A DNA stretch of 64,000 bases from Alphaproteobacteria bacterium (GTDB taxonomy: Bacteria; Pseudomonadota; Alphaproteobacteria; UBA9219). Shown one piece after another: positions 1-64,000 of this stretch. The notes under the pieces were generated by a model that was given only the letters and a program-made list of their open reading frames with translations, did not search any database and had not been told where the DNA came from. Each line of letters starts with the position of its first letter. The stretch's first letter is position 1. The position numbers and the translations under genes are program-made. The DNA is taken from the NCBI GenBank assembly GCA_009779745.1, contig WRDR01000006.1, positions 3,469 through 67,468 of the forward strand, written 5' to 3'.

Positions 1-1058
1 TTTTTTATTATGCTGTGATCCTGTTCGGAAAACAGCGTAAAATTATATTTTTTATTTTCGGAAAAAATGGTTTGTGAAATTTGCAATTCTTCTTTGCCGT
101 TAAAAACAGACGTCTTTTTCTCAAAATTTGAAGGCTGAACTAGGTGCAGCGATATTACGTCTGTAACAACTCCTGAGAAAATTTGACCTAAGCACCGTAT
201 TTCCTTTATGTGAAAATTTTCTAAAATATATTTTCTTATGTCCTTGTGGGCTGATACGTTTAATATGGATACCGGCAAAATAAAAAAGCATTGCCCTTGT
301 TTTCTCAGGAGTACTTTTGTCTTTACTATGAAGTACGAAAAGCTCTCGCCGGACGTTATATGCTTGCAGTTCTTAGCATGTCTTTTCGATACCTTTGCTC
401 CCCAAGGAGGATTTGTAGCTATGACATCAAAACGCTGTGATGTTTCAGGCATGGATAAATAATCCGTGTTATAGATATTAGGCATAAACTTAATATGCCT
501 GAACCTGTATATGAGTTTTATTTTTGCGATAAAACAAGCTGTCTCGTCTGTGTCAACGCCGTACAGCATAGAAGGATCTTGTATTCTGCTGCTTGCAGCC
601 AAAAGAAAATTTCCGGTCCCGCAGCACGGATCCAGAAATGTAGTCGTATCATTAATATCGGGTATTTTCTTAGTAAGACTCTCCGGCGTATAATAAGAAC
701 CGGTTTGGTTTTTGTCTCCTTCTTTGAGCAGAGACTGGTACGCTATGTCCAGAAAATCAGGCTGTGAAAGAGGAAACTCGGTATTTAACAAGTCACTATC
801 GAAGTTTTGAGAAAAAGCCTCTAGGATTTCCAGCAAAAAAGGATTTTCACCGGTTATCGTGTTATTCTCTATAGAAACAAAGCCGTTTTTTCTTAGAATA
901 GACACCGCCATATTAAAGATTATGTCTTTTATGCTTAAAGGGCTGTTTCTCAGGCTTTCAAGAAACGGCAGAATAGTGCTGTTAGAACCTATCAGCTCCA
1001 TAGGAATAATGCGCCTCTCAGAACACTGTTTATTAGCTCTGCTGGTATTCCCCTTCAT
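1..1058 (-). CDS. N6-adenine-specific DNA methyltransferase (gamma-class). The N-terminal ~350 aa are present and the 3' end runs off the window start
   Basis: My own reverse-strand translation from the ATG at 1058 is open through position 1. It contains motif X-like 'TGSYYTPESL', motif I 'FLDPCCGTGNFLL' (rev-comp of 601-660) and motif IV 'NPPWG' (rev-comp of about 398-413). The ORF track omits it because there is no stop inside the window. The three short + strand ORFs at 238-1068 lie antisense to it. Confidence 0.6.
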   Translation of the reverse strand, partial: MKGNTSRANKQCSERRIIPMELIGSNSTILPFLESLRNSPLSIKDIIFNMAVSILRKNGFVSIENNTITGENPFLLEILEAFSQNFDSDLLNTEFPLSQPDFLDIAYQSLLKEGDKNQTGSYYTPESLTKKIPDINDTTTFLDPCCGTGNFLLAASSRIQDPSMLYGVDTDETACFIAKIKLIYRFRHIKFMPNIYNTDYLSMPETSQRFDVIATNPPWGAKVSKRHAKNCKHITSGESFSYFIVKTKVLLRKQGQCFFILPVSILNVSAHKDIRKYILENFHIKEIRCLGQIFSGVVTDVISLHLVQPSNFEKKTSVFNGKEELQISQTIFSENKKYNFTLFSEQDHSIIK

Positions 1059-1122
1059 TCCTTCCTAACTCCACATTTCACTTTAATTTAAAAAAGAATA
1101 CTGTTATACATATGTATTAATA

Positions 1123-1812
1123 GTGAATCATGGAATCGTAAACAAGAAAATGAAGCAGGCCGCATATATTATATCCGAGAAGGCTCGGAAGATATTTTCT
1201 CAGCAGTGTACTTTTATGCTGGCTGCGGCAGAAGCTGTTCAGTTTCCGGAACCGCTTATCAGCGAGGACGGCTGTACGGTAAAAATTGTGCCTGAAATCG
1301 CTTTTATCGGAAGGTCTAATGTCGGAAAGTCCTCTCTGATTAATGCCTTAGCCGGAAGAAAGGCATTGGCTAGGACTTCCAATACTCCGGGACGGACTCA
1401 GCAAATAGTTTTCTTCAGTCTTTCCGGCTTTCTTATTTTTGCAGATTTGCCCGGATACGGTCACGCAAAGCCTCCTCTGGAAATAGTCAATAAGTGGAAA
1501 AAGCTGGTTCAGGATTATCTTACTAAACGGAAAGAACTGCGCTGCGTTCTGGTTCTTGTAGACAGCCGCCACGGGCTTAAACAGAGCGATTTTGATATGC
1601 TGGCTTTGCTTAATAAGGCGAATGTAAAATACGCTATTGTGTTTACTAAGACGGACTGCGTAAGAAAAGAGGACGTTTCAAATATGATTCAGAGTACCGA
1701 GACTATGATACGCGCCAGAGATTTCACTGCTTGTACAGGAGTTTATTCTGTCAGCTCTCATTCCAAAGAGGGCGTTGACGAGCTGCGTGACGTACTTGCA
1801 AAATGCGTCTGA
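1123..1812 (+). CDS. engB: ribosome biogenesis GTP-binding protein YihA/EngB
   Basis: G1 motif 'GRSNVGKSSLINAL' and a small GTPase fold in a 229 aa ORF. Confidence 0.85.
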   Translation: MNHGIVNKKMKQAAYIISEKARKIFSQQCTFMLAAAEAVQFPEPLISEDGCTVKIVPEIAFIGRSNVGKSSLINALAGRKALARTSNTPGRTQQIVFFSLSGFLIFADLPGYGHAKPPLEIVNKWKKLVQDYLTKRKELRCVLVLVDSRHGLKQSDFDMLALLNKANVKYAIVFTKTDCVRKEDVSNMIQSTETMIRARDFTACTGVYSVSSHSKEGVDELRDVLAKCV

Positions 1813-2402
1813 GATTTTTCAAACCGCCTGCTCCGCAGAGTATTTCAAATGCTGCCTTGAAGTATATGGAGCGGTATTCTGCCACGGAAAAATCTCTAAG
1901 AACAGTGCTAAGAAACAGAATCAAAAGAGCCTGTATGCGCAATGAGGCTTTTGCAAAAGATGCTGCGGCTCAACAAGCGTTGTATGACAAAATTGAAGAG
2001 ATGATACTTAACTACAAAAAATCCGGAATTTTGAATGATGCGCTTTTTGCTCAGAACAAGGTTGCTTCTTTGAGAAGAAAGGGAAAATCTGTCAGCATCA
2101 TAGTTAACACTCTCAAAGAAAAGGGCATTAAGAAAGAGGCTGTTGTTGATGCTCTTAGGGCATATGACGTTGGTCTGGGGTTTGAAAGCTCAGACGATGC
2201 GGAATACGCTGCCGCATTAACATTTGCAAAAAGAAAAAAGTTTGATGTGAAGGCTCAGAGTTTGTTGCATGAGTTGGATTCTGGTGAGAACGAAGGTTTG
2301 CGCAAAAAGTATATAGATTTGAGGCGGAAGGCACTTGCATCTCTGGCAAGAGGAGGCTACTCTTCCGGTGTTGCAAGGAAAGTTGTTGAAGCATTAATGT
2401 AA
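1803..2402 (+). CDS. recX: RecX-family regulatory protein
   Basis: 199 aa alpha-helical protein with RecX-like repeats ('[41 protein letters not shown]'). Confidence 0.5.
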
Positions 2403-2415
2403 AAGGACAGGTTTA

Positions 2416-3747
2416 ATGACCAGAAAATATTTCGGCACAGACGGTATAAGAGGCATTGCCAATACGGAGCCGATGACGGCTGATACTGCGATGAAGGTTG
2501 CTATGGCGGCAGCCGGGCTGTTCAGAAGAGGCGACTATAAGCACCGGGTCGTAATAGGCAAAGACACTAGGCTTTCAGGATATTTACTGGAGCCGGCTTT
2601 GACTTCCGGGTTTATTGCTAAGGGCATGGACGTTATTCTTTTGGGTCCTGTGCCGACTCCCGCAGTGTCTATGCTCACAAAGAGTCTGAGGGCTGATATG
2701 GGAGTCATGATTTCCGCTTCTCACAATCCCTATCAGGACAACGGAATAAAGCTGTTCGGTCCGGACGGGCTTAAGCTGTCGGACGAACTGGAAAAAAGCA
2801 TTGAAGAGCGCATGGAAGGCGACTTGTCGGCAGACAATGTGCTTTCTTCCGAGCTTGGAAGAGCCAGCCGTTTGGAAGACGCTGTAGGACGGTATGTGGA
2901 GTATGCCAAAGCCACTTTTAACGGAGCAAGACTGGACGGACTCAAAATAGTAGTGGATTGCGCAAACGGAGCTGCATACAAAGTTGCGCCCGAAGTGTTT
3001 TGGGAGTTGGGAGCCGAAGTTATATTGTTATCTGCCGCACCTAACGGAAAAAACATTAACCATAATTGCGGAGCTACTGCTACAAAGGCAATGCAGGAAG
3101 CTGTTGTTGCAAACAACGCAGACTTAGGAATAGCCTTAGACGGAGACGCGGACAGGCTTATTATGGCGGACGAGACCGGCAGGAAACTGGACGGAGACCA
3201 GTTGATAGCATTAGTCGCAAAGCACTGGGCTAAGCAGAACAAGCTGAAAAATAACAGCGTGGTGGTTACTCAGATGTCTAATATGGGGCTGGGAAAATTG
3301 CTGTCGTCCATAGGGGTGAAGCTGTATAAGACTGCGGTTGGCGACAGGTACGTTGTAGAAAAGATGCGGGAGATAGGAGCTAATCTCGGAGGCGAGCAGT
3401 CAGGGCATTTGATATTCAGCGATTATGCCTGTACCGGAGACGGAATAATTGCTGCGCTTCAAGTGTTGTCTATTGTGCGGAACAGCCAAGAGAAACTGAG
3501 TACTGCGTGCAATGTGTTTGAGCCAATACCGCAGGTTATGAAAAGCATTGCGGCGGACAGGAGTATTCTGGAGCAGAAAACAGTACAAGCAGCAATTGAC
3601 GCAGCAAAGAAAAGGCTTGGAGATAAAGGAGAGATTTCCGTGAGAGCCTCCGGAACAGAGAAACTAATACGAGTCATGGCGCAAGGCGAGGACGAAAAAC
3701 AGATTTCTATGGCAGTTGATGAAATTTGTGCGGTAATAAAGGCATAA
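2416..3747 (+). CDS. glmM: phosphoglucosamine mutase
   Basis: Active-site '[13 protein letters not shown]' and a GTDGIRG N-terminus in a 443 aa ORF. Confidence 0.9.
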
Positions 3748-3750
3748 AGT

Positions 3751-4413
3751 ATGCAAGAGAAACCTATAGTAATAGCCATAGACGGATTGTCTGCAAGCGG
3801 CAAAGGCACTCTTGCAAAGCGCATGGCAGAGTATTTTGATTTTGCATATCTGGATACCGGAATATTGTACAGAGCAGTCGGGCTTAAGGTTCTGGAAGCC
3901 GGCAAAACGGAACTGGCAGTGCAAATCGCAAAAGAACTGGACCTTTCAACGATTTCGGAGCTGTCCGGAAATGCAGAGCTGCGGTCTGAAAAAGTTGCTG
4001 TAGAGGCATCTAAGGTTGCGGCTATGGGGGAGGTGCGGCAGGCTCTTTTGCAGTTTCAAAAAGATTTTTGCGCAGCACCTCCGAACGGCAAAAAAGGAGC
4101 TGTTCTGGACGGACGGGATATTGGAAGCGTAATAGCTCCAGATGCCGATGTGAAATTGTTTATAACAGCATCGCTGGAAGCAAGAGCATTGCGCAGATAC
4201 AAAGAATTATTTCCTCACGCACCATATCAAGATATTGAATATCAACACATTTTTGCAGATATGAAAGCCAGAGACGAAAGAGATTCTCAGAGAACAGCAG
4301 CTCCTGTCAAAATCCCGGAAGATGCTCTTTTTATAGATACCTCTGATATGGGGATTGAGGAAGTTGTAAAAAAAGCCATAGAGTTTGCCGAGACAAAATT
4401 AAAGCTAAAATAA
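3751..4413 (+). CDS. cmk: cytidylate kinase
   Basis: P-loop 'IAIDGLSASGKGT' in a 220 aa ORF that lies upstream of rpsA. Confidence 0.85.
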   Translation: MQEKPIVIAIDGLSASGKGTLAKRMAEYFDFAYLDTGILYRAVGLKVLEAGKTELAVQIAKELDLSTISELSGNAELRSEKVAVEASKVAAMGEVRQALLQFQKDFCAAPPNGKKGAVLDGRDIGSVIAPDADVKLFITASLEARALRRYKELFPHAPYQDIEYQHIFADMKARDERDSQRTAAPVKIPEDALFIDTSDMGIEEVVKKAIEFAETKLKLK

Positions 4414-4429
4414 ACAAAGGAGAAAAGAC

Positions 4430-5246
4430 ATGAAAAAAGTAATGTTGGTGTTAGTTGTAGGACTATTATTAAGTGCCTGCTCTAGTGCTAGGATAGATAG
4501 TACTGCTAACATGTGCTATAAAACTATTACTACTTGTGCAGGGGCTCCTATAAATTATGGTGCTGATGGATGCATGGGAATAAGAAATCCTTATGCTGCA
4601 GCAGTTGTTCTAAATTATACTATGGCTGGCGGAGGCGGAGGCGGAACTCCAACAGGGCAAGGAGGAGGAGGAGGAAGCACTGCATTGTTCACCAATGATA
4701 GTATTGCCGATATTAGAATAGCCAGAGGAGGCAATATCGCTAGTGATGCTCAAACTGTTACCGGAACACTTACTTTTAATGCGGGCACCACATTATACGC
4801 CTTTGTAGGCGGAGGAGGCGGATATGACTGGTCAGCAGGAGGGGCTGGTTGGTTCGGTGGCAATTCTGGACACAGGGGGGGGGGCAGGAGGTTATAATGC
4901 TGCTGAGAGTGTTCAGGCAATCGGCTATGGATCCCGATTTAGAGGCGGGCATAATGGAACTAATTCGTACGGTGGAAGCGGATTGTTGGGAGGAGCCGGA
5001 AAGTCGACCGGAGATGGGGCAGGATATAATGGCGGAGGAGGATTCGGCAGTGGGGGAGGCTCAAACGGAGAAGCAGGAGGCTCAAACGGAGGGAATGGGT
5101 TGGGTGCCAGCGGAGGTCTTGGAGCAAACAACTGGTCAGCCGCAACATCATGGCCCAACGGTCCCGGCAAACATAATGGAACAGGAAACGGCGGTTTGAT
5201 AATATTAAGATACGTCAGCCCGACAGGTGCTTGCTCGTTATATTAA
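4430..5246 (+). CDS. glycine-rich lipoprotein. The reading frame is interrupted at a G10 tract. Reading frame 2 (ORF 4430-4897) and frame 0 (ORF 4824-5246) join across the tract
   Basis: Lipobox 'LLLSAC' signal peptide followed by GGGG-rich repeats. The two overlapping ORFs share the 4824-4897 overlap that contains the poly-G. The C-terminus 'GLGANNWSAATSWP...GNGGLIILRYVSPTGAC' is paralogous to 53006-54367. Confidence 0.6.
4875..4884. repeat. homopolymeric G10 tract inside the glycine-rich lipoprotein gene, where the frame switches
   Basis: 'cacagggggggggcagg' counted directly in the sequence. Confidence 0.8.
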
Positions 5247-5516
5247 ATATTCCACCTTCTTGCTGGAAGAGGAATACGTAGGCAACTCCTAACTCCTAAT
5301 TAAAATAAAGCTTGGATTCCCATAAACTATATGCTATCACCGCCCCTGTGTTTGACGCTGTTGTCAAACCAAGACTAAGACGTTTACCAAGCCGCAGCGC
5401 CCTGCTTTCAGCCTTGCCTGCTTAATATAAAAATGTCTTGTCCTACTTTAACCTCAAGAGAAAGCGAACAGGCGGCTGTATGCAGCTATGACCTGTCATA
5501 GAAAGAGAACAATAAA

Positions 5517-7256
5517 ATGGCTAAAAAAATTCCCCTGAAAACAAAAGATAATTCTAAAGATATTAAGAACAAAAGCGCATTCGCAGAAATGCTGGATCAG
5601 GCTTTCAACAAAGAAGGAAGTCTCGAGGGCAATGTCGTAAAAGGTCTTATAGTAGGCATTGACAAAGAACACGTTATTATTGATGTAGGTCTCAAGTCCG
5701 AAGGACGCATTCCATTACGCGAATTTTCCGTAGGCGGACAGCCTGCCGAACTAAAGGTAGGAGATACTGTTGACGTATTCCTCGATAGAATGGAAGGCCG
5801 TGACGGCGAGGCTGTTCTTTCCAGAGAAAAAGCAAAACGCGAAGAAAGCTGGGTCGTTCTGCAAAAGGCATTGGAAAAACAAGAACAAGTTGCGGGTATT
5901 ATTTTCGGCAAAGTCAAAGGCGGCTTTGTTGTTGATTTGGACGGAGCCACTGCATTCCTGCCGGGCTCTCAGGTTGACATCAGACCGGTAAGAGACGTAA
6001 CGCCGCTAATGGGAACGGCACAGCCCTTCCAGATTCTGAAAATGGATAGAATCCGTGGAAACATAGTTGTTTCGCGCAGAGCTGTTCTGGAAGAAAGCCG
6101 CGCTGAAGCCAGAACTGAACTGGTATCCAACCTCAAAGAAGGTCAGATACTGCAAGGTATTGTGAAAAACATCACTGATTACGGAGCGTTCGTGGATCTG
6201 GGCGGAGTAGACGGACTGCTGCACGTTACGGATATTGCATGGAAGCGCATCAACCACCCTTCCGAAATGCTTCAAATCGGACAGCCTATAAACGTTCAGG
6301 TTATCAAGTTCAACTCTGACAATCAGCGCATCAGTCTCGGCATGAAACAGCTCGAAGATGATCCGTGGAAGAACATAGAAGAAAGATTCCCTGCCGGTTC
6401 TAAGGCTAAAGGAAGAGTGACCAATATAACTGACTACGGAGCTTTCGTAGAGCTGGAAGCCGGCATAGAAGGACTCGTGCACGTGTCCGAGATGCTGTGG
6501 ACGAAGAAGAATCTGCCGCCTAATAAGATAGTCTCTCAGAGCCAAGAGGTCGAGGTTACTGTGTTGGAGATTGACGCTTCCAAGAGGAGAATCAGCCTCG
6601 GCATTAAGCAGTGCTTAGAGAATCCGTGGGCTAAGTTCAAAGAAACTCACAATGCCGGCGAAGTGCTTCAAGGCGAGATTCGCAATATTGCGGAGTTCGG
6701 TTTGTTTGTTGCGTTGTCTGAAGAGATAGACGGAATGCTGCATATGTCTGACTTGTCGTGGGAAGAGCCCGGCGAAGAAGCTATCAAGAAATATCAGAAA
6801 GGTCAGGTTGTCGAGTTCAAAATACTTGATATTGACAGCGAAAAAGAGCGCATAAGCCTTGGCATGAAGCAGCTCACCGAAGATCCTTACGAGAGCATAC
6901 AGGTTAACTTCAAGAAAGGCGATGTTGTAACTTGCACTATCAGTGCGATTAAAGACAACGGCATAGAAGTTGATTTGGGCGATGCTTCCGGCGGCTGGAA
7001 TGGGTTTATCAAGAAAGCTGATTTGGCGCGCGACAGATCTGAGCAGCGCACTGACCGTTTTGCAGTAGGCGAAAAGGTAGATGCGAAGGTCTTGAACTTG
7101 GAAAAGGCTTCGCGCAAAGTGAACTTGTCTATCAAGGCGAGAGAAGTTGATGAAGACAAGAAAGCTATGGTCGAGTACGGATCTTCTGATTCCGGAGCGA
7201 GCTTAGGAGATATTCTCGGCGCAGCTATCAAAAAGACTCAAAAGAAGGAAGAGTAG
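5517..7256 (+). CDS. rpsA: 30S ribosomal protein S1
   Basis: 579 aa with six S1 domains ('GIVKNITDYGAFVDLGGVDGLLHV' repeats). Confidence 0.95.
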   Translation: MAKKIPLKTKDNSKDIKNKSAFAEMLDQAFNKEGSLEGNVVKGLIVGIDKEHVIIDVGLKSEGRIPLREFSVGGQPAELKVGDTVDVFLDRMEGRDGEAVLSREKAKREESWVVLQKALEKQEQVAGIIFGKVKGGFVVDLDGATAFLPGSQVDIRPVRDVTPLMGTAQPFQILKMDRIRGNIVVSRRAVLEESRAEARTELVSNLKEGQILQGIVKNITDYGAFVDLGGVDGLLHVTDIAWKRINHPSEMLQIGQPINVQVIKFNSDNQRISLGMKQLEDDPWKNIEERFPAGSKAKGRVTNITDYGAFVELEAGIEGLVHVSEMLWTKKNLPPNKIVSQSQEVEVTVLEIDASKRRISLGIKQCLENPWAKFKETHNAGEVLQGEIRNIAEFGLFVALSEEIDGMLHMSDLSWEEPGEEAIKKYQKGQVVEFKILDIDSEKERISLGMKQLTEDPYESIQVNFKKGDVVTCTISAIKDNGIEVDLGDASGGWNGFIKKADLARDRSEQRTDRFAVGEKVDAKVLNLEKASRKVNLSIKAREVDEDKKAMVEYGSSDSGASLGDILGAAIKKTQKKEE

Positions 7257-7297
7257 GAAAAGAGTTGAGAGCGAAGCCCCGCCGTAGCTTTAGCGTA

Positions 7298-7336
7298 GGA
7301 GGGTGGAGTTGAGACATATTCTTAACTCCACCCTCC
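7298..7336. terminator. 13-bp perfect inverted repeat (GGAGGGTGGAGTT / AACTCCACCCTCC) between the convergent rpsA and ppiB genes. It belongs to the GTGGAGTT/AACTCCAC hairpin family and has no U-tract
   Basis: Seen in sequence. It sits at the convergent gene ends. Confidence 0.35.
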
Positions 7337-7348
7337 AAACTCAACACT

Positions 7349-7870
7349 TTATTTCGCAGCATCCGCCGCAACAGACATCTTTACTATCTTCGTAGGATTT
7401 TTGACTGTTCCGTTATTTGCTGCAGAGCCTGCTTTGATTTTGTCAACGAACTCCATGCCGGAAACAACTTCACCCCACACAGTATACTGACCGTCAAGAT
7501 ACGAAGCCGGCTCAAAACAGATGAAAAACTGAGAGTCTGCACTGTTTGGATCGTTCGCTCTCGCCATAGAGACCGTGCCTCTTACGTGCTTTTCCTTCGA
7601 GAACTCTGCCTTAAGTTTTTTGCCGGAACCGCCCATGCCGGTACCGGACGGATCCCCTGTTTGCGCCATAAAACCGGGTAAGACTCTGTGAAATACAACG
7701 CCGTCATAAAAGCCTTGCCGCGTAAGTTCCTTTATTCTGGCAACGTGATTGGGAGCCAAATCCGGACGCAGTCTGATAACTACTCTTCCGTCCGGCAAAT
7801 CCAAGTACAGAGTATTTTCCAGCTCCGTGTTGGCAGTGTTTGCTGCATTTGTTTCGTTTGTTTGTGTCAT
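7349..7870 (-). CDS. ppiB: cyclophilin-type peptidyl-prolyl cis-trans isomerase
   Basis: 'FHRVLPGFMAQTGDPSGTGMGGSG' cyclophilin signature, with no signal peptide. Confidence 0.85.
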   Translation of the reverse strand: MTQTNETNAANTANTELENTLYLDLPDGRVVIRLRPDLAPNHVARIKELTRQGFYDGVVFHRVLPGFMAQTGDPSGTGMGGSGKKLKAEFSKEKHVRGTVSMARANDPNSADSQFFICFEPASYLDGQYTVWGEVVSGMEFVDKIKAGSAANNGTVKNPTKIVKMSVAADAAK

Positions 7871-7945
7871 TACAAAAGCTCCTAAGAAAAGTATTGCGGA
7901 AAAAACACAATGGTTATTAGTTTTTTCATTTTATGTGTACCCTCG

Positions 7946-8461
7946 TTATTGGAATTGTTTCTGCCCTATTCTGATTTGGCGGGCTTTAGCCAGTATGGCG
8001 TTTTCTATTGCCTCTGCTGTAGCCTCGGAAACCGCAGCATCTTGCCAGATACCTTTGCTATCCTTGATCTGACGGAATACCGATACTTTTACGCCGGCGG
8101 CAGTAAGCTCTCTGTCTCTGATATGCACATTGAGCTTAGTTCTTTCATTAGGAGCATCGGGCGCCGAGTACCAATCGGTAAGAATCAATCCTCCGAAAGG
8201 ATCAGCCGAGCTTATCGGCAGGAAAGCTATAGTATCCAAAGAGGCACGCCAGAGAAAAGCGTTCACACCTATACCATAGTCGCTGGCTTTTTTCTTGTCT
8301 TTGCCGCCGATGATGTCCCAGCCGCCTTCTTCACTCAGAAGGCTTCCGTATTTGTACATTTCGTCTCTGGTCGTGTTTTTGTATGTAGGATCGGAAGAGA
8401 GCCCTTCGCAGGCGACAAGCAGCAAGCAAGGGATAATTAATAGCAAATTGCGATATTTCAT
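7946..8461 (-). CDS. putative lipoprotein
   Basis: Signal peptide with lipobox 'LLVAC' in a 171 aa ORF of unknown function. Confidence 0.5.
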   Translation of the reverse strand: MKYRNLLLIIPCLLLVACEGLSSDPTYKNTTRDEMYKYGSLLSEEGGWDIIGGKDKKKASDYGIGVNAFLWRASLDTIAFLPISSADPFGGLILTDWYSAPDAPNERTKLNVHIRDRELTAAGVKVSVFRQIKDSKGIWQDAAVSEATAEAIENAILAKARQIRIGQKQFQ

Positions 8462-8709
8462 AGTACCTCGTACTGATTCTTTAAAAAGGAAACCCCAGAA
8501 TATAATTTCTTAACCATCTCTGCAAGTATAAATTAGATACCAGAATTCTGGCCTCTGGTATCTGGCATCTAACCCTGTCACCCAAAAGCAACTTTTGATT
8601 CCAACCGTTGCGGCTTTAAAATTCTCTCTTGATTAATTATGGTCAATTTTGCACATATATGCCTGTACGGTGTGTACAGTCGTATTCATACCATTATGGG
8701 GAAAATTTT

Positions 8710-9861
8710 ATGAAAAAATTTCTTTTAGCAACAACGGCTCTTGTTGGTTTTACTTTTTCATGCGAAGCTTTTGCTGCAGAATCTCTTCTTAAGGTTACTC
8801 TTGGCGGCAGCGTCGAGGTAGTCGGCGGCACTTATAAACAAAAACTAAACGATGACAGCAATACGGACTATGATTTTGCCTCTTTTTATACCCTCGACGT
8901 GAAGGCTGCCGGCAAAGCCGGTGGTTTTGATTGCGGTGCTGATTTCAGGTTTTCCAATACGGCTTCTTTCCCTAAATTCACGCCGAAAGACTCAAGTATT
9001 ACTCTGTCTCACGGCTATATATATATGTCCGGCTCTTTCGGCAAAATTCAGATAGGCGATCAGCGGGGCACCACCAGTTTGGCAGTAACTACTCCCTCCG
9101 TCGGCATGGGCCAGACAGAAGGACGTATCATTGATTTCCTAAGCAGCGACACATTCAGCAAGGTTTTTGTCAAGAGCGTTGATAAAAAAAATGGTACCAG
9201 CATTACTTATTATACTCCGAAATTAGGGAATGAGAATCACAAGATTCAGGCAGGCCTCACTTATGAACCGAAGATGTTCAGCGGCGGTGCAGATATAATT
9301 TCTAAGAAAAACGCTTACAAAAGCGTGATTAAGGCGGCAGCTGCTTATGACGGCAGCATTGATTTTGTTAAGCTGAATGCTTCTGCTCACATAGTTAACG
9401 GAGGAGGAAGAGCTGCGGGTTACGGTCTCAAGTCTCCTGTCAGCCTGCATTCCGGATTTACCGCTTGGGGGTTGGGGGCTAATGCTTCTGCTTACGGCGT
9501 GAAGATTGGCATCAACTACGAGGATTTCGGCAAATTCTTAGCTCCGGACATCGCAAATACCAAAGGACAGTATCGTATTGGAACCGGCATTGCTTACGAA
9601 CAGGATTGTTTCGGGGTGGCATTTAACTATATAACCGGTACGGCATATAATTTTGCGAAACTGCCTCCTGTTGATGCCAGCACTTTAACTCGCTTAAAAG
9701 GTTTTGATTCGTATGGAATCGGCGGAGTTTACAAATGGGCTCCGGGCTTGACTTCCAATGCGGATTTGGTGTTTTTCCAACAGCGCTTTACTGATGACAT
9801 TTCTTCTTCAGCAAAGGGGAGCGGGTATGTGTTCCTGCTCTCACAGAAGCTGGCGTTTTAA
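8710..9861 (+). CDS. outer-membrane porin-like beta-barrel protein
   Basis: Signal peptide 'MKKFLLATTALVGFTFSCEAFA', alternating beta-strand pattern and a C-terminal Phe ('SQKLAF'). RBS 'GGGGA' precedes the ATG at 8710. The ORF track's 8629 start is unlikely. Confidence 0.6.
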   Translation: MKKFLLATTALVGFTFSCEAFAAESLLKVTLGGSVEVVGGTYKQKLNDDSNTDYDFASFYTLDVKAAGKAGGFDCGADFRFSNTASFPKFTPKDSSITLSHGYIYMSGSFGKIQIGDQRGTTSLAVTTPSVGMGQTEGRIIDFLSSDTFSKVFVKSVDKKNGTSITYYTPKLGNENHKIQAGLTYEPKMFSGGADIISKKNAYKSVIKAAAAYDGSIDFVKLNASAHIVNGGGRAAGYGLKSPVSLHSGFTAWGLGANASAYGVKIGINYEDFGKFLAPDIANTKGQYRIGTGIAYEQDCFGVAFNYITGTAYNFAKLPPVDASTLTRLKGFDSYGIGGVYKWAPGLTSNADLVFFQQRFTDDISSSAKGSGYVFLLSQKLAF

Positions 9862-9904
9862 TTCCCAATTAAAAACTGGCACACTATTTGCTTGTATCTA
9901 TCGT

Positions 9905-10612
9905 ATGATAGATAGTGTTTCAAATACGCCGAGTGTCGGAATGCGGCCTCTGGAGCAGATCGAGAAAACCTCTTTTGCCTCAAAACCCAAGAGTGACGGG
10001 GCAACTGCGCCTATGGTAGATTTTACTTTTGATGACTTCATAGATATAATAAACCCTCTGCACCACATTCCCGTAGTTAATCTTGTATATAGAGATTTTG
10101 CCGAAGACAAGATTTCTCCGCATTCTCGAATCATAGGGGATATACTTTATGGAGCGGCTACCGGGGCTGTCTCCGTCATAATAGCAGCCGCCTGCGCTAT
10201 TGGGGACGAGATTTTTGCTGCAAGCTCTGACAAAGGTCAGCGGCTGGGCGAATATGCTATAGCCTCTTTATTTGGCGATGAAGCGCAGGAGCACTCGGAT
10301 ATACAACAGACTCAGCGGCCGGAACCTGTTGTAAATCAAAGAAATGCTGCAAACAGCATAGGCGGGGTATCCAGAAAATATGCACGAAACATTGCCGCTG
10401 TTCCCGTGCAAAAAGTTGCTCTGGCAGACGTACCTAATAAAACAGAACCCAAGTTAGCCGATAATGTTATATTTGACAAAAACATGGATCCGAACACGCA
10501 AAAAGCTCTGGAGGCGCTGCTTATGGATCTGCACACAAGCAAAGCCATAAACCTGTATGCAAAGGCAGACAGCTACAATAAAAACGGTCTTGCTATAGAC
10601 TTCGAAGAGTAA
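9905..10612 (+). CDS. hypothetical protein
   Basis: Long ORF downstream of the porin. Internal ATG chosen because the 9758 start would overlap the porin. No recognisable motifs. Confidence 0.4.
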   Translation: MIDSVSNTPSVGMRPLEQIEKTSFASKPKSDGATAPMVDFTFDDFIDIINPLHHIPVVNLVYRDFAEDKISPHSRIIGDILYGAATGAVSVIIAAACAIGDEIFAASSDKGQRLGEYAIASLFGDEAQEHSDIQQTQRPEPVVNQRNAANSIGGVSRKYARNIAAVPVQKVALADVPNKTEPKLADNVIFDKNMDPNTQKALEALLMDLHTSKAINLYAKADSYNKNGLAIDFEE

Positions 10613-10613
10613 T

Positions 10614-10665
10614 GTAGAATTTATCAACTTTACATTCTACATTCTACATTCTACATTCTACATTT
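10614..10665. repeat. heptanucleotide tandem repeat (TACATTC) x 4.7, preceded by an inverted copy (TGTAGAAT), immediately upstream of the lpxD start
   Basis: 'tgtagaatttatcaactttacattctacattctacattctacattctacatttt' seen directly. Confidence 0.8.
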
Positions 10666-10680
10666 TACACGAGGCTCTAA

Positions 10681-11787
10681 ATGAATCTTTCCCTCAAAGA
10701 AATATCAGCCGTCCTGGACGGCAAATTAATAGGCGATGGCACTGTTTCTGTTACTAAAGTATCCAGTCCTTCTGACAACTTTGATGACTCCTCACTTGTA
10801 GTTGCTATGGATAAGAAATTTCTGCAAGCAGTCAAGGATTCCAGAAAAATACCTGTTGCCGCAGTTGTTTCCGGCAATGAAGAGGATTCTGATTTCATCG
10901 CCAACCGCATAATTGTGAAGCGTCCTAGGCTTGCTATGGCATTGTTAACTAAGCTGTTTTTTAAGCCGGTATCTGTCATAGACGGGATTCACAAAACTGC
11001 GGTTGTTGAAGAAGGCGCAAAGATTGGAGACAATCCTTCTATCGGAGCTTTGTGTTACATAGGGAAAAACACCTGTATAGGCGAAAATGCAGTGATTCAC
11101 CCTCAGGTTTATATCGGCGAGGGCGCAGTCATAGGAGATAATGCGACTATATACTCGGGCGTAAGAATAGGCGCAGGCACTAAGATTGGCGGCAACGCTA
11201 TTATTCATTTCAATGCTGCGATTGGAGCAGACGGGTTTAGCTTTGTAACGCCTATGGAAGGGAGCGTTGAGGCTGCGAAGAGTTCCGGAAGCACTAATGT
11301 TTCTGCCTTTAATAACAATATCATAAAGATATATTCTTTGGCTCCGGTCGTGATAGAAGATGATGTTGAGATTGGTCCCTGCACTAACATAGACATGGGC
11401 ACTATATCTTCTACTAGGGTGGGAAAAGGCACCAAGATTTGCAGCAATGTACAGATAGGGCATAATGTTGCTGTCGGTGAGAACTGTATTTTGTGCGGCG
11501 GAGTCGGCATAGCCGGAAGCGCAAAAATCGGCAATAGGGTTGTCTTAGGAGGCGCAGTCGGCGTTGCGGATCACGTTATAATCGGAGACGATGCAATGGC
11601 AATGGCAATGAGCGGCATAGCCGGGAATATTGCGTCCAAGACTATAGTTTCAGGCGTGCCCGCCCTTCCCAGAGAAACAGCAAATAAAATAGTATTTGCA
11701 ATGATGAGAATGCCTAAGACTATGGAAAAACTGCAAGAACTTTTCGCAAAAGCCGAGGATTTTGAAAAAATGCTCGAGAAAAATTAA
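10681..11787 (+). CDS. lpxD: UDP-3-O-(3-hydroxyacyl)glucosamine N-acyltransferase
   Basis: 368 aa with left-handed beta-helix hexapeptide repeats ('IGDNATIYSGVRIGAGTKIGGNAIIH'). Confidence 0.85.
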   Translation: MNLSLKEISAVLDGKLIGDGTVSVTKVSSPSDNFDDSSLVVAMDKKFLQAVKDSRKIPVAAVVSGNEEDSDFIANRIIVKRPRLAMALLTKLFFKPVSVIDGIHKTAVVEEGAKIGDNPSIGALCYIGKNTCIGENAVIHPQVYIGEGAVIGDNATIYSGVRIGAGTKIGGNAIIHFNAAIGADGFSFVTPMEGSVEAAKSSGSTNVSAFNNNIIKIYSLAPVVIEDDVEIGPCTNIDMGTISSTRVGKGTKICSNVQIGHNVAVGENCILCGGVGIAGSAKIGNRVVLGGAVGVADHVIIGDDAMAMAMSGIAGNIASKTIVSGVPALPRETANKIVFAMMRMPKTMEKLQELFAKAEDFEKMLEKN

Positions 11788-11862
11788 ACTGGACGAAAAA
11801 TTAATAACATGGTAACTTCAGCTTTCTTTTATTGTTTTTAGAGTGTTATATAGGGAGAAATT

Positions 11863-12111
11863 ATGACCCAGCTGGATGATGTCCTTGATATAGTTGCGAA
11901 AAAAGCTATGATAGACAGAAGCAAGCTCGTGCCTGAAGCCAAGATTGCGGATTTGAACATAAGCTCTCTGGATATGGTCGAGGTTATTTTTGCACTTGAA
12001 GATAAGTTCGGTATAGAGCTGCCTTTTAATGCTAACACCTCCGGGCAGGAGTTTCAAACAGTGGCGGATGTTATAAAAATGGTCGAAAATTCTTTGGCTA
12101 ATAAAAAATAG
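11863..12111 (+). CDS. acyl carrier protein, a specialised AcpXL-like ACP rather than housekeeping AcpP
   Basis: 82 aa with phosphopantetheine-attachment motif 'LNISSLDMVEV'. Lies beside lpxD. Confidence 0.65.
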   Translation: MTQLDDVLDIVAKKAMIDRSKLVPEAKIADLNISSLDMVEVIFALEDKFGIELPFNANTSGQEFQTVADVIKMVENSLANKK

Positions 12112-12121
12112 GAGAACTGAT

Positions 12122-12418
12122 ATGGCTGATATTAATGAAGAAGACCTGAAGAAAAATGTTAAAGATAAAGACACATGGCTGCGGTTTGTATTTTTAATAC
12201 TATTTGGAATAGCCTTGTACTTTATCATGATAGTGGTTTGTATCAGCTCTCTTGTGCAGTTTTTAGCTAAATTGTTCAGCGGTTCTGCCTTGTCCAGCCT
12301 TTCCGAATTCGGAGGCAATTTGGCAAAATATCAGGCGCAAGTTACATCATATCTGACGTTTGCATCTGATGACAAGCCGTTTCCTTTTGTACCCTTTCCA
12401 TGCTGCGGAAATAAGTAA
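12122..12418 (+). CDS. small membrane protein, hypothetical
   Basis: 98 aa with one hydrophobic span 'WLRFVFLILFGIALYFIMIVVCISSLV'. Co-directional with the ACP. Confidence 0.4.
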   Translation: MADINEEDLKKNVKDKDTWLRFVFLILFGIALYFIMIVVCISSLVQFLAKLFSGSALSSLSEFGGNLAKYQAQVTSYLTFASDDKPFPFVPFPCCGNK

Positions 12419-12489
12419 TTTGTCCTTCCTGCGAAGGCGGGCGTAAGTCTTGCCGTAGCTTTAGCGAAGGCAGAAACAGGGCTTTATAT

Positions 12490-14028
12490 ATGCGTACTTT
12501 TTATATTACGACTCCAATATACTATGTGAATGATATACCGCATATCGGACATGCCTACACGTCCATAGCGTGCGATGTCATGGCTAGGTTCAAAAGGCTT
12601 TCTGGAGATAAGGTTTTTTTTCTGTCCGGGACGGACGAGCACGGGCTGAAAATAAAGAAGTCCGCAGAAAAAGCCGGCATGGAGCCCCTAGAGTTCACTA
12701 ATCAGGTATCGCAGCGGTTCAGAGACTTGCTGACTGCCCTTAACTGTTCTAATGATGATTTTATAAGGACAACGGAAGTTCGGCACAAAAAAGCGTGTCA
12801 GGCTCTGTGGGATAAACTGGTTGCAAACGGAGATATTTATTTAGGCAAATATTCCGGGTGGTATGCTGTTCGGGACGAAGCGTATTATGCTGAAGACGAG
12901 CTTACGAAAACAGCCGGCAGCAAAATGATTGCACCTTCCGGCGCAGAGTGCGAATGGGTTGAAGAAGAGAGTTATTTTTTCAAACTCTCTGCTTGGGGTG
13001 ACAGGCTTTTGGATTTTTACGAAAAGAATCCGGATTTTATTAAGCCGGTCACAAGACGGAATGAGATAGTACAATTTGTAAAATCCGGGCTGCACGATTT
13101 ATCTGTTTCTAGGACTGCTATTTCTTGGGGCATACCTGTACCGAATGAAAGCCGCCATGTTATGTATGTTTGGCTTGATGCTTTGACTAATTACATATCT
13201 GCGCTTGGATATCCGGATATTGAATCTGAGAAGTTTAAGGATTTTTGGCCTTCTGCTGTTCATGTAATGGGAAAAGACATTATCCGTTTTCATGCAGTAT
13301 ACTGGCCTGCGTTTCTTATGGCTGCCGGAGTAGCTCCGCCTAAGAAAGTTTTTGCGCACGGCTGGTGGACTAATGAAGGACAGAAAATTTCCAAATCTCT
13401 CGGCAACGTCATTGATCCTTACGAGTTAATAGCCGATTACGGGCTGGATCAAATGCGCTATTTCCTGCTTCGTGAAGTGCCTTTCGGCAATGACGGAGAT
13501 TTTTCTAAAGACTCTATGATTCGCCGCATGAACAGTGATTTGGCTAACGGCATAGGCAATTTGGCTCAGAGGACTCTTTCCTTGATTGCAAAAAATTGCG
13601 AGGGCAAGGTTCCTGCGCACTCTGATTTTTCTGAACAGGACAATAAGCTGCTTCATGCTGCATATGCTTTGCCTGCAATGTTTTCTGAACACATGAATTC
13701 TTTTGCATTCAACAAAGCTCTGGACTCAATATGGGAGCTTATAAGCGCAGCAGACAGATACATTGACTCAGAGGCTCCTTGGTCTTTGAAGAAAACGGAT
13801 ATAACCAGAATGCAGACAGTGCTCTTTGTTCTTGCGGAAGTTATACGCATTATATCGCTGCTGCTTCAGCCGTTTATGCCAACGTCAGCCGATGCGCTTT
13901 TGAATCAGCTCTCAGTGCCTTCTGATAAAAGGTCTTTAGAACATGCTTCTGGCAAGCACGTTCTTACGGCTGGTACGCCATTACCCGCGCCCACCGGAGT
14001 ATTTCCTAGATTTAATCCTCCGAAATAA
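12490..14028 (+). CDS. metG: methionyl-tRNA synthetase (short form)
   Basis: 'HIGHAYT' and 'KISKSLGN' class-I aaRS motifs in a 512 aa ORF. Confidence 0.9.
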   Translation: MRTFYITTPIYYVNDIPHIGHAYTSIACDVMARFKRLSGDKVFFLSGTDEHGLKIKKSAEKAGMEPLEFTNQVSQRFRDLLTALNCSNDDFIRTTEVRHKKACQALWDKLVANGDIYLGKYSGWYAVRDEAYYAEDELTKTAGSKMIAPSGAECEWVEEESYFFKLSAWGDRLLDFYEKNPDFIKPVTRRNEIVQFVKSGLHDLSVSRTAISWGIPVPNESRHVMYVWLDALTNYISALGYPDIESEKFKDFWPSAVHVMGKDIIRFHAVYWPAFLMAAGVAPPKKVFAHGWWTNEGQKISKSLGNVIDPYELIADYGLDQMRYFLLREVPFGNDGDFSKDSMIRRMNSDLANGIGNLAQRTLSLIAKNCEGKVPAHSDFSEQDNKLLHAAYALPAMFSEHMNSFAFNKALDSIWELISAADRYIDSEAPWSLKKTDITRMQTVLFVLAEVIRIISLLLQPFMPTSADALLNQLSVPSDKRSLEHASGKHVLTAGTPLPAPTGVFPRFNPPK

Positions 14029-16066
14029 ATTCTTCCAGCCACGCTTTGGTCTCTTCATCAAGATACGCGGAGAGCTCCTGATATATTTTCAAGTGATATA
14101 ATTTTATCCACTCAATTTCTTCCAGCGTCAGCAACGAATAATCAAAAAGCCTTTTGTCAAACGGCACTAAAGACACAACTTCAAATTTCAGCATATTCTG
14201 AGAAGCAAACTTCTGCTCTCTGACAAGCATCATGTTTTCTAATCTTATGCCGTATGCCCCCTCTTTGTAAAATCCGGGCTCATTAGTAATCAGCATGCCC
14301 TCTTTCAAAGGCTCTTTGCTGTTCTTAGAGAATCCGTACTTGCCTTCGTGCACGCAAAGAAAGCTGCCGAGGCCGTGTCCGGTGCCGTGTCCGTAATCTT
14401 CGCCGATCTGCCATAAAGGCTGTCTTGCAAAAACTTCCAGTTCTGATCCTCTGGTACCGGAAGGAAACTTCATAGACGCTAACGCTATGTGTCCTTTAAG
14501 CACTCTTGTGTATCTGTCTTTCATCTCTTCCAGAAGCTCTACGGAAACCTCTCTTTCATCACTCCATAACGCAGTTGTTCTGGTTATATCCGTAGTCCCT
14601 CCGAAATACTGTGCTCCGCTGTCAATAAGATACATCTCGCCCTTGTTCAAAAACTTAGTCTCATGATTTTTCGCAGCATCATAATGTGCTATCGCAGCAT
14701 TAGCCCCTGCTCCTGAAATAGGCTCAAAGCTGGGATTTCTATAAATATATCCCGTTGTTCCCGCTTCTGCCCTGAACATATCCAATGCTTTCTGGGCATC
14801 TGTTTCGGAAACCTTTTGTCCGTCCTGCACTACTGTATTGTCCAGCCAAGCTAAAAATTTTACTATAGCTATGCTGTCTTTCTTCGCAATGTTTGCTGCG
14901 TGTTCCTGCTCTGTGTGATTCTTAGCAGCCATAAACGCCCCGCAAACATCATCACCTAGAACCGCTTTAAGCCCCAGCGATTTCAGCATCTCGGACACGG
15001 CATATACGGTCTTGCTTCCGTCCGTAAGTATAATCTCTTTAGGATTGGTTTTTTCATTCAGAACATTTATAAATTCCTGCTTGAATTTCTCGAAAGAGTT
15101 TATGCCGAAATGAACAAAAACCTTATCTCCTAAATGTTTCAGAAACTGCTCTATAGCACTGCTGTTCTTAGAGCTTATAAAAAAGCCTTTCATGCTCTCC
15201 AGCCACTTGTGGAACTTCGATCCTATATCCGCATCTCTTATGCCTTCTTTCTTGTCCAGCTCTCTGGCTTCCTTGTTTACAATCGAGGCTCCTGCTTCCG
15301 GAACAATCTCTATCTGTTCCTCTGTGCAGCCCAAAAACCAGTCTGCGCTTCCGTCCTGCCATAAAACAGCCCTGCTTAAAGGGACAGGCGTATACGGTAT
15401 ATCGCTTCCCCTCACATTCATAAGCCACGCAACAGATACGGGATCGGATATTATCGCAGCAGCCGCTTTTTGCTCTTGCAGCTTTTTCGCTATACGCGCC
15501 CTTTTCACAGCACAAGACATTCCGGAAAAAATCTCTCCGTACGGATACACGTTATTAAAAGTCCTGTGTTTCTGATCTTCCCAAATATCATCGATTATCA
15601 TCTCCGGCACTGCTGCGAGCTCTATAGCCGTTTCATCGGTCTTCTTTAACGCCTCTTCCAGTTTTCTCTTTCCCAGTACGGAAATCAACATTGGATTGTA
15701 TCCGACTCTGTAGCTTTCGCCGTCTTCCTTGTGCTTGCTTTCTGAAAATATTTTTCCCAGCCACTCTGCCGGAGCAGTTTTCGCCGTATCAAGTATCTCT
15801 AATTTTTTACTGGAAAAGTTATCAACAGTCTGATTCTTAGCCTGCAGCAAATACCGGCTGTCTGTGAACAAAGCCGCCTTGTCCTTTGTCAGCACCATTA
15901 TACCAAACGACCCTGTAAATCCGGATAGAAAACAAATGCGCTCGTCTGAAGACTGAACGTATTCATTCAAGTATTCATCGGTTCTGTGCACTATGAAAGC
16001 GTCTAAATCTTTTGCCTTTAGCTGCTCTCTTAATAGGTGAAATCGGGTTTTGTATGGATCTTTCAT
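14012..16066 (-). CDS. pepP: Xaa-Pro aminopeptidase (M24B, long form with creatinase-like N-domains)
   Basis: 'HGTGHGLGSFLCVHE' metal-binding motif in a 684 aa ORF. Confidence 0.75.
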   Translation of the reverse strand: MKDPYKTRFHLLREQLKAKDLDAFIVHRTDEYLNEYVQSSDERICFLSGFTGSFGIMVLTKDKAALFTDSRYLLQAKNQTVDNFSSKKLEILDTAKTAPAEWLGKIFSESKHKEDGESYRVGYNPMLISVLGKRKLEEALKKTDETAIELAAVPEMIIDDIWEDQKHRTFNNVYPYGEIFSGMSCAVKRARIAKKLQEQKAAAAIISDPVSVAWLMNVRGSDIPYTPVPLSRAVLWQDGSADWFLGCTEEQIEIVPEAGASIVNKEARELDKKEGIRDADIGSKFHKWLESMKGFFISSKNSSAIEQFLKHLGDKVFVHFGINSFEKFKQEFINVLNEKTNPKEIILTDGSKTVYAVSEMLKSLGLKAVLGDDVCGAFMAAKNHTEQEHAANIAKKDSIAIVKFLAWLDNTVVQDGQKVSETDAQKALDMFRAEAGTTGYIYRNPSFEPISGAGANAAIAHYDAAKNHETKFLNKGEMYLIDSGAQYFGGTTDITRTTALWSDEREVSVELLEEMKDRYTRVLKGHIALASMKFPSGTRGSELEVFARQPLWQIGEDYGHGTGHGLGSFLCVHEGKYGFSKNSKEPLKEGMLITNEPGFYKEGAYGIRLENMMLVREQKFASQNMLKFEVVSLVPFDKRLFDYSLLTLEEIEWIKLYHLKIYQELSAYLDEETKAWLEEFISED

Positions 16067-16074
16067 GGGAATTT

Positions 16075-16125
16075 AGAATGGAATGTAGAATTTAAAATGT
16101 AGAATGTAGAATTATAAACAAGATT
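16075..16125. repeat. degenerate heptamer tandem array (GAATTTA/GAATGGA/ATGTAGA...) between the pepP start and the der stop, related to the 10631 repeat
   Basis: 'ggaatttagaatggaatgtagaatttaaaatgtagaatgtagaattataaac'. Confidence 0.7.
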
Positions 16126-16188
16126 TTTATAAATGCTATAAATTTTTTTAAAACTCTTAACTCCACTCTCAACTCTCCACTCTCAACC

Positions 16189-17562
16189 CTATTTATAAGG
16201 GTTCTCGTTTTTCTTCAGAAGAATCCTCACCGGCACGCCGTCAATATCAAATTTACTGCGCAGTCCTCTGGTCAGAAATCTGATATAACTCTCCGGCAAA
16301 TCCTCCGGCTTGTTAGCCCATATGGCAAACGTAGGAGGCCTGCTCTTAAGCTGAGTCATATAGCGCAGTTTAATTCTCCGCCCCTTCACAATAGGAGGAG
16401 GATTAGTCTCTGTCATAGCCTCGAGCCACTTGTTGAGTTTGCCTGTAGAAACTCTTACATTCCACTTTACAAAGCAGCTCATTGCGGCTTCCATGAGTTT
16501 TCCGATTCCGGCTCCGGACTTTGCAGATATAGGTATCAGAGCAACTCCTCCGGCTTGGGCTAAATTAGTCCTTACCTCGTGCTGAATATCGTCAAGAGTC
16601 TTGTCTTTGTTCTTTATTAAATCCCATTTGTTTAGTGCTGCGACCAGCACCCTGCCTTCCGAGACAACATGCCGCGCCAATGTTAAATCCTGTTTATCAA
16701 GAGGGCTTTCCGCATCAAGTACTAATACAACAACATGCGCCAGCCTCACAGCCCTCATAGTCTCATGCACCATCATTTTCTCTAAATCGTTTTTAACTCG
16801 CGACCTTCTGCGAACTCCGGCAGTATCCACAAGCCTTATAGGAGTGCCTTTATATTCCCACGCAATAGGAACGGAATCCCTTGTCAGCCCCGGCTCTTCT
16901 CCGGTTAGCTGCCTCTCCTGCCCTAACAGCTTATTTACCAGCGTGGATTTCCCTGCATTAGGTCTTCCTATAATCGCCATAATGAGATTTTTGTCTTTCT
17001 GAATATTCCGTATCTCATTATCACATTCTGTCTCTTCTTCTTTTTTTGAAACTTCTGCCTTCTCTTCAAAACGTATCTCCGAAAGTTTCTCAAACAGACC
17101 TATCATTCCTTCGCCGTGACTGGCGGATACTGGCAGCGGCTCGCCGAATCCCAGTTGCAATGCCTCGTCATAATGCTCCGGCAGATGAGTTCCTTCGCAC
17201 TTGTTAGCTATTAATACTATAGGTAGTCCTGTTTTTCTCAGCTCTTTGGCTATATCTATGTCCTGCTGAGTAAGCGGGCTCCTTGCATCTACAACAAACA
17301 GCACGGCATCTGCGCTCTCTAACGCCTGCTTGGTCTTTGATAATACTCTTGAAGATATGCTGTTCTTATCGGAAGAAAACTCCAGCCCCGCAGTATCTAT
17401 GACACGCAGACTCAGATTAAAAAGCATTCCTTCCGCTTCTTTGTAATCTCTGGTGACTCCGGGCGCATCGTCCACTAAGGCAACCTTCTTGCCTATCAGC
17501 CTGTTGAACAGCGTAGACTTCCCTACATTAGGTTTTCCGGCTATAGCTACAGTCAGAGTCAT
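16189..17562 (-). CDS. der: ribosome-associated GTPase Der/EngA (tandem GTPase domains)
   Basis: Two P-loops, 'AIAGKPNVGKSTLFN' and 'IGRPNAGKSTLVN', plus a KH-like C-terminus. Confidence 0.9.
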   Translation of the reverse strand: MTLTVAIAGKPNVGKSTLFNRLIGKKVALVDDAPGVTRDYKEAEGMLFNLSLRVIDTAGLEFSSDKNSISSRVLSKTKQALESADAVLFVVDARSPLTQQDIDIAKELRKTGLPIVLIANKCEGTHLPEHYDEALQLGFGEPLPVSASHGEGMIGLFEKLSEIRFEEKAEVSKKEEETECDNEIRNIQKDKNLIMAIIGRPNAGKSTLVNKLLGQERQLTGEEPGLTRDSVPIAWEYKGTPIRLVDTAGVRRRSRVKNDLEKMMVHETMRAVRLAHVVVLVLDAESPLDKQDLTLARHVVSEGRVLVAALNKWDLIKNKDKTLDDIQHEVRTNLAQAGGVALIPISAKSGAGIGKLMEAAMSCFVKWNVRVSTGKLNKWLEAMTETNPPPIVKGRRIKLRYMTQLKSRPPTFAIWANKPEDLPESYIRFLTRGLRSKFDIDGVPVRILLKKNENPYK

Positions 17563-17678
17563 CTTTTATTCCTTTTAAACGCACACATATAAAGTCTGTT
17601 GTACAGATTGTGCTTTAAAATACAATAAAAAAGCAAAGCCTCGGGGAAGGAATATGCTTACAACCCTTCCGCCAATTC

Positions 17679-18089
17679 CTAATTTGCCTGAACAATCTTC
17701 GGCAGCATGTAATAGAACAAAGCGCAGAAGCTGGAGAAGGTGAGCAGAAGATAGGTGATCTGTGCGCCGAGAAAACGAATAGCATCTGCGCCGGTCATGA
17801 AATTGCTTCCGAAAGCGTGCATAAGTCTGGCAATTATCAAAGTAATGCCCATTACATGAATTATGTAGGGAGGAGCACCGTTTGCCTCGATAGAAATCAT
17901 CAAAAGGAAAATAATAGGCACATAGTCCGTGAAGCTGTGCAGGAGTCCCTCTGCACGTTTGAATACTACTTGATCTTTTTTATTGTCAGTACCGATAGAA
18001 CGCACCCAGCACTTAGTCATATTGAAAGACAGTACCAAAAGCAAAAGACCAGCGATACCTATATAGAGTAAAGACACATAAACGGGCAT
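17679..18089 (-). CDS. MAPEG-family membrane protein (putative)
   Basis: Four hydrophobic helices. Start chosen at 'MPVYVS' because AGGAGG lies 5 nt upstream. Family assignment is by general resemblance only. Confidence 0.45.
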   Translation of the reverse strand: MPVYVSLLYIGIAGLLLLVLSFNMTKCWVRSIGTDNKKDQVVFKRAEGLLHSFTDYVPIIFLLMISIEANGAPPYIIHVMGITLIIARLMHAFGSNFMTGADAIRFLGAQITYLLLTFSSFCALFYYMLPKIVQAN

Positions 18090-18241
18090 ATTTGCCTCCT
18101 GATAAAAAATTTCTCCCAACTCCCCAGAGCGTATTTAAATATGGTAAAAAGATGCTTAACAAGAATATGGTGAAAAGTTATAAAATATAAGAAAAATAAA
18201 CAGAGTATTAACTTTTATTAGAGAAAAATGAGAAACCGATA

Positions 18242-19357
18242 TTGTTTTTAAATAACTCTGGGGATTCTCCTGTGCCTACTGCAAAACATAAGCATATAGT
18301 TTCTGAACGTAAGGTATTACTGCTTTTTAGTGCTATGGCATTATGTGTCTCGGCGTTTTCATCGGCTTCTCCGGCTTACGCCCAAGAGATAGTCGATTCG
18401 ATTCCGATGGCAACAACGGGTACGGAAAATTCACTTAACGGAATAGCAATACCTTCTCTGCCGACAGCGGATATTTCTACTGATGCCAGCCGTTTGATTT
18501 TCGAGGCGCAGCAAAGCGCATTACAGGCTCAGGAAGCGGCATTACGAGAGACCGTGCGCATGGAACAAGAGCATAATAAAGAATCCTTCAACAGGGCTGC
18601 GTTTAGTTTTATGCCGTTGTCTAATGAACAAATACGCGCATTCATGAAGAAGTACGAGGCAAACCAGAAAGCCACTCAGCCGCCTTCTACCGGAAATCCC
18701 AAAGGACAGACGAAAATTCAGACTATTTCTTTGGATCCCGGCATAGATCCTCCTGTTGTAGAGCTTAATCCCGGCTTCATAACTACGATTACTCTGGTTG
18801 ATGTTACGGGTCAGCCTTGGCCTGTGCTTGACGTAGGAGTCGGAGGAAACTTTGAAGTTTCTCCTACAAGGTCCGGCTCTCATGTGATACGAATCATGCC
18901 TCTCACCAGAGTAGCGACCGGAGTATTGTCTATCATGCTCAAAGAGCTGCCTACGCCGGTAATCATGAAGCTTACTTCCGGAGGACCTAGGGTTGATTTA
19001 CGCTATGATGCCAGAATCGCCAAGTTCGGTCCCGGGGCAAGACCTCAGATAATCAACCGCCCGCGTCTTCAGGCCGGAGATGAGATTTTATCTATGATAC
19101 TGGAAAATGTGCCTCCCCGTGAAGCAGTGAGAATGAATGTAGGAGGTCTTGATAACAGAACAAAAGCTTGGATGCTGAACAGAAAAGTTTATGTAAGAAC
19201 GCCGCACTCTTTATTATCTCCGGCGTGGAATTCAAGCGTAACATCTGCTGACGGCACTACGGTTTATGAGATTGGGTCGGCTCCTGTCCTTTTGATGTCT
19301 GATAATGGAGCCATAGTCCGTGCTACAATTTCCGCGAGGGCAGATAACGATGAATAA
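18242..19357 (+). CDS. VirB9/DotH(IcmK)/TraN-like type IV secretion outer-membrane core protein (putative)
   Basis: Secreted protein (h-region 'VLLLFSAMALCVSAFSSASPAYA'). The likely start is GTG at 18272 after 'GGGGA'. Its stop overlaps the start of a clear VirB10 homolog (ATGAATAA coupling). The family call rests on context and size. Confidence 0.45.
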   Translation: MFLNNSGDSPVPTAKHKHIVSERKVLLLFSAMALCVSAFSSASPAYAQEIVDSIPMATTGTENSLNGIAIPSLPTADISTDASRLIFEAQQSALQAQEAALRETVRMEQEHNKESFNRAAFSFMPLSNEQIRAFMKKYEANQKATQPPSTGNPKGQTKIQTISLDPGIDPPVVELNPGFITTITLVDVTGQPWPVLDVGVGGNFEVSPTRSGSHVIRIMPLTRVATGVLSIMLKELPTPVIMKLTSGGPRVDLRYDARIAKFGPGARPQIINRPRLQAGDEILSMILENVPPREAVRMNVGGLDNRTKAWMLNRKVYVRTPHSLLSPAWNSSVTSADGTTVYEIGSAPVLLMSDNGAIVRATISARADNDE

Positions 19358-20807
19358 CAACACAGAAGATGAAGACAACAACGAATTTCTGGAAGAGGAA
19401 TTCAATACTGAAGACTTCTCTAATGACGGCTCTGATAATATGAATTCGGATGACGAGCCGAGAGATGAAATTACACAAAAGAACACTAATCCGTTAGTGA
19501 AGTTTTTGATATTGGTTATAGCTGTTTTTGCAGTTATAGCAGCGGCCGTGAAGTTTTTCAGCAGCGAAGATAAGACTAAACTGATAACTAAAATGACTCC
19601 GCCGCCCGCATTGAACGAGGCACCCGGAGGAGCGGCTTCTCCGTATCACCAACAGCAAACGAAAATGGCTGACGAGCAGAGAGTGCAGGACGCCATTCAG
19701 TACGGACAAAGCGCAATGCCTACTCCTATAGGCAATCCGGCAGATAAGTCTGATTTCGGAGGCTTTGCCAGAAAAGAGGATCCGTTAAGAGAACTAAGAG
19801 CGGAGCAGGAGCTGTTAAGAAGACAGATTCAGCAGGTACAGCAAAGACCTGCTGCGCCTTTTGATGCGTCTTTGGCAAGGATAATGCAGAGATATATGGA
19901 AGGACTCATTACAAGCTGGGCGCCAAGCAGAATGGCTGTAATACCGGGATTCGGAGATGAACCTGCTGCCGGAGGCGGTCAATACGGAGCCGGAGGCGGT
20001 TATCCGGGGTATGGAGCCAGAACCAATGATAATGTGCTGGTAAGAGTCGGAACAGTGAGCTACGCACAATTATTGACTGAAGCCAATTCTGATGTACCCG
20101 GACCTATACTGGCGCAGATAGTTTCCGGACCTTTGGCAGGATCAAGAGCCATTGGGTCTTTCCAAGTAGCTTATGGATACGATCGTTATTTGGTGATGCG
20201 TTTCACGGTAGCGGCAAAAGACAAGAAGGAGTATCAGATAAATGCTATCGCCTTAGACCCAGATAACACTCTGGCAGGCATGGCAACGGAAGTGGACGAG
20301 AGATATTTCACAAGAGTAGTTCTGCCGGCAGCAGCAAGTTTCTTGTCAACTTTCGGAAATGCTTTAGGCAGTACGGATACGAATGTAGCAATGAACGGCG
20401 GAGCTACAGTGATAACGTCCTCCAAACAGGGCTTCAAGGAAGGACTGTATTCCGGACTCGGAGGAGCGTTTGATACTGTAGGAACGTTTTTTCAGGATCA
20501 GGCTAACCGCACCAGACCGCTGGTTAGAGTAGCGGCCGGCACGCCTATGGGGTTGTTCTTCGTATCCTCGGTCATGGAGTCCGGAGCACCGGCAGCAGGA
20601 GCAATGCCAATGCCCGGTGCCGGAATGCCGGGGCAGCAGGGTATGGCAGGGCAACAGCAGCAGCAAGGACCATACAATCCGCGTCAGCCTTCTTATGCGC
20701 CGGTTTACGGCAGCCCTCAGGCTAATGTGGGAAGTTTTCCCAACAACCACCAAGTAGATCAAGGCGTCTATAACAGCGGAAACATGACTATCTATGGAAA
20801 TAGATAA
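19350..20807 (+). CDS. VirB10/DotG(IcmE)/TrbI-family type IV secretion protein
   Basis: Short cytoplasmic N-terminus, one TM ('LVKFLILVIAVFAVIAAAV'), a Pro-rich linker and a conserved VirB10 C-domain ('LLTEANSDVPGPILAQIVSGPLAGSRAIGSF', 'INAIALDPDNTLAGMATEVDERYF'). The ATG at 19350 overlaps the upstream stop. The track's 19320 start is a GTG. Confidence 0.75.
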   Translation: MNNNTEDEDNNEFLEEEFNTEDFSNDGSDNMNSDDEPRDEITQKNTNPLVKFLILVIAVFAVIAAAVKFFSSEDKTKLITKMTPPPALNEAPGGAASPYHQQQTKMADEQRVQDAIQYGQSAMPTPIGNPADKSDFGGFARKEDPLRELRAEQELLRRQIQQVQQRPAAPFDASLARIMQRYMEGLITSWAPSRMAVIPGFGDEPAAGGGQYGAGGGYPGYGARTNDNVLVRVGTVSYAQLLTEANSDVPGPILAQIVSGPLAGSRAIGSFQVAYGYDRYLVMRFTVAAKDKKEYQINAIALDPDNTLAGMATEVDERYFTRVVLPAAASFLSTFGNALGSTDTNVAMNGGATVITSSKQGFKEGLYSGLGGAFDTVGTFFQDQANRTRPLVRVAAGTPMGLFFVSSVMESGAPAAGAMPMPGAGMPGQQGMAGQQQQQGPYNPRQPSYAPVYGSPQANVGSFPNNHQVDQGVYNSGNMTIYGNR

Positions 20808-20941
20808 GTGTGGAGTTAAGAATATACACCAATTCCACACTCCAAACTCCACACTCCTTAAAAAGAAGTTGTGTCTTTGGTTAACTTAGTATACGCTGTA
20901 CAGTGGATCGATTTACCATATTTGCTGTTAGGAGCTTTCGT

Positions 20942-22105
20942 ATGACTGATGAACAAGAAACCCGCTTGGACGAAAATATTTCTGAAGAAGAGACCCTTAA
21001 TTTTCAGCAAGATTCTGATATGAGGCCGCCAGAACAAGATTCTGATATAAGGCATCAGGAAGAGGTTGAGCTTCCTTTCGTCGAGTACGATCTTAACGAA
21101 GAGCCACCTGAAATGGAAGTCCAGCAACAGCCTGCTGCTACTCCCGGAAGACAGAGATCTCCTGCGCTGCCGATAACGGCAGCAGCTATAGCTGTTATAA
21201 TTTTGGGTTCCGTGGCGTGGGTCAAATTTTCCGGGAACGAGATGGTATCTAAGGATTTGAGCGGAATAAGCGCACCTATGCCTGACATAACGCTGCCGGC
21301 ATCAGAGATTAGAGAGAAGGAAGTGCTGGCTGTAGCCTCGCCGGATAATGGTAATGTTGCGGTGTATACTGCGGATATGGCGGAGCTTGCTCTCCCTGTT
21401 GCAGAGATAAAGGATATAAGAGAAGCCCCGGCTGCGCCTGCTGCGGTTATTGCAGAGGCTATGCCGACTAATGTAATTCCTATTCCTGAGAAGGCTGAAG
21501 CACTGGTTGCATTACCTGCTGAAAGTACGGAAACGTCTGTAAAAGAAGCCTCTTCAATTATAAAAGATGAGGTTGTTCCCGCAGAGACGGCTCCTGCTGT
21601 TGCTGCGGATGTTGATATGCTTAAAGCCAAAGTATCCTCTTTGGAAGAGAAGATAGCGGCATTGGAAAGCAGGATTGCTTTGTTGACTGCTCCTCCTAAG
21701 ACGGCTGCGGCAACTGCACCGAAGGCAGCAGCAGCCCCTGCAAAGCCTGCGCCGAAGCCTCAGACTGTTGCGGCCTCCAAACCCGCCAACGCAGTTAACG
21801 CTGTCAATATAACTGATGACAGCAGGCCGGCTCAAAGACTTGAGCTTCCTAAAAAAGCCCAGACTGCGCCTCAGCTTAGAGCACCTACGCTGGACAGGGC
21901 TAAGCCTTCCAATCTTAGGGTTGTCAGCAATTATGTAATAAGAGCAGCAAAACCCGGTCAGGCATGGATAGCTAAAAGCGCATCCGCCACTGATTTGCGT
22001 GAGGTTCATGTAGGGGATACTGTCCCCGGACTCGGCAGGATTCAGTCTATATTCTTGGATAGTAACGGCTGGTCTATTGTCGGCACGGAAGCAGTATTAA
22101 GGTAA
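20942..22105 (+). CDS. bitopic Pro/Ala-rich periplasmic protein, DotF(IcmG)/TraP-like by position and topology (putative)
   Basis: Acidic cytoplasmic N-terminus, single TM 'ALPITAAAIAVIILGSVAWV', coiled coil 'KAKVSSLEEKIAALESRIALL', PA-rich linker and a small C-terminal domain. AGGAG lies 7 nt before the ATG at 20942. Confidence 0.35.
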   Translation: MTDEQETRLDENISEEETLNFQQDSDMRPPEQDSDIRHQEEVELPFVEYDLNEEPPEMEVQQQPAATPGRQRSPALPITAAAIAVIILGSVAWVKFSGNEMVSKDLSGISAPMPDITLPASEIREKEVLAVASPDNGNVAVYTADMAELALPVAEIKDIREAPAAPAAVIAEAMPTNVIPIPEKAEALVALPAESTETSVKEASSIIKDEVVPAETAPAVAADVDMLKAKVSSLEEKIAALESRIALLTAPPKTAAATAPKAAAAPAKPAPKPQTVAASKPANAVNAVNITDDSRPAQRLELPKKAQTAPQLRAPTLDRAKPSNLRVVSNYVIRAAKPGQAWIAKSASATDLREVHVGDTVPGLGRIQSIFLDSNGWSIVGTEAVLR

Positions 22106-22110
22106 ATATT

Positions 22111-22135
22111 CCCCTTCCCTTTCTAAGGGAAGGGG
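22111..22135. terminator. perfect 9-bp hairpin (CCCCTTCCC-tttctaa-GGGAAGGGG) immediately after the Pro/Ala-rich gene, with no U-tract
   Basis: Seen in sequence. Confidence 0.35.
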
Positions 22136-22300
22136 TGGCACGCCGTAGGCGTGACGGGGTAGTGGTTTAGCTGCTGCACTCACTGGCAGAGATGTTTTTA
22201 CTTGAAATAAAGTCTGAAAAGGCTATTGTTTTCTTTTGGTTGCTTACTATGTTTGTAGTATACATAAGAAACTAACGCTCCATTTATAAAGAATCTCTCC

Positions 22301-25012
22301 ATGTTTTATTCCCTATTCCGCAAAATTTTCGGTTCCCGCAATGAACGGGTCCTTGCCGCACAAAATCCTGTTGTAGCCAAAATAAACTCTCTGGAGCCTG
22401 TTATTAAAGGATTGTCTGACAAAGAGTTGCGCGCAAAAACAGACGAGTTCCGCACTAGGATTAACAACGGAGAGACTCTTGACAGTCTCCTGCCCGAGGC
22501 TTTCGCAGTCGCAAGAGAAGCCGCAGTCCGCGTTCTGGGTCAACGTCCGTTCGATGTTCAGCTTCGGGGCGGTATAGTTCTGCATCAAGGCAAAATAGCG
22601 GAAATGAGAACCGGAGAAGGAAAAACTCTTGTTGCCGTGCTGCCCAGCTACCTTAATGCTCTCAGCGGAAAAGGCGTGCATATTGTTACGGTCAACGATT
22701 ATCTTGCAAAACGCGACAGCAATTGGATGGGGAAGATTCATAATTTCTTAGGATTAAGCGTTGGCTGCATAATCCATGACTTGACGGACGAAGAACGTCA
22801 GGAAGCATACAACTGCGATATTACTTACGGAACTAATAACGAGTTCGGCTTTGACTACCTTCGCGACAACATGAAATTCTCAAAGGGCGAGCTGGTACAG
22901 AGAGCATTCAATTTTGCAATAGTAGACGAAGTGGACAGCATTTTGATAGACGAGGCCAGAACGCCTCTTATTATTTCCGGACCTGCCGAAGACTCTTCGG
23001 AATTATATAAAAAGGTCGATTCCTTGATACCGCAATTGGAAGAGAAAGATTATGAAAAGGACGAGAAAGCAAAAACAGTAACGTTTACCGAAGCTGGCAA
23101 TATAAAAATGGAGGAGCTGCTGACAAGAGCGGGCTTGCTGGAATTAGGAGGCTTGTATGATCCTATGAACGTAACAATAGTGCATCATGCAATACAGGCA
23201 TTGAAAGCGCACAAGCTATTTACGCGGGACGTGGATTACATAGTCAAAGACGACAAGGTAATCATCATAGACGAGTTTACAGGACGCATGATGGAAGGAA
23301 GAAGATATTCCGAAGGACTGCATCAGGCATTGGAAGCAAAGGAAAGAGCAACAATACAAAGAGAAAATCAGACGTTAGCAAGCGTAACGTTTCAGAATTA
23401 TTTCAGACTGTACCCGAAACTTGCCGGCATGACCGGAACAGCATTAACAGAAGCGGCAGAGTTCGCAGAAATATATAATTTGGACGTCATAGACATGCCG
23501 ACAAATCTGCCTGTTAAGCGCGATGATATGGACGATGCGGTGTACGGAACAATGGCGGAAAAAAATGCTGCAATAATAAAACTTATAGAAGAATGCCGCG
23601 GGAAAAAACAGCCGGTACTCGTAGGCACAGTGTCTATAGAGAAATCCGAGGCATTGTCAAAAGAGCTGAAGAAAAAGAAAATACCGCACAATGTGTTGAA
23701 TGCGCGGTTTCACGATCAGGAAGCCTCGATAATAGCGCAGGCTGGAAAGCCGGGTTCTGTGACGATTGCAACAAACATGGCGGGAAGAGGAACGGACATT
23801 CAGCTTGGCGGCAACCTTGACTACGTGATAGCCGAGTTCAAAGAGAGAGGAGAGCTGCCTTTTGACAAGGCGGATTATACGGAACAGAACAAGAATAAAA
23901 TAGAGCGGCTGGCAAAAGAAATAGAAGAAGCAAGAGAAGTTGTGAAGCAGGCAGGAGGCTTATGTGTTATAGGCACGGAAAGACACGAGTCCCGTCGCAT
24001 AGACAATCAGCTTAGAGGAAGATCCGGAAGACAGGGAGATCCTGGAATGTCCATATTCTTTTTGTCGCTGGAAGATGATTTGATGAGGATTTTCGGAGCT
24101 CACAATCAGACGCAGAGTATTTTGTCTAAGCTGGGCTTGAGAGACGGAGAGAAAATAACACACCCGTGGATTACATCTGCATTGGCAAAAGCGCAGCAAA
24201 AAATTGAAGCTAGGAATTTCGACATACGAAAGAATCTGCTGAAATTCGACAACGTAATGAACGATCAGAGAAAAGTGATATACGAACAGCGCAGAGAAAT
24301 TATGGACGCAGCGGACGTTTCCGCGACTATACAGGATTTCCGCAGAGACGTTGTACATGATCTTGTGAGAATAGCTATTCCGCCTAACTCGTACATAGAG
24401 CAGTGGGACATAGAAGGGCTTAAAAAGAACGTTCAGGATATATTGGCGCTCAAATTGCCGATAGATGAGTGGGTGGATTCTGCGGACAACAGCTCGCACA
24501 TAGAGCAAGAGCTGGAAGAAAAGATAAAGACAAAAGCTGATGAGATGATAAAGGCAAAGACATCGGTATTGGACGAAACAGCGTTTAAAAACGCCGAGAA
24601 ATCCATATTGCTGAGTGTTCTGGATCAGACGTGGAAAGAGCATTTGCTGTCGCTGGATCAGTTGCGTCAGGGGATTCATCTTAGAGGCTATGGACAAAGA
24701 GATCCGCTGAACGAATACAGCCGCGAAGCATTTATGATGTTTCAGGGAATGCTGGAGACAATACGGATAGAAACAACGAAAGCACTGATGCATGCCGGAA
24801 TGCGGCTTCCTTCGTTAGAAGATCTTATGGAGCAGCAAAGACAGGAGCTGGCGAGATCAAGAGCCATACATAACAACGAAGAGTTCCTCTCTGAAGGAGC
24901 GAACAATGTTAGAAGACGTCCCGAACCTGCCGTTTCGGTACAGATGTCTCGCAACGCCCCCTGCCCCTGCGGCAGCGGCAAAAAGTACAAGCACTGCCAC
25001 GGGAAGGTGTAA
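22301..25012 (+). CDS. secA: preprotein translocase ATPase SecA
   Basis: 903 aa with DEAD-like motor motifs and the C-terminal zinc finger '[14 protein letters not shown]'. Confidence 0.95.
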
Positions 25013-25022
25013 TGTGAAATTT

Positions 25023-25068
25023 GAAATGTGGAATTAGGAGCTAATTTCAAATTTCACATTATCACAGT
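25023..25068. terminator. 15-bp inverted repeat (TGTGAAATTTGAAAT ... ATTTCAAATTTCACA) between the convergent secA and mrdA genes. It overlaps the mrdA stop codon
   Basis: Seen in sequence. Confidence 0.45.
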
Positions 25069-26900
25069 TTCCTGTTCTGACACTCAATAAGTAAATCCCG
25101 TGCTATCGGCGCGGAAAGAGCACCGCTGCCTCCGTGTTCTATCACAACAGCAGCAGCATATTTCGGCTTTTTATACGGCGCATACGCAACAAATAAAGAG
25201 TGATCTCTTTCCCTCCACTCTAAATCCTCATTTTTCATAACGCCTCGTTTCCGCTCTGCTTCCGATATGCGCCGCACCTGCGCGGTTCCGGTCTTTCCGG
25301 CCATTTCTTTATCTTCTTCCAGTATCCGCGCTCCAAACCCCGTAGAGCCCGGCATATTAACTGCACTGAACATTCCGTACTGTACTATTTCCAGATGTTC
25401 CTTGTTTATCCCGATGTCCTGCCACCTCTTGTGAAACGGCTCTTCTAATTCTTGCTCCGAACACTTTGTCATACGGGGCTTTACTGCGAATCCTCCGTTA
25501 GCAATGCGCGCAGTCATCACTGCAAGCTGTAAGGGAGTCGTCAAAATAAATCCGTGCCCGATAGACGTAATAAGGGTTTCCCCCTGCTGCCATCTTTCTT
25601 TCTTTACAGTCTGTTTCCATATTCTCCCGGGCACTACGCCCGTTCTTTCGTTCGGCAAATCTATTCCTGTAATATCCCCCAGCCCAAAACGCAGCGCCAT
25701 TGCCTGCAGTTTGTCTATTCCCATTCTTCTGCTGGCTTCATAAAAATACGGATCGCAAGAGTGCGCCATTGCCTCTATCAAATTCAGTCTGCCATGCCCG
25801 TCCCTCTTCCAGCAATGAAATTTTCTCTCTCCAAACTCATAGCTGCCGGAACAATAAACTCTTTCTCCGTATTCCATGACTCTGGCCTCCAGTGCAGCAA
25901 GCGCAGTCATCATTTTAAACGTAGAGCCCGGCGCATACACTCCGCTTATAGCTCTGTTCATAAGAGGGGCTTTAGTGTCGTTGTTCAGAATATCCCAGTT
26001 CTTTTTGCTTATCCCGAAACTGAATAAATTAGGATCAAATGACGGACGAGACACCATCGCCAATATTTCTCCCGTATGAATATTCATCACTACCGCGGAT
26101 GCCGCAATCGTATGAGATATTCTGGCTGCTGCAAGCTGCTGCAAATTTATATCCAGAGACAGCTGCACATCTTCTCCTGACACCGGCTCTCTTCTGGATA
26201 AAGCGCGCACTACGTTTCCTCTGGCATTCACTTCCATTTCCTTTGTTCCGGAAATCCCGCGCATCTTCATTTCATAGGCTTTCTCCATTCCTTTTTTTCC
26301 TATCAAAAATCCGGACGTTCTGAGAAGCCTCTTCTCTATATCGTTTTTTACCGTGTCCGTTTCCTCTTTCGCCACTGCTCCTACATACCCTAAAATATGC
26401 GCTGTTATCTCTCCGTATGGATATACTCTGACTTCTCCTGAATCAACATCTGCGCCTATAAGATCCGGCGATGACACCGCTATAGAATCCATTTGCTCTC
26501 GGCTTATGTTATCCTTCACTATAATAGAATTCAGATCGTTCTGAGTTCGCAAATCTCTTTCTATTCTCTTTCTGTCGGATTCCTCTATGGTCACAAACTT
26601 GGACAGCTTATCCAACAGCTCATCAACCTTCTTCACTTGAGACGGCAGTATTACTACTCTGAAAGTCTGATCATTGATTGCCAGAGGAACCCCGTATCTG
26701 TCCAGAATCCGCCCTCTTTTCGGCAGAATAATACGTACGCTGATTCTGTTATTCTCTGCGCGGCGGCGGTACATTCTCCCTTGCACTATCTGCAAATAGT
26801 ACAGCCTTCCGGCTATCACGGAAAATAGCAATGCCTGAGCTCCTCCCAATAAAAGAGCTCTTCTGGTAAAAATCTTAGCTTTTTCGTTATCTTTAGACAT
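25062..26900 (-). CDS. mrdA: penicillin-binding protein 2 (peptidoglycan D,D-transpeptidase MrdA)
   Basis: 612 aa with N-terminal TM, 'STFK' and 'KTGT' transpeptidase motifs. Confidence 0.9.
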   Translation of the reverse strand: MSKDNEKAKIFTRRALLLGGAQALLFSVIAGRLYYLQIVQGRMYRRRAENNRISVRIILPKRGRILDRYGVPLAINDQTFRVVILPSQVKKVDELLDKLSKFVTIEESDRKRIERDLRTQNDLNSIIVKDNISREQMDSIAVSSPDLIGADVDSGEVRVYPYGEITAHILGYVGAVAKEETDTVKNDIEKRLLRTSGFLIGKKGMEKAYEMKMRGISGTKEMEVNARGNVVRALSRREPVSGEDVQLSLDINLQQLAAARISHTIAASAVVMNIHTGEILAMVSRPSFDPNLFSFGISKKNWDILNNDTKAPLMNRAISGVYAPGSTFKMMTALAALEARVMEYGERVYCSGSYEFGERKFHCWKRDGHGRLNLIEAMAHSCDPYFYEASRRMGIDKLQAMALRFGLGDITGIDLPNERTGVVPGRIWKQTVKKERWQQGETLITSIGHGFILTTPLQLAVMTARIANGGFAVKPRMTKCSEQELEEPFHKRWQDIGINKEHLEIVQYGMFSAVNMPGSTGFGARILEEDKEMAGKTGTAQVRRISEAERKRGVMKNEDLEWRERDHSLFVAYAPYKKPKYAAAVVIEHGGSGALSAPIARDLLIECQNRKL

Positions 26901-26908
26901 ATATCCTG

Positions 26909-27412
26909 TTATTCTTCATGCTTGAGAAAGTACCGCTGTATTTTGATGAAGAGATAACACGGTAAAGGAAATAATGCTACAGTAAACAGCGACTGCACAA
27001 AAGCATTTTCATAAGAATAGAACTGCACGTCTATGATGCACTGTATGAACCACTGAAAGAAAATAGCCGTAAAAGAGACAAGAGCAAAACTTAGCCACAA
27101 GACAAAAAAGGACTGTCCTCTGAGGAAAACAGAGAGTCTCAAAATAGCCTGATACGCTGCGGTCCATACTAGGGCAGTAATGCCCATAGTAGTTCCGGCA
27201 ATAATATCTGTCAGAAGCCCTATAGCAAAAGCAGCCAATACCGGAAACAAATCCGGTCTGAACGATGCCCAATAGAACAGAGCGATAAAAGCGAAAGGAG
27301 GCATGACCATGCCGATATACGGCACAGACCAGATGCTTGCTCCTAGGAACGCCAGCAAAACAGCAGATAAAAAAGGTATGGCTGTTCTTATAGGATACCG
27401 CTGAAAATTCAT
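26909..27412 (-). CDS. mreD: rod shape-determining protein MreD
   Basis: 167 aa polytopic hydrophobic protein between mreC and mrdA. The overlapping ORF 27009-27506 is Cys/Arg-rich and spurious. Confidence 0.6.
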   Translation of the reverse strand: MNFQRYPIRTAIPFLSAVLLAFLGASIWSVPYIGMVMPPFAFIALFYWASFRPDLFPVLAAFAIGLLTDIIAGTTMGITALVWTAAYQAILRLSVFLRGQSFFVLWLSFALVSFTAIFFQWFIQCIIDVQFYSYENAFVQSLFTVALFPLPCYLFIKIQRYFLKHEE

Positions 27413-27421
27413 TGTTTGATT

Positions 27422-27515
27422 CCCTATTTTGCCTATTCCCGCCTTCGCGGGAATGACAGCCGGAGGGACAGCAACCTTCTACCACTACCCTGCACCAACT
27501 CCACACTTATAACTC
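27422..27515. repeat. MITE-like composite repeat, copy 1 (reverse orientation). Core palindrome ATTCCCGCCTTCGCGGGAAT plus an AACTCCACAC end
   Basis: Shares the core and flanks with the copies at 31452, 39115 and 50703. Confidence 0.75.
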
Positions 27516-28376
27516 CTAATTCCTAGTCCCTAGTTCCTCATTTCTGAAGTTGACTAGTTTCACGATGTTGATTTTGTCGAGTTTAGTATACGGAACAACA
27601 GAGAGAGAACCGTCTGCGCCTTCTACAATCTGCCCTACCGGAATGTTAGGAGGGAAAATGCCTCCGTGTCCGGAAGTAACGACAGCATCGCCTTCCTGCA
27701 CTAGGGCATCTTTTGCTAGGAAGAGCAATTTAGGCTCCATAGAATTGTCTCCGGCAAGAACGGCCCTGTCGCCGGATTTTGCGATCATGACCGGAATTCT
27801 GGAATTGGCATCTGTGATGAGCCAGACTCTGGAAGTCCAAACGCCGACTTCGACGACTCGCCCGACTAATCCCTCACCTGTAACTACCGCCATATCGGGA
27901 GCCGCGTTATTTTCAGCTCCTGCCGCAACAATGATGTTTCTTGATAACGCTGCGCCTGCATCGGCAATGACTCTGGCAGAGATGAATTCTGTCTTAGGTT
28001 CTGTTTGATAATTAAGAAGAGCTCTAAGCTCGGTATTTTCTTTCGCCAAAGAAACAGTGCTGTTTTTCCAAGCCAGCAGTTTTTTGTTTTCTTCTATGAG
28101 CAGCTGATTTTCAGAGTACAAATTGACCATCTCGTCGACCGAGGCAATGAGATTCTGAACAGCGAAAACAGGTCTGGACAGAGCCGCCAAAACCGGAGCG
28201 GAAGTATCTATGACAGAAGTACGTACTGATGCGACAACTAAAGGCTGGGATTTGGCTAAAATAATAATGCAGATAGAAAGAAGTATGAAAAAAACAAAAT
28301 AGAATTTCTGTACCAAACCTTTCCACTGAATGGCGATATTAGAGTTCTTAGCAAAATACGAACGCCCGGAAACCAT
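27516..28376 (-). CDS. mreC: rod shape-determining protein MreC
   Basis: 286 aa with N-terminal TM, coiled coil and a beta-rich C-domain. Confidence 0.85.
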   Translation of the reverse strand: MVSGRSYFAKNSNIAIQWKGLVQKFYFVFFILLSICIIILAKSQPLVVASVRTSVIDTSAPVLAALSRPVFAVQNLIASVDEMVNLYSENQLLIEENKKLLAWKNSTVSLAKENTELRALLNYQTEPKTEFISARVIADAGAALSRNIIVAAGAENNAAPDMAVVTGEGLVGRVVEVGVWTSRVWLITDANSRIPVMIAKSGDRAVLAGDNSMEPKLLFLAKDALVQEGDAVVTSGHGGIFPPNIPVGQIVEGADGSLSVVPYTKLDKINIVKLVNFRNEELGTRN

Positions 28377-28516
28377 TGCACAATCTTTGAATAATAAAAA
28401 AATAACTAAGTAAGGCTAACAAAAAGCAGTACCTTATTCGACTGCATTTTCAAACCATATTTTTAAAAAAAGGTTAAGTTTTATAATTTTTTTCAAATAT
28501 ATCGATTTTTTTAAAA

Positions 28517-29728
28517 TTATCCTACCATCGGGATTTTTACGCGTCTTTTCTCCGGGTCCTTTAAGTAAGCATTCAGTGTAGCTACGGCATTATCGACTCG
28601 CGGAACAACTAGAGCTCTTTCTGCGAGTTCTTCTGCCATAAAGTGGGCCATGGCACCTGCTCCTTCAGAGTGAAAAGCCCTGCGCCCGAGATTGTTCAAA
28701 GGATACCATAAATTGCGGTCTTCAGCACGCAGCCACAAGAAAGCAGCAGGAGCTAAAACGCCTCCATTATCTCTGGCCCACTTCAAAGCAGCCAATACCG
28801 CAGTCGTTCTCCATGCGTGTTTTTGCATGATAAGCTCCAGCTCTTCAGTGTTTTTAGGGTCTGAAAGAATTTTTCTAATTTCAGCTTTAAGTTCACTGCC
28901 GAGCGCAAAACCGGTTTTAGGATCCCAAGCCTGAGCCAGCCTGCCCAACAGCTCGTCGCTTTCTTCTCTGCGCTGAACTCCCCTCAGGGCAAACGCAGCG
29001 AGAAGAGCCTGTATATGTAAAGGCATCGCCGTTACGGATTTAAACCTGCTTCCGAGCTGTTTTATAAAAGCTCTTCTTGCAGCCGCCTTATCCGGCACTC
29101 CGTTTTCTATTGGAACACGGTTCCACGCAATCCATTCTTCAGGAGACAGAGCTTCGGCAAACAGCGGCAGTTTTTCCGGAACCTTTCCGCCTAAGAGTCT
29201 TCCGGACTTGGAAGGATTAATCTTTAGCATAGGAGAAATAACGGGCCACATTTTAGCCTGAGCAGCAATCAGAGATTCCAGAGTATGCTTTGTTTTGAAT
29301 TTGTTGTAAGGAGAAGTAAACAAAGTATACACAATGATTATAACCAGTGCGGCAACGGGAAGCCACCTGTAATACCTCGCGAAGTACGCTCCTAGCTGCA
29401 CTATGGAAGTGCCTGTCAGCCGGTAATACTTATCAGCCTCCTCCGGATATAAAGAGCTGAGTATCTCTGTGCCGAAGCAGGCATGTGCTGCTTGGACGGA
29501 CGCCTGAGAAACGCCGTCAATATGAGCGACTCGAAGCCAAACAAGACAGCCGTCCAACTCTCCGCCTTTGAAGAGATTCAAAATCCATATTTCGCCGAAC
29601 CTGAGCCAGCGAAAGAAATTATCGAGCCAGAAATTCCCGGTTGCATACCAAATCAGCCACGCAAGCCCGCATACAAACACTGCCACCAGCAGCAGCATAA
29701 TCATTGGGTCGTCTTTATTATCACTCAT
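28517..29728 (-). CDS. hypothetical inner-membrane protein with two TM segments and a large cytoplasmic domain. Possibly DotM/IcmP-like
   Basis: 403 aa with TM1 at about 9-32, TM2 at about 122-140, then a roughly 260 aa soluble domain. It occupies the position normally held by mreB. The DotM suggestion rests on topology and size only. Confidence 0.3.
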   Translation of the reverse strand: MSDNKDDPMIMLLLVAVFVCGLAWLIWYATGNFWLDNFFRWLRFGEIWILNLFKGGELDGCLVWLRVAHIDGVSQASVQAAHACFGTEILSSLYPEEADKYYRLTGTSIVQLGAYFARYYRWLPVAALVIIIVYTLFTSPYNKFKTKHTLESLIAAQAKMWPVISPMLKINPSKSGRLLGGKVPEKLPLFAEALSPEEWIAWNRVPIENGVPDKAAARRAFIKQLGSRFKSVTAMPLHIQALLAAFALRGVQRREESDELLGRLAQAWDPKTGFALGSELKAEIRKILSDPKNTEELELIMQKHAWRTTAVLAALKWARDNGGVLAPAAFLWLRAEDRNLWYPLNNLGRRAFHSEGAGAMAHFMAEELAERALVVPRVDNAVATLNAYLKDPEKRRVKIPMVG

Positions 29729-29729
29729 C

Positions 29730-30668
29730 TTAACTCCTCAACTTCCTAATAATATCATCAAGCTGATCCAAGTCAGTATAATATATAGTCATTGTACCGG
29801 ATTTGCCTTTAGGAGCTATTTTAATTTTCAGACCTATAACACGTTCTATCTCTTTTTCCAATGCCAGAGTGTCCGCATTCCGCTGTTCCGTAGAGCTATG
29901 TTTTTTATGTATCTGAGGATTTTCTTGACTCTTTTTCGCCAGAGTCTCTGCCTGCCTAACGTTTAACCCTTTTTTAACTATTTCCAAGGCCAGTTTCATA
30001 GGATTGTCCGCCACTACTACGGCGCGCGCATGACCTACTGTTATTTTGCCCTCTAACAGCATATCTTTTACTCCTTCAGGCAACCCTAGCAACCGCATCA
30101 TATTGGTAATATACGGGCGGCTCTTTCCTACTATCTTTGAAAGAGCGTCCTGAGTATGCCCGAATTCCTCTATCAGCCTTTTATAGCCCTCTGCCTCTTC
30201 CAGCGGAGACAACTCTTCTCTTTGTATATTCTCGATAATCCCGAATTCCATAGCCTCTCTGTCCGAGAGGTTTTTCACCAGAACAGGCACATTATGCAGC
30301 CCTGCCAGCTGCGCCGCGCGCCAGCGTCTTTCTCCGGCTACTATTTCGTATCTGTTTTTTTCATTTTTAAACGGTCTTACTATCAGAGGTTCCAGAATGC
30401 CCCTCTCCTGCATGGAAGCTGCCAGCTCCTTCATAGCTCCTTCTTCAAAATACCTTCTGGGCTGAAACTGTCCGGACTGCAGCCACCCGGTAGGTATCTT
30501 TTGCAGCTCGCTTTTTTCAACGCTGGCTTGAACAACAGAAGTTTTCTCTCCCGCATTATAAGAAGTGTCCACGTCTCCTAGTAATGCAGAAAGCCCTCTT
30601 CCCAACGGGGACGGTTTAACAGCAGGATTAGCCATATCTTTCTCCTCTTTCATTTTCCATTTCTTCAC
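29730..30668 (-). CDS. parB: chromosome partitioning protein ParB
   Basis: 'GERRWRAA' ParB box and HTH in a 312 aa ORF. True start may be the internal Met near 30635. Confidence 0.9.
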   Translation of the reverse strand: MKKWKMKEEKDMANPAVKPSPLGRGLSALLGDVDTSYNAGEKTSVVQASVEKSELQKIPTGWLQSGQFQPRRYFEEGAMKELAASMQERGILEPLIVRPFKNEKNRYEIVAGERRWRAAQLAGLHNVPVLVKNLSDREAMEFGIIENIQREELSPLEEAEGYKRLIEEFGHTQDALSKIVGKSRPYITNMMRLLGLPEGVKDMLLEGKITVGHARAVVVADNPMKLALEIVKKGLNVRQAETLAKKSQENPQIHKKHSSTEQRNADTLALEKEIERVIGLKIKIAPKGKSGTMTIYYTDLDQLDDIIRKLRS

Positions 30669-31446
30669 TCTCTATAAACTCTCTTTTAATAAACTCACTT
30701 GCAAGCTGCATGTACGCCTTAGAGCCTGAACATCTTAAATCATATAAAAGTACAGGCTTACCGTAAGACGGAGCTTCCGAGACTCTCACATTTCTGGGGA
30801 TAACCGTATCGTAAGTTTTTTCTTTGAAAAATGTCCTTACATCTTTAGAAACAGCGTCCGAAAGGCTGTTTCTTTTATCATACATAGTTAAGACAACGCC
30901 CTGAATATAGAGTCCCGGATTAAATCTGACTCTTACTGCTTCTATTGTTTGTAAAAGGCTGGAGACTCCCTCAAGAGCGTAAAATTCCGGCTGCAAAGGT
31001 ATCAAAATGGAATGCGAGGCTATCAGCGCATTAAGAGTTATAAGATTCAAAGAAGGAGGACAATCTATTAAAATAATATCATAATCTTCAGAACTTCGAG
31101 TAAGAGCATCTTTCATTCTGAACTCTCGCCCGGGAGTATTTACAAGCTGTATCTCTGCACCGGCCAGATCCGTAGAAGACGTAACAATATGGAGGTTCGG
31201 AACCGGAGTCATCTGAACGACATTTTCTACAGCCAGCCCGTCAAACATGAGTTCATAACAGCCGGGACCTCTGGCAGACCGTACAAGCCCCAATCCGGTG
31301 GAAGCATTTCCCTGAGGGTCAGCATCAACCACCAGCACCTTTTTTCCTATAGCCGCCAGAGCAGTCGCCAAGTTTACGGCAGTAGTCGTCTTCCCTACTC
31401 CGCCTTTTTGGTTTACTATAGATATGATTTTACAATCTGCGTTCAT
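30628..31446 (-). CDS. parA: chromosome partitioning ATPase ParA/Soj
   Basis: Deviant Walker A 'KGGVGKTTTAVNLA' in a 272 aa ORF. Confidence 0.9.
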   Translation of the reverse strand: MNADCKIISIVNQKGGVGKTTTAVNLATALAAIGKKVLVVDADPQGNASTGLGLVRSARGPGCYELMFDGLAVENVVQMTPVPNLHIVTSSTDLAGAEIQLVNTPGREFRMKDALTRSSEDYDIILIDCPPSLNLITLNALIASHSILIPLQPEFYALEGVSSLLQTIEAVRVRFNPGLYIQGVVLTMYDKRNSLSDAVSKDVRTFFKEKTYDTVIPRNVRVSEAPSYGKPVLLYDLRCSGSKAYMQLASEFIKREFIESEEMENERGERYG

Positions 31447-31451
31447 TCTCT

Positions 31452-31545
31452 TTTGTCATTCCGGCTGTCATTCCCGCGAAGGCGGGAACGGGAATAGGGT
31501 CCTCCAACAAAAATTCAAAACTTCGCTTGGCGAAGTTTTTCAATA
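31452..31545. repeat. MITE-like composite repeat, copy 2. Its second hairpin (AAAACTTCGCTTGGCGAAGTTTT) encodes the last 7 aa and the stop codon of rsmG
   Basis: Core 'tgtcattcccgcgaaggcgggaa' at 31466-31488. The rsmG C-terminus 'KLRQAKF*' reads through the hairpin. Confidence 0.75.
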
Positions 31546-32195
31546 ATAACAATCCGCCCTGTATCGGACGTTTTCGAGGGTATCAGTCTTTCGTCAAAAG
31601 TCCAGTACTTTTTCGCTTCTAAGAGCTCTTCCTGTACCCTTTCACCTTTAAGAAAAATAAGCATAGTGTCTTTATGTGAGATTTTGGAAGAATATTTGAA
31701 CAGCTCATTCATGGGCTTCAAGGCTCTTGCAGTTATAATGTCGTATTTTTTATTAACTATAGCCTCTATTCTATGGTTCCGGACTATTACGTTCAGATTG
31801 AGGGTTTTAACCATATGACTTAAAAAAAGAGCTTTTTTCTTGATGCTTTCTATAGCTTCTATTTTGATATTTGCGTTTTTCTGTTTTGCCAGAATTGCCA
31901 GTACTAAACTTGGAAAACCCGCCCCTGCCCCAAGGTCAGCTATGCTGACAACCTTCTCATTTTCCATTTTCCATTTTCCATTTTCCACTAAAAGAGGGTA
32001 TAGCTGTGCACTATCCAAAAAGTGCCTCTCGTATATATGCGGTATCGTGCCGCCGGAAACTAAATTCATTCTCTCATTCCAAGAGACGAGATTTTTCTCA
32101 AACTCTATAAAATCATTTATAGAAAATTCCTCTCCGGTAACTTCCGCCAGTCTTTTTTCAAATTCTTCTATTTCGTTCATTTTTTCGTTCACCAT
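31515..32195 (-). CDS. rsmG: 16S rRNA (guanine527-N7)-methyltransferase RsmG, carrying an in-frame heptamer-repeat insert
   Basis: SAM motif 'ADLGAGAGFPS'. The insert 'ENGKWKMENEK' is encoded by (TGGAAAA)x4. Confidence 0.8.
   Translation of the reverse strand: MVNEKMNEIEEFEKRLAEVTGEEFSINDFIEFEKNLVSWNERMNLVSGGTIPHIYERHFLDSAQLYPLLVENGKWKMENEKVVSIADLGAGAGFPSLVLAILAKQKNANIKIEAIESIKKKALFLSHMVKTLNLNVIVRNHRIEAIVNKKYDIITARALKPMNELFKYSSKISHKDTMLIFLKGERVQEELLEAKKYWTFDERLIPSKTSDTGRIVIIEKLRQAKF
31953..31987. repeat. (TTTTCCA)x4 plus one degenerate unit, in-frame inside rsmG
   Basis: Counted directly at 31960-31987. Confidence 0.85.
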
Positions 32196-32245
32196 GAAAC
32201 TTTATGAGTCAATTCAACAAGTTAACAAATGGTTAAAATCCTCCC

Positions 32246-34096
32246 TCATTCTACTTTCCTCTTTACAAATCTCAACAACGCCACTACAGCCGCCGGCGTC
32301 ATTCCCGGTATTCTCGAAGCAGCCCCTAGTGTTCTCGGCTTTATTTTACTAAGCTTTTGCTTCAATTCAGTAGACAAACTGCCGACCGCCTCTAAATCCA
32401 AATCCTCCGGCAAAACTAGGTTTTCATCTCTCTTAAAAGCCTTGATGTCCTGCTCCTGCCTGCTTACATAGCCCCTGTATTTAGCCTCTGTTTCTATCTG
32501 TTCTCTTATATCAACACCTATACTGGCAAGCTCCGGCCACTTATTCAACAACTGTTCGAATTCTATGTACGGGTATGACAATAAATCAAACGCAGACCTT
32601 ATAACTCCGTCCGAATTCACCTTTATCCCATGGGCTGTCAGCTTATTGGGCGAATCCTTGCACCTATCCGTTAAATCTCTGGCAGCAGCTAATTTATCCA
32701 TTTTCCCATAAAAAGCCCCTGCCCGCCTCTCACCTACACAGCCTATGCTTATTCCCTCTGGAGTCAGCCTTTTATCCGCATTATCAGAACGCATGGTCAG
32801 CCTATATTCCGCTCTGGAAGTAAACATTCTGTACGGATCTGTCACACCTTTTAAAATTAAATCATCTATCATTACTCCGATGTATCCCTGCGACCGGTCT
32901 ATTACTAATTCCCCTTTTCCCAGCACTCTAAGAGCTGCATTCAGCCCCGCCATTATTCCTTGAGCCGCAGCCTCTTCATATCCGGTTGTCCCATTAATCT
33001 GTCCGGCAAAATACAAATTTTCTACCGGTTTCGTCTCCAGAGTCGGCTTTAGCTCTCTGGGATCACAATAATCATATTCTATAGCATACCCGAATTGCTC
33101 TATTTTCACACTCTCCAGTCCGACAATACTATGTATAAACGCATCTTGGATTTCTATAGGCAAGGACGTAGATATTCCGTTCGGATACACTGTGCCGGTA
33201 TCCAGTCCCTCCGGCTCTAGGAATATCTGATGGCTCTTTTTATCGGCGAATCTTACTACTTTGTCCTCTATGGACGGACAGTACCGCGGACCTATGCTTT
33301 TTATCTGCCCCGAATACATAGGCGCAAGATGCAGATTGCTTTTTATAATCTCCAGCGCCTTATCCGTAGTTCTGGTTATCCCGCATTCTATTTGTTTATT
33401 GGTTATTTCTTTGGTCATAAAAGAAAAGACCGGAGGCGGATTATCTCCGGCCTGCATTTGAACTGCCTCCCAGTTAATGCTCTTTCCGTCCAGTCTTGCC
33501 GGAGTGCCGGTCTTGAGCCGCCCTAATACAAACCCGTGCTTTTCTAAGGAAAGGCTAAGTCCTTTGGACGGCGACTCCCCTATTCTGCCCCCCTCTTTTG
33601 TTTCCAGTCCCTGATGCAGGATTCCTCTTAAAAAAGTCCCTGTAGTAACAATTACTGTTTGAGAAAATATTTCTTCATTATTATCTGTTTTTACGCCTAT
33701 GGCCCTTCCTCCTTTGACCATAATTTCTTCAACAGAAGCCTGTTTAATGATTAGGTTTTCTTTCTCGCTTAGTATCTTTTTCACTGCCTTCTTATACAGT
33801 TTTCTGTCTTCCTGCGCTCTTATTCCCTGAACAGCAGGACCTTTGCTGCTGTTCAGCATTCTGAACTGAATGCCGCCCATATCCGCAGCCCTTCCCATTA
33901 GCCCGTCAAGCGCATCTATTTCTCTTACTAAATGCCCCTTCCCCAGCCCTCCTATGGCAGGATTACAGGACATTTCGCCAAGAGTCTCTGTTCTTTGAGT
34001 AATCAACAGGACGCTGACACCCATTCTGGCAACAGCGTATGCAGCCTCACACCCGGCGTGTCCCCCGCCTATAACTATTACTGAAAATTTTTCCAT
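32246..34096 (-). CDS. mnmG: tRNA uridine 5-carboxymethylaminomethyl modification enzyme MnmG (GidA)
   Basis: FAD-binding '[12 protein letters not shown]' in a 616 aa ORF. Confidence 0.95.
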
Positions 34097-34167
34097 CTTT
34101 CTTTTTTAAAAATTTTGTTTATGCTCTAATAAAATACAGCATGATTTATACAACGGGTGTTTAGGTT

Positions 34168-35391
34168 ATGAAAGATAAAAATTTCTCATCACTGATAGAC
34201 AATGCAGCCCTTGGCATGGCTGTATTTCAGGATTTTAAGCCTGTTTATGCGAATGCATTCTTTTCTAAACTGTTCGGATACAAAAATTCAAAGGATTTTT
34301 TGAAAATCTCTCATCTTAAGGATATTATATCTAAAGACTCTTGGGATTTGTTTACGTCCGATAAAGACAACCTTACTCTAAGAGTCAAGGGCATCAAAAA
34401 GAACAAAACAGAATTTAGGGTTTCCGTTACTAAACAGCTTACTGACTTTGAAGGCAAAGAATCTGTATTTTTTACTGCTGTGGATATTACTTCTCAGGTA
34501 GAAATGGAGCACCTTTTACTGGAAAATGAACATCGGCTTCGTTCTGTTCTTGAGGTCCTGCCCTATCCCATATACATCGCCAGAAAGAATGACGGCAGGA
34601 TTCTTTTTGTAAACAGAAAATTTTGTTTATTATTCAAACAGAGTCCTTCAAAACTTTTACATTCCTCTTCGGAATCTCTGTATGTGGATACTAAAGACAG
34701 AGACCATTTACATAAGTTGTTTGAGAGTGTGAATGATATAACCGATATGGAAGTTAAGATGAAAACTTCTGCCGGCACGGTTTTCTCTGCCGAGCTTGCA
34801 TCTATACTGGTCAATTACAATAACGAGAACGCTTTCATAGTAGCTATAAACGATATATCTCAGAGAAAGAGGCTGGAGCAGGAGTTATTTCATCAAGCAT
34901 CTACCGATCACCTTACCGGAATAAACAACAGAGGGTATTTTTATAGCATGGCGGAACAGGAAGTTCAGCGTTCCAAGAGGTTTGTGAGAGATACATCTGC
35001 GATAATGATAGATATAGATCACTTTAAGCTGTTTAATGATACGTATGGTCATGCCATAGGGGATAAAGTTATAAATTTTGTAGTGAAGAGCATAATGAAT
35101 ATTTTGAGGCAGTCTGACATTGTGGGCAGAGTGGGGGGCGAAGAATTCGCAGCTATTCTGCCGGAGACAAATCTGGAAGGAGCGTATCTGGTAGCGGAGA
35201 GGATTCGGGAATACGTAGAGAGTAAAAACATATCTGTTGAAGATAAAAAATTATTGTGCACCGTGAGTATAGGAGCGGCTCAGTTATCAGCCGGCGATGC
35301 TAATTTTGATGATTTAATAAAGAGAGCGGACGAGGCTTTATACGAGGCAAAAAACAGCGGACGTAACAAAGTAGTGGTTTATAATGGTTAA
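34168..35391 (+). CDS. PAS-domain diguanylate cyclase (GGDEF)
   Basis: 'RVGGEEFAAILPE' GG(D/E)EF active site with N-terminal PAS-like repeats. Confidence 0.8.
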   Translation: MKDKNFSSLIDNAALGMAVFQDFKPVYANAFFSKLFGYKNSKDFLKISHLKDIISKDSWDLFTSDKDNLTLRVKGIKKNKTEFRVSVTKQLTDFEGKESVFFTAVDITSQVEMEHLLLENEHRLRSVLEVLPYPIYIARKNDGRILFVNRKFCLLFKQSPSKLLHSSSESLYVDTKDRDHLHKLFESVNDITDMEVKMKTSAGTVFSAELASILVNYNNENAFIVAINDISQRKRLEQELFHQASTDHLTGINNRGYFYSMAEQEVQRSKRFVRDTSAIMIDIDHFKLFNDTYGHAIGDKVINFVVKSIMNILRQSDIVGRVGGEEFAAILPETNLEGAYLVAERIREYVESKNISVEDKKLLCTVSIGAAQLSAGDANFDDLIKRADEALYEAKNSGRNKVVVYNG

Positions 35392-35813
35392 CAATGCTTT
35401 CTGTGAAACCCGCAGCAAAAACCTGCGAAACATTCATGTATATTTATAAAATACTGTGTATAAGTCGCTTCCTTTTACAAATGCAACAAATACAGCCAAC
35501 ACAATTAATTATTAAATAACATACAATTAAACACAATAATAACTATAATAATAGGTATGTGAAACACGTGCATAAACCACCCAAATTTTACCAACACAAC
35601 TAACACACAATAACAATATATTGTTAATACAATCTTAATAATAGTTACCAACAGCCTTTTCCATTAACAAAAAATTAACACTTTATAAATAATTTGTTAA
35701 TAATTAATAAATAAAAAAGTAACAATTTTAATCCACACATTTAAGACATACAACTAACAACCACATCTTTTAAATTTATTTTTATTATTTTTAAGAAAAA
35801 ATTCAAAAAATTA

Positions 35814-35842
35814 TTGACTGCCTTATCAAACAATGCTATGTT
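35814..35842 (+). promoter_or_regulatory. sigma70-like promoter upstream of rho (TTGACT-N17-TATGTT)
   Basis: Hexamers and 17-nt spacer read directly. Start site would fall near 35850. Confidence 0.4.
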
Positions 35843-35969
35843 CCTACCCAACTCGGATACACTAGTTACCTAATCTAATTTATCTCCGGGTCATATTCTT
35901 ACAAAAAAACGAGCTATATAATCTATCGTTACATAGAATATTATCGTTATCCCCACAATAAGGTTTTTT

Positions 35970-37331
35970 ATGTCTATAATGAATTTACGTGACCTCAAGG
36001 CGAAAACTCCTGTTGAGTTGCTGAAAATGGCAGAACAATACGGAGTCGACAACGCCAGCTCCATGCGCAAACAGGATATGATTTTTGCTATCCTCAAAGC
36101 TGTAGGCGAAACTCAAGACCAAGTAATATCCGGCGAAGGCGTACTCGAAGTCCTTCCTGACGGCTTCGGCTTTTTAAGGTCCCCTGAAGCCAACTATTTA
36201 CCCGGTCCGGACGACATATACGTATCTCCTTCCCAGATTAGAAAACTAAACATGCGCACCGGCGACACAGTCGAATGCGAAATACGCTCTCCAAGAGAAG
36301 GTGAGAAATATTTTGCTCTCGTCAAAGTGAACAAGATTAATTTTGAATTGCCGGAAAAAGCAAGACACAGAATAGGCTTCGACAACCTGACTGCGCTGTA
36401 TCCTAAAGAGCATTTAAAACTCGAAACTCAAGATCCAACCAAAAAAGAATACATCTCTAGGATTATCGATCTCGTATCTCCCCTGGGTAAGGGTCAGAGA
36501 GGGCTGATAGTAGCTCCCCCCAGAACAGGCAAAACAGTTATGATGCAGCAGATAGCTCATTCAATAACTACAAACCACCCGGAAGTATATCTCATAGTTC
36601 TGCTTATTGACGAACGCCCTGAAGAAGTTACGGACATGGCAAGATCAGTTAAAGGAGAAGTTATAAGCTCTACCTTTGACGAGCCTGCTGTACGGCATGT
36701 TCAGGTTGCTGAAATGGTCATAGAAAAAGCCAAAAGGCTTGCGGAGCAAAAAAGGGACGTTGTGATTTTGCTCGACAGTATTACAAGATTAGCCAGAGCC
36801 TACAACACGGTTGTTCCTTCATCTGGAAAAGTGCTGACCGGAGGCGTTGATGCGAATGCTTTGCAAAGACCGAAAAGATTTTTCGGAGCTGCCAGAAACA
36901 TAGAAGAGGGCGGTTCTTTGACGATTATAGCCACGGCATTAATAGACACCGGAAGCAGAATGGACGAAGTGATTTTCGAAGAGTTCAAAGGAACCGGAAA
37001 CTCTGAAATTATTCTGGACAGGAAACTTTCCGACAGAAGAACCTTCCCGTCAATTGATATAACCAGATCCGGAACCAGAAAAGAAGAGATGCTGGTTGAC
37101 AAGGGCACTATGTCCAAGATGTGGGTGCTGAGACGTGTGCTTAGTCCAATGGGCGTGATTGATGCGATGGAATTCCTGCTGGATAAACTGAAGTACTCTA
37201 AGACGAACAGCGATTTCTTTGACAGTATGGGAAATAGTCCGGTCGGCGGGGCAGGAGGCGAAGTTCCTGTTCAGCGGGTAGGACGCGGAAGGTCTTCTTC
37301 ATCTGGGAGTACTAATTCTGATAAGGAGTAA
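35970..37331 (+). CDS. rho: transcription termination factor Rho
   Basis: N-terminal '[14 protein letters not shown]', RecA-like core with Walker A 'PPRTGKT', and an atypical roughly 35-aa RG/S-rich C-terminal tail. Confidence 0.95.
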
Positions 37332-37375
37332 AAAGTGTGGAGTTTTTATAATCTTACATTTTACATTATCTTAAC

Positions 37376-38218
37376 ATGGCCTTTCATATTCACCTAATAT
37401 CCGACTCAACAGGCGAGACTATAGAAAACATAGCCGGCGCATGTCTGGCTCAGTTCGAGGGAGTCGAAGTAAAAAAACACCACTGGCATCTTATAAAGAC
37501 CATGCGTCTTTTGAATACCGTGAAAGAGAACATAAAGAATACTAACTGTCTTGTTTTGTATACGCTTGTGAACACAGACCTTAGATATGATTTAGAGAAG
37601 TTTTGTAAAGACAACAACATTCCGTGTATAGCCGTGTTAAGGTCTGTGCTGATTGGAATGATGGATTTGTTTCAGGCAGAGCCTACTCATAATATCGGAA
37701 GGCAGCACATACTGGACGACAAATATTTTGCCAGAATTGACGCTATAGACTTTACTATGGAGCACGATGACGGGCGGGGAATCGATACCATAGAAAAGGC
37801 GGATATAGTGGTACTCGGAGTATCCCGCACATCAAAAACGCCTACGTGTTTTTATTTGGCGTGCAAGGGATATAAGGCGGCTAATATACCGTTTGTTACC
37901 GGAGTTAATTTGGATTACGTGCGCGAGTTGAAAAATCCTATTATAATTGGGCTTACCAGAGACATGGGGAGCCTGATAGCTATAAGGAAAAACAGGCTTT
38001 TGTCTCTGAATGAAACTCGTGAAACATCGTATACGGAGCCTGAAATGGTTAGGGAAGAGATGCAGGAAGCAAGGAGATTTTTCTCTAAAATCGGGTGTCA
38101 TGTAATAGACGTTTCCAGAAAATCCATAGAAGAAACATCATCTGAGATATTAATGCTGTTGTCTGCGGTTAAGGCAGCCAGAAAACTAAAAGAAGGCAAG
38201 AACGTATTCCCCTCTTAA
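37376..38218 (+). CDS. PEP synthase / pyruvate phosphate dikinase regulatory protein (bifunctional kinase-pyrophosphorylase, DUF299)
   Basis: P-loop 'VVLGVSRTSKTP' in a 280 aa ORF. Confidence 0.75.
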   Translation: MAFHIHLISDSTGETIENIAGACLAQFEGVEVKKHHWHLIKTMRLLNTVKENIKNTNCLVLYTLVNTDLRYDLEKFCKDNNIPCIAVLRSVLIGMMDLFQAEPTHNIGRQHILDDKYFARIDAIDFTMEHDDGRGIDTIEKADIVVLGVSRTSKTPTCFYLACKGYKAANIPFVTGVNLDYVRELKNPIIIGLTRDMGSLIAIRKNRLLSLNETRETSYTEPEMVREEMQEARRFFSKIGCHVIDVSRKSIEETSSEILMLLSAVKAARKLKEGKNVFPS

Positions 38219-38413
38219 TACTCCACACTTTTTCCTTGAATTTCCTCAAAAATTAACACAAAATTAAGAAATGGTTAGTAATTACTTACTTTAGGGGCAA
38301 TAAACTGGTATGACCGGTTGCTTTTATTATATAAATGATGTACTGTGCGTTGTTAGTATAAATACTCATTTATATGTTTATAACTTTTTCACTCTCTTGA
38401 AGGAGACGGCAAT

Positions 38414-39037
38414 ATGATAACTTCGAAAAAAATGCGTTCACAAAAGGGTTTCACCCTGACCGAAATAGCGATTGTTCTCGGTATTATGGGATTGATCTTA
38501 GGTGCTATCTGGACTGCAGCTTCTGCAGTTTATTCTAACAGACGTTCTGAGGAAGCTCAGATAGCTGTTTTACAGGCTGTTCAGGCTGTACGTGTTCTTT
38601 ACTCCACCCAAGCCCAGCTTGATGAGTTAGGAAATATGAACGAGCGTCTTTCTATGGCGGGAGCTTTGCCTAAGAACCTTGTCGTTTACAATAACGACGG
38701 CTCTTTCAAAGACACTGCCGGTCCTTTCCCTAATGGTAAGTTCGAAGTAACCGCAATCGATGAACGGACATTTGCTGTTACTATGTCTTTAGTTCCCAGA
38801 GAGAACTGCATTAACATAATTCCTATTATTGGCGGTAACTCTCGTGATCCCGGGCTTCTCGAAGTCATAGTCTCTCCCAGCACCTCTAGCTATATATCGC
38901 AGCCTCAATGTGCTAATGAGCATCCTATGACACAACCTGCTACGGTTGGCGGTGCTACTACCGGCGGCGACAATACTACAACGGGTCACTGTGCCAGTGC
39001 TATGAACCAAGTTTCTTTCTGTTTCTCACTGAAATAA
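38414..39037 (+). CDS. type IV pilin / pseudopilin
   Basis: Prepilin N-terminus 'KG|FTLTEIAIVLGIMGLILGAIW' and a C-terminal Cys pair 'HCASAMNQVSFC'. No pilus assembly genes nearby. Confidence 0.75.
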   Translation: MITSKKMRSQKGFTLTEIAIVLGIMGLILGAIWTAASAVYSNRRSEEAQIAVLQAVQAVRVLYSTQAQLDELGNMNERLSMAGALPKNLVVYNNDGSFKDTAGPFPNGKFEVTAIDERTFAVTMSLVPRENCINIIPIIGGNSRDPGLLEVIVSPSTSSYISQPQCANEHPMTQPATVGGATTGGDNTTTGHCASAMNQVSFCFSLK

Positions 39038-39062
39038 GAAAAAACTAACGTTGCAAAGAAAG

Positions 39063-39090
39063 CGGGCATCCATTCGGGTGCCCGTTTTTT
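39063..39090 (+). terminator. rho-independent terminator after the pilin gene (stem CGGGCAUCC/GGGUGCCCG, loop AUUC, then T6)
   Basis: Seen in sequence. Confidence 0.7.
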
Positions 39091-39114
39091 ATTTATTCCC
39101 TTTCGCTTTGCTAG

Positions 39115-39237
39115 TTGGGCGGTTGCAACCCCCACGCTGTCATTCCCGCGCAGGCGGGAACAGGGCAATAAAACAAAATTTTAAAACTTCGCTTTGCGAA
39201 GTTTTTCCTTAACTCCACACTCCACACTTCTAATTTC
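39115..39237. repeat. MITE-like composite repeat, copy 3 (core ATTCCCGCGCAGGCGGGAAC, hairpin AAAACTTCGCTTTGCGAAGTTTT, then (ACTCCAC)n)
   Basis: Shares its core and flanks with the copies at 27422, 31452 and 50703. Confidence 0.75.
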
Positions 39238-39242
39238 GCCTT

Positions 39243-40883
39243 TCACATTCCCTCCTCAAACGGCAGCGGCTTTGTTCTGCAGTTACGGAACATATCTAAA
39301 TTGCGGTCATACTCCTTGGTTTGTATTTCCAATAATCCTAAAATAGAATGAAACAGATTATCGTGGGAATATATGTTTTGTTTAGCTTCTTTTTTCATAC
39401 AGCCATAATCTACGTAATCAAACGTTTTCATATTTTCATTCATCCATAAAATCATAGGCACTTCTGTTTGCTCTGTAGGAGCAATTTTGTAGGGCATTCC
39501 GTGCAGGTAAACATTGTTTTCGCCAAGCGATTCCCCATGATCCGATACATATGCCAATCCGGCTTCGTACTGCGGAAATTTCTTTAAGATATCGATAGCG
39601 GAAGACACAATATAATCTGTGTACAAAATAGTGTTGTCATAAGTATTCACTATTTGCGGCAGAGTACAGTTTTGAATATCCGCCGTATCGCATGTTGGAG
39701 TGAATTTCTTAAATTCATCGGGATAACGCTGATAATAGGTCGGACCATGAGACCCCATAGTGTGCAGAACAATCACAGTGTCTTGTTGGATGTTTTTCAG
39801 AATATCTTCTAAGCCCTCCAGCATCACGCCGTCATAACAATATTTGCCGTTGCAGTATTTGGGATTGTTTGTTTTGATCATATGCTCTACGTCTTCAATT
39901 CTGTCGCATACGCCTTTGCATCCGTCATCATTTTCTTTCCAAATAATATGGTAGCCGGTTTTTTGCAGCAAATCCATTAGGTTTTCCGTATATTTTGCCT
40001 CTGTAGAATTGAAATTAGAACGCAACATATGTGAAAACATACACGGCACGGAAACAGACGTTGTGGTTCCGCATGAAGTTACTTCCTGAAAATAGATAAT
40101 GTCCTGTTTTTTTAAGAGAGGATTTGTTTCTTTGTGATAGCCGCTCAATGAAAAGTTGTCTGCCCGCGCTGTTTCGCCCAGCACAAAAATCAAAACAGTA
40201 TAATGTTCGTCTTCATACGGCACATGTTTTGCATCTTCATCTAGGATTTTAAATTCTCGATGGGCTACATTCAATCGCTTGGCATAACTGATTGTTCCGG
40301 CCGCAACATTCACAATGTTAATCAGTCCTTTGATTTGTTTATGATTGCGCCCGACAGCAGCATATTCTTTGAAAGACATGCCGATTAATAATGCCAAAAT
40401 TAATACGGCAATAATGATTTTAATGCTTCTGCGCTTTAGTTCCTGCCTGAAAGATTGGTACTCTATCTTTGAAAAAATAAGTAAAATGCTGGGAGCAATA
40501 CCTGTTAACAACACCCAGAACAACAAAGAAGGCGTGATTAAATCAAATGCCTCTCGGGTGTTGGTTTCCAAGGCATTTTGAATCATATGCCTGTCAATGT
40601 AAATGCCGTAATGCACCATCATAAAATTGGTTATGCTGCCCAATACCAGCAAAGCAATTAAAAGCGGCTTTGCCGCTTTTTTAACGATAAGCAAGTTGAA
40701 GATTAAGAACAGCGGAATGGCAATAAAAAAGATAAGAGAAAAAACAAACCAAGCTGTTTGCCAGTTGGTTATTTCAAGATTTTGCCATATGAAGCGCCAG
40801 AAACTGATGTTCAGAACTGATGCGAAATAAATAGTCGCAGAATAAATCAGAACCGAGCCTTTAATATTAAAATAAATTTTCAT
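39243..40883 (-). CDS. eptA: phosphoethanolamine transferase (EptA/MCR-like, lipid A modification)
   Basis: 546 aa with a five-TM N-domain and a sulfatase-like periplasmic domain. Confidence 0.75.
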   Translation of the reverse strand: MKIYFNIKGSVLIYSATIYFASVLNISFWRFIWQNLEITNWQTAWFVFSLIFFIAIPLFLIFNLLIVKKAAKPLLIALLVLGSITNFMMVHYGIYIDRHMIQNALETNTREAFDLITPSLLFWVLLTGIAPSILLIFSKIEYQSFRQELKRRSIKIIIAVLILALLIGMSFKEYAAVGRNHKQIKGLINIVNVAAGTISYAKRLNVAHREFKILDEDAKHVPYEDEHYTVLIFVLGETARADNFSLSGYHKETNPLLKKQDIIYFQEVTSCGTTTSVSVPCMFSHMLRSNFNSTEAKYTENLMDLLQKTGYHIIWKENDDGCKGVCDRIEDVEHMIKTNNPKYCNGKYCYDGVMLEGLEDILKNIQQDTVIVLHTMGSHGPTYYQRYPDEFKKFTPTCDTADIQNCTLPQIVNTYDNTILYTDYIVSSAIDILKKFPQYEAGLAYVSDHGESLGENNVYLHGMPYKIAPTEQTEVPMILWMNENMKTFDYVDYGCMKKEAKQNIYSHDNLFHSILGLLEIQTKEYDRNLDMFRNCRTKPLPFEEGM

Positions 40884-41267
40884 CTAACCTCTGAAATAAA
40901 TGGGATATAAAATAATTCCCCAAGTCAAAAACATATTTATAAACGCTAATAGAACCAACATGCTGCCGATGTCTTTGGCTTTTTTGGATAGACTGTGAAA
41001 TTCTTCGCCGATTCTGTCAATAACAGCCTCAATAGCTGAATTGAGCAGCTCTATGATTAAAATCAGCAGCAGAGAAAAAGACATAAACGCCAGTTCAATT
41101 CCGCGAACCGGCAGAAAAACTAAAATAACAGCGGCAAAAAAGCAAAAAAGCAGCTCCTGCCTGAAAGCAGCTTCTGTTTTAAATACGGCAATAAAGCCGT
41201 CATACGAATAGCCGAATGCTTTTAATATGCGCTCTAAACCCTTGTAGGGCGATTTCATGGCAATCAC
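40884..41267 (-). CDS. dgkA: diacylglycerol kinase
   Basis: 127 aa three-TM protein ('IEAVIDRIGEEFH'). Its stop abuts the eptA start. Confidence 0.75.
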   Translation of the reverse strand: MIAMKSPYKGLERILKAFGYSYDGFIAVFKTEAAFRQELLFCFFAAVILVFLPVRGIELAFMSFSLLLILIIELLNSAIEAVIDRIGEEFHSLSKKAKDIGSMLVLLAFINMFLTWGIILYPIYFRG

Positions 41268-41373
41268 TTTTGTTGCAGGTTATAAACCCAGAAGATGTTA
41301 TTAATACTTCAGTATGCCTTAATCTGCAAGCAGAATTCTTAATTCCTAATTTTCCATTTTCCATTCTACATTT

Positions 41374-44100
41374 TTAAAACCTCACCCTAACTCCCACATT
41401 CCCCGAAACGCCCTCATAAACAGAGCCTTTTTCATAAGACACATCGCCGTACATGTAAGCATTGTCTGTCAGCTGCGCATTTAGCCCGACAGATACTTCT
41501 CCGCCGACTCCGCTTACATCGGATTTCATGTTTGCGCCGGCAAATTTAATATTCGTTTTTCCCAGCCATTCATTGTATACGCCAAGCTCAACAAACGGCT
41601 TGATTTTGGATTTTTTCCCTTCCGGCAAATATGCGGCCTGCACGCGGAAGCTCGTCAGCAAGCTCTGCGTAGTATTATACTGTATGACGCTCGTTGCGCT
41701 TGTAACGGTCTGCTTTTTACCGGCATATGCGTATTGGAGTTCAGCTTTAGGCTCGATCAGGAATTGAGATTCATTCGCATAGGATTGTGCCCAAGCCGGC
41801 GCATCATAATACAGTGCCTTGCCGGCTTCAAGACTGCCGGTAATAAAATTACGGCGTGCGTCAAATGTTATAGGCTTTCCGGAAGCCAAAATATTCTTCA
41901 TGTCCATCATCACCCAAAAATGGCGCATTGTAGCATCGGCGAACCACCCGCTGTCGTTGAACCATGTGGCATAAAGTCCTGCGCTTGGAACATTGCCATG
42001 ACCTGAGCCGTCAAACTCGTTGTCTTGGTCGATTCGGATATTTCCTGCGTGCATATATCCGCCCATAGCACCGACATACAGCCTGCCTTGTTCTATGGGG
42101 ATTTCCGCATCAATGCCTGCTTCCATGCCGCCAAGGTTCATGCGGGCGGAGATTTTTTCATCTACGTTAAGGTGTTTTCCATATGCGCGCGCCCATAAGC
42201 CGGCTCCGTTGCCGCCGCTCTCAGAGCGTAAATCGCCGAGACGTTTGCGCAGTTCGTTCATGCCTGTTTTCACAACGGACAAGTGCAAAGCAGGCATATT
42301 CGCAATGGTTTTGCCGATGTTCGATTCTCCTCCTTGATTGAATCTGTAATATCCCGGTTGACCCTCGTTTTGCAGCGAAGTTATGGTATACTCATATGCT
42401 CCGGAGTCCAAAATAGTTTGCGTAGTCGTAAAGCCATAGCCGCCAATATCTCCGCCGAACACCTGCACATCGAATGTTTCCGCTGTCGGGCTGTTAAAGG
42501 CGTTAAAGCTGCTTACATTCAGCGTGCCGCTCCCGCTTCCTGTTGTGATATTGAATAAATCAGACGTGAACGCCGCGCCGTCCAAATCAATAAAAAAGTT
42601 GTTCACGCCTGCCGCAGTCAGCGAGGCAATACTAAAGGTGTTAACCTGATTGTTGATAGTATTGACCGCCATATTGTTCAAACTTAGTATTCCCAAATTG
42701 ACTGCCGCTGTATTCTGCCAGAGATTCAATGTCGAGTTGGAATAGTTGTTTCCCAGAGCGTTTTCAAAAAACTGTCCGTAGAAAGTAGTTGTACCGCCGG
42801 AAGCATTAAACGTGCCGGTAAAGTTGGTATTGAGGGCATTTGCTCCGAAAGTAAGTATGCCGCCGTTAGTCTTGTTGATAGCGGTTGTTGCGCCGATTGC
42901 TGCAGCATTGGCAAGACCGCCTTCAAAAACAGTTTCGCCTGCCGCACCGTTTATGTTTATGTTCAGAGTTGCGTTGGCGGTTCCGTTCAGATAAATATCA
43001 TTGTTGCCGCTTGAATCCGTATTGCCGGTAAACAAAGTTGTGCCGCCTGTAGTGGTAATGTTCATAGTAGCCTGAGCTGTTCCGCTTGCCTGCGTGTTAT
43101 GCACCTGAAAGTTTATTGCGCCGCCTAAACCGCCGGCAGTATTGGTCGAAAACTCAACATTGTCTCCTATATTCATAGTGTTGATATCAGTGCCGGTTGC
43201 AATGCTGTATATTCTGGAATAAATCGCTCCGCCTGTGCCGCTGGATTCATTGTTAGAGAAGGTTGTTCCGCTCGCAATAGTCAAAGTACTGTCGGCATTG
43301 CTTGTAGCCGAGGCATTGTAAAAATCCTTATAAATAGCACCGCCGCCATATCCGGTTCCGGTAGTTGAGACAGTATTTGTGTCGAAGGTTGCGTTATCGC
43401 CGATGCTTATCACGGAACCGCCTTGATTGCTTGTGTTGTATATGGATATTGCACCTCCTCCGACTCCGGCAAGAGTGTTGTTATTATAAAAATATGAGTT
43501 GGTGCCTATGGTCAAAAGTAAACTGTTTGCAACACCTGTTGTGCTGAAGGCTATGGCACCGCCGGTAGCTGTTGAATGGTTATTGTCAAAAGTTACTCTG
43601 TTGCCGATAACAAGAGAGGCAGGATTATAAACCGGCGGAGAACCGGAACTTCCGCCGCCTGTCCATATGGCTGCTCCGCCAGTGGTTCTGTAAAAATTTG
43701 AGAAAGTCAGTCCGTCTCCGATAGTAATAGTTTTGGCTACAGACGGGTCGTTTCTGATCACTAAATCGTTGAACAAACCGCCGCCGTCTAAAACAAACCC
43801 GTCTCCGAAGATAGAGTAGGCGGCAGCCGCCTGCTGCCAAGACCCTGCGCCGGTGTTTGGAATGCTGGCGGTAAAAGTAATGTTGTCTGTCAGCGTGATT
43901 GAGGTATCGCCTGTGGTCAGTGCCGTTTCAAGTTCGCTGAAAGTAGCAACGTTTGCTGCATATGCAATATTTATGCTGCCGATTAATGCGGCTGTTGACA
44001 TTGCAAGACCGCTTATTTTTGAGAACGCCATTTTCCCTCCCCTAATTTTGGTATGTGCGTTCAGTCTAATTTTCTGTTTTTTTGAAAACAATGCGTGCAT
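41374..44100 (-). CDS. autotransporter outer-membrane protein with a Pmp-like passenger (GGA[ILV] and FxxN repeats)
   Basis: Extended signal peptide, multiple 'GGAI' motifs (ATGGAIAF, VGGGAISIY, GGGAIYKDF, TGGAIYSRIY, GGLGGAINF) and 'FxxN' motifs (FSNN, FDNN, FYNN, FDTN, FSTN, FTGN). C-terminal beta-barrel ends '...VRVRF'. Confidence 0.7.
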   Translation of the reverse strand: MHALFSKKQKIRLNAHTKIRGGKMAFSKISGLAMSTAALIGSINIAYAANVATFSELETALTTGDTSITLTDNITFTASIPNTGAGSWQQAAAAYSIFGDGFVLDGGGLFNDLVIRNDPSVAKTITIGDGLTFSNFYRTTGGAAIWTGGGSSGSPPVYNPASLVIGNRVTFDNNHSTATGGAIAFSTTGVANSLLLTIGTNSYFYNNNTLAGVGGGAISIYNTSNQGGSVISIGDNATFDTNTVSTTGTGYGGGAIYKDFYNASATSNADSTLTIASGTTFSNNESSGTGGAIYSRIYSIATGTDINTMNIGDNVEFSTNTAGGLGGAINFQVHNTQASGTAQATMNITTTGGTTLFTGNTDSSGNNDIYLNGTANATLNININGAAGETVFEGGLANAAAIGATTAINKTNGGILTFGANALNTNFTGTFNASGGTTTFYGQFFENALGNNYSNSTLNLWQNTAAVNLGILSLNNMAVNTINNQVNTFSIASLTAAGVNNFFIDLDGAAFTSDLFNITTGSGSGTLNVSSFNAFNSPTAETFDVQVFGGDIGGYGFTTTQTILDSGAYEYTITSLQNEGQPGYYRFNQGGESNIGKTIANMPALHLSVVKTGMNELRKRLGDLRSESGGNGAGLWARAYGKHLNVDEKISARMNLGGMEAGIDAEIPIEQGRLYVGAMGGYMHAGNIRIDQDNEFDGSGHGNVPSAGLYATWFNDSGWFADATMRHFWVMMDMKNILASGKPITFDARRNFITGSLEAGKALYYDAPAWAQSYANESQFLIEPKAELQYAYAGKKQTVTSATSVIQYNTTQSLLTSFRVQAAYLPEGKKSKIKPFVELGVYNEWLGKTNIKFAGANMKSDVSGVGGEVSVGLNAQLTDNAYMYGDVSYEKGSVYEGVSGNVGVRVRF

Positions 44101-44215
44101 ACCGCGCTATTAGGACAGTGCAGGGGGCATGGCTTACTTGGAGGGGATCGAGGTAAATAATAAAGTTGAAGGTGAAAATATTTCCATTTTCAACTTTCCG
44201 CATTTCAATTTATTT

Positions 44216-44302
44216 TGGTGCCCTGGAGAAGACTCGAACTTCCACGACCTTGCGATCGCTAGCACCTGAAGCTAGTGCGTCTACCAATTCCGCCACCAGG
44301 GC
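44216..44302 (-). tRNA. tRNA-Leu (anticodon CAG)
   Basis: 87 nt. Rev-comp GCCCTGGTGGCGGAATTGGTAGACGC...CTTCAGGT...GTTCGAGTC...CAGGGCACCA. Has a long variable arm, anticodon loop 'UUCAGGU' and an encoded CCA. Confidence 0.85.
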
Positions 44303-44346
44303 ACAAACAGCCTCACATACCACAAATCACTTCCAAATTCAAAGCC

Positions 44347-45227
44347 TTAATTTTCCATTTCACACTTCTCCACCCACCACTTGGGACGTATGGTTTTTAT
44401 CTGTGCTGCTGCTGAATTCGCAGACATCTCGTCCGGATATATGCCGAAACAGGTGGCACCGCTGCCGGACATGCGGGCGAACAGGCAATTGTCAGAGGCT
44501 TCCAGCATGGTTATTATCTCGGATATTTCAGGCAGCAAGGTTAATGCTGGTTTATATAAGTCGTTATTTCTTTTCTTTAATTCCGCTACCAGCTCATATA
44601 CGGTCTCCGGCTTGTTTTCCAGCTGAAATTTCGGTGAGAACGGATAATTTCCCTCTCTGTACGCCTTGTATACCGCTGGAGTTGGAACTCCTTTACAAGG
44701 GTTAATCAACACTACATGTGTTTTTGGTAAAGGAAAGCTTTTTTCTGTGCCCTCGGCTGTGATGTATACGCTGTCCGTGTGCAAACATACAGGCACATCT
44801 TCGCCTAGCTCTTTTGCCGCTTCTAAAATGCGTTCGTCATCTTTTGAGAGTCCCCACATTCTTGCCAGCAATCTTAATGTTGCCGCAGCATCTGCCGAAC
44901 CTCCTCCTATGCCTGATGCCAGAGGCAGGTTTTTTATCAGCACCAAATGCCCTTTCAGCGGATTGCCTGTAAGTCTGGATAAAGACAGAGTCGCTTTTAT
45001 TACTAGGTTGTCTTTCATATCGCCGGCATTGAGCTCTTCCCCAAATCTTCCGGAAATCTCGAAACTAAAATCCTTAGCCTCTCTTATAGCCAGCTCATCT
45101 CCTACAGACGAAAACGCTGCTAGACTATCCAAATTATGATAGCCGTTTTCCCGCCTTCCTGTAATATTAAGATACAGATTTAACTTCGCCGGTGCAAACT
45201 CTCTTAGAATACTCATTTTCCATTCCC

Positions 45228-45231
<4 letters not shown>
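44347..45231 (-). CDS. ispE: 4-diphosphocytidyl-2-C-methyl-D-erythritol kinase
   Basis: GHMP kinase motif 'LPLASGIGGGSADAAA' in a 294 aa ORF. The C-terminal 'CEMEN*' is encoded by repeat-like sequence. Confidence 0.85.
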
Positions 45232-45709
<478 letters not shown>

Positions 45710-45715
45710 CCCTCC

Positions 45716-47823
<2,108 letters not shown>

Positions 47824-47837
47824 TTTGAATTTCCATT

Positions 47838-49112
<1,275 letters not shown>

Positions 49113-49156
49113 ATGTTATAAGAGCTCTTGTGCAAACCTTTTTAAGATAGAAAATA

Positions 49157-50692
49157 ATGCTCTCCTCCTCCCTCACAGTCGCCTTCGAAGGAACCTCTGC
49201 TTTTACAATCAATGTTCAGGTGCTGGTTTCCAGCGGGAAAGCAGTAATGAACATAGTTGGTTTACCGGACAAGGCTGTTGGCGAAAGTAAAGAACGGGTG
49301 CGCGCAGCTCTATTATCTATGGGAGTAGATTTGCCGTCAATACATATTTCTGTGAATTTGGCACCTGCGGATGTCATTAAAGAGGGCACTCATTTTGACT
49401 TACCCATAGCGGTTGCATTGTTGGGAGCTTTGGGAGTCGTGCCTCAGGAGACTGTTTCGGAGTATTTATTTTTAGGCGAATTAGGCTTGGACGGAAAAAT
49501 ATCTCAAGTGTCCGGAGTTCTGCCTGCCGCCATACACGCTAAAAGTTTGAGCAAAGGCATAATCTGTCCTCCTAATAACAGCGCAGAGGCTTTATGGGCA
49601 AGCGGAATTTCTGTTCTGGCTCCTCCTTCTTTAAAGGCTCTGGTCAGGCATTTTAAGGGCGAAGATATTCTTGTGCCTCCGGAGCAGTCTTTGAAATTGT
49701 CAACAATGTCGTATCCTGATTTGAGCGATATTAAGGGACAGGAGACAGCAAAACGAGTCTTGGAAATCGCAGCCGCCGGCGGTCATAATCTTCTGATGAC
49801 AGGACCTCCGGGTTCCGGCAAAAGCATGTTAGCCTCAAGATTAATCGGAATACTTCCTCCTATGGAGCCGGAAGAGGCTTTGGAAGTGTCTATGATACAC
49901 TCTGTTTCCGGAATGCTGGGGGAAGGGGGCATAGTTCATCAAAGACCGTTCAGAGATCCGCATCATTCTGCGTCTCTGCCCGCTCTGATAGGAGGAGGAC
50001 AGAAAGCGCGCCCCGGAGAAGTTTCTCTTGCGCACAACGGAGTTTTGTTTCTGGACGAGCTGCCTGAATTCCAAAGGTCAGCACTGGAAGCACTAAGACA
50101 GCCTATAGAGAGCGGGAAAGCAGTTGTAGCAAGAGCTAATAATCATGTTACATATCCTGCCAGATTTCAGCTAATTGCCGCAATGAATCCTTGCCGCTGC
50201 GGGTACATGAATGATGCGAAAAGGTCATGCGGAAAAGCCCCGAAGTGCGCCATAGATTATCAGTCTAAAATTTCAGGACCTATCTTTGACAGAATAGATT
50301 GCCACATAGAAGTGCCTGCAGTGAGTGCTATGGATTTAGGGCTGCCTTCCAATGCGGAAAGCTCTAAGGATATAGCGGCAAGAGTGATAAGAGCTAGGAA
50401 GATACAAAAAGAACGGTATGCGGAGATAGCGAAAAAGCATAATATGTCCAAATCGCAGCTGCCGAGAACAAATGCACTGGCGGACGGCAAGCTGCTGGAA
50501 GAAGCGGTGGCTATAAATGACGATGCCAGAGCGGTTTTAGTAAAGGCAGTGGATACATTGCAGCTATCTGCCAGAGGGTATCATCGTATTTTGAGAGTGG
50601 CAAGAACGCTTGCGGACTTGGAAGGCAAAGACACAGTGACAGGGTTTCATGTGTCTGAGGTCGTTAGTTACAGACAAATAAGAGCATCTTAA
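49157..50692 (+). CDS. comM: Mg-chelatase-like AAA+ ATPase YifB/ComM
   Basis: Walker A 'GPPGSGKSM' and a Lon-like N-terminal domain in a 511 aa ORF. Confidence 0.85.
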   Translation: MLSSSLTVAFEGTSAFTINVQVLVSSGKAVMNIVGLPDKAVGESKERVRAALLSMGVDLPSIHISVNLAPADVIKEGTHFDLPIAVALLGALGVVPQETVSEYLFLGELGLDGKISQVSGVLPAAIHAKSLSKGIICPPNNSAEALWASGISVLAPPSLKALVRHFKGEDILVPPEQSLKLSTMSYPDLSDIKGQETAKRVLEIAAAGGHNLLMTGPPGSGKSMLASRLIGILPPMEPEEALEVSMIHSVSGMLGEGGIVHQRPFRDPHHSASLPALIGGGQKARPGEVSLAHNGVLFLDELPEFQRSALEALRQPIESGKAVVARANNHVTYPARFQLIAAMNPCRCGYMNDAKRSCGKAPKCAIDYQSKISGPIFDRIDCHIEVPAVSAMDLGLPSNAESSKDIAARVIRARKIQKERYAEIAKKHNMSKSQLPRTNALADGKLLEEAVAINDDARAVLVKAVDTLQLSARGYHRILRVARTLADLEGKDTVTGFHVSEVVSYRQIRAS

Positions 50693-50702
50693 AAGGAGCA
50701 TG

Positions 50703-50858
50703 GAGTGTTTAGAGTGGAATTGTTAGTGATTGGCGGTTGCTGTACCCCCATTTGTCATTCCCGCGAAGGCGGGAATAGGGCAACAAACAAAAAGACTCAA
50801 AACTTCGCAGAGCGAAGTTTTTCAATAACTCCACACTCCACACTCCACATTTCACACT
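50703..50858. repeat. MITE-like composite repeat, copy 4 (GGCGGTTGCTGTACCCCCA, TGTCATTCCCGCGAAGGCGGGAAT, AAAACTTCGCAGAGCGAAGTTTTT, (CCACACT)x3)
   Basis: Shares its core and flanks with the copies at 27422, 31452 and 39115. Confidence 0.75.
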
Positions 50859-50879
50859 CAAAAACGAAAGAAAAACAAA

Positions 50880-52715
50880 GTGGAAGAAAACTTTAGAGCT
50901 TTTCTGGAAGAAATAAGAGACAGAATAACGCTGTCGCACGTGATAGGAAAATCAGTAAGACTGGTGCGTGCAGGCAGAGAGTACAAAAGCTGCTGTCCGT
51001 TTCATGAGGAAAAAACGCCTAGTTTTTACGTGAATGATGAGAAAAAATTCTACCATTGTTTTGGCTGCGGAGCGCACGGGGATATAGTAGGCTGGACTAT
51101 GAGGGTGAAGAACCTGAACTTCATAGAAGCTGTAGAAAGTTTGGCACTGGAAGCGGGGCTGCAAGTACCAAGAAAAAGCATAACTGATGACAGGCATTAT
51201 GAAAAAGAAAAACAGCTTTACAACATAACGGAAAAAGCAGCCGCATGGTTTGAAGAGCAGTTGTTTTCTGCGGAAGGAAAACAAGCGTTGACGTATCTGA
51301 GGGGCAGGGGGCTGAGTGACGAGGGCATAAAGAAATTTCATATAGGATATACGCCTGCAAGCGGACAAGCCTTCATCAGCAAGATGAAGCAAAATGGTTT
51401 TGCAAATAAAGAACTTTTAGAGCTTGGACTGATTAAGCGGTCGGAAAATTCGGAAGAGTATTACAGTTTTTTCAGAAACAGAATAATGTTTCCGGTCGTA
51501 GACAAAAGAGGGCGTCCCATAGCTTTCGGCGCAAGAATATTAGGCGATGGAATGCCTAAATATTTGAACTCTCCTGACAGCCCCCTGTTCCGCAAAGGCA
51601 ATCTGCTGTACGGACTGTCAAGGGCGCGTACTGCCGCATCTCAGGGGCACCCGATAATAGTCGTAGAAGGTTATATGGACGTTATATCTCTGGTTGAAAG
51701 CGGGTACGCCGGAGCAGTTGCGCCGTTAGGAACTGCTCTGACTGAAGCACAAATGGAAACGCTTTGGAAGCTGCTGCCTGCAGCGGAATACAAAAACCCG
51801 CGGATAGACTATACGCCGGTACTGTGCTTTGACGGAGACGAAGCCGGAGTCAAAGCTGCCGAACGTTCTGTAACCAGAGCTTTGCCGTTGTTAGCCTCAG
51901 ACCACTCATTCAGAATTGCTAAAATCACCGGAGCCAAAGACCCGGACGAGCTTATAAGAAAGGTTGGAAAAACTGCTTTTGATGCTATACTGAAACAGGC
52001 ACTTCCCATAGCGGATATGGTATGGCAAATGTCGTTAAGCAACAGAAGTATCAGAACGCCGGAAGATGCAGGCAGTTTTTTGAAAGCGATAAAAAGCAAA
52101 ATAGCGTTGATTAACGATAAGGAGCTGCGGAATCTTTACTGGCTGGATTTAAAGGGCAGGTATGACGAATTTTTGAAAAATAATTTCGGACGCAGCGACA
52201 GCATAAAACACAATACGGCAACAGAACCTTCCATAGTAAGAACCCTGCCTGGCGATAAGAATTACAAAAGGGAAAGAGGCATACTGGCTATAATTCTGAA
52301 TCACCCTGAGATTTACGATGACTTCGCGGAAACTATCGGAGTTATGGAGTTTACGTCTAAAGATTTTATTTCTTTGAGAGACGATATAGTGTCGTATATG
52401 GCAAGCCATGAAAGCGGGGTTCCTGCGCCTGAAGAGCTGATACGGGACATGATGCGCGCAGGCGGTTCTGATTTTGATTTTAGCAGGAAATCTTTGATAG
52501 AAGAAATGCTGAATCCGAAAACTATGTTCGGAGAGCTTTCCGGTGCGCGCAAGGAAGCGGATTCGGAGCAGGCGCGGCTTTCAATGAATGCGTTGATACA
52601 ATCTATAGAGCAGGACAAAATGAATCTTGAATATGAGAAGGCAAAAGAGGCATTTAAGAACAATCCGTCAGAAGAAAACGCCGCCCGTCTTTTGTCCTTT
52701 CCGGGCAGGCGGTGA
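50880..52715 (+). CDS. dnaG: DNA primase
   Basis: CHC2 zinc finger 'CCPFHEEKTPSFYV...CFGCGAHG' and Toprim 'VVEGYMDVISL' in a 611 aa ORF. Confidence 0.9.
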   Translation: MEENFRAFLEEIRDRITLSHVIGKSVRLVRAGREYKSCCPFHEEKTPSFYVNDEKKFYHCFGCGAHGDIVGWTMRVKNLNFIEAVESLALEAGLQVPRKSITDDRHYEKEKQLYNITEKAAAWFEEQLFSAEGKQALTYLRGRGLSDEGIKKFHIGYTPASGQAFISKMKQNGFANKELLELGLIKRSENSEEYYSFFRNRIMFPVVDKRGRPIAFGARILGDGMPKYLNSPDSPLFRKGNLLYGLSRARTAASQGHPIIVVEGYMDVISLVESGYAGAVAPLGTALTEAQMETLWKLLPAAEYKNPRIDYTPVLCFDGDEAGVKAAERSVTRALPLLASDHSFRIAKITGAKDPDELIRKVGKTAFDAILKQALPIADMVWQMSLSNRSIRTPEDAGSFLKAIKSKIALINDKELRNLYWLDLKGRYDEFLKNNFGRSDSIKHNTATEPSIVRTLPGDKNYKRERGILAIILNHPEIYDDFAETIGVMEFTSKDFISLRDDIVSYMASHESGVPAPEELIRDMMRAGGSDFDFSRKSLIEEMLNPKTMFGELSGARKEADSEQARLSMNALIQSIEQDKMNLEYEKAKEAFKNNPSEENAARLLSFPGRR

Positions 52716-52799
52716 GTGTCGATGTATTCCCCTTTTGTCCTTTCCGCACAGAATAATAAAAAATTATAGCATTTACCGAAAATCTGATTTATAACTATC

Positions 52800-53005
52800 A
52801 ACGTGGCAGATGACTACTGCCATGAGGGTTAGACTCCTCGTACCAAGTTGCTCTACCAGTCGCAAACAAGGAGCGTGAAAATTTGCACCCCCAACCTTCG
52901 GTTGGGGGGCTGCAAAATAAAGCGGTCTGTCCGCCGAATATGCACACTATCTTGGTATAGGGTCTAACCTCCAACCGCCTCTAGTCAAGGCGAACGGAGG
53001 CTGTT
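52800..53005 (+). promoter_or_regulatory. structured 5' leader of the glycine-rich gene. Contains a UUCG-capped 9-bp helix (CCCCCAACC-UUCG-GGUUGGGGG) and a helix pairing CCUCC (52968-52972) with the SD GGAGG (52996-53000)
   Basis: Helices found by eye, with no covariation data. Function inferred. Confidence 0.3.
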
Positions 53006-54367
53006 ATGAATGTGAAGCGTGAAATCGAAAGCGGCATACACAAAGGTGCTGCGTTATATGCTTATGTAGGCGGAGGAGGCTCGGGCGGCCCGAGCGGCGG
53101 ATGGGCTGGCTGTGGAGCTGGGTGGAAAGGTGGGACAATGGTCTGTATGCCACAGGTAGGTGTTAGGAGTACTACATGCACCGGACCTCTTGCCGGCTCT
53201 CGGTTCGTGGGAGGTACTCCCGGAGTGGTGAGGTATGACGGAACGATTGTCGCCAACCCGGGCGGAAGAGGAGGAAGAGGAATGTCGGGTGGAGCAGCAG
53301 CATCTGCTGGCACGGGAGGAGGCGGCGGCGGATTCGGCAGCGGAGGGGGAGGAGGAAGAGCAGCAGGAGGCTCAAGCGGAGGAAATGGCGGAGGAAGCGG
53401 CGTGGGTCTTGGAGCAAATAACTGGGTAAGTGCAACAACGTGGCCCAGTGCTGCCGGCGGAACGAGTACATACGGAGGCAACGGCGGTCTTATAATGCTA
53501 AACTACATCACGCCGACCGGACAATGTTTGTTGGCTGAGGTGGTGAATGGTGCTTGCGGGACTGCTGTCGGAGTCGCAAGTGCTTCGGCACCGACTGCAA
53601 ACCGCTGCATCTCGGGAATCGCACTCGAAGCCAACGGCGATGAGGACGAAGGAACCACTTGGACATGGACGTGTTCTGGAGTCAACGGTGGCACCAGTCC
53701 AACCTGCACGGCACCTCGTATAGTCAACGGTACCTGCGGAAATCTTGACGGAGTCGCAACTGCCGCTGCTCCGGAAAATGCGGCTGCAGTATTAGAGGAA
53801 GAAATTGAAATAACGCCTGCAAAGACACTCTGTGCAACCGGTGCTGCAACCACAGTCACGGATACCGGAACAGCATTCACTTGGAGCTGCAGCGGCATAA
53901 ATGGCGGAACTGCCAGTACTACTTGCTCTGCTCCTAAGATGATAGACGGTGTGTGCGGTGCTTCTGCTTATCCTAATATTACTACCGGAGTAACTTCTGC
54001 GCCAACGGCAAATCTTTGCTCTGCCGGAAATCCTTCTACAACTAATCCGCCTGCTGCAGGAGGAAACACAACCGCAAGTACTGCCGCACCAAATACTGCC
54101 ATTAACTATAGTTGGTCATGCACAGGGTTGTACGGCGGAACTAACACGAACTGCTTGGCTTTAAGGCGCGTGAACGGAAGCTGCGGCACTGCTACAAGCG
54201 GCAGCAGCAGCACGCCTCCTACTACTAACCTTTGCGCTAACGGAAGAGCAAGCGGCGTGACAACAAACACCTCGACATATACTTGGTCTTGTTATGGTAT
54301 AAACAACGGAACGAATGCGAATTGCTCTAAGCCTAGGGGGGGATTTGATATATACAACCCTTTCTAG
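53006..54367 (+). CDS. glycine-rich protein paralogous to 4430-5246, with four tandem roughly 60-70 aa Cys-rich modules (VNGxCG...AP...NLC...TW(T/S)CxGxNGGT...C.AP) and no signal peptide
   Basis: 'GLGANNWVSATTWP...GNGGLIMLNYITPTGQC' aligns to copy 1. Repeat modules found by eye. Confidence 0.65.
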   Translation: MNVKREIESGIHKGAALYAYVGGGGSGGPSGGWAGCGAGWKGGTMVCMPQVGVRSTTCTGPLAGSRFVGGTPGVVRYDGTIVANPGGRGGRGMSGGAAASAGTGGGGGGFGSGGGGGRAAGGSSGGNGGGSGVGLGANNWVSATTWPSAAGGTSTYGGNGGLIMLNYITPTGQCLLAEVVNGACGTAVGVASASAPTANRCISGIALEANGDEDEGTTWTWTCSGVNGGTSPTCTAPRIVNGTCGNLDGVATAAAPENAAAVLEEEIEITPAKTLCATGAATTVTDTGTAFTWSCSGINGGTASTTCSAPKMIDGVCGASAYPNITTGVTSAPTANLCSAGNPSTTNPPAAGGNTTASTAAPNTAINYSWSCTGLYGGTNTNCLALRRVNGSCGTATSGSSSTPPTTNLCANGRASGVTTNTSTYTWSCYGINNGTNANCSKPRGGFDIYNPF

Positions 54368-54695
54368 TTATTGCAACTGTTAAATAAATAATGGGGCGGT
54401 TTTGTGCGGTGGTGAGCTTTACATCACCCAACGGTCAGTGTTTGATTGATAGGAAATAGATAAGAGAAATGCTTGCAAAAAAAATCTAGCCGGAGCAGGG
54501 AGGTGCTCCGGCATTGATCTGCAAACGGTGAAAGCGGGAGGAAATCGCTTCACCTCTTCTACTTTAGCAGAACCATATAATAGCGAAAAACCACCCCCCA
54601 AGTCAAGGAAATGTTCGTTATTTGTTCTTTTATTTTTTGTTATTTTAGGCAAAAAAAGGCTTGCTTTTTCTTATTTTCACTTTCCGCTTTTCACA

Positions 54696-55130
54696 TTACG
54701 GAAGCACATACACGCCGCACAAAGAGCCGCCGCCTGCAACAGGCACTCTGCCTGAGCATGTAGTAGGCTCCCAGCCGCGATACCTCATGCACTCTGTGAC
54801 GATAAGAGCAGGCGACTGAACGCAAGTCTCTGTCTCTTTATCCATTTGCACGGTAGTGCTTGTTTGCACTAGACGCTGTTTGTCTTTTTGAAACTGTATG
54901 GCAGTGTCTCTGGGAATATTAGTCGGGAAAATACCGCAGTGGCACTGGCTGAGATCGAATTCAAGCTTCTGCTGTAATTTGTCCGGAGGCATGAGAATAT
55001 TGGGCTCGCTTATAGGTCTCCAGAACTGAACAACAGAGTCGCCCATTTTCCAGATACTATCGCTTTCACAAGCAGTAACTAACAGTGCAGTTGCCGCAAC
55101 AGTACATATAGTAGTAAGTGAACGCCTCAT
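54696..55130 (-). CDS. putative lipoprotein, Cys-rich
   Basis: Signal peptide with lipobox 'LLVTAC'. Start chosen at 'MRRSL' because GGAG lies upstream. Confidence 0.45.
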   Translation of the reverse strand: MRRSLTTICTVAATALLVTACESDSIWKMGDSVVQFWRPISEPNILMPPDKLQQKLEFDLSQCHCGIFPTNIPRDTAIQFQKDKQRLVQTSTTVQMDKETETCVQSPALIVTECMRYRGWEPTTCSGRVPVAGGGSLCGVYVLP

Positions 55131-55226
55131 GCAAATCTCCATTTTTAGACACTCTACAAGTAAAGCAATATACTCAATAGCTTAAAAAAGATTTAACATA
55201 CACAACTTCACACTCCACACTTCTAA

Positions 55227-55925
55227 CTATAACAATCCATTGTGTTTGAAGCTGAAAAACGAACCGGAACTCATAATCATATGGTCTATTACGGTTATGT
55301 CTACGGCTAAACAAGACTGTACCAGCTGCTTTGTTATTTCTTCATCTTCCTTGCTGGGCTGCACATCGCCGGACGGGTGATTATGTGCCAGCACTATCGA
55401 AGACGCATTCAACTCTACTCCTTTTTTCACTATCTCTTTTATCAGTATCGGTGCCCTGTTCGGCATTCCAGCTTCTTTTATTTCGTCTTTGATGATGCGT
55501 CCTTTTGTGTCTATGAACAGCACTCTCACATGCTCTACGGCTTCATGCCCTATGCTCATTCTTAAATAGTCTATTATGCGCTGCCAGCTGTTGAACACGT
55601 CTTTGTCGAGTATTTCTTCTTTTGCTGCGCGCAGTGCTATTGTACTTACTATCAGCAAAGCTCCTATGACAGCCTCGGATAGTCCGGAGGCTTTCAGTCT
55701 TTCCGGCGTTGCGCTAAGCAGTTTCCACAGCCCGCCGTATTCTTGCAATAGCTTTTTTGCCAGCGGCTTTACATCTTGTCTTGGTATAGAGGCGAACAAG
55801 AGGCATTCTAAAATCTCATAGTCCAGCAAGCCGTCGCCGTGAGTGATGAATAATCTCTTCCGCAATCTGTCTCTGTGCCCTTTTTGGAAATCTTTTAGGG
55901 CATGGTCTTTTGGTGATTTATTCAT
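55227..55925 (-). CDS. radC: RadC-like JAB/MPN-domain protein (UPF0758)
   Basis: JAMM motif 'HNHPSGDVQPSKED' and an N-terminal HhH region. Confidence 0.8.
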   Translation of the reverse strand: MNKSPKDHALKDFQKGHRDRLRKRLFITHGDGLLDYEILECLLFASIPRQDVKPLAKKLLQEYGGLWKLLSATPERLKASGLSEAVIGALLIVSTIALRAAKEEILDKDVFNSWQRIIDYLRMSIGHEAVEHVRVLFIDTKGRIIKDEIKEAGMPNRAPILIKEIVKKGVELNASSIVLAHNHPSGDVQPSKEDEEITKQLVQSCLAVDITVIDHMIMSSGSFFSFKHNGLL

Positions 55926-55982
55926 GGTGGAGCTGCAAAGTTGAATGTAGAGAATTCATACTAAGCAGCAATTCACATTTTT

Positions 55983-57260
55983 TCAACCATTTATCTTTGT
56001 AAATGCAGACTTGCCTCCGGACAGCGAGAATCTTCTCTCCGGCTTTGGCTCCATACATTTGTTCCAATAGCCCGGAGCCTGCAGGTTAGCCAGTCCTTCG
56101 TTTACATTTTTTAACTCTATGCCGCTATTTTGCAGAACAACCGCCAATACAGGTGCTAGGCTGCGCATAGTGTTGAGATAAGAGTCATCAGTAGCATCTT
56201 TGAGGATATGTTCGTCAGTCGTGGAGTTGCTTGGAGTTTTATATCCCAGACTCGCGCCTGTAAAGTAGAAGTTTCCTTTATCATACCCCTCATTTGTAGC
56301 AACCCTGCCAAGACATTTATTTTCAGCGCAGAGCCTTATATAGGCTTTGTATTCGTCATCATTTTTCAAAACAAGTCTTGCCGCCAGATTTGTTGCTCTG
56401 TCCGCAATACCTGTTTTAGCTATCATACGGTTGTCAAGAGATCTTGTGCTGATTACTACATAAATCTCATCGTCTTTTAACCCTTGCTGAAGCATCAAAG
56501 CCAGAGGAGAAGCCATGGAGTCTGAATAACGGTGCCCGTTCAAAACTTTAGGATACCCTCCTATTCCCGGTATAATACAAGCAGCTTCGAATCTATCCAG
56601 AGTGTCGGTCTCGTCTGCCGGCTGTATCCCCAGAAACTCCAGTTTCATAGTGTCTAAATTAGCCGCCGCGAAATAAATGGGCACTCTGTTTTCTTTTAAG
56701 GCGTCAAAATGCAGCTCGTTTTCTACGAGATCTTTTGCGTATTTCAAGTCCATAGGAGGAGCAAAATTACCGTTTGAACCGATAACCTCTTTTGTCGCTA
56801 ACGCCCATATTACAGACTTCATTCTTTTCATATCTAAAAATTTAGTGCCGGCCATGTCATGGAATATTATAGGAGAAGTAAGCCTTGCATCTCCGGTTAC
56901 AGCGAACAAGGACAGCGGAGCACCTATAGATGTTGCGGAAATCTTATCGGCAACGGCGGCAATGCCTTTTGCGTTTCTGTAAGCAATTATCTCCCAGCTT
57001 TCTTGTTCTTTGTTGAGGCTCTTTACTGCAAGAGCGAAATCGCCGTTATGTACTACGGTTAACTGCGCCAAACGCCCGAGAGACTCGAACGCGGATAATG
57101 CGCCGGCTCCTATGACGCCGCGCATTCCGCCGCCTTCGAGTACTACGTTTATCTTTCTGGTATCCGCTGGTTTTTGTTTTAAACCGGTGTTCGCTTCGAC
57201 TATACGGTTTATTATGGCGTATTCCGTTAAAATTTTTCCTGACATGATAATACTCTTCAA
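55983..57260 (-). CDS. patatin-like phospholipase domain protein
   Basis: Oxyanion-hole 'LEGGGMRGVIGAG' and a G-x-S-x-G-like 'SATSIGA' in a 425 aa ORF. Confidence 0.5.
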   Translation of the reverse strand: MKSIIMSGKILTEYAIINRIVEANTGLKQKPADTRKINVVLEGGGMRGVIGAGALSAFESLGRLAQLTVVHNGDFALAVKSLNKEQESWEIIAYRNAKGIAAVADKISATSIGAPLSLFAVTGDARLTSPIIFHDMAGTKFLDMKRMKSVIWALATKEVIGSNGNFAPPMDLKYAKDLVENELHFDALKENRVPIYFAAANLDTMKLEFLGIQPADETDTLDRFEAACIIPGIGGYPKVLNGHRYSDSMASPLALMLQQGLKDDEIYVVISTRSLDNRMIAKTGIADRATNLAARLVLKNDDEYKAYIRLCAENKCLGRVATNEGYDKGNFYFTGASLGYKTPSNSTTDEHILKDATDDSYLNTMRSLAPVLAVVLQNSGIELKNVNEGLANLQAPGYWNKCMEPKPERRFSLSGGKSAFTKING

Positions 57261-57390
57261 ATTTGATTTATATATTCATTATAACAAATAACAGTTGCTA
57301 CTATGTTGCTAATTATAGCTGCCGGCACTACTTTTATCAACTATTATTACTTTAACCAACTCCAAACTTTAAGCATAAATTAAGTAGTTT

Positions 57391-58668
57391 ATGATACGAA
57401 AAATGGTTAATTTACAGGAGATTAAAATGACCTTTTCAACAAGGACGGCGTTCACGGTATTATTCCTAGCCTGCGCCTCCTATACTCTTAGTATTTTCCT
57501 GAGACTATTTCCCACTGTACTTGTAGAAGATTTCACAATAGATCTCGCAATTAACACTGCCGAAGTGGGTCTTTTCAGCAGTACGACCATGCTTGCCTAC
57601 GGACTCATGCAGCTGCCTTCCGGATTGCTGGCAGATGCTTTCGGAGGCAAAAGAACTATTGTCTGGCTTGGTATCTTAGCCGGCTTGTGTACGCTTGTTT
57701 TTGCGTTCTCCGGCGATATTACGGTAATGACATTAAGCAGAGTTGTGACCGGTTTTTCCATAGCTGTAACAATTCCGGCTCTGGCATTGCTTGCGCATCA
57801 TTTTCCTGCGCACATGTACGCAAGAGCCGCCAGTATTTTGCTGAGTTGCGGAGGTCTCGGCACTATCCTTGCTGCGCCTCCGCTTATAGCTCTGTCCGGT
57901 GCTTTCGGCTGGCAGTATGCTTTGGCTTTCTTTGCTGTTCTGGTTTTAATAGTAACTTTTTTGATTGTAATCCTTATACCAAAGGATAAAGCGGCATCTG
58001 ATATGAATAAAGTTCCGGTGAAAGATTTGTGGATTGGGATTAAAAAAGTTTTCTCGTCTTTGCAATTCTGGCCTTTCGCCTTGTGGCAGATGTTTATGTC
58101 CGGCACGTACTTTATGCTGGCATCTTTATGGTGGGGGCCTTACATAACGGAAGGTTCTGGGTTTTCTGTGACAGAGGTAGGCATCATAATGACAGTAGTT
58201 GCCGCAACGATTTTCATTGGTCAGCCTGTGCTGGGATATTTCTCTGACGTTGTGGTGAGGGCGAGAAAAAAGCCGGTGCTTATAATTTCTGCAATAGGAA
58301 TGATAAGCTCTGTAGCGATGGTTATGTATACCGGACAAATGACTTTTACTATGCTTATTATTCAAACGGTATCTTTAGTGATAGGAATAGGGCTTGGATC
58401 TCCGCTGATTTTCACTATGGTAAAAGAGACATTTCCGCTTAATCTTGCAGGCACTGCATCAGGGAGCATGAACATGCTGTATCCTATTTGGGCGGCTGTT
58501 ATGCAGACTTTATTTGGAATAGTTTATGAGTATAAACTTGCGGATAGCACTCCTGCTGAAGCAATGGGAGCAGCCTCATGGATTGTAGTAGCGAACTGTG
58601 CTGCGGCAGTGATAGTGTGTTTTCTGATGAAAGAAACATTTATCGGCAAACAACCTGAAGCGACCTAA
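57391..58668 (+). CDS. MFS transporter
   Basis: About 12 hydrophobic helices in a 425 aa ORF. Confidence 0.7.
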   Translation: MIRKMVNLQEIKMTFSTRTAFTVLFLACASYTLSIFLRLFPTVLVEDFTIDLAINTAEVGLFSSTTMLAYGLMQLPSGLLADAFGGKRTIVWLGILAGLCTLVFAFSGDITVMTLSRVVTGFSIAVTIPALALLAHHFPAHMYARAASILLSCGGLGTILAAPPLIALSGAFGWQYALAFFAVLVLIVTFLIVILIPKDKAASDMNKVPVKDLWIGIKKVFSSLQFWPFALWQMFMSGTYFMLASLWWGPYITEGSGFSVTEVGIIMTVVAATIFIGQPVLGYFSDVVVRARKKPVLIISAIGMISSVAMVMYTGQMTFTMLIIQTVSLVIGIGLGSPLIFTMVKETFPLNLAGTASGSMNMLYPIWAAVMQTLFGIVYEYKLADSTPAEAMGAASWIVVANCAAAVIVCFLMKETFIGKQPEAT

Positions 58669-58844
58669 ACCAATTCTACATTTCACTATCTGTGCTTATA
58701 TCCGGATAAGTTCTGGGAAACGGCCTGTCTTTTTTGCCTAATGGAGAATCCACATGGCTTGCTTGTTTTCCGCAAGCGGAAACGGACACAGCGCATATAA
58801 TCAGCACTATGCCCGTCAGTAAAACTACTATTGTCCTTTTCAAA

Positions 58845-59474
58845 TTACGCTGCCTTAGAAGTCATGCTCTTAACAACGCCGTACACTTCATTAAGGCTGT
58901 CGTTGACGCACTGGCTTACGGTTTCTACCGCCTGAGAATTGCAGCGGGCAAAAGTTTCGGAAGCATCACGCAGAGTGTTCATGTACTTTTCCATAGCGAT
59001 TTTGCTCATCTCTGCCTGTTTCTTAGCTTTTTCCTCTGGAGTAGGAGAAGCCATAATATCGCGGAACATCTGAGAGTTATCTTCCATTAACTGGCGGTAA
59101 CCTTCCATTTGACGTTTAAACAGCGATTGCAAGGTTTCAAAAGAGCTTTGGCTGAAAGCACCCAAAACTTCCATATTCTTGCGTTGAACAGCAATCAGGG
59201 CTTCCATATCAATGAAAGGCACAGTCTTAGCACCGCATTGCGACATCATCTGCTGCATCTGTTTTTGAAAGTCACCCATGTTTTGCTGGGCTTTCTGCAT
59301 TTGTTCAGACCAAGCCGAAGAGAAATCCTGCCCCTGAGAGCCTAAAGGCTGGAAAAAAGCTGGACTCATCATCTTTGACATATCAAAAGACTTGTAGAAG
59401 TCAGAAATTTTAGACATATCAAAAAATTTAGACATATCAGCGGAACAGAAAGGATTATTGAACGACATTAACAC
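58845..59474 (-). CDS. phasin-family protein (PHA granule-associated), with an N-terminal triple 'DMSK' repeat
   Basis: Amphipathic alpha-helical Q/M-rich sequence 'EALIAVQRKNMEVLGAFSQSSFETLQSL'. The family call is tentative. Confidence 0.45.
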   Translation of the reverse strand: MLMSFNNPFCSADMSKFFDMSKISDFYKSFDMSKMMSPAFFQPLGSQGQDFSSAWSEQMQKAQQNMGDFQKQMQQMMSQCGAKTVPFIDMEALIAVQRKNMEVLGAFSQSSFETLQSLFKRQMEGYRQLMEDNSQMFRDIMASPTPEEKAKKQAEMSKIAMEKYMNTLRDASETFARCNSQAVETVSQCVNDSLNEVYGVVKSMTSKAA

Positions 59475-59710
59475 CCCCAGAAACGTTGCAAAAGAAAAAA
59501 ATTATATATGAGACAACCCACGCAAACAAGACACTCTGGCATTAAACCAGAATAATATTTACCCTCTATAATTATTGACCCACACAAGAAACTGCATGGA
59601 TGCAAGATTACCAGCACCACCGATTATGGTTAATTTATACCCTACTTTCTTTCTGTTGTCTAGCTCTTTTTTTGCATCGCACATACTTTTTTATTTCCGC
59701 TTTTCACTTT

Positions 59711-59757
59711 CCGCATTAATAAAAAATGCCGCCTAGCCTTAAACTAGACGGCATTTA
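59711..59757 (-). terminator. rho-independent terminator after the bactofilin gene (stem AAAUGCCG.../...CGGCAUUU followed by a T-tract on the minus strand)
   Basis: Seen in sequence. Confidence 0.6.
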
Positions 59758-59773
59758 ATACACTTTCAAAGAC

Positions 59774-60370
59774 TTACAGTACCTGACCGCCCTTACTCTT
59801 GTCTTCTTCCACGGCTGGAGAGAAGCGGGTGGCATTCTTGAAAGAAGACACCGGGCCAGTCTTAGGAGACATAGCACCGTTAGTGACTTCCAATTCGCCG
59901 ATTATCTGACCACCGACATTGACTTCGAGTTCGCCGTACTTGACTCTGCCGCCGACTCTGCCGGTGGAACGAATGGTGAGTCTTCCGTGCACTACTAGGT
60001 CGCCGTCATATCTTCCTGCGATGTCGGCATTTTCAATCTCAACATTGCCCTTGAACTGACCGGTTTCTTGGATTTCCAGCAGTCTGCCGTCCGTAAGAGT
60101 AACTTCTACCTTACCGGCAACAACGAGAATATCGCACGAAACAATCTCTCCTTTAAGAGACAGGCCGTCTCCGACAATCAGCTTTCTGCCTTCGCCGGAT
60201 GCCGCCTGAACTCTTTTATTACCAACATCAGCCAAACGCCTTGGCACGCCGCCGACACGCGGCATAGTAGGTATTGCATCAGAGCGAGGCGAAGAAATAA
60301 TGGAAGTATCTTCCATCTCTTCCAGTTCATCTCTAAAATCTGTTTTATTTTTTTCCTTAGGTCCAAACAT
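59774..60370 (-). CDS. bactofilin-family cytoskeletal protein (DUF583)
   Basis: Repetitive beta-helix pattern 'VGDGLSLKGEIVSCDILVVAGKVEVTLTDGRLLEIQETGQFKGNVEIENADIAG'. Confidence 0.7.
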   Translation of the reverse strand: MFGPKEKNKTDFRDELEEMEDTSIISSPRSDAIPTMPRVGGVPRRLADVGNKRVQAASGEGRKLIVGDGLSLKGEIVSCDILVVAGKVEVTLTDGRLLEIQETGQFKGNVEIENADIAGRYDGDLVVHGRLTIRSTGRVGGRVKYGELEVNVGGQIIGELEVTNGAMSPKTGPVSSFKNATRFSPAVEEDKSKGGQVL

Positions 60371-60619
60371 CCGTTACTCCTGCGAAATGAGGTATCGAAA
60401 CAACATATTCGAATCATTAACACATCTTTAATAAAGTTTGCAAGAACCAAAATAAAACTTCTCGAAATTATTAGAGATTCCTGAAAAAAGATATAGATAG
60501 CGGGTGTTGAGCCTGTTAATAGTTTATATCTTTTATTTACTTGCGCATTCAATTATTGTTCGTATAGCCTAATACTCTATATTTCTTATGCGAATCACCA
60601 ATTAAGAGAAAATAATAAC

Positions 60620-61624
60620 ATGATCGATATATGTGCCGTAGGCAATGCTCTTGTAGACGTAATTATTTCTGTCAATGACGAGTTTCTCATTGAAAACAAT
60701 ATTGTAAAAGGCACTATGCAGCTTATAGATGAAGATGTATCTGATGTGCTTCTCTCTAAAATAGGCGGCAATAATCACTCTGCTTTTAAAGGGGAAGTTG
60801 CGAAAATGTCGTCCGGAGGCTCTGCTGCCAACACAGTGGCAGGAGCTGCGAATTTAGGCTCTAAATGCTGTTTTTTCGGCAAAATAGGCAATGATGTACT
60901 AGGTAAAGTCTTTGCTAATGATTTGAAAAATCAGAAGATTTCTTTCTCGACTCAGCCCTCTCATGTTTTATCTACAGGGCGGTGTTTGTCTTTTGTGACT
61001 CCGGACGCGCAACGGAGCATGGTTACGTTTCTTGGAGCTGCCAGCGAATTCGATTCGAATGATCTTAATCCCGGACTCATAGAGCAGTCTAAAGTAATTT
61101 ATTTGGAGGGCTATCTTTTTGACAAGCCCAGTGCTCAAAAGGCTTTTGTCGCCGCTGCTAAAATAGCGCATAAGGCGGGACGGAAAGTAGCCATGACTCT
61201 GTCCGATGCTTTTTGCGTAGATCGGCACCGCGAGGCTTTCTTAGCTCTTATTCAGAAAGATATTGATATAATATTTGGCAATAAGGCGGAACTGACTTCT
61301 TTGTATCAGACTGATAATTTCGAAGAGGCTATAAGAATGGCTCACAAGTCCGTAGATATAGTTGTGGCTACACAGTCCGAAGAAGGAGCTGTAATCATGG
61401 ACAAGCACGAGATGATACACTCTCCTGCGCACGCTGTTCCTGCTGTAGTAGACACTACGGGCGCAGGCGATTTGTTTGCCGCCGGATTTCTGCACGGTCT
61501 GACTTCAGGAAAAACACTTAGAGAATGCGGGCACATAGCCAACATTATTGCTGCCGAGTGCATAAGCCACTACGGCCCCCGCCCTCCTACGAATCTCAGA
61601 GAAATCCTCAACGCAGAGTTATAA
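60620..61624 (+). CDS. PfkB-family carbohydrate/adenosine kinase
   Basis: 'DTTGAGDLFAAGFLHGL' anion-hole motif in a 334 aa ORF. Confidence 0.8.
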   Translation: MIDICAVGNALVDVIISVNDEFLIENNIVKGTMQLIDEDVSDVLLSKIGGNNHSAFKGEVAKMSSGGSAANTVAGAANLGSKCCFFGKIGNDVLGKVFANDLKNQKISFSTQPSHVLSTGRCLSFVTPDAQRSMVTFLGAASEFDSNDLNPGLIEQSKVIYLEGYLFDKPSAQKAFVAAAKIAHKAGRKVAMTLSDAFCVDRHREAFLALIQKDIDIIFGNKAELTSLYQTDNFEEAIRMAHKSVDIVVATQSEEGAVIMDKHEMIHSPAHAVPAVVDTTGAGDLFAAGFLHGLTSGKTLRECGHIANIIAAECISHYGPRPPTNLREILNAEL

Positions 61625-62470
61625 AGCCTTTTGCCGGCGAATGGGCGGACTGTCGTAATGCAGTGAAGGCAAGACGGGGTGCGGGGAGTACTCTTTATAC
61701 TGCTTACCCATCATTTTTATTGAAGCCTTTACAAGAGCATCTACGGAATCAACACGCTGCGGAAAATCATTATCTTGGACAAACCACGAAAGATCTGTAC
61801 AGCCGGTAATTATATACTCGCATCCTTGATCTAACAGGTGTTCCAAAACCATGTTAAAGTCTTCTATATTTCCTTTTCCCGTTTTCTTTACTTGGGAATA
61901 AATAATTTCCATAGTCTTTGCCTGCATATCCTTGCTGGGCGACACAGGGACAAGACCTACACGTTCCAGTGCCTTGTGATAAAGACCCATTTGCACAGTG
62001 CCGTCGGTTGCCATAATCCCAACCTTTACCTCCCTCTCACTCTCTCCTCTCTCCTCTCTCCTCTCTCCCGCCCTCTCCTTTACCGCTTTCACGGTTTCAT
62101 CAACTATATTAATTACTTTTACTTTACTTTCAATAAAAGGAATAAAGTATGTCAAAGTATTACACGTAAGCACCACGGAATCAACACCGGCATCGGCAAA
62201 TAGTTTTAGACTGTCGTTAAACTCGTCCACAACAGCCTGCACAAGAGCAGGGTCATTGCTTAAAATTGCCGTGGTTCTATCGGGTATGGCAGTGTCGCTG
62301 TAGATAAGAGCGCGAATATGCTCTTGATCTTTTTCAGCACAGGTATGTTTTACGATTTTATCATAAAACGAGACAGTGGCATCTGGACCCATGCCGCCGA
62401 GAATTCCAAGAATAGGTTGTTTATTATTTCTCATACAAGCAGGATTAACACACTTATCCCTGAATAACAA
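61619..62470 (-). CDS. Asp/Glu/hydantoin racemase-family protein with an in-frame low-complexity insert encoded by (CTCTCCT)n
   Basis: 'ILGGMGPDAT', 'LTCNT' and 'ITGCTD' racemase motifs. The insert reads 'KERAGERREERGESEREVK'. True start may be the Met at 62434. Confidence 0.65.
   Translation of the reverse strand: MLFRDKCVNPACMRNNKQPILGILGGMGPDATVSFYDKIVKHTCAEKDQEHIRALIYSDTAIPDRTTAILSNDPALVQAVVDEFNDSLKLFADAGVDSVVLTCNTLTYFIPFIESKVKVINIVDETVKAVKERAGERREERGESEREVKVGIMATDGTVQMGLYHKALERVGLVPVSPSKDMQAKTMEIIYSQVKKTGKGNIEDFNMVLEHLLDQGCEYIITGCTDLSWFVQDNDFPQRVDSVDALVKASIKMMGKQYKEYSPHPVLPSLHYDSPPIRRQKAL
62034..62068. repeat. (CTCTCCT)x3 perfect units plus two degenerate flanking units inside the racemase gene
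   Basis: Counted directly at 62041-62061. Confidence 0.85.
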
Positions 62471-62636
62471 GATAAATTTTTATGTACCGGAGCATAGTTG
62501 CTGCGTATTACAAGCCCGGAGCCGTGAGTTGCTTCACTGCCCTGCCTCTTGTTGGGGAATGCGAACTCTTCGTCCAAATAAAAACCTCTGCGTTCAAACT
62601 CCTCTATTACAATCTCAAGGCTTATGGAATGCCCTG

Positions 62637-63596
62637 TTATCTTGTCTCGCCAAGCGCAGTAACATGGGCAGTAACGCTCTCGGCTAAAGCCTTAAGGTTA
62701 TATCCGCCTTCAAGAAAAGAAATAAGGCGGCCGTTGGCGTGCTTGTTTGCCAGAGCAACAAGATCGCGGGTTAGCGTCATGTAATCTTCTGTTTCCAAGT
62801 TTTGTGCGGACTTAGACTCATCTTTATGCGCATCAAAACCCGCGTTGATAATAATCAGTTCCGGACGCTCTTGTTCGATGCGGGGAAGGATTTTCTCTTT
62901 CCATGCCCGAAGCCAGTCTTCGCGCGAAGTATCCGGAGCCATGGGAACATTCAGGATATTTCCGCAGCCTGTCTCGTGTGCAAAGCCGGATTCCGGCCAT
63001 AATGGAAGCTGGTGAATGCTGATAGCGCATATGCTGGGGTCGTTTTCAAATATCTGATGCGTTCCGTTGCCGTGGTGGACGTCAAAATCCACGAACACTA
63101 CCTTTCCGATGCCATAGGTTTTTTGCGCATACCGCGCTGCAATGGCGGCATTGTTAAAAACGCAAAAGCCCATGGCCTTGTTCGTAAGAGCATGGTGTCC
63201 GGGCGGACGCGTAGCGCAAAAGGCTTTCGTGTCCGTCCCTTTCATTACAGCATCAACTGCCATGACCGCTGCGCCGGCGCAGCGCAAAAGAGCCTCTCCT
63301 GATTCAGGTGAAAGAGTCGTAACTTCGCCGTCATCATGGTCGGATACGATTTCGTTAACTTCAATGTCTTGATACCCCTCTTTCGGGACCGAAGCGAAAA
63401 CAAAGTCAATATAGTCCTTTGTATGGACAAGTTCTATTGTTTCGCGTGATCCCGTCTGCATTTCAATGAAACGAAGATTCGGCAGGTTTTTTGCCTTTAA
63501 AGCGTCCATCACAACGGTTAAACGCTTTTTGTTCTCGGAATGCGCTACGCCCGGGTCGTGCTGTTCACAAGCTGGGTGATAAAAGCAGAGAGTCAT
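62637..63596 (-). CDS. histone deacetylase-family amidohydrolase (AcuC/HDAC-like)
   Basis: 'DFDVHHGNGTHQIF' and 'EGGYNL' motifs in a 319 aa ORF. Confidence 0.8.
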   Translation of the reverse strand: MTLCFYHPACEQHDPGVAHSENKKRLTVVMDALKAKNLPNLRFIEMQTGSRETIELVHTKDYIDFVFASVPKEGYQDIEVNEIVSDHDDGEVTTLSPESGEALLRCAGAAVMAVDAVMKGTDTKAFCATRPPGHHALTNKAMGFCVFNNAAIAARYAQKTYGIGKVVFVDFDVHHGNGTHQIFENDPSICAISIHQLPLWPESGFAHETGCGNILNVPMAPDTSREDWLRAWKEKILPRIEQERPELIIINAGFDAHKDESKSAQNLETEDYMTLTRDLVALANKHANGRLISFLEGGYNLKALAESVTAHVTALGETR

Positions 63597-64000
63597 TGTC
63601 TTTCTTTTCCTCCTGTGTACGAGTAGCCAGCGTAAAAGAATGGTTATGCACCGTCAAGGCGTTTTGCGACTCCATAAAGGATTCAATCAGGTTGGGTTTC
63701 GATTTTGCTGCGGCTTCGAGTGCCTCGCCGCATAAACAGCGCGGTACCATACGGTCATCGCCGTAGGACAAAGGCTCAAAACCAAGTTCCCGTATAACCG
63801 GCACAAGCGACTTTTTGGAATCTTTAGAAATCGTTATATCAGTATGCCCTGTCCAGCCTTTTGCCGCTTGGATTTGTATTTGTTTTTCAAGCATGGCAGC
63901 GGCAGTTTCCTTGCCGCACCCATTGGGAACGAAAGTTTCAACATGCATACCGCTGACAAGCCTGAAAGTTGAATAGCTGCGATAAGCAATGCTCTTTGCA
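63565..64000 (-). CDS. hypothetical protein. The 5' end is outside the window, and the frame stays open upstream of the Met at 63948
   Basis: Reading frame is open to the window edge. No confident family. Confidence 0.35.
   Translation of the reverse strand, partial: AKSIAYRSYSTFRLVSGMHVETFVPNGCGKETAAAMLEKQIQIQAAKGWTGHTDITISKDSKKSLVPVIRELGFEPLSYGDDRMVPRCLCGEALEAAAKSKPNLIESFMESQNALTVHNHSFTLATRTQEEKKDNDSLLLSPSL

What the first reader, a model, noticed from the sequence alone, without database searches (positions are those of the whole stretch)
4430..5246. Glycine-rich lipoprotein interrupted at a G10 homopolymer is a candidate for slipped-strand phase variation
A lipobox-containing ORF (4430-4897) and a second ORF (4824-5246) in another reading frame overlap exactly over a run of ten G at 4875-4884. 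Both parts are homologous to one continuous paralog at 53006-54367. Tracts of eight or more G or C are classic slipped-strand switches in Neisseria, Haemophilus, Campylobacter and Bordetella, so a one-base change in tract length would restore the frame. Given the paralog alignment ('LYAFVGGGGGYDWSAGGAGWFGG' versus 'LYAYVGGGGSGGPSGGWAGCGAGWKGG') the gene looks switched OFF in this sequence state. It is also inserted into the otherwise conserved cmk-rpsA junction.
Basis: partly seen in the sequence, partly recalled or inferred. Interest (0 to 1): 0.75.

Follow-up and report, generated by a model that had tools for sequence, protein, structure and literature searches.

The report
G10-interrupted glycine-rich lipoprotein gene
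A surface-type lipoprotein gene in an uncultured alphaproteobacterium is split by a run of ten G, and losing one G would restore it, so it is a credible but unproven on/off switch of a well-known kind.

Summary
G10 at 4875-4884 is the only G or C run longer than 7 in 64 kb. It sits where ORF1 (4430-4897, lipobox LSAC) meets the ORF2 frame (to 5246). G9 or G12 fuses them into a 271/272-aa protein. G8 or G11 gives a nonsense extension. An intact paralog on another contig (P0002) aligns across the junction in two frames. A 21-sequence alignment gives one confident fold (pLDDT 88.7) spanning both halves. The domain is rare (46 clusters among 1.84 billion representatives), almost always C-terminal and unannotated. 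It weakly resembles the ALK glycine-rich domain and phage glycine-rich tail proteins.

Phase variation is not shown. The five assembled contigs read here, from four assemblies or runs, all carry G10 and the four compared are 100% identical to the window, so they probably sample one population. No fused version exists in the protein collections, no close relative was found, and reads were not available. Permuting synonymous codons gives a run of at least 9 G in 3.3% of trials.

Best reading (0.5): a real, intrinsically hypermutable tract with the gene OFF. Rivals are a recent pseudogene, a consensus length error, and recoding. It would be a new member of a known kind, of modest interest.

The parts
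4417..4422 (+). Shine-Dalgarno-like AAGGAG, 7 nt before the ATG and 3 nt after the cmk stop codon (4411-4413)
   Evidence: Read directly from the sequence. No terminator-like site lies between cmk and the gene. Co-transcription with cmk is inferred, not shown.
4430..4480 (+). Lipoprotein signal peptide: MKK, a hydrophobic core, then lipobox L-S-A-C with Cys17
   Evidence: Translation. The match to the [LVI][ASTVI][GAS]C rule is by sequence pattern and established knowledge. No predictor was run.
4430..4897 (+). ORF1: the N-terminal 155 codons as read in the G10 state. The last 5 codons (GGRRL) are out of frame, ending at TAA 4895-4897.
   Evidence: Identical to P0001 (FWF23_01200; MCL2473512.1 and MCL2505256.1).
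4875..4884 (+). G10 homopolymer, the frameshift site. In the restored G9 frame it reads AGG GGG GGG GCA (R-G-G-A).
   Evidence: It falls in a gap-rich, variable-length stretch of the family alignment. It is also the lowest-confidence part of the model: pLDDT is 66 and 52 for residue blocks 121-130 and 131-140.
4885..5246 (+). C-terminal half of the gene in the ORF2 frame (codons congruent to 0 mod 3), ending GGLIILRYVSPTGACSLY, stop 5244-5246
   Evidence: It keeps the family-conserved motifs GGGGFGSGGG, GGLGANNW, GNGGLIIL.Y and the near-terminal Cys.
4897..5199 (+). 100-aa ORF called by public pipelines in the third, non-homologous frame. It is an annotation artefact and the G8/G11 read-through frame.
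   Evidence: Gene calls. P0060. Translation.
53006..54367 (+). In-window paralog (P0004, 453 aa): the C-terminal half of the Gly-rich domain followed by five Cys-containing repeats. It has no signal peptide and no N-terminal half.

Best explanation
Window 4430-5246 is a single gene of about 271 codons. It encodes a lipoprotein whose mature part is one glycine-rich domain of about 245 aa. The domain is predicted to be a jelly-roll beta-sandwich plus an ordered polyglycine-rich region.

In this sequence the gene is interrupted by a frameshift inside a G10 tract, so translation ends after 155 aa. That product holds only half of the domain and is presumably non-functional.

A 10-G run is intrinsically prone to slipped-strand mispairing during replication. 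The locus is therefore expected to toggle between three states:
- OFF (G10), the truncated product.
- ON (G9 or G12), the full-length lipoprotein.
- A nonsense-extended state (G8 or G11).

This would make it a simple-sequence phase-variable (contingency) gene for a cell-envelope protein, with OFF as the majority state in the sampled population.

Shown: the tract, the frame arithmetic, the unity and integrity of the gene, and the family and fold. Inferred: that tract length actually varies, that switching is used biologically, and that the protein is surface-exposed.
For: - The G10 tract and the frame arithmetic are confirmed.
- The intact paralog P0002 gives two-frame HSPs that meet at the tract.
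- The fused protein is colinear with P0002 from the CY..T.C motif to the C-terminal GLII.RY..P.G.C.L. It keeps the invariant or near-invariant columns of a 21-member domain alignment on both sides of the tract.
- AlphaFold2 on that alignment gives one compact domain spanning both halves (pLDDT 88.7, pTM 0.89). With only 4 sequences the model was poor (pLDDT 37.5).
- No other disabling lesion lies downstream: the ORF2 frame has no stop from the tract to its stop at 5244-5246.
- The tract lies in a variable-length, low-confidence loop, where G9 versus G12 (one Gly more or less) should be tolerated.
- GGG is a minority Gly codon: 10 of 75 in the gene and 14.5% in 29 window genes. The only adjacent GGG-GGG pair is in the tract.
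- The window is compact (about 89% in ORFs), and this is the only pair of adjacent same-strand ORFs overlapping by more than 41 nt in the ORF tiling. The genome does not look pseudogene-rich.
- G10 recurs in five contigs from four assemblies or runs. That argues against a one-off assembly error.
- In N. meningitidis deep sequencing, homopolymeric tracts of 8 or more nt were predominantly variable. G/C tracts dominated the strong phase-variable candidates, which mostly concern surface determinants (PMC5084427).
Against: - No tract-length polymorphism was seen. Every contig read here carries G10. The look-up via RpsA does not depend on tract length. It found 4 contigs, one shown and three listed as similar places, so all share the same neighbouring proteins.
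- No fused or alternatively extended protein exists among 5.8 billion clusters or 1.84 billion representatives.
- The four contigs compared with the window are 100% identical to it. They probably sample one population, so between-strain comparison was impossible.
- Only one G/C tract of 8 or more occurs in about 80 kb of this genome. There is no sign of a genome-wide contingency repertoire.
- Given the protein sequence and codon usage, a run of at least 9 G arises in 3.3% of synonymous permutations. An accidental tract in a Gly-rich gene family is therefore not far-fetched.
- Mismatch-repair status is unknown. No mutS or mutL was found among the five large window ORFs scanned.
Confidence: 0.5

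Rival explanations
1. It is a recently fixed pseudogene. A +1 insertion in a chance G9 run of a Gly-rich gene inactivated a dispensable paralog. The tract has no regulatory role and the gene is on its way to decay.
For: - All consensus sequences are OFF and identical.
- The genome has other family copies, P0002 intact and P0004 truncated, so there is redundancy and evidence of family decay.
- A run of at least 9 G arises by chance in 3.3% of codon permutations.
- No other SSR loci were seen in about 80 kb.
Against: - There is no second lesion, and all family-conserved motifs are kept downstream. Any inactivation is therefore very recent.
- A G10 run reverts at high frequency on physical grounds. 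A 'fixed' OFF state would still throw off ON variants.
- The window is otherwise free of split genes.
Confidence: 0.25
2. It is a consensus length error. The true tract is G9 (or G12) and the gene is intact. Illumina reads and assemblers miscount a long poly-G run.
For: - Homopolymer length is the commonest type of consensus error (general knowledge).
- Poly-G artefacts are present in these data sets, for example C16 at the tip of a MEGAHIT contig in L005.
- Two assemblies break 85-110 nt after the tract, at window 4969 and 4994. Paralog repeats do not explain these breaks, because no 17-mers or longer are shared. This hints at poor read support just downstream.
- A homolog, P0024, looks frameshifted inside its Gly-rich region.
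Against: - The same G10 was obtained by different assemblers and pipelines (MEGAHIT-style k141 contigs, JGI, Logan). It came from at least two runs, SRR10512950 and SRR10512951, and appears in two NCBI protein records.
- A random miscount would not be this reproducible. Only a systematic bias could explain it.
Confidence: 0.12
3. It is recoding. The G10 allele is the functional form and the full-length protein is made by programmed +1 ribosomal frameshifting, or by transcriptional slippage (loss of one G in the mRNA) on the G run.
For: - The needed shift is +1, and GGG-G allows perfect re-pairing of tRNA-Gly.
- An AGGAGG motif and a 0-frame stop follow within 4 codons.
- All assemblies agree on G10.
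Against: - The stop is 4 codons downstream, not at the shift site.
- AGG is not rare here: 129 of 671 Arg codons, 9.5 per 1000. The hungry-codon argument therefore fails.
- The SD-like AGGAGG lies downstream of the run, not upstream as in prfB.
- Transcriptional slippage is best documented on A/T runs (general knowledge).
- No orthologs are available to show that a shift site is conserved.
Confidence: 0.05

Closest known systems
Poly-G/C simple-sequence contingency loci (for example Neisseria opc, pilC and lgt genes; Campylobacter jejuni poly-G genes; Haemophilus and Helicobacter homopolymeric-tract genes)
   Same: A G run of 8 or more lies inside the coding region of a cell-envelope protein gene. 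The gene shows an otherwise intact 'OFF' allele. Tracts of 8 or more are the ones found variable in N. meningitidis (PMC5084427).
   Different: No length polymorphism has been observed here. The organism is an uncultured alphaproteobacterial MAG whose Cmk shares no more than 53% identity with any species representative. No repertoire of other tracts is visible. Mismatch-repair status and switching rate are unknown.
ALK/LTK extracellular glycine-rich domain (PDB 7nx3, 7ls0, 7lrz) and phage 'glycine-rich domain-containing' tail proteins (cyanophage Pam3 fibre 7ypx, Bxb1 tail tip 9d93, BFVD entries)
Phase-variable lipoproteins regulated by homopolymeric tracts (for example the Mycoplasma Vlp/Vsa systems; cited from general knowledge)
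   Same: A lipoprotein from a small paralogous family carries a homopolymeric tract as the candidate switch.
   Different: In those systems the tract is often in the promoter, or the switching is by recombination. Here the tract is intragenic and acts on translation. The paralogs share no DNA stretches of 17 nt or more, so cassette-type gene conversion is not supported.

Membership tests
Simple-sequence (slipped-strand) phase-variable gene | Homopolymeric G/C tract of about 8 nt or more within the ORF or its promoter | tested here: met
   G10 at 4875-4884 inside the coding region. It is the only G/C run longer than 7 in 64 kb.
Simple-sequence (slipped-strand) phase-variable gene | Changes in tract length switch between a full-length and a truncated reading frame | tested here: met
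   G9 and G12 give 271/272 aa. G10 gives 155 aa. G8 and G11 give 255/256 aa with a non-homologous tail.
Simple-sequence (slipped-strand) phase-variable gene | Tract length is polymorphic within a population or between strains | tested here: inconclusive
   Five contigs from four assemblies or runs all carry G10, as do two NCBI protein records. No fused variant exists in the protein collections. However, the four contigs compared are 100% identical to the window and probably sample one population.
Simple-sequence (slipped-strand) phase-variable gene | Reversible, high-frequency ON/OFF switching of the phenotype | not testable with these tools
   This needs culture, single-cell work or deep read data.
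Bacterial lipoprotein (Lgt/LspA substrate) | N-terminal basic n-region, a hydrophobic h-region, and a lipobox [LVI][ASTVI][GAS]C | tested here: met
   MKKVMLVLVVGLLLSAC has LSAC with Cys17. This is a pattern match only; no dedicated predictor was run. NCBIfam gave only a sub-threshold match of residues 1-33 to the Cor lipoprotein signal region (12.1 bits against a cut-off of 31).
ALK/LTK-type glycine-rich domain (Pfam Gly_rich) and phage glycine-rich domain | Significant match to the family's sequence profile | tested here: not met
   No Pfam family matched at E <= 1 for the fused protein and the in-window paralog. None matched the Gly-rich domain at E <= 0.1 for 10 homologs. The profile search of PDB sequences returned only compositional matches.
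ALK/LTK-type glycine-rich domain (Pfam Gly_rich) and phage glycine-rich domain | TNF-like jelly roll combined with an ordered polyglycine subdomain | tested here: inconclusive
Decaying pseudogene | More than one disabling lesion, or loss of conserved residues | tested here: not met
   There is a single frameshift. The downstream frame is open to its stop at 5244-5246, and the conserved family motifs are retained.
Programmed +1 ribosomal frameshift site (prfB-like) | A slippery codon with a stop or hungry codon in the A site, an upstream SD-like stimulator, and conservation in orthologs | tested here: not met
   The 0-frame stop is 4 codons after the run. AGG is a common codon. AGGAGG lies downstream of the run. 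No orthologs are available.

The most novel reading that the evidence does not exclude
The G10 tract is a genuine contingency switch in a deep-branching, uncultured alphaproteobacterium. It gates expression of an outer-membrane lipoprotein built from a previously undescribed bacterial domain family. That family would be a TNF-like sandwich plus a polyglycine-II lattice, structurally akin to the ALK glycine-rich domain and to phage receptor-binding glycine-rich domains. On this reading, a rare ligand-binding or adhesin module is under stochastic ON/OFF control, perhaps to evade phage or host recognition.
Probability: 0.3. Interest if true: 0.5.

Novelty: new member of a known kind. Interest (0 to 1): 0.35.

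Why it matters
If tract length really varies, this extends classical poly-G phase variation, known mainly from a few cultured pathogens, to an uncultured alphaproteobacterial lineage seen only in metagenomes. It would also mark the lipoprotein as a probable exposed, selected surface determinant.

Two results stand independently of the switch:
- The work defines a rare, unannotated C-terminal glycine-rich domain. It occurs in 46 clusters among 1.84 billion representatives, folds confidently, and weakly resembles the ALK glycine-rich domain and phage tail proteins.
- Public annotations of this locus are wrong. They record a 155-aa stub plus a 100-aa ORF in a spurious frame.

If the tract is fixed or miscounted, the finding is an ordinary frameshifted or mis-assembled gene.

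Tried and rejected
- A metagenome-contig scan for both flanks separated by 6-15 nt, meant to catch any tract length, gave 0 hits. The pattern works on the window, so the collection simply lacks this organism.
- The search for related loci with the 4-sequence alignment A1 in metagenome contigs gave one distant, partial locus (L090), uninformative for the tract.
- A genome-contig scan with Cmk found no close relative (best 50-53% identity). It was used only for cmk-rpsA gap statistics.
- Pfam, NCBIfam and PDB-sequence searches returned nothing meaningful.
- The first structure prediction, with 4 sequences, was useless (pLDDT 37.5).
- The afdb50 fold library was unavailable.
- A viral-contig scan with the 21-sequence domain alignment A2 found no relative.
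- Literature searches for the sample, run and contig identifiers found nothing, so the sampled environment is not established here.
- The contig breaks at window 4969 and 4994 cannot be explained by paralog repeats, because no 17-mers or longer are shared.
- Cassette-type gene conversion among paralogs was rejected for the same reason.
- AGG-AGG hungry-codon frameshifting was rejected because AGG is common.

Full report
**1. The observation**

The window has ten consecutive G at 4875-4884. Over 64 kb (44.7% G+C), no other G run exceeds 7 and no C run exceeds 6.

ORF1 (4430-4897, 155 aa) begins MKKVMLVLVVGLLLSAC. This has a basic n-region, a hydrophobic core and a lipobox LSAC with Cys17. It is preceded by AAGGAG (4417-4422), three bases after the cmk stop. 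A second frame is open across the tract and ends at 5246.

Editing the tract in silico gives the following:
- G9 gives a 271-aa ORF and G12 a 272-aa ORF.
- G10 terminates at TAA 4895-4897.
- G8 and G11 enter the third frame and give a 255/256-aa protein with an unrelated acidic tail.

The frame is therefore restored by losing one G (or gaining two), not by gaining one.

**2. It is one gene**

The fused protein was used to search 5.8 billion protein clusters. It found only its own 155-aa stub (P0001), a 426-aa protein of the same MAG on another contig (P0002), and a partial 163-aa protein (P0003).

P0002 is intact. It has a signal peptide, two Cys-containing repeats, and then a domain colinear with the whole mature part of the fused window protein. 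tblastn of P0002 against the window gives two HSPs in different frames that abut at the tract (residues 146-286 on 4499-4879; residues 272-426 on 4875-5240). This is the classic signature of a single frameshift.

It lacks the signal peptide and the N-terminal half of the domain.

**3. The family and the fold**

A profile search of 1.84 billion representatives found only 46 clusters at E <= 1e-3. In almost all of them the ~260-aa domain is at the extreme C-terminus of secreted proteins with assorted N-terminal modules, for example five He_PIG Ig domains in P0011.

The domain consensus runs as follows:
- It starts at C.K.VT and continues through Y.MVGGGGG...GGGGGSSAI and YVGGGGG...GGGG[AS]G.FGG.
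- It then passes through GGGGGGFG[GS]GGG and GGLGAN.W.
- It ends GGNAGLVIL.Y..P.G.CSL.

No Pfam, NCBIfam or PDB-sequence match exists.

With a 21-sequence alignment, AlphaFold2 gives a confident single domain (pLDDT 88.7, pTM 0.89). It has eight beta-strands plus about 130 residues that are confidently placed but carry almost no DSSP-assigned helix or strand. With only four sequences the model was unusable.

Fold searches gave weak but consistent results:
- Foldseek against the PDB is not significant.
- Foldseek against BFVD puts phage 'glycine-rich domain-containing' and minor tail proteins on top (E 1e-4 to 1e-2, low TM-scores).
- No family member was found in viral contigs.

I therefore describe the domain as resembling the ALK glycine-rich domain and phage glycine-rich architecture, not as a member of those families.

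The tract-encoded residues (R149-G150-G151) fall in a gap-rich, variable-length stretch of the alignment. They also fall in the least confident part of the model. One glycine more or less, as between G9 and G12, should be tolerated there.

**4. Is the tract more than chance?**

At window level it is a clear outlier. Within the gene, GGG is a minority glycine codon: 10 of 75 in the gene and 14.5% in 29 window genes. The only adjacent GGG-GGG pair is in the tract.

However, permuting synonymous codons within the gene yields a G run of at least 9 in 3.3% of 20,000 trials. In a family of Gly-rich genes, an accidental tract is therefore possible.

**5. Is it variable?**

This is the crux, and it could not be shown.

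- Five contigs were read here: ENA ERZ27257304, JGI 3300010882, ENA ERZ27257295, Logan SRR10512950 and Logan SRR10512951. All carry G10.
- The first four were compared with the window and are 100% identical to it over 3.8-10.9 kb.
- The 155-aa product has two NCBI accessions, MCL2473512.1 and MCL2505256.1.
- The look-up through RpsA does not depend on tract length. It found four contigs, one shown and three listed as similar places, so all share the same neighbouring proteins.
- No fused (G9/G12) or extended (G8/G11) protein exists in the collections.

This reproducibility argues against a one-off assembly error. But the sequences evidently sample one population, and consensus contigs hide minority variants.

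Two assemblies break 85-110 nt after the tract, at window 4969 and 4994. Paralog repeats do not explain these breaks, because no 17-mers or longer are shared. The cause is unknown.

No close relative could be found. The best Cmk identity among 185,579 species representatives is 50-53%, and the two metagenome scans found nothing useful.

**6. Context**

The gene starts 16 nt after cmk and lies 270 nt before rpsA. No terminator-like site was predicted on either side.

Among 80 alphaproteobacterial cmk loci, 59 have rpsA downstream. In 50 of those 59 the gap is under 700 nt (median about 240). The gap here is 1103 nt, and nine others also carry inserts. The 'insert in a conserved junction' reading is therefore reasonable but not exceptional.

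The window is about 89% in ORFs. In the ORF tiling, this is the only pair of adjacent same-strand ORFs that overlap by more than 41 nt, so the genome is not visibly decaying.

**7. Explanations**

- Best (0.5): the tract is real and intrinsically hypermutable, and the gene is a slipped-strand ON/OFF locus caught OFF. In N. meningitidis, tracts of 8 or more were predominantly variable, and G/C tracts dominate the strong candidates, which mostly concern surface determinants (PMC5084427).
- Recent fixed pseudogene (0.25). This is physically the same state but without biological use.
- Consensus length error with an intact G9 gene (0.12).
- Recoding by +1 frameshifting or transcriptional slippage (0.05). 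This is disfavoured because AGG is a common codon, the 0-frame stop is 4 codons away, and the SD-like AGGAGG lies downstream of the run.

**8. Verdict**

If real, this is a new member of a known kind: an intragenic poly-G contingency locus. Interest is modest at 0.35.

Two side-results are useful:
- A rare, confidently folding and unannotated glycine-rich C-terminal domain family.
- A mis-annotation in public records, namely a 155-aa stub plus a 100-aa ORF in a spurious frame.

Noticed in passing
window 52716-53005: The 290-nt spacer between dnaG and the paralog folds unusually well as RNA (MFE -91.7 kcal/mol, z = -3.7). It has a long imperfect inverted repeat (about 52823-52846 with 52952-52972) and a 9-bp GC hairpin (52888-52908). 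It gives a sub-threshold, full-length Rfam match to sRNA-Xcc1 (RF02221) at 52900-52984 (+): 33.4 bits against a gathering score of 53, E 3.6e-4. No other copy occurs in the window or in L005/L006.
   Followed up: partly
window 53006-54367: The paralog P0004 has only the C-terminal half of the Gly-rich domain and no signal peptide. Five ~55-60-aa Cys-containing repeats (G.CG...W.W.C.G.NGG...C) follow it. In P0002 and P0005 such repeats sit N-terminal to the domain instead. This may be a truncated or rearranged family member. A G7 run lies at 54336-54342 near its 3' end.
   Followed up: partly
window 4897-5199: Public gene calls (JGI, ENA, Logan) annotate a 100-aa ORF (P0060) in the third frame downstream of the tract. 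The genuine C-terminal half, in the ORF2 frame, is not annotated anywhere. Gly-rich GGN runs keep all three frames open.
   Followed up: yes
L005 position 1-16 (ENA ERZ27257304 k141_372104, contig end): The contig tip is a C16 run, typical of poly-G read artefacts at assembly ends. It shows that such artefacts exist in these data sets, although not inside contigs.
   Followed up: no
L003 end (window 4994) and L004 end (window 4969): Two independent assemblies break 85-110 nt downstream of the G10 tract. No 17-mers or longer are shared with the paralogs, so repeats do not explain the breaks. The cause is unknown; it could be a coverage drop after poly-G or local heterogeneity.
   Followed up: partly
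P0024 (homolog from the representative search): The middle of its Gly-rich domain reads as Ala/Arg/Pro-rich sequence and then returns to the family motif. This suggests a pair of compensating frameshifts, either an assembly error or real, in another family member.
   Followed up: no
window 41374-44100 (-): A 907-aa protein with a C-terminal autotransporter beta-domain (PF03797, E 4e-27). It is another envelope or surface protein in the same window.
   Followed up: no
L090 1-4166 (Ga0181520_10000675): This is the only metagenome locus with a family match (59% identity to the C-terminal 45 residues). Its first ~4 kb has several Gly/Ala-rich stretches open in multiple frames and a G8 run at 3434. 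It may hold tandem family members.
   Followed up: no
L005 6824-9171: The intact paralog P0002 sits directly downstream of a MacA/MacB-type ABC efflux pair. It overlaps by 4 nt a downstream 356-aa gene with a weak DUF5685 match, which suggests an operon context different from the cmk-rpsA copy.
   Followed up: no

Follow-up and report, generated by a model that had tools for sequence, protein, structure and literature searches.

A clear but divergent DotM/IcmP homologue directly downstream of parB, with dispersed type IVB secretion genes, in a termite-gut alphaproteobacterium

The window, by which we mean the whole 64-kb stretch of DNA analysed here, carries on its reverse strand an ATG-initiated open reading frame of 403 codons (28517..29728) that we assign to dotM/icmP from Pfam, NCBIfam and PDB matches and from an AlphaFold2 model searched with Foldseek. 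The NCBI entry for the identical protein reads ‘hypothetical protein FWF23_00020 [Alphaproteobacteria bacterium]’. The original prediction had described a 403-residue protein with two transmembrane helices, and hydropathy agrees with this description: the frame is intact, and the protein contains two hydrophobic stretches at residues ~9–31 and ~122–141 on the Kyte–Doolittle scale (mean above 1.6 across 19 residues; passing 19-residue spans start at residues 5–14 and 119–123), each of which coincides with a long helix in the model (residues 8–53 and 106–138). An N-terminal membrane anchor, as judged from hydropathy and the modelled helices, therefore precedes a C-terminal cytoplasmic domain (DotM_C, residues ~216–391) that is helical throughout. 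Mean pLDDT of the model, computed from an alignment of 46 family sequences, was 88.9. That alignment has 62 invariant columns, among them R338, an NNLGRR-x-FH motif and two cysteines, C61 and C84, which lie in the loop between the two hydrophobic helices.

Three sets of genes surround dotM. Immediately upstream on the same strand is parB (29730..30668), with a single nucleotide between its TAA stop codon and the dotM ATG; parB is preceded in turn by gidA(mnmG)–gidB(rsmG)–parA (30628..34096, reverse strand). Together these genes make up a co-directional block that ends in parB–dotM. Downstream, also on the reverse strand and beyond a spacer of 140 bp (28377..28516), come mreC (27516–28376), mreD (26909–27412) and the PBP2 gene mrdA (25062–26900), so that the gene order stated in the original prediction, with something other than mreB upstream of mreC, is correct. 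Further away on the forward strand (18242..22105) lies the remnant of an ancestral type IVB secretion system (T4BSS) cluster. It consists of dotH/icmK (18242–19357; PF12293, E=1.9e-67), dotG/icmE (19320–20807; TrbI domain, 135.6 bits to NF033900) and a dotF/icmG-like frame (20903–22105). The original prediction had placed a Dot/Icm-like triad 7 kb from dotM; profiles bear out DotH and DotG, while the match of the DotF-like frame is weak.

The window derives from an uncultured, low-G+C alphaproteobacterium of the hindgut of Labiotermes labralis. One of the samples in which the protein occurs, JGI 3300010882 (scaffold prefix Ga0123354), is also the source of the metagenome-assembled genome (MAG) ‘Lab288P4bin16’, in whose name ‘P4’, by the naming convention of its source study, stands for the P4 hindgut compartment. 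Lab288 is the soil-feeding higher termite L. labralis (PMC7024585). Six contigs, assembled independently of one another and drawn from ENA, JGI/NCBI and Logan, carry the identical protein in the identical order parB–dotM–mreC. The one hint that the frame might have arisen by chance, or through faulty assembly at a contig junction, is the abrupt switch of function from parB to dotM to mreC; six independent assemblies with the same protein and order exclude an assembly artefact, and together with hundreds of homologues they rule out this explanation, to which we attach a vanishingly small probability.

Four independent lines of evidence—Pfam, NCBIfam, the sequence of Legionella DotM and a fold search—confirm that the protein is DotM/IcmP-like, as the original prediction had guessed from size and topology. 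Pfam DotM_C (PF23127) matches residues 216–386 over profile positions 2–171 of 172 with E=3.8e-48 and 164.4 bits (cutoff 27), and no other family was assigned. Among NCBIfam models, DotM_IcmP_IVB (NF033890) was the best match, at 174.4 bits, and the sole one with a significant E-value; this score falls short of the model's equivalog cutoff of 230 bits, which places the protein in a divergent alphaproteobacterial subfamily. The only real matches among PDB sequences were to Legionella IcmP/DotM (6SZ9_B, E=4.7e-25, residues 119–391), and a profile built from the 46 family sequences matched 6SZ9_B at E=4.1e-35 in three colinear segments, with the membrane region now covered; the weaker additional stretches cover the first hydrophobic helix and the second helix with its juxtamembrane region, colinear with Legionella DotM. 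When the AlphaFold2 model was searched against the PDB with Foldseek, all 13 significant matches were DotM structures (5X1U, 6EXA-E and 6SZ9; E from 2.8e-11 to 1.1e-8), and the fourteenth match had E=1.3. Target TM-scores of 0.77–0.89 indicate that the cytoplasmic domain has the DotM fold. The protein is thus a clear but divergent DotM/IcmP homologue, and what was recorded as a hypothetical protein can now be confidently assigned as a secretion-system subunit.

The best-characterised counterpart is DotM (IcmP) of Legionella pneumophila, a member of the Legionellales, known from structures 5X1U, 6EXA-E, 6SZ9 and 7OVB as a subunit of the DotL–DotM–DotN coupling complex. The two proteins share N-terminal membrane helices followed by an all-helical cytoplasmic domain of ~230 residues, the same fold, a colinear whole-length alignment via the family profile, and the motifs DR-x-LWY and GR-x-x-x-SE; as in Legionella, homologues of DotL, DotH and DotG accompany the alphaproteobacterial protein. 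Identity is nevertheless low, at ~27–30%, and falls mainly within the C-terminal half, whereas the first ~120 residues, which carry C61 and C84, are barely alignable. Two strongly hydrophobic segments are found where three transmembrane helices are predicted for Legionella DotM (PMC5802825). The genomic setting differs as well: dotM beside dotL is the usual layout across T4BS systems (PMC5802825), whereas in the window dotM is not beside dotL and is attached to the parAB operon instead.

Differences extend to residues implicated in substrate binding. In Legionella, DotM residues R196/R197, R217 and R314/R315 bind the acidic, Glu-rich tails of effectors (Meir et al., PMC5802825), and among these arginines R314 alone is widely conserved (PMC5802825). 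It aligns with R338 of the window protein, the invariant arginine mentioned above. R197 is replaced conservatively by K214, at a position where the family consensus has arginine, and three further positions are no longer basic (R196 to D213, R217 to A234 and R315 to N339). With four of the five arginines that bind the Glu signal no longer arginine, substrate recognition may differ from that in Legionella; judging from the alignment, the scaffold and central arginine have been retained on a protein whose substrate-recognition surface is probably different.

The tight packing of dotM against parB suggests how it might be expressed. An AGGAG Shine–Dalgarno motif lies 7 nt upstream of the dotM start, within the 3' end of parB, and a consensus scan of positions 28200–30000 found no terminator-like site between the two genes. 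From these features dotM is probably co-transcribed with parB and translationally coupled to it. On its other side, the 140-bp spacer between dotM and mreC had been called AT-rich and promoter-like. Its length and composition (21% G+C) bear out the first part of that description; the second finds no counterpart in the same scan, which detected neither a sigma-70-like promoter nor a terminator on the reverse strand within the spacer, so that the spacer is promoter-like in its AT-richness only.

The DotM subfamily to which the protein belongs has hundreds of members in MAGs of uncultured Alphaproteobacteria, many of them already labelled ‘IcmP’ at JGI; homologues are 33–75% identical to the window protein, full length, and carry the same invariant residues. 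Most retain the order dotO–dotM–p190–dotL. In distant members (33–57% identity; L028, L029, L032, L033 and others) this segment is part of a long cluster, dotH–dotG–dotF-like–traQ-like–p129–dotN–dotO–dotM–p190–dotL, and NCBIfam scans of L029 identified DotN/IcmJ, a 1008-residue VirB4-like ATPase at the position of DotO, and a 798-residue DotL/TrbC-type coupling protein. The run of dotH, dotG and dotF in the window ends at secA, whereas the ancestral order went on to dotN–dotO–dotM–dotL.

The window belongs to a sub-clade with a different arrangement. Approximately 20 species-level genomes contain gidA–gidB–parA–parB–dotM, with DotM 53–59% identical to the query; parB–dotM synteny spans these ~20 genomes at 55–82% DotM identity, and within 10 kb of their parB-linked dotM we found no dotL, dotN or dotO. 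On a neighbour-joining distance tree of 76 full-length DotM sequences, computed without support values, all parB-linked sequences, including that of the window, formed one clade, which fits a single ancestral relocation in which dotM left the cluster, in many cases taking p190 along. Two members nested within this clade have moved again, one to a site after relA and the other to a site after scpAB. The window protein sits on a long branch, at 53–59% identity to the other members of its clade, whose own pairwise identity averages 65%, and the G+C content of the window (44.7%) is lower than that of related loci (50–59%). The window protein is also the one member seen with mreC directly downstream of dotM and no p190 frame nearby.

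Comparison with the relatives shows where the adjacency to mreC comes from. The five parB-linked relatives with sufficiently long flanks (L014, L017, L019, L021 and L024) share the order mreC(−), kin(−), rho(+), GGDEF(−), gidA..dotM(+), where kin denotes a gene for a PF03618 kinase/pyrophosphorylase; past dotM, L008, L012, L017 and L054 have a pilin-like gene and comM, in most cases with dnaG as well, on the forward strand within a few kilobases. In the window, the ~11-kb segment from kin to dotM is inverted relative to both flanks: its kinase end (37376..38218, forward strand) adjoins the pilin-like gene (38414–39037), its dotM end faces mreC, and rho has additionally been flipped. Among the parB-linked loci compared, mreC lies directly downstream of dotM in the window lineage alone. 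Since the whole segment is flipped, the 140-bp spacer is one junction of the inversion and dotM is no substitute for mreB. From this gene-order comparison, then, the adjacency of dotM and mreC results from a local, lineage-specific inversion, and the mreC–mreD–PBP2 cell-shape block lies functionally outside the secretion system.

The idea that dotM occupies the place where mreB should be accordingly fails, as the mre block lacks mreB in five of five relatives and mreC is there preceded by the PF03618 kinase gene. The dotM frame itself had no Pfam match to MreB (actin-like ATPase, PF06723). Neither Pfam scans of essentially all frames of at least 120 residues nor tblastn with Escherichia coli MreB found MreB in the window, and the tblastn search was likewise empty in 1.38 Mb of related loci; mreB may lie elsewhere in the genome, as the original prediction had supposed. 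One step past the window end, a 155-kb ENA contig continues with lysine/arginine-type biosynthesis and housekeeping genes, and contains neither mreB nor dot/icm genes in that stretch.

A search with the DotL of L029 recovered a partner for DotM elsewhere. This homologue, P0239, is encoded at L093:10001-12361, has 786 residues and an intact Walker A motif (GTTGSGKT), and stands alone between purS and an unknown frame, on a contig separate from that of dotM. P0239 and the window DotM share an identical set of three samples (ERZ27257304, ERZ27257295 and JGI 3300010882), and in two MAG submissions the NCBI accessions of the two proteins are ~125 or less apart (MCL2473290/MCL2473395 and MCL2505277/MCL2505152). 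The G+C content of its contig (43.4%) is close to that of the window (44.7%), compared with 54% for L038, the other DotM-bearing MAG of that termite sample. Shared samples, close accessions and matching G+C indicate at the level of MAGs that the partner ATPase DotL is very probably encoded in the same genome and, like dotM, dispersed. The small p190/p159 frame that follows dotM in relatives was absent from both the window and the DotL locus.

Taken as a whole, these observations are very likely explained by a chromosomal type IVB system with this protein as its DotM/IcmP subunit, the gene having been relocated to parB and later caught up in the kin..dotM inversion. By analogy with the Legionella system, the most likely role of the protein is that of DotM within a type IVB coupling complex. 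The N-terminal helices of the protein would anchor it in the inner membrane, by homology with Legionella (PMC5802825; PMC7280309), and its all-helical C-terminal domain would dock in the cytoplasm on the DotL ATPase, probably alongside DotN. The resulting type IV coupling complex would recruit substrates and hand them to a channel containing DotH, DotG and DotF; dotM would probably owe its expression at least in part to read-through from parB and to translational coupling with that gene. As for its history, dotM lies between dotO and dotL in distant relatives, and in the ancestor of one clade it moved to a position just downstream of parB, often with a small downstream frame. In the window lineage it was then packed tightly against parB, before the later inversion of ~11 kb from the kinase gene to dotM put mreC–mreD–PBP2 directly behind it.

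Two other roles for the protein need to be weighed against that of a chromosomal secretion subunit. DotM is distantly homologous to TrbA of the IncI1 plasmid R64, whose system has a DotL-like coupling protein, TrbC (PMC5802825), and in relatives DotL, DotG and a neighbouring frame score on IncI/TrbC/TraO/TraQ NCBIfam models; the window protein might accordingly be a TrbA-like part of an IncI-type (MPF-I) conjugative element that has become integrated, and not of a chromosomal, effector-secreting T4BSS. We consider this very unlikely. TrbA of R64 is plasmid-borne and conjugative, and is encoded in a tra/trb operon with a relaxase, whereas dotM is chromosomal and embedded in the housekeeping gidAB–parAB operon, with synteny in ~20 species-level genomes. 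Pfam scans of the 64-kb window detected neither a relaxase nor an integrase nor any further tra gene, leaving the context expected of TrbA missing there, and the G+C content of dotM (48%) is close to the 45–46% of neighbouring genes. The protein also matches, as its sole NCBIfam model at a significant E-value, DotM_IcmP_IVB and not a conjugation model. A layout that is chromosomal, dispersed and conserved among species argues against a mobile conjugative element.

Alternatively, DotM may have been orphaned and work outside secretion, either co-opted for a parAB-linked role in segregation, polar organisation or the envelope, or drifting towards loss. The separation of dotM from dotL, the loss of the small frame that follows dotM in relatives, the long branch (53–59% identity against a clade average of 65%) and the tight packing with parB would all be compatible with such a fate, which we nonetheless regard as unlikely: the frame is full length, the 62 invariant columns (including R338 and NNLGRR-x-FH) are in place, confidence in the predicted fold is high, and the MAG or the window itself retains intact DotL, DotH and DotG. 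Moreover, the orphan layout is stable throughout the clade, which speaks for a function that is being maintained and against decay. A functional meaning of the parB–dotM linkage, in which synthesis or polar positioning of the coupling complex would be tied to ParAB and the cell cycle, strikes us as improbable too; if true, it would mean that dispersed secretion genes have been wired into core cell-cycle operons, in Alphaproteobacteria that are probably predatory or host-associated.

With DotM as a subunit of a chromosomal type IVB system, the findings place Dot/Icm-like type IVB genes in a termite-gut alphaproteobacterium and show that dotM can persist stably away from dotL, as part of a core housekeeping operon. 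They reveal no new kind of machine, and hint that the lifestyle of the window lineage is directed at hosts or prey. Because the dot genes are dispersed, T4BSS finders that rely on gene clusters would miss or under-call such systems. In the literature searched, Dot/Icm is treated as a trait of Legionellales, Piscirickettsia and Fangia; our search for descriptions of alphaproteobacterial Dot/Icm, which had incomplete coverage, returned just one passing mention, a count of seven marine genomes of Micavibrionales with pT4SSi (PMC9418006). Our scan of species-representative genomes for this DotM family yielded 80 loci, with labels that include Alphaproteobacteria, Rhodospirillaceae, Micavibrio and ‘Bdellovibrionales’. 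NCBI taxonomy places Micavibrio under Bdellovibrionales.

The DotL/IcmO homologue, which lies on another contig of the same metagenome-assembled genome as the window (L093, positions 10001-12361), is also an orphan—it is flanked by purC-purS and by an unknown 239-aa ORF, and combines a GTTGSGKT Walker A motif with a strikingly acidic, Asp/Glu-rich C-terminal tail. Related genomes carry a small conserved ORF after dotM (L029:11157-11729; L007:9244-9723; L096:11265-11717) that encodes a protein of 150-190 aa with a hydrophobic C-terminal segment and has no match in NCBIfam. In most relatives this ORF sits between dotM and dotL, while roughly half of the parB-linked clade, the genomes in which dotM directly follows parB, have kept it after the orphan dotM; a search of the window found it absent. 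Its product may be an undescribed accessory protein of the coupling complex.

The third gene of the 'triad' that begins with dotH and dotG (20903-22105, plus strand) matches the IcmG/DotF model weakly (15.8 bits, E = 0.008), occupies the same position as the post-dotG ORF in the clusters of relatives, and shares 26-51% identity with it over parts of its length. It is a DotF-like component, and a very fast-evolving one. A further plus-strand ORF of 284 aa (9758-10612) has no match in Pfam or NCBIfam; tblastn placed matches to it less than 10 kb from dotM in three distant relatives (L061, L047, and L048), with that in L061 (8997-9401) directly upstream of dotM. This ORF may encode an effector or represent another dispersed secretion-system gene.

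Relative to the GGDEF gene and gidA, rho (35970-37331, plus strand) is oriented in reverse of its arrangement in all parB-dotM relatives, so that a second small inversion is needed besides that of the segment running from the kinase gene to dotM. Within this inverted segment, the 578-bp intergenic stretch that separates rho from the GGDEF gene (35392-35969) is very AT-rich and contains three of the 17 one-mismatch matches to the DnaA box (TTATCCACA) found across the 64-kb window. The region could be oriC; if so, the rearrangement would be an origin-spanning inversion.

Gene calls for the mreD slot (26909-27506, minus strand) differ from assembly to assembly, reflecting two overlapping ORFs: a 167-aa frame with a Pfam MreD match (26909-27412) and a 165-aa frame with no Pfam match (27009-27506), of which the former is plausibly the true mreD. 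Because mreB is unlinked from mreCD, a bactofilin gene (59774-60370, minus strand) is of possible interest as a cytoskeletal element. Also on the minus strand, a 908-aa autotransporter matching the Chlamydia PMP repeat (41374-44100) and a patatin-like phospholipase (55983-57260) are candidate host- or prey-interaction factors.

Follow-up and report, generated by a model that had tools for sequence, protein, structure and literature searches.

The locus and the translation start

The window analysed here, a 64,000-nucleotide stretch of alphaproteobacterial DNA, carries a minus-strand open reading frame at 41374..44100 that the longest-ORF call renders as 908 amino acids, the length given in a preliminary description of this DNA. 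The gene, its predicted parts and its neighbours are as follows.

41374..44031, minus strand: coding sequence of the autotransporter, 885 aa, with M24 (908-aa numbering) as the probable start (ORF; NCBI 885-aa form; Shine-Dalgarno upstream)
44032..44100, minus strand: 23-codon 5' extension of the longest ORF (MHALFSKKQKIRLNAHTKIRGGK)
44035..44043, minus strand: Shine-Dalgarno site AGGGGAGGG, 3 nt ahead of the ATG at 44031
43957..44031, minus strand: putative Sec signal peptide, aa 1-25 (MAFSKISGLAMSTAALIGSINIAYA), with the cleavage motif AYA↓A (sequence, hydrophobicity, homologue alignment)
42322..43956, minus strand: predicted passenger, aa 26-570, with an N-terminal cap, PMP-type beta-helix rungs and a pertactin-like stalk/autochaperone region
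43069..43626, minus strand: five canonical PMP repeats (xLxIGxxxxFxxNxxxxxGGAI), aa 136-321 (885-aa numbering), where the Chlam_PMP and TIGR01376 matches fall
42988..43743, minus strand: extended repeat region, with one degenerate repeat more on each side (TFSNF...GGAAI; FTGN...NNDIY)
42223..42321, minus strand: alpha-helical linker (NMPALHLSVVKTGMNELRKRLGDLRS), aa 571-603 (AF2 helix 571-603), which would plug the barrel pore
41377..42204, minus strand: predicted 12-strand autotransporter beta-barrel, aa 610-885, ending in Phe
44157..44186, minus strand: sigma-70-like promoter match TGGAAA-18-TATTAT, 9/12, a consensus match alone
44216..44302, minus strand: tRNA-Leu(CAG), with the probable start codon 185 nt further downstream (ARAGORN; Rfam RF00005, 51.5 bits)
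41349..41374, plus strand: period-7 array, ATTTTCC x3.7 (84% matches), reading (TGGAAAA)n on the coding strand and touching the autotransporter stop
39243..41267, minus strand: dgkA (40884..41267) and an eptA-like phosphoethanolamine transferase gene (39243..40883), downstream (Pfam)

Direct reading of the sequence revealed no Shine-Dalgarno site upstream of the ATG at 44100. The ATG at 44031 (M24) is preceded by AGGGGAGGGAAA, with a GGAGG Shine-Dalgarno, and from this codon the protein begins with an n-region carrying K5, a hydrophobic core and the AYA↓A motif, features consistent with a Sec signal. The resulting 885-aa form is the one annotated by NCBI (MCL2473301.1 / MCL2505288.1), where the protein is already labelled an autotransporter. 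Because of the Shine-Dalgarno and the ordinary 25-residue signal peptide, M24 is favoured as the likely start codon; the 23-codon extension is probably an untranslated 5' leader.

In close homologues, ordinary signal peptides of 20-25 aa precede mature N-termini that align with ANVATFSELETAL. In the AF2 model the signal peptide includes a helix at residues 5-16, at low pLDDT. An ESPR-type signal peptide was rejected, since there was no Pfam match to PF13018 at E<=1, the extension lacks a Shine-Dalgarno and homologues do not have it. The extended signal peptide of the preliminary description is thus an artefact of the longest-ORF call, with no Shine-Dalgarno in the first 23 codons and an NCBI form of 885 aa.

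The upstream tRNA-Leu had been noticed earlier and is a tRNA-Leu(CAG); it was the sole Rfam match in the window. The TGGAAA-18-TATTAT element is the only sigma-70-like match from the tRNA to the gene, and promoter-like sites there are no commoner than in shuffled sequence. Downstream, dgkA matched DAGK_prokar (2.5e-30) and the eptA-like gene matched EptA_B_N and Sulfatase in Pfam. No terminator-like site was detected in the 106-nt gap between the autotransporter gene and dgkA.

Barrel, linker and predicted structure

The C-terminal region matched the Autotransporter family PF03797 at 96 bits (E=4e-27, Pfam) and TIGR01414 at 1.4e-43 (NCBIfam). The protein ends in ...GVRVRF, with the terminal aromatic residue of an outer membrane protein beta-signal, and the earlier report of a C-terminal barrel ending in Phe agrees with both results. 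Phe is also the last residue in 70 of 158 collected proteins, mostly homologues from the protein search. The linker at aa 571-603 is the best-conserved segment of the family and served as the pattern for the locus search.

The AF2 model comprised a signal-peptide helix, a beta-helix at 26-570, a helix at 571-603 and a 12-strand barrel at 610-884. It was built from an alignment of seven sequences and had a mean pLDDT of 73, with most of aa 250-430 scoring over 85 and aa 500-600 scoring 55-65. The modelled barrel superposes on the translocators of EstA, EspP, BrkA, AIDA-I, Hbp and NalP.

PMP-type repeats of the passenger

T, G, N, A and S are abundant in the passenger, in keeping with the Gly/Thr/Asn/Ser-rich composition first noted. 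GGAI occurs exactly five times, at aa 180, 215, 253, 290 and 326 (908-aa numbering), at a near-regular spacing of 35-38 residues. In composition-matched shuffles of the passenger the mean count was 0.19, and none of 2000 shuffles reached five GGA[ILV]. FxxN occurs eight times, and this count is on its own a weak signal (shuffle mean 4.1; eight reached in 93 of 2000). The preliminary counts of at least five GGAI and at least six FxxN are borne out. An FxxN lies 9-14 residues ahead of each of the five GGAI motifs, giving repeat units of 33-42 residues and five pairs of the regularly spaced kind that characterises PMP-repeat proteins.

Profile matches to these repeats were marginal: Chlam_PMP (PF02415) scored 21.6 bits against a Pfam cutoff of 20.6, 1 bit above, and TIGR01376 (POMP_repeat) scored 16.3 bits against an NCBIfam cutoff of 15. 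Both Pfam families proposed for checking, PF02415 and PF03797, therefore match above cutoff, and the absence of hits that was to count against the preliminary description was not observed. Neither Pertactin nor AC_1 matched this protein at E<=1 in Pfam, so that its stalk is a shortened or divergent version. Collectively, the repeat pattern and the structural model indicate that the passenger is a PMP-repeat beta-helix.

Relatives and distribution

The protein search returned a family of 609 cluster representatives at E<=1e-3. Close relatives are collinear with the present protein; they vary chiefly in how many rungs they have (6-23 motif pairs). Among 13 relatives, Chlam_PMP matched nine (best 8e-20), Pertactin nine and AC_1 six. 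Homologous loci came from MAGs and metagenomes of termite, human and ruminant gut, and relatives are common in the termite-gut and human-gut metagenomes; in scans of genome and metagenome contigs the best locus match had 40% identity.

PMP-type repeats have been recorded in a range of bacteria, in archaea and even in Trichomonas, and Pfam itself lists them outside Chlamydia. In UniProt, 443 of 1448 PF02415 proteins are chlamydial (PMC11166332), and the family is found in more than 100 non-chlamydial species (PMC10715098). With these figures, the occurrence outside Chlamydiae that the preliminary description singled out is not unusual. The PMP repeats of this autotransporter are real but ordinary, because FxxN/GGAI repeats, first described in Chlamydia, had already been shown to occur widely elsewhere.

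Proposed secretion and function of the passenger

Taken together, the features of the protein make it very probably a classical (type Va) autotransporter whose passenger carries PMP repeats, in an uncultured alphaproteobacterium of the gut. The PF03797/TIGR01414 barrel, the linker and the beta-helix are predicted to lie in one polypeptide with an aromatic C-terminus. The preliminary label of a Pmp-like autotransporter and candidate adhesin was a fair description, and the predicted fold is of type Va.

From established knowledge of type Va secretion, we infer the surface exposure of the passenger and its route of secretion. The 25-residue Sec signal peptide would direct the protein to the periplasm, where the C-terminal 12-strand barrel with its last residue Phe would be inserted by the BAM machinery, with the alpha-helical linker lodged in the barrel pore. 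The passenger of ~545 residues would then emerge and, starting at its C-terminal stalk and proceeding toward the N-terminus, fold as a right-handed beta-helix. Some seven PMP-type rungs would make up the distal half of this helix, and five of these rungs have the canonical FxxN...GGAI pair. Judging by AlphaFold analyses published for Pmps, FxxN and GGAI would be buried structural elements of the rungs and not ligand-binding sites. The literature describes both motifs as buried within the rungs, and chlamydial Pmps as mediators of adhesion (PMC10715098, PMC11166332, PMC2997323). The autotransporter passenger is probably an adhesin, and the displayed helix would most likely serve in the gut for adhesion or aggregation.

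Heptamer arrays

The TTTTCCA array reported just downstream of the stop is present, between the autotransporter stop and dgkA, whose start at 41267 lies 82 nt further on, but it is not particular to this gene. The 64-kb window contains 14 period-7 arrays, compared with 0-2 in simulated sequence (~0.6 expected). They are mostly intergenic, ahead of or at start codons or in 5' leaders, and their units vary (TTTTCCA, TACATTC, ACTCCAC, AACTCTC, CTCCTCT and others). Some are translated: (ATGGAAA)n gives the MENGKWK N-termini of two genes, and one array lies in frame inside rsmG. Since there are 14 such arrays, mostly before or at start codons, the TTTTCCA array belongs more plausibly to the downstream dgkA-eptA genes than to the autotransporter. 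These two genes form a lipid-A-modification pair.

It is a tentative and rather unlikely proposal that the array is one of a genome-wide, sense-oriented heptanucleotide set which, if variable in length, could act on the genes that follow, dgkA-eptA included, by tuning their translation or switching it. If true, this would extend to a gut alphaproteobacterium the heptamer-repeat phenomenon of Beggiatoaceae, cyanobacteria and Xanthomonas. Intergenic heptamer direct repeats have been described as TAACTGA in Beggiatoaceae, Cyanobacteria and Bacteroidetes and as GGGAATC and GGGGAYT in Xanthomonas and Nostoc (PMC4679880, PMC4692102). The present arrays are likewise many, short, mostly intergenic and just upstream of starts; however, their units are different and varied, some are translated and the lineage is alphaproteobacterial.

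Alternative explanations

The preliminary description saw in this locus an integration and plasticity site and in its product a variable surface antigen. In its full form this would make the protein a Pmp family member proper, phase- or antigenically variable, acquired at a tRNA-Leu hotspot and switched through repeats of the TTTTCCA array. The tRNA-Leu does lie 3'-end-on to the gene, the heptamer array abuts the stop codon, the position of the gene is not conserved (ispE, dgkA, eptA and DUF1036 are neighbours in 0 of 59 homologous loci) and a related MAG has at least three paralogues (MCL2538052, MCL2538457, MCL2538634). However, the protein has no PMP_M domain, and the surroundings are core genes (gidA/B, rho, purA, ispE, dnaG) with no integrase or other mobile-element gene among them. 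The tRNA 3' end has no direct repeat, and a search for an att-like duplicate of it or for repeats flanking the gene found just weak, heptamer-related similarity between the flanks. The GC content of the gene (0.48) differs only slightly from that of the flanks (0.41-0.46). These results give no support to a tRNA-linked genomic island or a plasticity site. As to variation, the gene has none of the poly-G/poly-C tracts suggested for inspection: its runs of G or C do not exceed 4, and the only homopolymer of at least 7 is T7 at 44077-44083, in the leader. Lying 3' of the coding sequence, the array cannot shift the autotransporter frame or promoter. Repeat number did not vary: over this region, array included, the contigs from SRR10512950 and SRR10512951 match the window at 100% identity, and the three independent assemblies of the locus carry one and the same sequence. 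There was no paralogue in the 64-kb window and, by NCBI accessions, none from the source MAGs among the 20 nearest relatives. Phase variation controlled by simple sequence repeats finds no support, given the lack of a poly-G/C tract, the position of the array 3' of the gene and the constant length. The same observations show no sign of a variable antigen, and the explanation as a whole is very improbable.

Two further explanations accept the autotransporter and assign its passenger a different activity. The modelled beta-helix is common to many polysaccharide lyases and hydrolases, so the fold alone is no proof of adhesion; the passenger could be an enzyme of the pectin-lyase fold that attacks glycans of the host or of microbes, as a polysaccharide lyase or glycoside hydrolase, and is exported by the autotransporter route. 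Identity to such enzymes, however, is 8-16%, no catalytic Pfam or NCBIfam family matched at E<=1, the repeat region is a regular stack with no obvious insertion for a catalytic cleft, and characterised PMP-repeat and pertactin-type passengers are adhesins. An enzymatic passenger is accordingly improbable. Another non-adhesive role of the Bordetella type, such as the binding of host defence factors or serum resistance as for BrkA and Vag8, is slightly less probable still. The BrkA barrel matches at E=2e-7, but similarity is confined to a generic barrel and a generic beta-helix, and the bacterium apparently lives as a commensal or symbiont in the gut of invertebrates or vertebrates, where no matching ligand is known. 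A type Va autotransporter with a probably adhesive passenger is the preferred reading.

Comparison with known systems

The importance of the type Va reading beyond annotation is small. It contributes one data point, a few hundred clusters from termite- and human-gut Alphaproteobacteria in which PMP-type rungs are combined with a proteobacterial pertactin/AC_1 stalk. This combination lends support to published work that regards FxxN/GGAI as a general structural solution for beta-helix rungs and not as a signature of chlamydial adhesion. PMP-rung autotransporters may also plausibly serve uncultured gut symbionts as attachment factors.

The chlamydial Pmps, such as C. trachomatis PmpD and C. pneumoniae Pmp21, share with the present protein the type V architecture and rungs of FxxN and GGA(I/L/V). 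The present protein passes the PF02415 and TIGR01376 cutoffs, and its repeats, 33-42 aa long, satisfy the minimum of 27 aa per rung (PMC10715098). Strict Pmps form a multi-gene family within one genome and have a conserved Asp in 'rung 0' that seeds the Asn ladder. In contrast to the Pmps, the present protein has only five canonical motif pairs, no paralogue detected in the 64-kb window or, from the source MAGs, among the 20 nearest relatives, and an alphaproteobacterial host. The PMP middle domain PF07548, which characterises chlamydial Pmps and lies between their repeats and the barrel, was found neither here at E<=1 nor in the 13 relatives at E<=0.01, and relatives carry Pertactin/AC_1 autochaperone modules instead; membership of the chlamydial Pmp family in the strict sense was rejected for want of that domain.

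The C-terminal barrel region also aligns with the Bartonella BafA family NF040482, but at 57.3 bits and over the C-terminal part only, against an equivalog cutoff of 700 bits, and BafA membership was rejected. Bordetella pertactin, BrkA and Vag8 and E. coli UpaB have the same order of signal peptide, beta-helix, alpha-linker and 12-strand barrel. They lack FxxN/GGAI rungs, whereas the present protein lacks the Pertactin or AC_1 match seen among its relatives. Akkermansia glycaniphila A0A1C7PBX1 (PMC11166332) belongs to another phylum and is likened here from its published description; both it and the present protein combine a PMP-repeat beta-helix with a barrel, and both come from the gut and from outside the Chlamydiae.

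Sequence features of the autotransporter

The ORF described for this locus was present, together with the tRNA-Leu reported upstream of it. The features of the region were as follows:

41374..44100, minus strand: autotransporter ORF, 908 aa in its longest form
44216..44302, minus strand: tRNA-Leu(CAG), upstream of the autotransporter gene and on the same strand
40884..41267, minus strand: dgkA
39243..40883, minus strand: eptA-like phosphoethanolamine transferase gene

At least five GGAI motifs and at least six FxxN motifs had been claimed in the preliminary description. Five GGAI motifs were found, at residues 180, 215, 253, 290 and 326 (908-aa numbering); composition-matched shuffles of the passenger gave a mean of 0.19 GGA[ILV], and 0 of 2000 reached five. 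Eight FxxN motifs were found, a count that is weak evidence alone, as shuffles averaged 4.1 and 93 of 2000 reached eight. Each GGAI was preceded by an FxxN at 9-14 residues (five FxxN so placed). The repeats are in register, with five copies of xLxIGxxxxFxxNxxxxxGGAI in units of 33-42 residues, and one degenerate copy flanks this block on each side. The protein ends in ...VRVRF, confirming the C-terminal Phe.

The proposed extended signal peptide was not supported, in view of the position of the ribosome-binding site, the NCBI annotation, the homologues and the absence of an ESPR match. No ribosome-binding site was found before ATG 44100; ATG 44031 (M24) is preceded by AGGGGAGGGAAA, and NCBI annotates the 885-aa form. 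From M24, the N-terminus reads MAFSKISGLAMSTAALIGSINIAYA before ANVA, an ordinary signal peptide of 25 residues. Homologues have signal peptides of 20-25 residues, with mature N-termini alignable with that of the autotransporter, and Pfam gave no match to the ESPR domain.

Domains, predicted structure and function

Searches of Pfam matched both domains that were expected, Autotransporter (PF03797, E=4e-27, residues 635-887) and Chlam_PMP (PF02415, 21.6 bits against a cutoff of 20.6). NCBIfam models TIGR01414 (1.4e-43) and TIGR01376 POMP_repeat (16.3 against a cutoff of 15) were also matched, and the curated cutoffs for the PMP repeat were passed narrowly. The BrkA barrel was the only PDB match by sequence. 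A C-terminal match to the NCBIfam BafA model was rejected as far below threshold (57 versus 700).

An AlphaFold2 model, built from an alignment of 7 sequences, had a mean pLDDT of 73, exceeding 85 over most of residues 250-430. In 885-aa numbering, the model begins with a signal-peptide helix, continues through an all-beta passenger (26-570), to which each repeat contributes three strands, and a long helix (571-603), and ends in a barrel of 12 strands (610-884). Foldseek matched the barrel to EstA, EspP, BrkA, AIDA-I, Hbp and NalP (E ~1e-13, TM <=0.88) and the passenger to pertactin. By all computational criteria, the protein is a classical autotransporter. The type Va secretion route is well established, and a protein following it would be exported by Sec and its barrel inserted in a BAM-dependent manner. 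The linker helix would then occupy the pore, and the beta-helix would fold vectorially, C-to-N, at the cell surface.

The fold by itself would also allow the passenger to be an enzymatic beta-helix or to bind host factors. Published AlphaFold analyses of Pmps found FxxN and GGA(I/L/V) buried and packed together to build each rung, and found these motifs serving the same structural purpose in other phyla (PMC10715098, PMC11166332); chlamydial Pmps mediate adhesion (PMC2997323). Given these roles, we infer that the passenger most likely functions as an adhesin or in aggregation.

Relatives and paralogues

An exhaustive phmmer search recovered 609 cluster representatives at E<=1e-3 and 135 at E<=1e-30, the nearest at 48% identity. 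The close relatives share a collinear layout and vary chiefly in how many rungs they have, with 6-23 FxxN...GGA[ILV] pairs each. Among 13 relatives, Chlam_PMP was matched in 9 (best 8e-20), Pertactin in 9, AC_1 in 6 and PMP_M in none. Their loci lie in termite-gut MAGs (Hm464, Lab288, Mx356), human-gut MAGs ('Azospirillum sp. 51_20', MGYG-HGUT-04400) and, for one, a water-deer rectum MAG. More were found on many human-gut and termite-gut metagenome contigs, and relatives with MCL2... accessions on Ga01233xx termite-gut contigs, which suggests that the source, an 'Alphaproteobacteria bacterium' MAG, is also one of the termite-gut MAGs. Homologous barrel autotransporters also occurred on contigs (L008, L009, L014) from bins labelled Elusimicrobiota or 'Lactobacillaceae bacterium', the latter an 829-kb contig; since an outer-membrane barrel sits on a Gram-positive-labelled contig, a mis-binned or mislabelled termite-gut MAG is suggested.

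No paralogue was found within the 64-kb window, nor did any of the 20 nearest relatives come from the source MAGs. At least three paralogues (P0159, P0170 and P0027, corresponding to MCL2538052, MCL2538457 and MCL2538634; loci L005, L007 and L017), of 773-1598 aa and with up to 23 motif pairs, are present in one related alphaproteobacterial MAG from termite gut. Thus, small paralogous expansions do occur in this lineage.

Sequence variation and genomic context

Neither a variable surface antigen nor a tRNA-associated integration or plasticity site was supported. The check for poly-G or poly-C tracts, proposed for paralogues and applied here to the gene itself, found G or C runs of 4 at most; the sole homopolymer of at least 7 was a T7 in the leader of the gene. 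Array length did not differ across three assemblies: two contigs from other sequencing runs (L001, L061) matched the window at 100% identity across 39139..45708 and 39139..44245, spans that include the array. A search over 11 kb for a direct repeat of the tRNA-Leu 3' end found none. Core genes surround the locus (ispE, DUF1036, purA, dgkA, eptA, rho, gidA/B, secA, dnaG), neither an integrase nor a transposase occurs among them, and the GC content of the autotransporter gene is only slightly above that of its flanks. Its neighbourhood was shared with 0 of 59 homologous loci, as an accessory gene might show, but the homologues at those loci are only 30-45% identical.

The dgkA and eptA-like pair (39243..41267, minus strand) lies directly downstream, and co-transcription of the autotransporter with these lipid A modification genes is possible. 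Elsewhere, the lowest-GC stretch of the window (34001-36000, GC 0.35) includes a gene for a PAS-GGDEF diguanylate cyclase (34168..35391); an AT-rich non-coding segment comes next, upstream of rho, and contains several repeats of 9-22 nt (35594-35793). ORFs 53006..54367 (453 aa) and 47838..49094 (418 aa) had no Pfam match at the thresholds applied; the former contains short GGA-rich repeats at 53264-53402.

Heptamer arrays

The TTTTCCA array reported downstream of the stop codon was confirmed and is one of 14 period-7 arrays detected by TRF in the window, compared with 0-2 (mean 0.6) in 20 Markov simulations.

Array positions
31958-31987: (TGGAAAA)x4.3, inside rsmG/gidB (31515..32195, minus strand), in frame as VENGKWKMENEK
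41349 to the autotransporter stop codon: ATTTTCC x3.7, 84% matches
45679-45709: (ATGGAAA)n, overlapping the start of the DUF1036 gene (45228..45701), N-terminus MENGKWK...
49076-49110: (ATGGAAA)n, overlapping the start of the 418-aa gene (47838..49094), N-terminus MENGKWK...
Other starts: 5284, 8547, 10631, 16069, 16152, 20834, 25007, 39212, 50828, 62030

Units include TTTTCCA, TACATTC, ACTCCAC, AACTCTC, CTCCTCT, TCTGGCA and GTGAAAT. Most arrays lie on a start codon or within about 100 nt upstream, and are mostly intergenic and in sense orientation. As (ATGGAAA)n carries an ATG in every unit, gain or loss of units would alter which ATG is in frame. The peptide read in frame from the rsmG array falls between two conserved segments, LDS and GAGAGFP, and therefore resembles an insertion into a core enzyme that derives from the repeat. 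The dgkA start follows 82 nt after the array at the autotransporter stop, and no terminator-like site was detected between the two genes; the array is therefore better seen as a member of the genome-wide heptamer class, and is possibly part of a dgkA-eptA leader.

The loci of related genomes held only 16 period-7 arrays in ~428 kb, mostly of two copies. A few termite-gut relatives have four-copy arrays (L015, 5575-5602; L017, 7228-7259; L057, 1740-1810); that of L015, TAGTTAA x4, begins directly past the end of the autotransporter homologue, the same layout as in the window. L001 and L061, independent short-read contigs, both end at 39139; one also ends in a heptamer array (45708) and the other starts in the tRNA-Leu (44245). 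Contig ends at such sites suggest that assembly of this genome is interrupted by these repeated elements.

Comparison with known systems

Heptamer over-representation and arrays near start codons are known in other lineages, and the window arrays resemble those of Beggiatoaceae, cyanobacteria and Xanthomonas (PMC4679880, PMC4692102).

The preliminary reading of a Pmp-like protein was right in kind, as a PMP-repeat autotransporter and likely adhesin, but overstated its rarity outside Chlamydia. Only 443 of 1448 UniProt PF02415 proteins are chlamydial (PMC11166332), the repeat is present in more than 100 non-chlamydial species (PMC10715098), and a Pmp-like autotransporter has already been noted in Akkermansia (PMC11166332). 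PMP repeats beyond Chlamydia are already well documented, and the autotransporter is therefore one more case of a known type. It differs from chlamydial Pmps in lacking one of their defining features, the PMP middle domain; in its relatives, proteobacterial stalks of the Pertactin and AC_1 kinds are present instead.

What the first reader, a model, noticed from the sequence alone, without database searches (positions are those of the whole stretch)
52800..54367. Second glycine-rich paralog has four Cys-rich tandem modules, no signal peptide and a leader hairpin over its SD
The 453-aa ORF shares the Gly-rich core and the 'GLGANNW...TWP...GNGGLI(M/I)L.Y(I/V)(T/S)PTG(Q/A)C' block with the lipoprotein at 4430. 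It lacks the N-terminal roughly 115 aa that carry the lipoprotein signal, and it adds four tandem modules, each with four Cys (consensus VNGxCG-x10-20-AP-x3-NLC-x15-25-TW(T/S)CxG(I/V)NGGT-x3-4-C-x-AP). I do not recognise this module. The 290-nt region between dnaG and this gene contains a very stable UUCG-tetraloop helix (52884-52905). Immediately before the start codon a symmetric helix, CCUCC-AAC-CGCCU-CUAGUCA-AGGCG-AAC-GGAGG, pairs the Shine-Dalgarno GGAGG with an upstream CCUCC. This looks like an RBS-sequestering regulatory element, such as a thermosensor or riboswitch expression platform. The gene displaces rpoD from its usual place after dnaG.
Basis: partly seen in the sequence, partly recalled or inferred. 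Interest (0 to 1): 0.7.

Follow-up and report, generated by a model that had tools for sequence, protein, structure and literature searches.

The report
Signal-less Cys-repeat protein behind structured leader
An uncultured alphaproteobacterium carries an intact gene that joins a shortened glycine-rich domain to four copies of a widespread but unnamed four-cysteine module, has no export signal, and sits behind the most tightly folded stretch of the 64-kb window, which keeps its ribosome-binding site paired; the regulatory role of that fold could not be tested.

Summary
The 453-aa ORF (53006-54367), the 290-nt gap after dnaG, the paralogy of the Gly-rich part (52% identity), four 4-Cys modules, the missing signal peptide and the SD-pairing helix (52968-53000, -14.5 kcal/mol) are all real.

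Corrections:
- The "UUCG tetraloop" is a 9-bp stem with a UUC triloop at 52888-52908.
- The "lipoprotein at 4430" is split by a frameshift in a G10 tract.
- The ORF lacks about 105 aa, including the first two blocks of the Gly-rich domain, so it begins inside that domain.

The Cys module matches no Pfam or NCBIfam model, PDB sequence or PDB fold. It is still not unique: a profile finds 5,436 protein clusters, mostly in proteins with a signal peptide or prepilin leader.

The segment 52826-52975 is the most structured 150-nt stretch in the window (z about -6.5), but equally on both strands. No Rfam family passes threshold. The predicted SD pairing does not melt by 50 C, and no low-energy fold frees the SD. 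All available copies of the leader are identical, so covariation cannot be tested.

Verdict: a real, resident, rearranged surface-type gene with a constitutively occluded RBS. The thermosensor or riboswitch reading is unsupported but not excluded. Interest is moderate to low.

The parts
50880..52715 (+). dnaG (primase), the upstream neighbour. rpoD does not follow it here.
   Evidence: ORF. Pfam Zn_ribbon_DnaG/DNAG_N/Toprim on the called gene. No rpoD in the window.
52716..53005 (+). 290-nt intergenic leader. It is not repeated elsewhere in the window, and the consensus scan finds no sigma-70-type promoter.
   Evidence: Whole-leader fold -95.6 kcal/mol, z -3.8.
52802..52824 (+). 5' hairpin GUGGCAG-AUGACUA-CUGCCAU
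   Evidence: -9.0 kcal/mol, z -3.9. Present in all the context folds.
52826..52970 (.). Four-way-junction element closed by a long-range imperfect inverted repeat (GGGUUAGAC.UCC.UCGUACCAAG / CUUGGUAUAGGGUCUAACCU). It is the most structured 150 nt of the window, and the strand is ambiguous.
   Evidence: -60.7 kcal/mol, z -5.3. Rank 1 (+, z -6.5) and rank 2 (-, z -6.4) of 1,278 windows. Inverted repeat I5.
52884..52914 (.). Strong hairpin: core of 9 bp, CCCCCAACC/GGUUGGGGG (52888-52908), with a UUC triloop and a UGCA/UGCA extension. No U-tract follows on the + strand.
   Evidence: -20.4 kcal/mol, z -3.8. I3 and I1. Not listed as a terminator-like site on either strand.
52921..52935 (-). Small hairpin GGCGGACAGACCGCU, followed on the minus strand by UUAUUUUG. 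It is terminator-like only on the minus strand.
52900..52984 (+). Sub-threshold match to Rfam sRNA-Xcc1 (RF02221). It is not accepted as a member.
   Evidence: 33.4 bits against a gathering score of 53; E 4e-4 for a 451-nt search. The implied closing stem is 21 kcal/mol worse than the MFE.
52968..53000 (+). SD-sequestering helix: CCUCC (52968-72) pairs with GGAGG (52996-53000), and CGCCU (52976-80) with AGGCG (52988-92), around a 3x3 AAC/AAC internal loop. In the full-length MFE an alternative anti-SD, GCCUCU (52977-82), pairs with the SD instead.
53006..54367 (+). 453-aa ORF, identical to NCBI MAG protein FWE93_03485 (hypothetical protein, Alphaproteobacteria bacterium).
   Evidence: The region is identical in three assemblies. 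GC3 is 0.446, equal to the window mean.
53006..53533 (+). N-terminally truncated 'GLGANNW-type' glycine-rich domain (aa 1-176). It lacks the first two conserved blocks and the signal peptide found in homologues.
   Evidence: Alignments A1 and A4. No Pfam hit. AF2 pLDDT <50.
53543..53713 (+). Cys module 1 (aa 180-236)
   Evidence: 44.3 bits to the module profile. pLDDT >90.
53723..53932 (+). Cys module 2 (aa 240-309), with an acidic insertion after the first AP
   Evidence: 8.0 + 38.2 bits.
53942..54160 (+). Cys module 3 (aa 313-385), with a long Thr/Pro/Ala-rich insertion before the W-x-C
   Evidence: 26.3 bits. The insertion has low pLDDT.
54170..54331 (+). Cys module 4 (aa 389-442), the most canonical copy
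   Evidence: 50.7 bits. The single-module AF2 model has pLDDT 90.5 and is mostly beta-strand, with one short helical turn.
4430..5246 (+). Paralogous lipoprotein gene (signal plus lipobox LSAC), interrupted by a +1 frameshift in a G10 tract at 4875-4884. G9 or G12 would give a 271- or 272-aa protein.
   Evidence: Only the 155-aa truncated product is on record, in two MAGs.

Best explanation
The locus is a genuine, long-resident, rearranged protein gene of an uncultured termite-gut-type alphaproteobacterium. Its product is a chimera. The first part is the last two-thirds of a glycine-rich 'GLGANNW...GNGGL(I/V)IL.Y..C' domain, which elsewhere sits at the C-terminus of signal-bearing proteins. 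This is followed by four copies of a roughly 53-aa four-cysteine, mostly beta-strand module. That module is very common, though unnamed, in exported, pilin-like and glycoside-hydrolase-linked surface proteins of CPR bacteria, DPANN archaea and other bacteria.

Shown:
- the domain make-up;
- the truncation relative to homologues;
- the absence of an N-terminal export signal;
- host-like codon composition;
- a perfect SD and ATG;
- an upstream segment that is the most strongly folded in the window and pairs the SD in every low-energy fold.

Inferred:
- The missing signal is a by-product of the 5' rearrangement that also separated dnaG from rpoD.
- The modules are disulfide-stabilised spacer or binding units meant for the cell exterior. 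The protein is therefore either exported by a non-Sec route or is a poorly functional derivative.
- The leader acts mainly as a constitutive brake on translation initiation (SD occlusion by two redundant anti-SD sequences) rather than as a temperature- or ligand-operated switch.
For: - The ORF is intact, and the region is identical in three assemblies.
- GC3 is 0.446, equal to the window mean, and codon choice is host-like.
- GGAGG lies 5 nt before the ATG.
- Paralogy is 52% identity.
- In alignment A4 the ORF starts at the third conserved block of the domain. The paralogue and two metagenomic homologues carry two more blocks plus signal peptides, and all three end right after the C-x-L motif.
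- Module membership is shown for all four copies.
- The family comprises 5,436 clusters with up to 45 copies per protein.
- Partner domains include PF21722, prepilin N_methyl, GH5 and GH26.
- 48 of 62 homologues have an N-terminal hydrophobic segment.
- AF2 gives pLDDT >90 for the modules.
- SD pairing probability is 0.88-0.99 at 37 C and >=0.8 at 50 C, with two alternative anti-SDs within 3 kcal/mol of each other.
- The gene ranks highest for SD occlusion among 26 genes.
- The structure z-score is about -6.5, rank 1 of 1,278 windows.
Against: - There is no expression, localisation or structure-probing data.
- Sixteen module cysteines in a protein with no export signal is paradoxical. It fits a non-functional remnant as well as an unknown export route.
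- The Gly-rich part could not be modelled (pLDDT <50) and matches no family HMM. Whether a truncated domain can fold is unknown.
- Thermodynamic models ignore co-transcriptional folding, ligands and proteins, so a switch cannot be excluded.
- The element folds equally well on the minus strand, so it may not act as RNA on the mRNA at all.
- The transcription start is unknown, and no promoter was predicted.
Confidence: 0.45

Rival explanations
1. This is a true cis-regulatory RNA. The four-way junction (52826-52970) is a sensor (ligand aptamer, thermometer or protein-binding site), and the SD helix is its expression platform. It switches translation of a functional, non-classically exported surface protein.
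For: - The structure is exceptional for the window.
- The 3' strand of the closing helix overlaps the first anti-SD (CCU of CCUCC), as in riboswitch P1/expression-platform overlaps.
- GGUUGGGGG (52900-08) can pair either with CCCCCAACC or with CCUCCAACC (I3 and I4), which gives an attenuator-like 1:2/2:3/3:4 layout.
- The SD is strongly occluded.
Against: - No Rfam family reaches threshold.
- There is no predicted melting up to 50 C.
- The alternative 2:3 fold is 21 kcal/mol worse and still leaves the SD paired through the second anti-SD.
- No homologous leader exists to test covariation.
- The leader of an alphaproteobacterial module-protein gene is unrelated.
- The fold is equally good on the opposite strand.
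Confidence: 0.2
2. The structured segment is a DNA-level element (a MITE-like or transposon remnant with terminal inverted repeats, or another palindromic insertion), or it belongs to a minus-strand transcript (an antisense sRNA ending at the hairpins). On this view its pairing with the SD is incidental.
For: - Imperfect terminal inverted repeats of about 20 nt (GGTTAGAC...GTACCAAG / CTTGGTA...GTCTAACC) flank about 100 nt.
- The fold is the same on both strands (z -6.5 and -6.4).
- The hairpins carry U-rich tails only on the minus strand (and direct reading).
- The locus is rearranged: dnaG-rpoD is broken, and a 15-bp direct repeat sits at the dnaG 3' end.
- The best Rfam near-hit is an integron-cassette RNA.
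Against: - There is only one copy in 64 kb.
- There is no match in plasmids.
- No target-site duplication is seen at the element's edges (direct reading).
- Three assemblies run through the element without breaking.
- No minus-strand promoter was predicted nearby.
Confidence: 0.2
3. The ORF is a decaying gene fragment (functionally a pseudogene). It lost its signal peptide and domain start, and its still-open frame and occluded RBS have no adaptive meaning.
For: - The domain is truncated, and the domain order is reversed relative to all homologues seen.
- There is no export signal despite 16 module cysteines.
- The only paralogue is itself frameshifted in both MAGs on record, which suggests the family is eroding in this lineage.
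- Modules 2 and 3 carry long insertions and score low.
Against: - 453 codons remain open, which would happen by chance at about 1e-8 (my estimate from base composition).
- All eight invariant module positions are kept in all four copies.
- The SD and its spacing are optimal.
- GC3 is fully ameliorated, which implies a long residence during which a dead gene should have collected stops.
Confidence: 0.15

Closest known systems
Unnamed 'vnGaCG...aP..nLC..G...W.W.C.G.nGG...C' four-Cys tandem repeat of exported proteins in CPR/Patescibacteria, DPANN archaea, Bdellovibrionota and Proteobacteria (for example MAG proteins WCX74_04325, WC520_02255, GC131_02975)
   Same: - All eight invariant positions (G3, C5, G6, P17, C22, W39, C41, C52) are present in all four copies.
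- The copies are arranged in tandem.
- The predicted module is confidently mostly beta-strand.

   Different: - Homologues normally carry a signal peptide or prepilin leader and 5-45 near-canonical 53-aa copies.
- This protein has no signal and only four copies, two of them with 15-25-aa insertions.
- Here the repeats lie downstream of a Gly-rich domain rather than upstream of it.

Pfam PF21722 Gly_rich_2 (glycine-rich domain, C-terminal in pilin-like CPR proteins; weakly similar to the Pam3 phage tail fibre)
   Same: - The composition is similar, with strand-plus-GGGGG blocks.
- The final strand G(G/A)G(I/L)(V/I)(I/V)(I/L).Y is shared.
- It co-occurs with the same Cys module in one protein.

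   Different: - The HMM does not hit the ORF, its paralogue or two homologues, even at E<=10.
- The profile-profile match covers only the last strand (68% probability).
- The GLGANNW..P motif and the terminal Cys are absent from PF21722 members.
RBS-sequestering RNA thermometers (ROSE, fourU) and riboswitch expression platforms
   Same: The SD is paired in an imperfect hairpin with a 3x3 internal loop directly upstream of the start codon.
   Different: - No match to any Rfam family was reported at E<=10 other than five unrelated chance-level hits.
- The helix is too stable, with no predicted opening up to 50 C.
- The anti-SDs are redundant.
- No conserved aptamer has been demonstrated.
Rfam RF02221 sRNA-Xcc1 (integron-cassette RNA upstream of symE in Xanthomonas)
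   Same: The overall shape is similar: a 9-bp closing stem enclosing two hairpins, about 85 nt, lying just upstream of a gene.
   Different: - The score is 33.4 bits against a gathering score of 53.
- The closing stem is not part of the favoured fold.
- There is no symE, integrase or attC context.
Poly-G phase-variable surface lipoprotein genes (contingency loci of Neisseria, Haemophilus, Campylobacter); relevant to the paralogue
   Same: A G10 run inside the coding region sets the reading frame of a lipoprotein gene. It is the only G or C run of 8 or more bases, or A or T run of 10 or more, in the 64 kb.
   Different: No length polymorphism was observed: only the out-of-frame form is on record. 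It may simply be a pseudogene.

Membership tests
Unnamed four-Cys ~53-aa tandem module family | Invariant G3, C5, G6, P17, C22, W39, C41, C52 spaced as in the consensus vnGaCGsang....aPttnLCsaGtas.v.g.gpWsWtCaGsngGttasCsa | tested here: met
   All four copies match a profile built without the query (i-Evalues 8e-16, 1.7e-4 plus 6.5e-14, 3.4e-10 and 8e-18). Invariant columns are from A2.
Unnamed four-Cys ~53-aa tandem module family | Carried by exported proteins (signal peptide or prepilin leader) | tested here: not met
   48 of 62 homologues have an N-terminal hydrophobic segment, and 8 have a prepilin motif. The query has none.
Pfam PF21722 Gly_rich_2 | Score at or above the gathering threshold (24.3 bits) against the family HMM | tested here: not met
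   No hit for the ORF, the paralogue or two homologues even at E<=10. P0058 and P0016 score 75 bits.
Pfam PF21722 Gly_rich_2 | Profile-profile homology over the whole domain | tested here: inconclusive
   hhalign of A4 against A3 gives 68% probability, E 4.9e-5, over only 42 columns at the C-terminal strand.
GLGANNW-type Gly-rich C-terminal domain (paralogue at 4430, L014, L015) | Complete set of conserved blocks, from V..Y.M.GGGGGG to GLGANNW..P..GN(G/A)GL(I/V)IL.Y...C.L, at the protein's C-terminus | tested here: not met
   The last blocks are present at 52% identity. The first two blocks are missing, and the domain is internal rather than C-terminal.
RNA thermometer (ROSE / fourU type) | SD helix that opens within the physiological temperature range | tested here: not met
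   Mean SD pairing probability is 0.97 at 20 C, 0.88 at 37 C and 0.80 at 50 C in the 52800-53035 context, and 0.99 falling to 0.96 in the short context. This is a model only.
RNA thermometer (ROSE / fourU type) | Match to a curated family model | tested here: not met
   No such family appears among the matches at E<=10.
Known riboswitch classes | Aptamer matching an Rfam covariance model | tested here: not met
   At gathering threshold only tRNA-Leu was found in the window. No riboswitch family appears at E<=10 in 52650-53100.
Riboswitch / attenuator (generic) | Two mutually exclusive folds of comparable energy, one of which frees the SD | tested here: not met
   The two lowest folds both pair the SD (-86.5 and -83.8 kcal/mol). 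The alternative 2:3 pairing is -65.3 and the SD stays paired.
Riboswitch / structured cis-regulator (generic) | Structure conserved with covariation in orthologous leaders | not testable with these tools
   The three assemblies are identical. The closest DnaG in GTDB representative genomes is 46% identical and has rpoD downstream. No orthologue was found in metagenome or protein searches.
Rfam RF02221 sRNA-Xcc1 | Bit score at or above the gathering score (53) | tested here: not met
   33.4 bits.
Intrinsic terminator (for the hairpin at 52888-52908) | GC-rich stem followed by a U-tract on the transcribed strand | tested here: not met
   The hairpin is not listed on the + strand, and the sequence after the stem is CUGCAAAAUAAAG.
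Bacterial lipoprotein (paralogue at 4430) | Signal peptide with a lipobox Cys and an uninterrupted ORF | tested here: inconclusive
   MKKVMLVLVVGLLLSAC is present, but the ORF is frameshifted at the G10 tract.

The most novel reading that the evidence does not exclude
The 52826-53000 element is a new class of cis-acting RNA: a four-way-junction sensor whose closing helix competes with a double anti-SD clamp. It gates translation of a signal-less, disulfide-module protein that leaves the cell by an unrecognised route. Together with the poly-G-switched lipoprotein paralogue, this would form a two-gene, differently gated surface-variation system in a gut symbiont.
Probability: 0.1. Interest if true: 0.65.

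Novelty: new variant of a known kind. Interest (0 to 1): 0.35.

Why it matters
- **An unannotated module family.** The work draws attention to a very large protein module family: 5,436 clusters at 50% identity, up to 45 copies per protein, a confident AF2 model, and no PDB sequence or fold match. The family decorates exported and pilin-like proteins of CPR bacteria and DPANN archaea. It deserves a family model and a solved structure.
- **An unusual family member.** This gene is the odd one out, with a truncated partner domain, reversed domain order and no signal peptide. If it is functional, it points to either a non-Sec export route or a cytoplasmic use of a module that otherwise looks extracellular.
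- **A candidate RNA element.** The leader is the strongest structural outlier in the 64 kb. It is a reasonable candidate for a new RNA element, but nothing beyond thermodynamics supports a regulatory role today.

Tried and rejected
- **Rfam.** The whole window at gathering threshold gave only tRNA-Leu. The leader at E<=10 gave only a sub-threshold sRNA-Xcc1 match and noise. I rejected membership.
- **Leader repeated in the window, or a decayed copy of the paralogue's 5' end.** There is no DNA or protein similarity to support either.
- **Search for orthologous leaders.**
  - Exact-protein contigs were all identical.
  - A DnaG-based scan of GTDB genomes found a best match of 46% identity, with rpoD downstream.
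  - A metagenome scan with the Gly-domain alignment found three distant loci with unrelated architecture.
  - A protein search with the N-terminal 180 aa returned nothing, apparently swamped by Gly-rich low-complexity candidates (my reading).
  - A search with the C-terminal block returned only short fragments.
  - The leader of the alphaproteobacterial homologue P0013 is unrelated.
- **Curated families.** Pfam, NCBIfam and PHROGs gave nothing for the ORF.
- **Phage or plasmid origin.** There was no tblastn hit in phages and no blastn hit of the leader in plasmids. GC3 equals the host's, so recent horizontal transfer is rejected.
- **Upstream small ORFs.** GUG at 52875 opens a 31-codon ORF and UUG at 52883 a 25-codon ORF; both end at or near the anti-SD. 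I considered them as a translational-coupling device. I did not pursue this, because the starts are poorly placed or buried in the helix and there is no conservation to test.
- **False gene start.** One apparent rival for 'most occluded SD' (9827) turned out to be a false start inside a porin-like ORF.
- **Failed run.** A first genome-wide z-scan timed out. A coarser one succeeded.
Full report
**1. What is in the sequence**

The window comes from an uncultured alphaproteobacterium. The ORF product is 100% identical to NCBI 'MAG: hypothetical protein FWE93_03485 [Alphaproteobacteria bacterium]'. The same DNA occurs in two ENA assemblies and one JGI metagenome, with no difference across the overlaps (51833-54655 in the two short contigs, 50006-57367 in the long one).

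dnaG occupies 50880-52715. The next gene is the 453-codon ORF at 53006-54367, which leaves exactly 290 nt between them. An in-frame TAG at 52982-84 rules out a longer N-terminus. GGAGG (52996-53000) sits 5 nt before the ATG.

**2. The protein**

*Glycine-rich part.*
- Residues 1-176 align with the product of the 4430 locus at 52% identity, including GLGANNW..(T/S)WP and GNGGLI(M/I)L.Y..PTG.C.
- The 4430 locus is not one ORF. A run of ten G at 4875-4884 shifts the frame, giving 4430..4897 and 4824..5246.
- Removing one G or adding two gives a 271- or 272-aa lipoprotein with the signal MKKVMLVLVVGLLLSAC.
- Public collections hold only the 155-aa truncated product, from two MAGs.
- I aligned the ORF with the repaired paralogue and two metagenomic homologues, L014 and L015, both of which have signal peptides. 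The ORF begins at the third conserved block of the domain (…LYAYVGGGG). It lacks the blocks V..Y.M.GGGGGG and GGGGGS…A.A.GG as well as everything N-terminal to them.
- In all three homologues the domain is C-terminal and the protein ends just after C-x-L. In this ORF the domain instead runs on into the Cys modules.
- The domain hits no Pfam, NCBIfam or PHROG model.
- Its similarity to PF21722 (Gly_rich_2) is limited to the last strand: hhalign gives 68% probability.
- AlphaFold2 could not model it (pLDDT <50).

*Cys modules.*
- A profile built from 193 modules of other proteins finds four copies at aa 180-236, 240-309, 313-385 and 389-442. Copies 2 and 3 carry insertions.
- The consensus is vnGaCGsangkslssaPttnLCsaGtasavsgsgpWsWtCaGsngGttasCsa. 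The invariant positions are G3, C5, G6, P17, C22, W39, C41 and C52.
- The first protein search returned 65 relatives. They come from Paceibacterota, Pacearchaeota, Micrarchaeia, Bdellovibrionales and Alphaproteobacteria, at 30-45% identity over the module region.
- An exhaustive profile search of 1.84 billion representative proteins gives 5,436 clusters at E<=1e-3, 3,193 at E<=1e-10 and 846 at E<=1e-30. Some proteins carry up to 45 copies.
- No Pfam or NCBIfam model covers the module, even in a protein with 29 copies. No PDB sequence matches it.
- AF2 models the modules with pLDDT >90. A single module is mostly beta-strand, with one short helical turn, and reaches pLDDT 90.5.
- Partner domains in relatives include PF21722, the prepilin N-methylation motif, GH5 and GH26 hydrolases, cohesin and Ig-like repeats.
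- 48 of 62 relatives that start with Met have an N-terminal hydrophobic segment, and 8 have a prepilin motif. The family therefore belongs to the cell exterior.
- The query has no such segment. The only mildly hydrophobic stretch, AALYAYV, is a strand of the Gly-rich domain by homology.

*Resident or foreign.*
- GC3 of the ORF is 0.446, identical to the mean of 46 long ORFs in the window. Its Gly, Thr, Ala and Cys codon choices resemble the host's.
- No phage record encodes a relative.
- The gene is therefore not a recent import.
- No rpoD is present in the 64 kb. The closest DnaG relative found (46% identity) has rpoD directly downstream.

**3. The leader**

*Individual helices.*
It folds at -14.5 kcal/mol (z -3.7 alone; z -0.9 in a 56-nt context).
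- The 'UUCG tetraloop' is really CCCCCAACC/GGUUGGGGG (52888-52908) with a UUC triloop, plus a 4-bp UGCA/UGCA extension (-20.4 kcal/mol, z -3.8).
- A 5' hairpin lies at 52802-24.
- A long-range imperfect inverted repeat (52826-47 with 52950-70) closes a four-way junction (-60.7 kcal/mol, z -5.3).

*How unusual the structure is.*
- I scanned the whole window in 150-nt steps on both strands. The segment 52826-52975 ranks first (+, z -6.5) and second (-, z -6.4) of 1,278 windows, whose mean z is -0.4 with sd 1.2.
- The register was chosen to fit the element, which gives it some advantage.
- The equal score on the two strands means the data do not say which strand, if either, acts as RNA.

*SD occlusion.*
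- SD pairing probability is 0.88-0.99 at 37 C, depending on context. It is still 0.80-0.96 at 50 C.
- In the full-length MFE the SD pairs with a second anti-SD, GCCUCU (52977-82).
- Enforcing the only evident competitor, GGUUGGGGG with CCUCCAACC, costs 21 kcal/mol and still leaves the SD paired. This competitor is also the closing stem of the sub-threshold sRNA-Xcc1 match.
- Among SD-bearing long ORFs in the window, this gene has the most occluded SD once a false start at 9827 is removed.

*What the leader is not, on present evidence.*
- The consensus scan finds no sigma-70-like promoter in the gap.
- The hairpins have U-rich tails only on the minus strand.
- Rfam gives nothing above threshold. 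The best near-hit is RF02221 at 33.4 bits against a gathering score of 53. That family lies upstream of symE in integron cassettes (bioRxiv 10.1101/2025.06.18.660453), a context that is absent here.
- The leader is not repeated in the window and has no match in plasmids.

**4. Interpretation**

The evidence supports a real, translated-looking gene: the frame is open, the SD is perfect, codon usage matches the host, and all module signature residues are kept. The gene has been rearranged. It starts inside one domain, and its domain order is the reverse of every relative seen.

The loss of the signal peptide is most simply explained by that rearrangement, which also coincides with the broken dnaG-rpoD linkage.

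The modules almost certainly evolved for the oxidising exterior. The protein is therefore either exported by a route that needs no N-terminal signal or is a compromised derivative. I cannot decide between these two.

The leader is a genuine structural outlier that keeps the SD paired. Its modelled behaviour is that of a fixed clamp, not a thermometer or a two-state switch, and conservation cannot be assessed.

I give 0.45 to 'rearranged functional surface-type gene with a constitutive RBS clamp'. I give 0.2 to a true riboregulator, 0.2 to a DNA-level or minus-strand element whose SD pairing is incidental, and 0.15 to a decaying fragment.

**5. Novelty and score**

The module family is large, unannotated and structurally unmatched, but this gene is only one atypical member of it. 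The architecture (partial Gly-rich domain followed by modules, with no signal) is new among the relatives examined. The RNA is a candidate only.

Interest is 0.35, and I class the finding as a new variant of a known kind.

Noticed in passing
window 4875-4884 (within 4430-5246): A G10 homopolymer frameshifts the paralogous lipoprotein gene. It is the only G or C run of 8 or more bases, or A or T run of 10 or more, in the 64 kb. It sits in a gene family that otherwise seldom uses GGG for glycine (6 of 94 Gly codons in the 453-aa ORF). G9 or G12 would restore a 271- or 272-aa lipoprotein. It is a candidate phase-variation switch, or a pseudogene.
   Followed up: partly
window 52689-52703 and 52732-52746: A 15-bp direct repeat, CTTTTGTCCTTTCCG, lies 43 nt apart and straddles the dnaG stop codon. 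Both copies can encode LLSFP. This suggests a small duplication or insertion that changed the C-terminal end of DnaG (…LLSFPGRR* against a possible ancestral …LLSFPHRIIKNYSIYRKSDL*).
   Followed up: no
window 52921-52935 and 52884-52914, minus strand: Two consecutive hairpins in the leader are followed by U-rich tails only when read on the minus strand (GGCGGACAGACCGCU-UUAUUUUG, and the 9-bp hairpin followed by AAAUUUUC). This looks like tandem terminators for an unannotated minus-strand transcript antisense to the leader. No minus-strand promoter was predicted nearby.
   Followed up: partly
window 52875-52968 and 52883-52960: Two small upstream ORFs lie in the leader. GUG opens a 31-codon ORF, and UUG opens a 25-codon ORF preceded by AAGGAG at 52868-73. 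Both end at or just before the anti-SD CCUCC. Termination there would unwind the SD clamp, so translational coupling is conceivable, but this is untested and there is no conservation data.
   Followed up: no
window 54489-54512 (minus strand); gene 54696-55142 (-): A strong intrinsic terminator (GCCGGAGCACCTCCCTGCTCCGGC followed by TAGATTTTTT) ends a 148-aa putative lipoprotein gene (…ALLVTAC…) that converges on the 453-aa ORF. The 453-aa ORF has no plus-strand terminator of its own and may rely on this hairpin.
   Followed up: no
window 1-64000; L004 3125-5605: No rpoD is present anywhere in the window. The closest DnaG relative recovered (46% identity, a MAG labelled Bdellovibrionales) keeps rpoD directly after dnaG. 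The lineage has no close relative among the GTDB species representatives that were scanned.
   Followed up: partly
window 44216-44302 (-): tRNA-Leu(CAG) is the only Rfam match above threshold in the window.
   Followed up: yes
window 8629-9861 (+): A 410-aa ORF with a signal-like N-terminus and a C-terminal …LSQKLAF looks like an outer-membrane porin. An internal ATG at 9827 with a GGAG motif mimics a gene start whose SD is fully paired.
   Followed up: partly
L014 81-1625 and 1663-3138; L015 25-2139: Metagenomic proteins that carry the same GLGANNW-type C-terminal Gly-rich domain have a different Cys-rich repeat upstream (…C.NGQVLSG…GKA.CVDPSPGVTV…). In L014 two such genes lie in tandem. The Gly-rich domain therefore combines with several kinds of Cys-repeat stalks.
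   Followed up: no
P0002, P0008, P0014, P0022 (C-termini): Several module proteins end with a shared motif, P(S/T)FGG.CP, preceded by a proline run. This may be a C-terminal sorting or anchoring signal. The motif is absent from the window's protein, which ends …KPRGGFDIYNPF.
   Followed up: no
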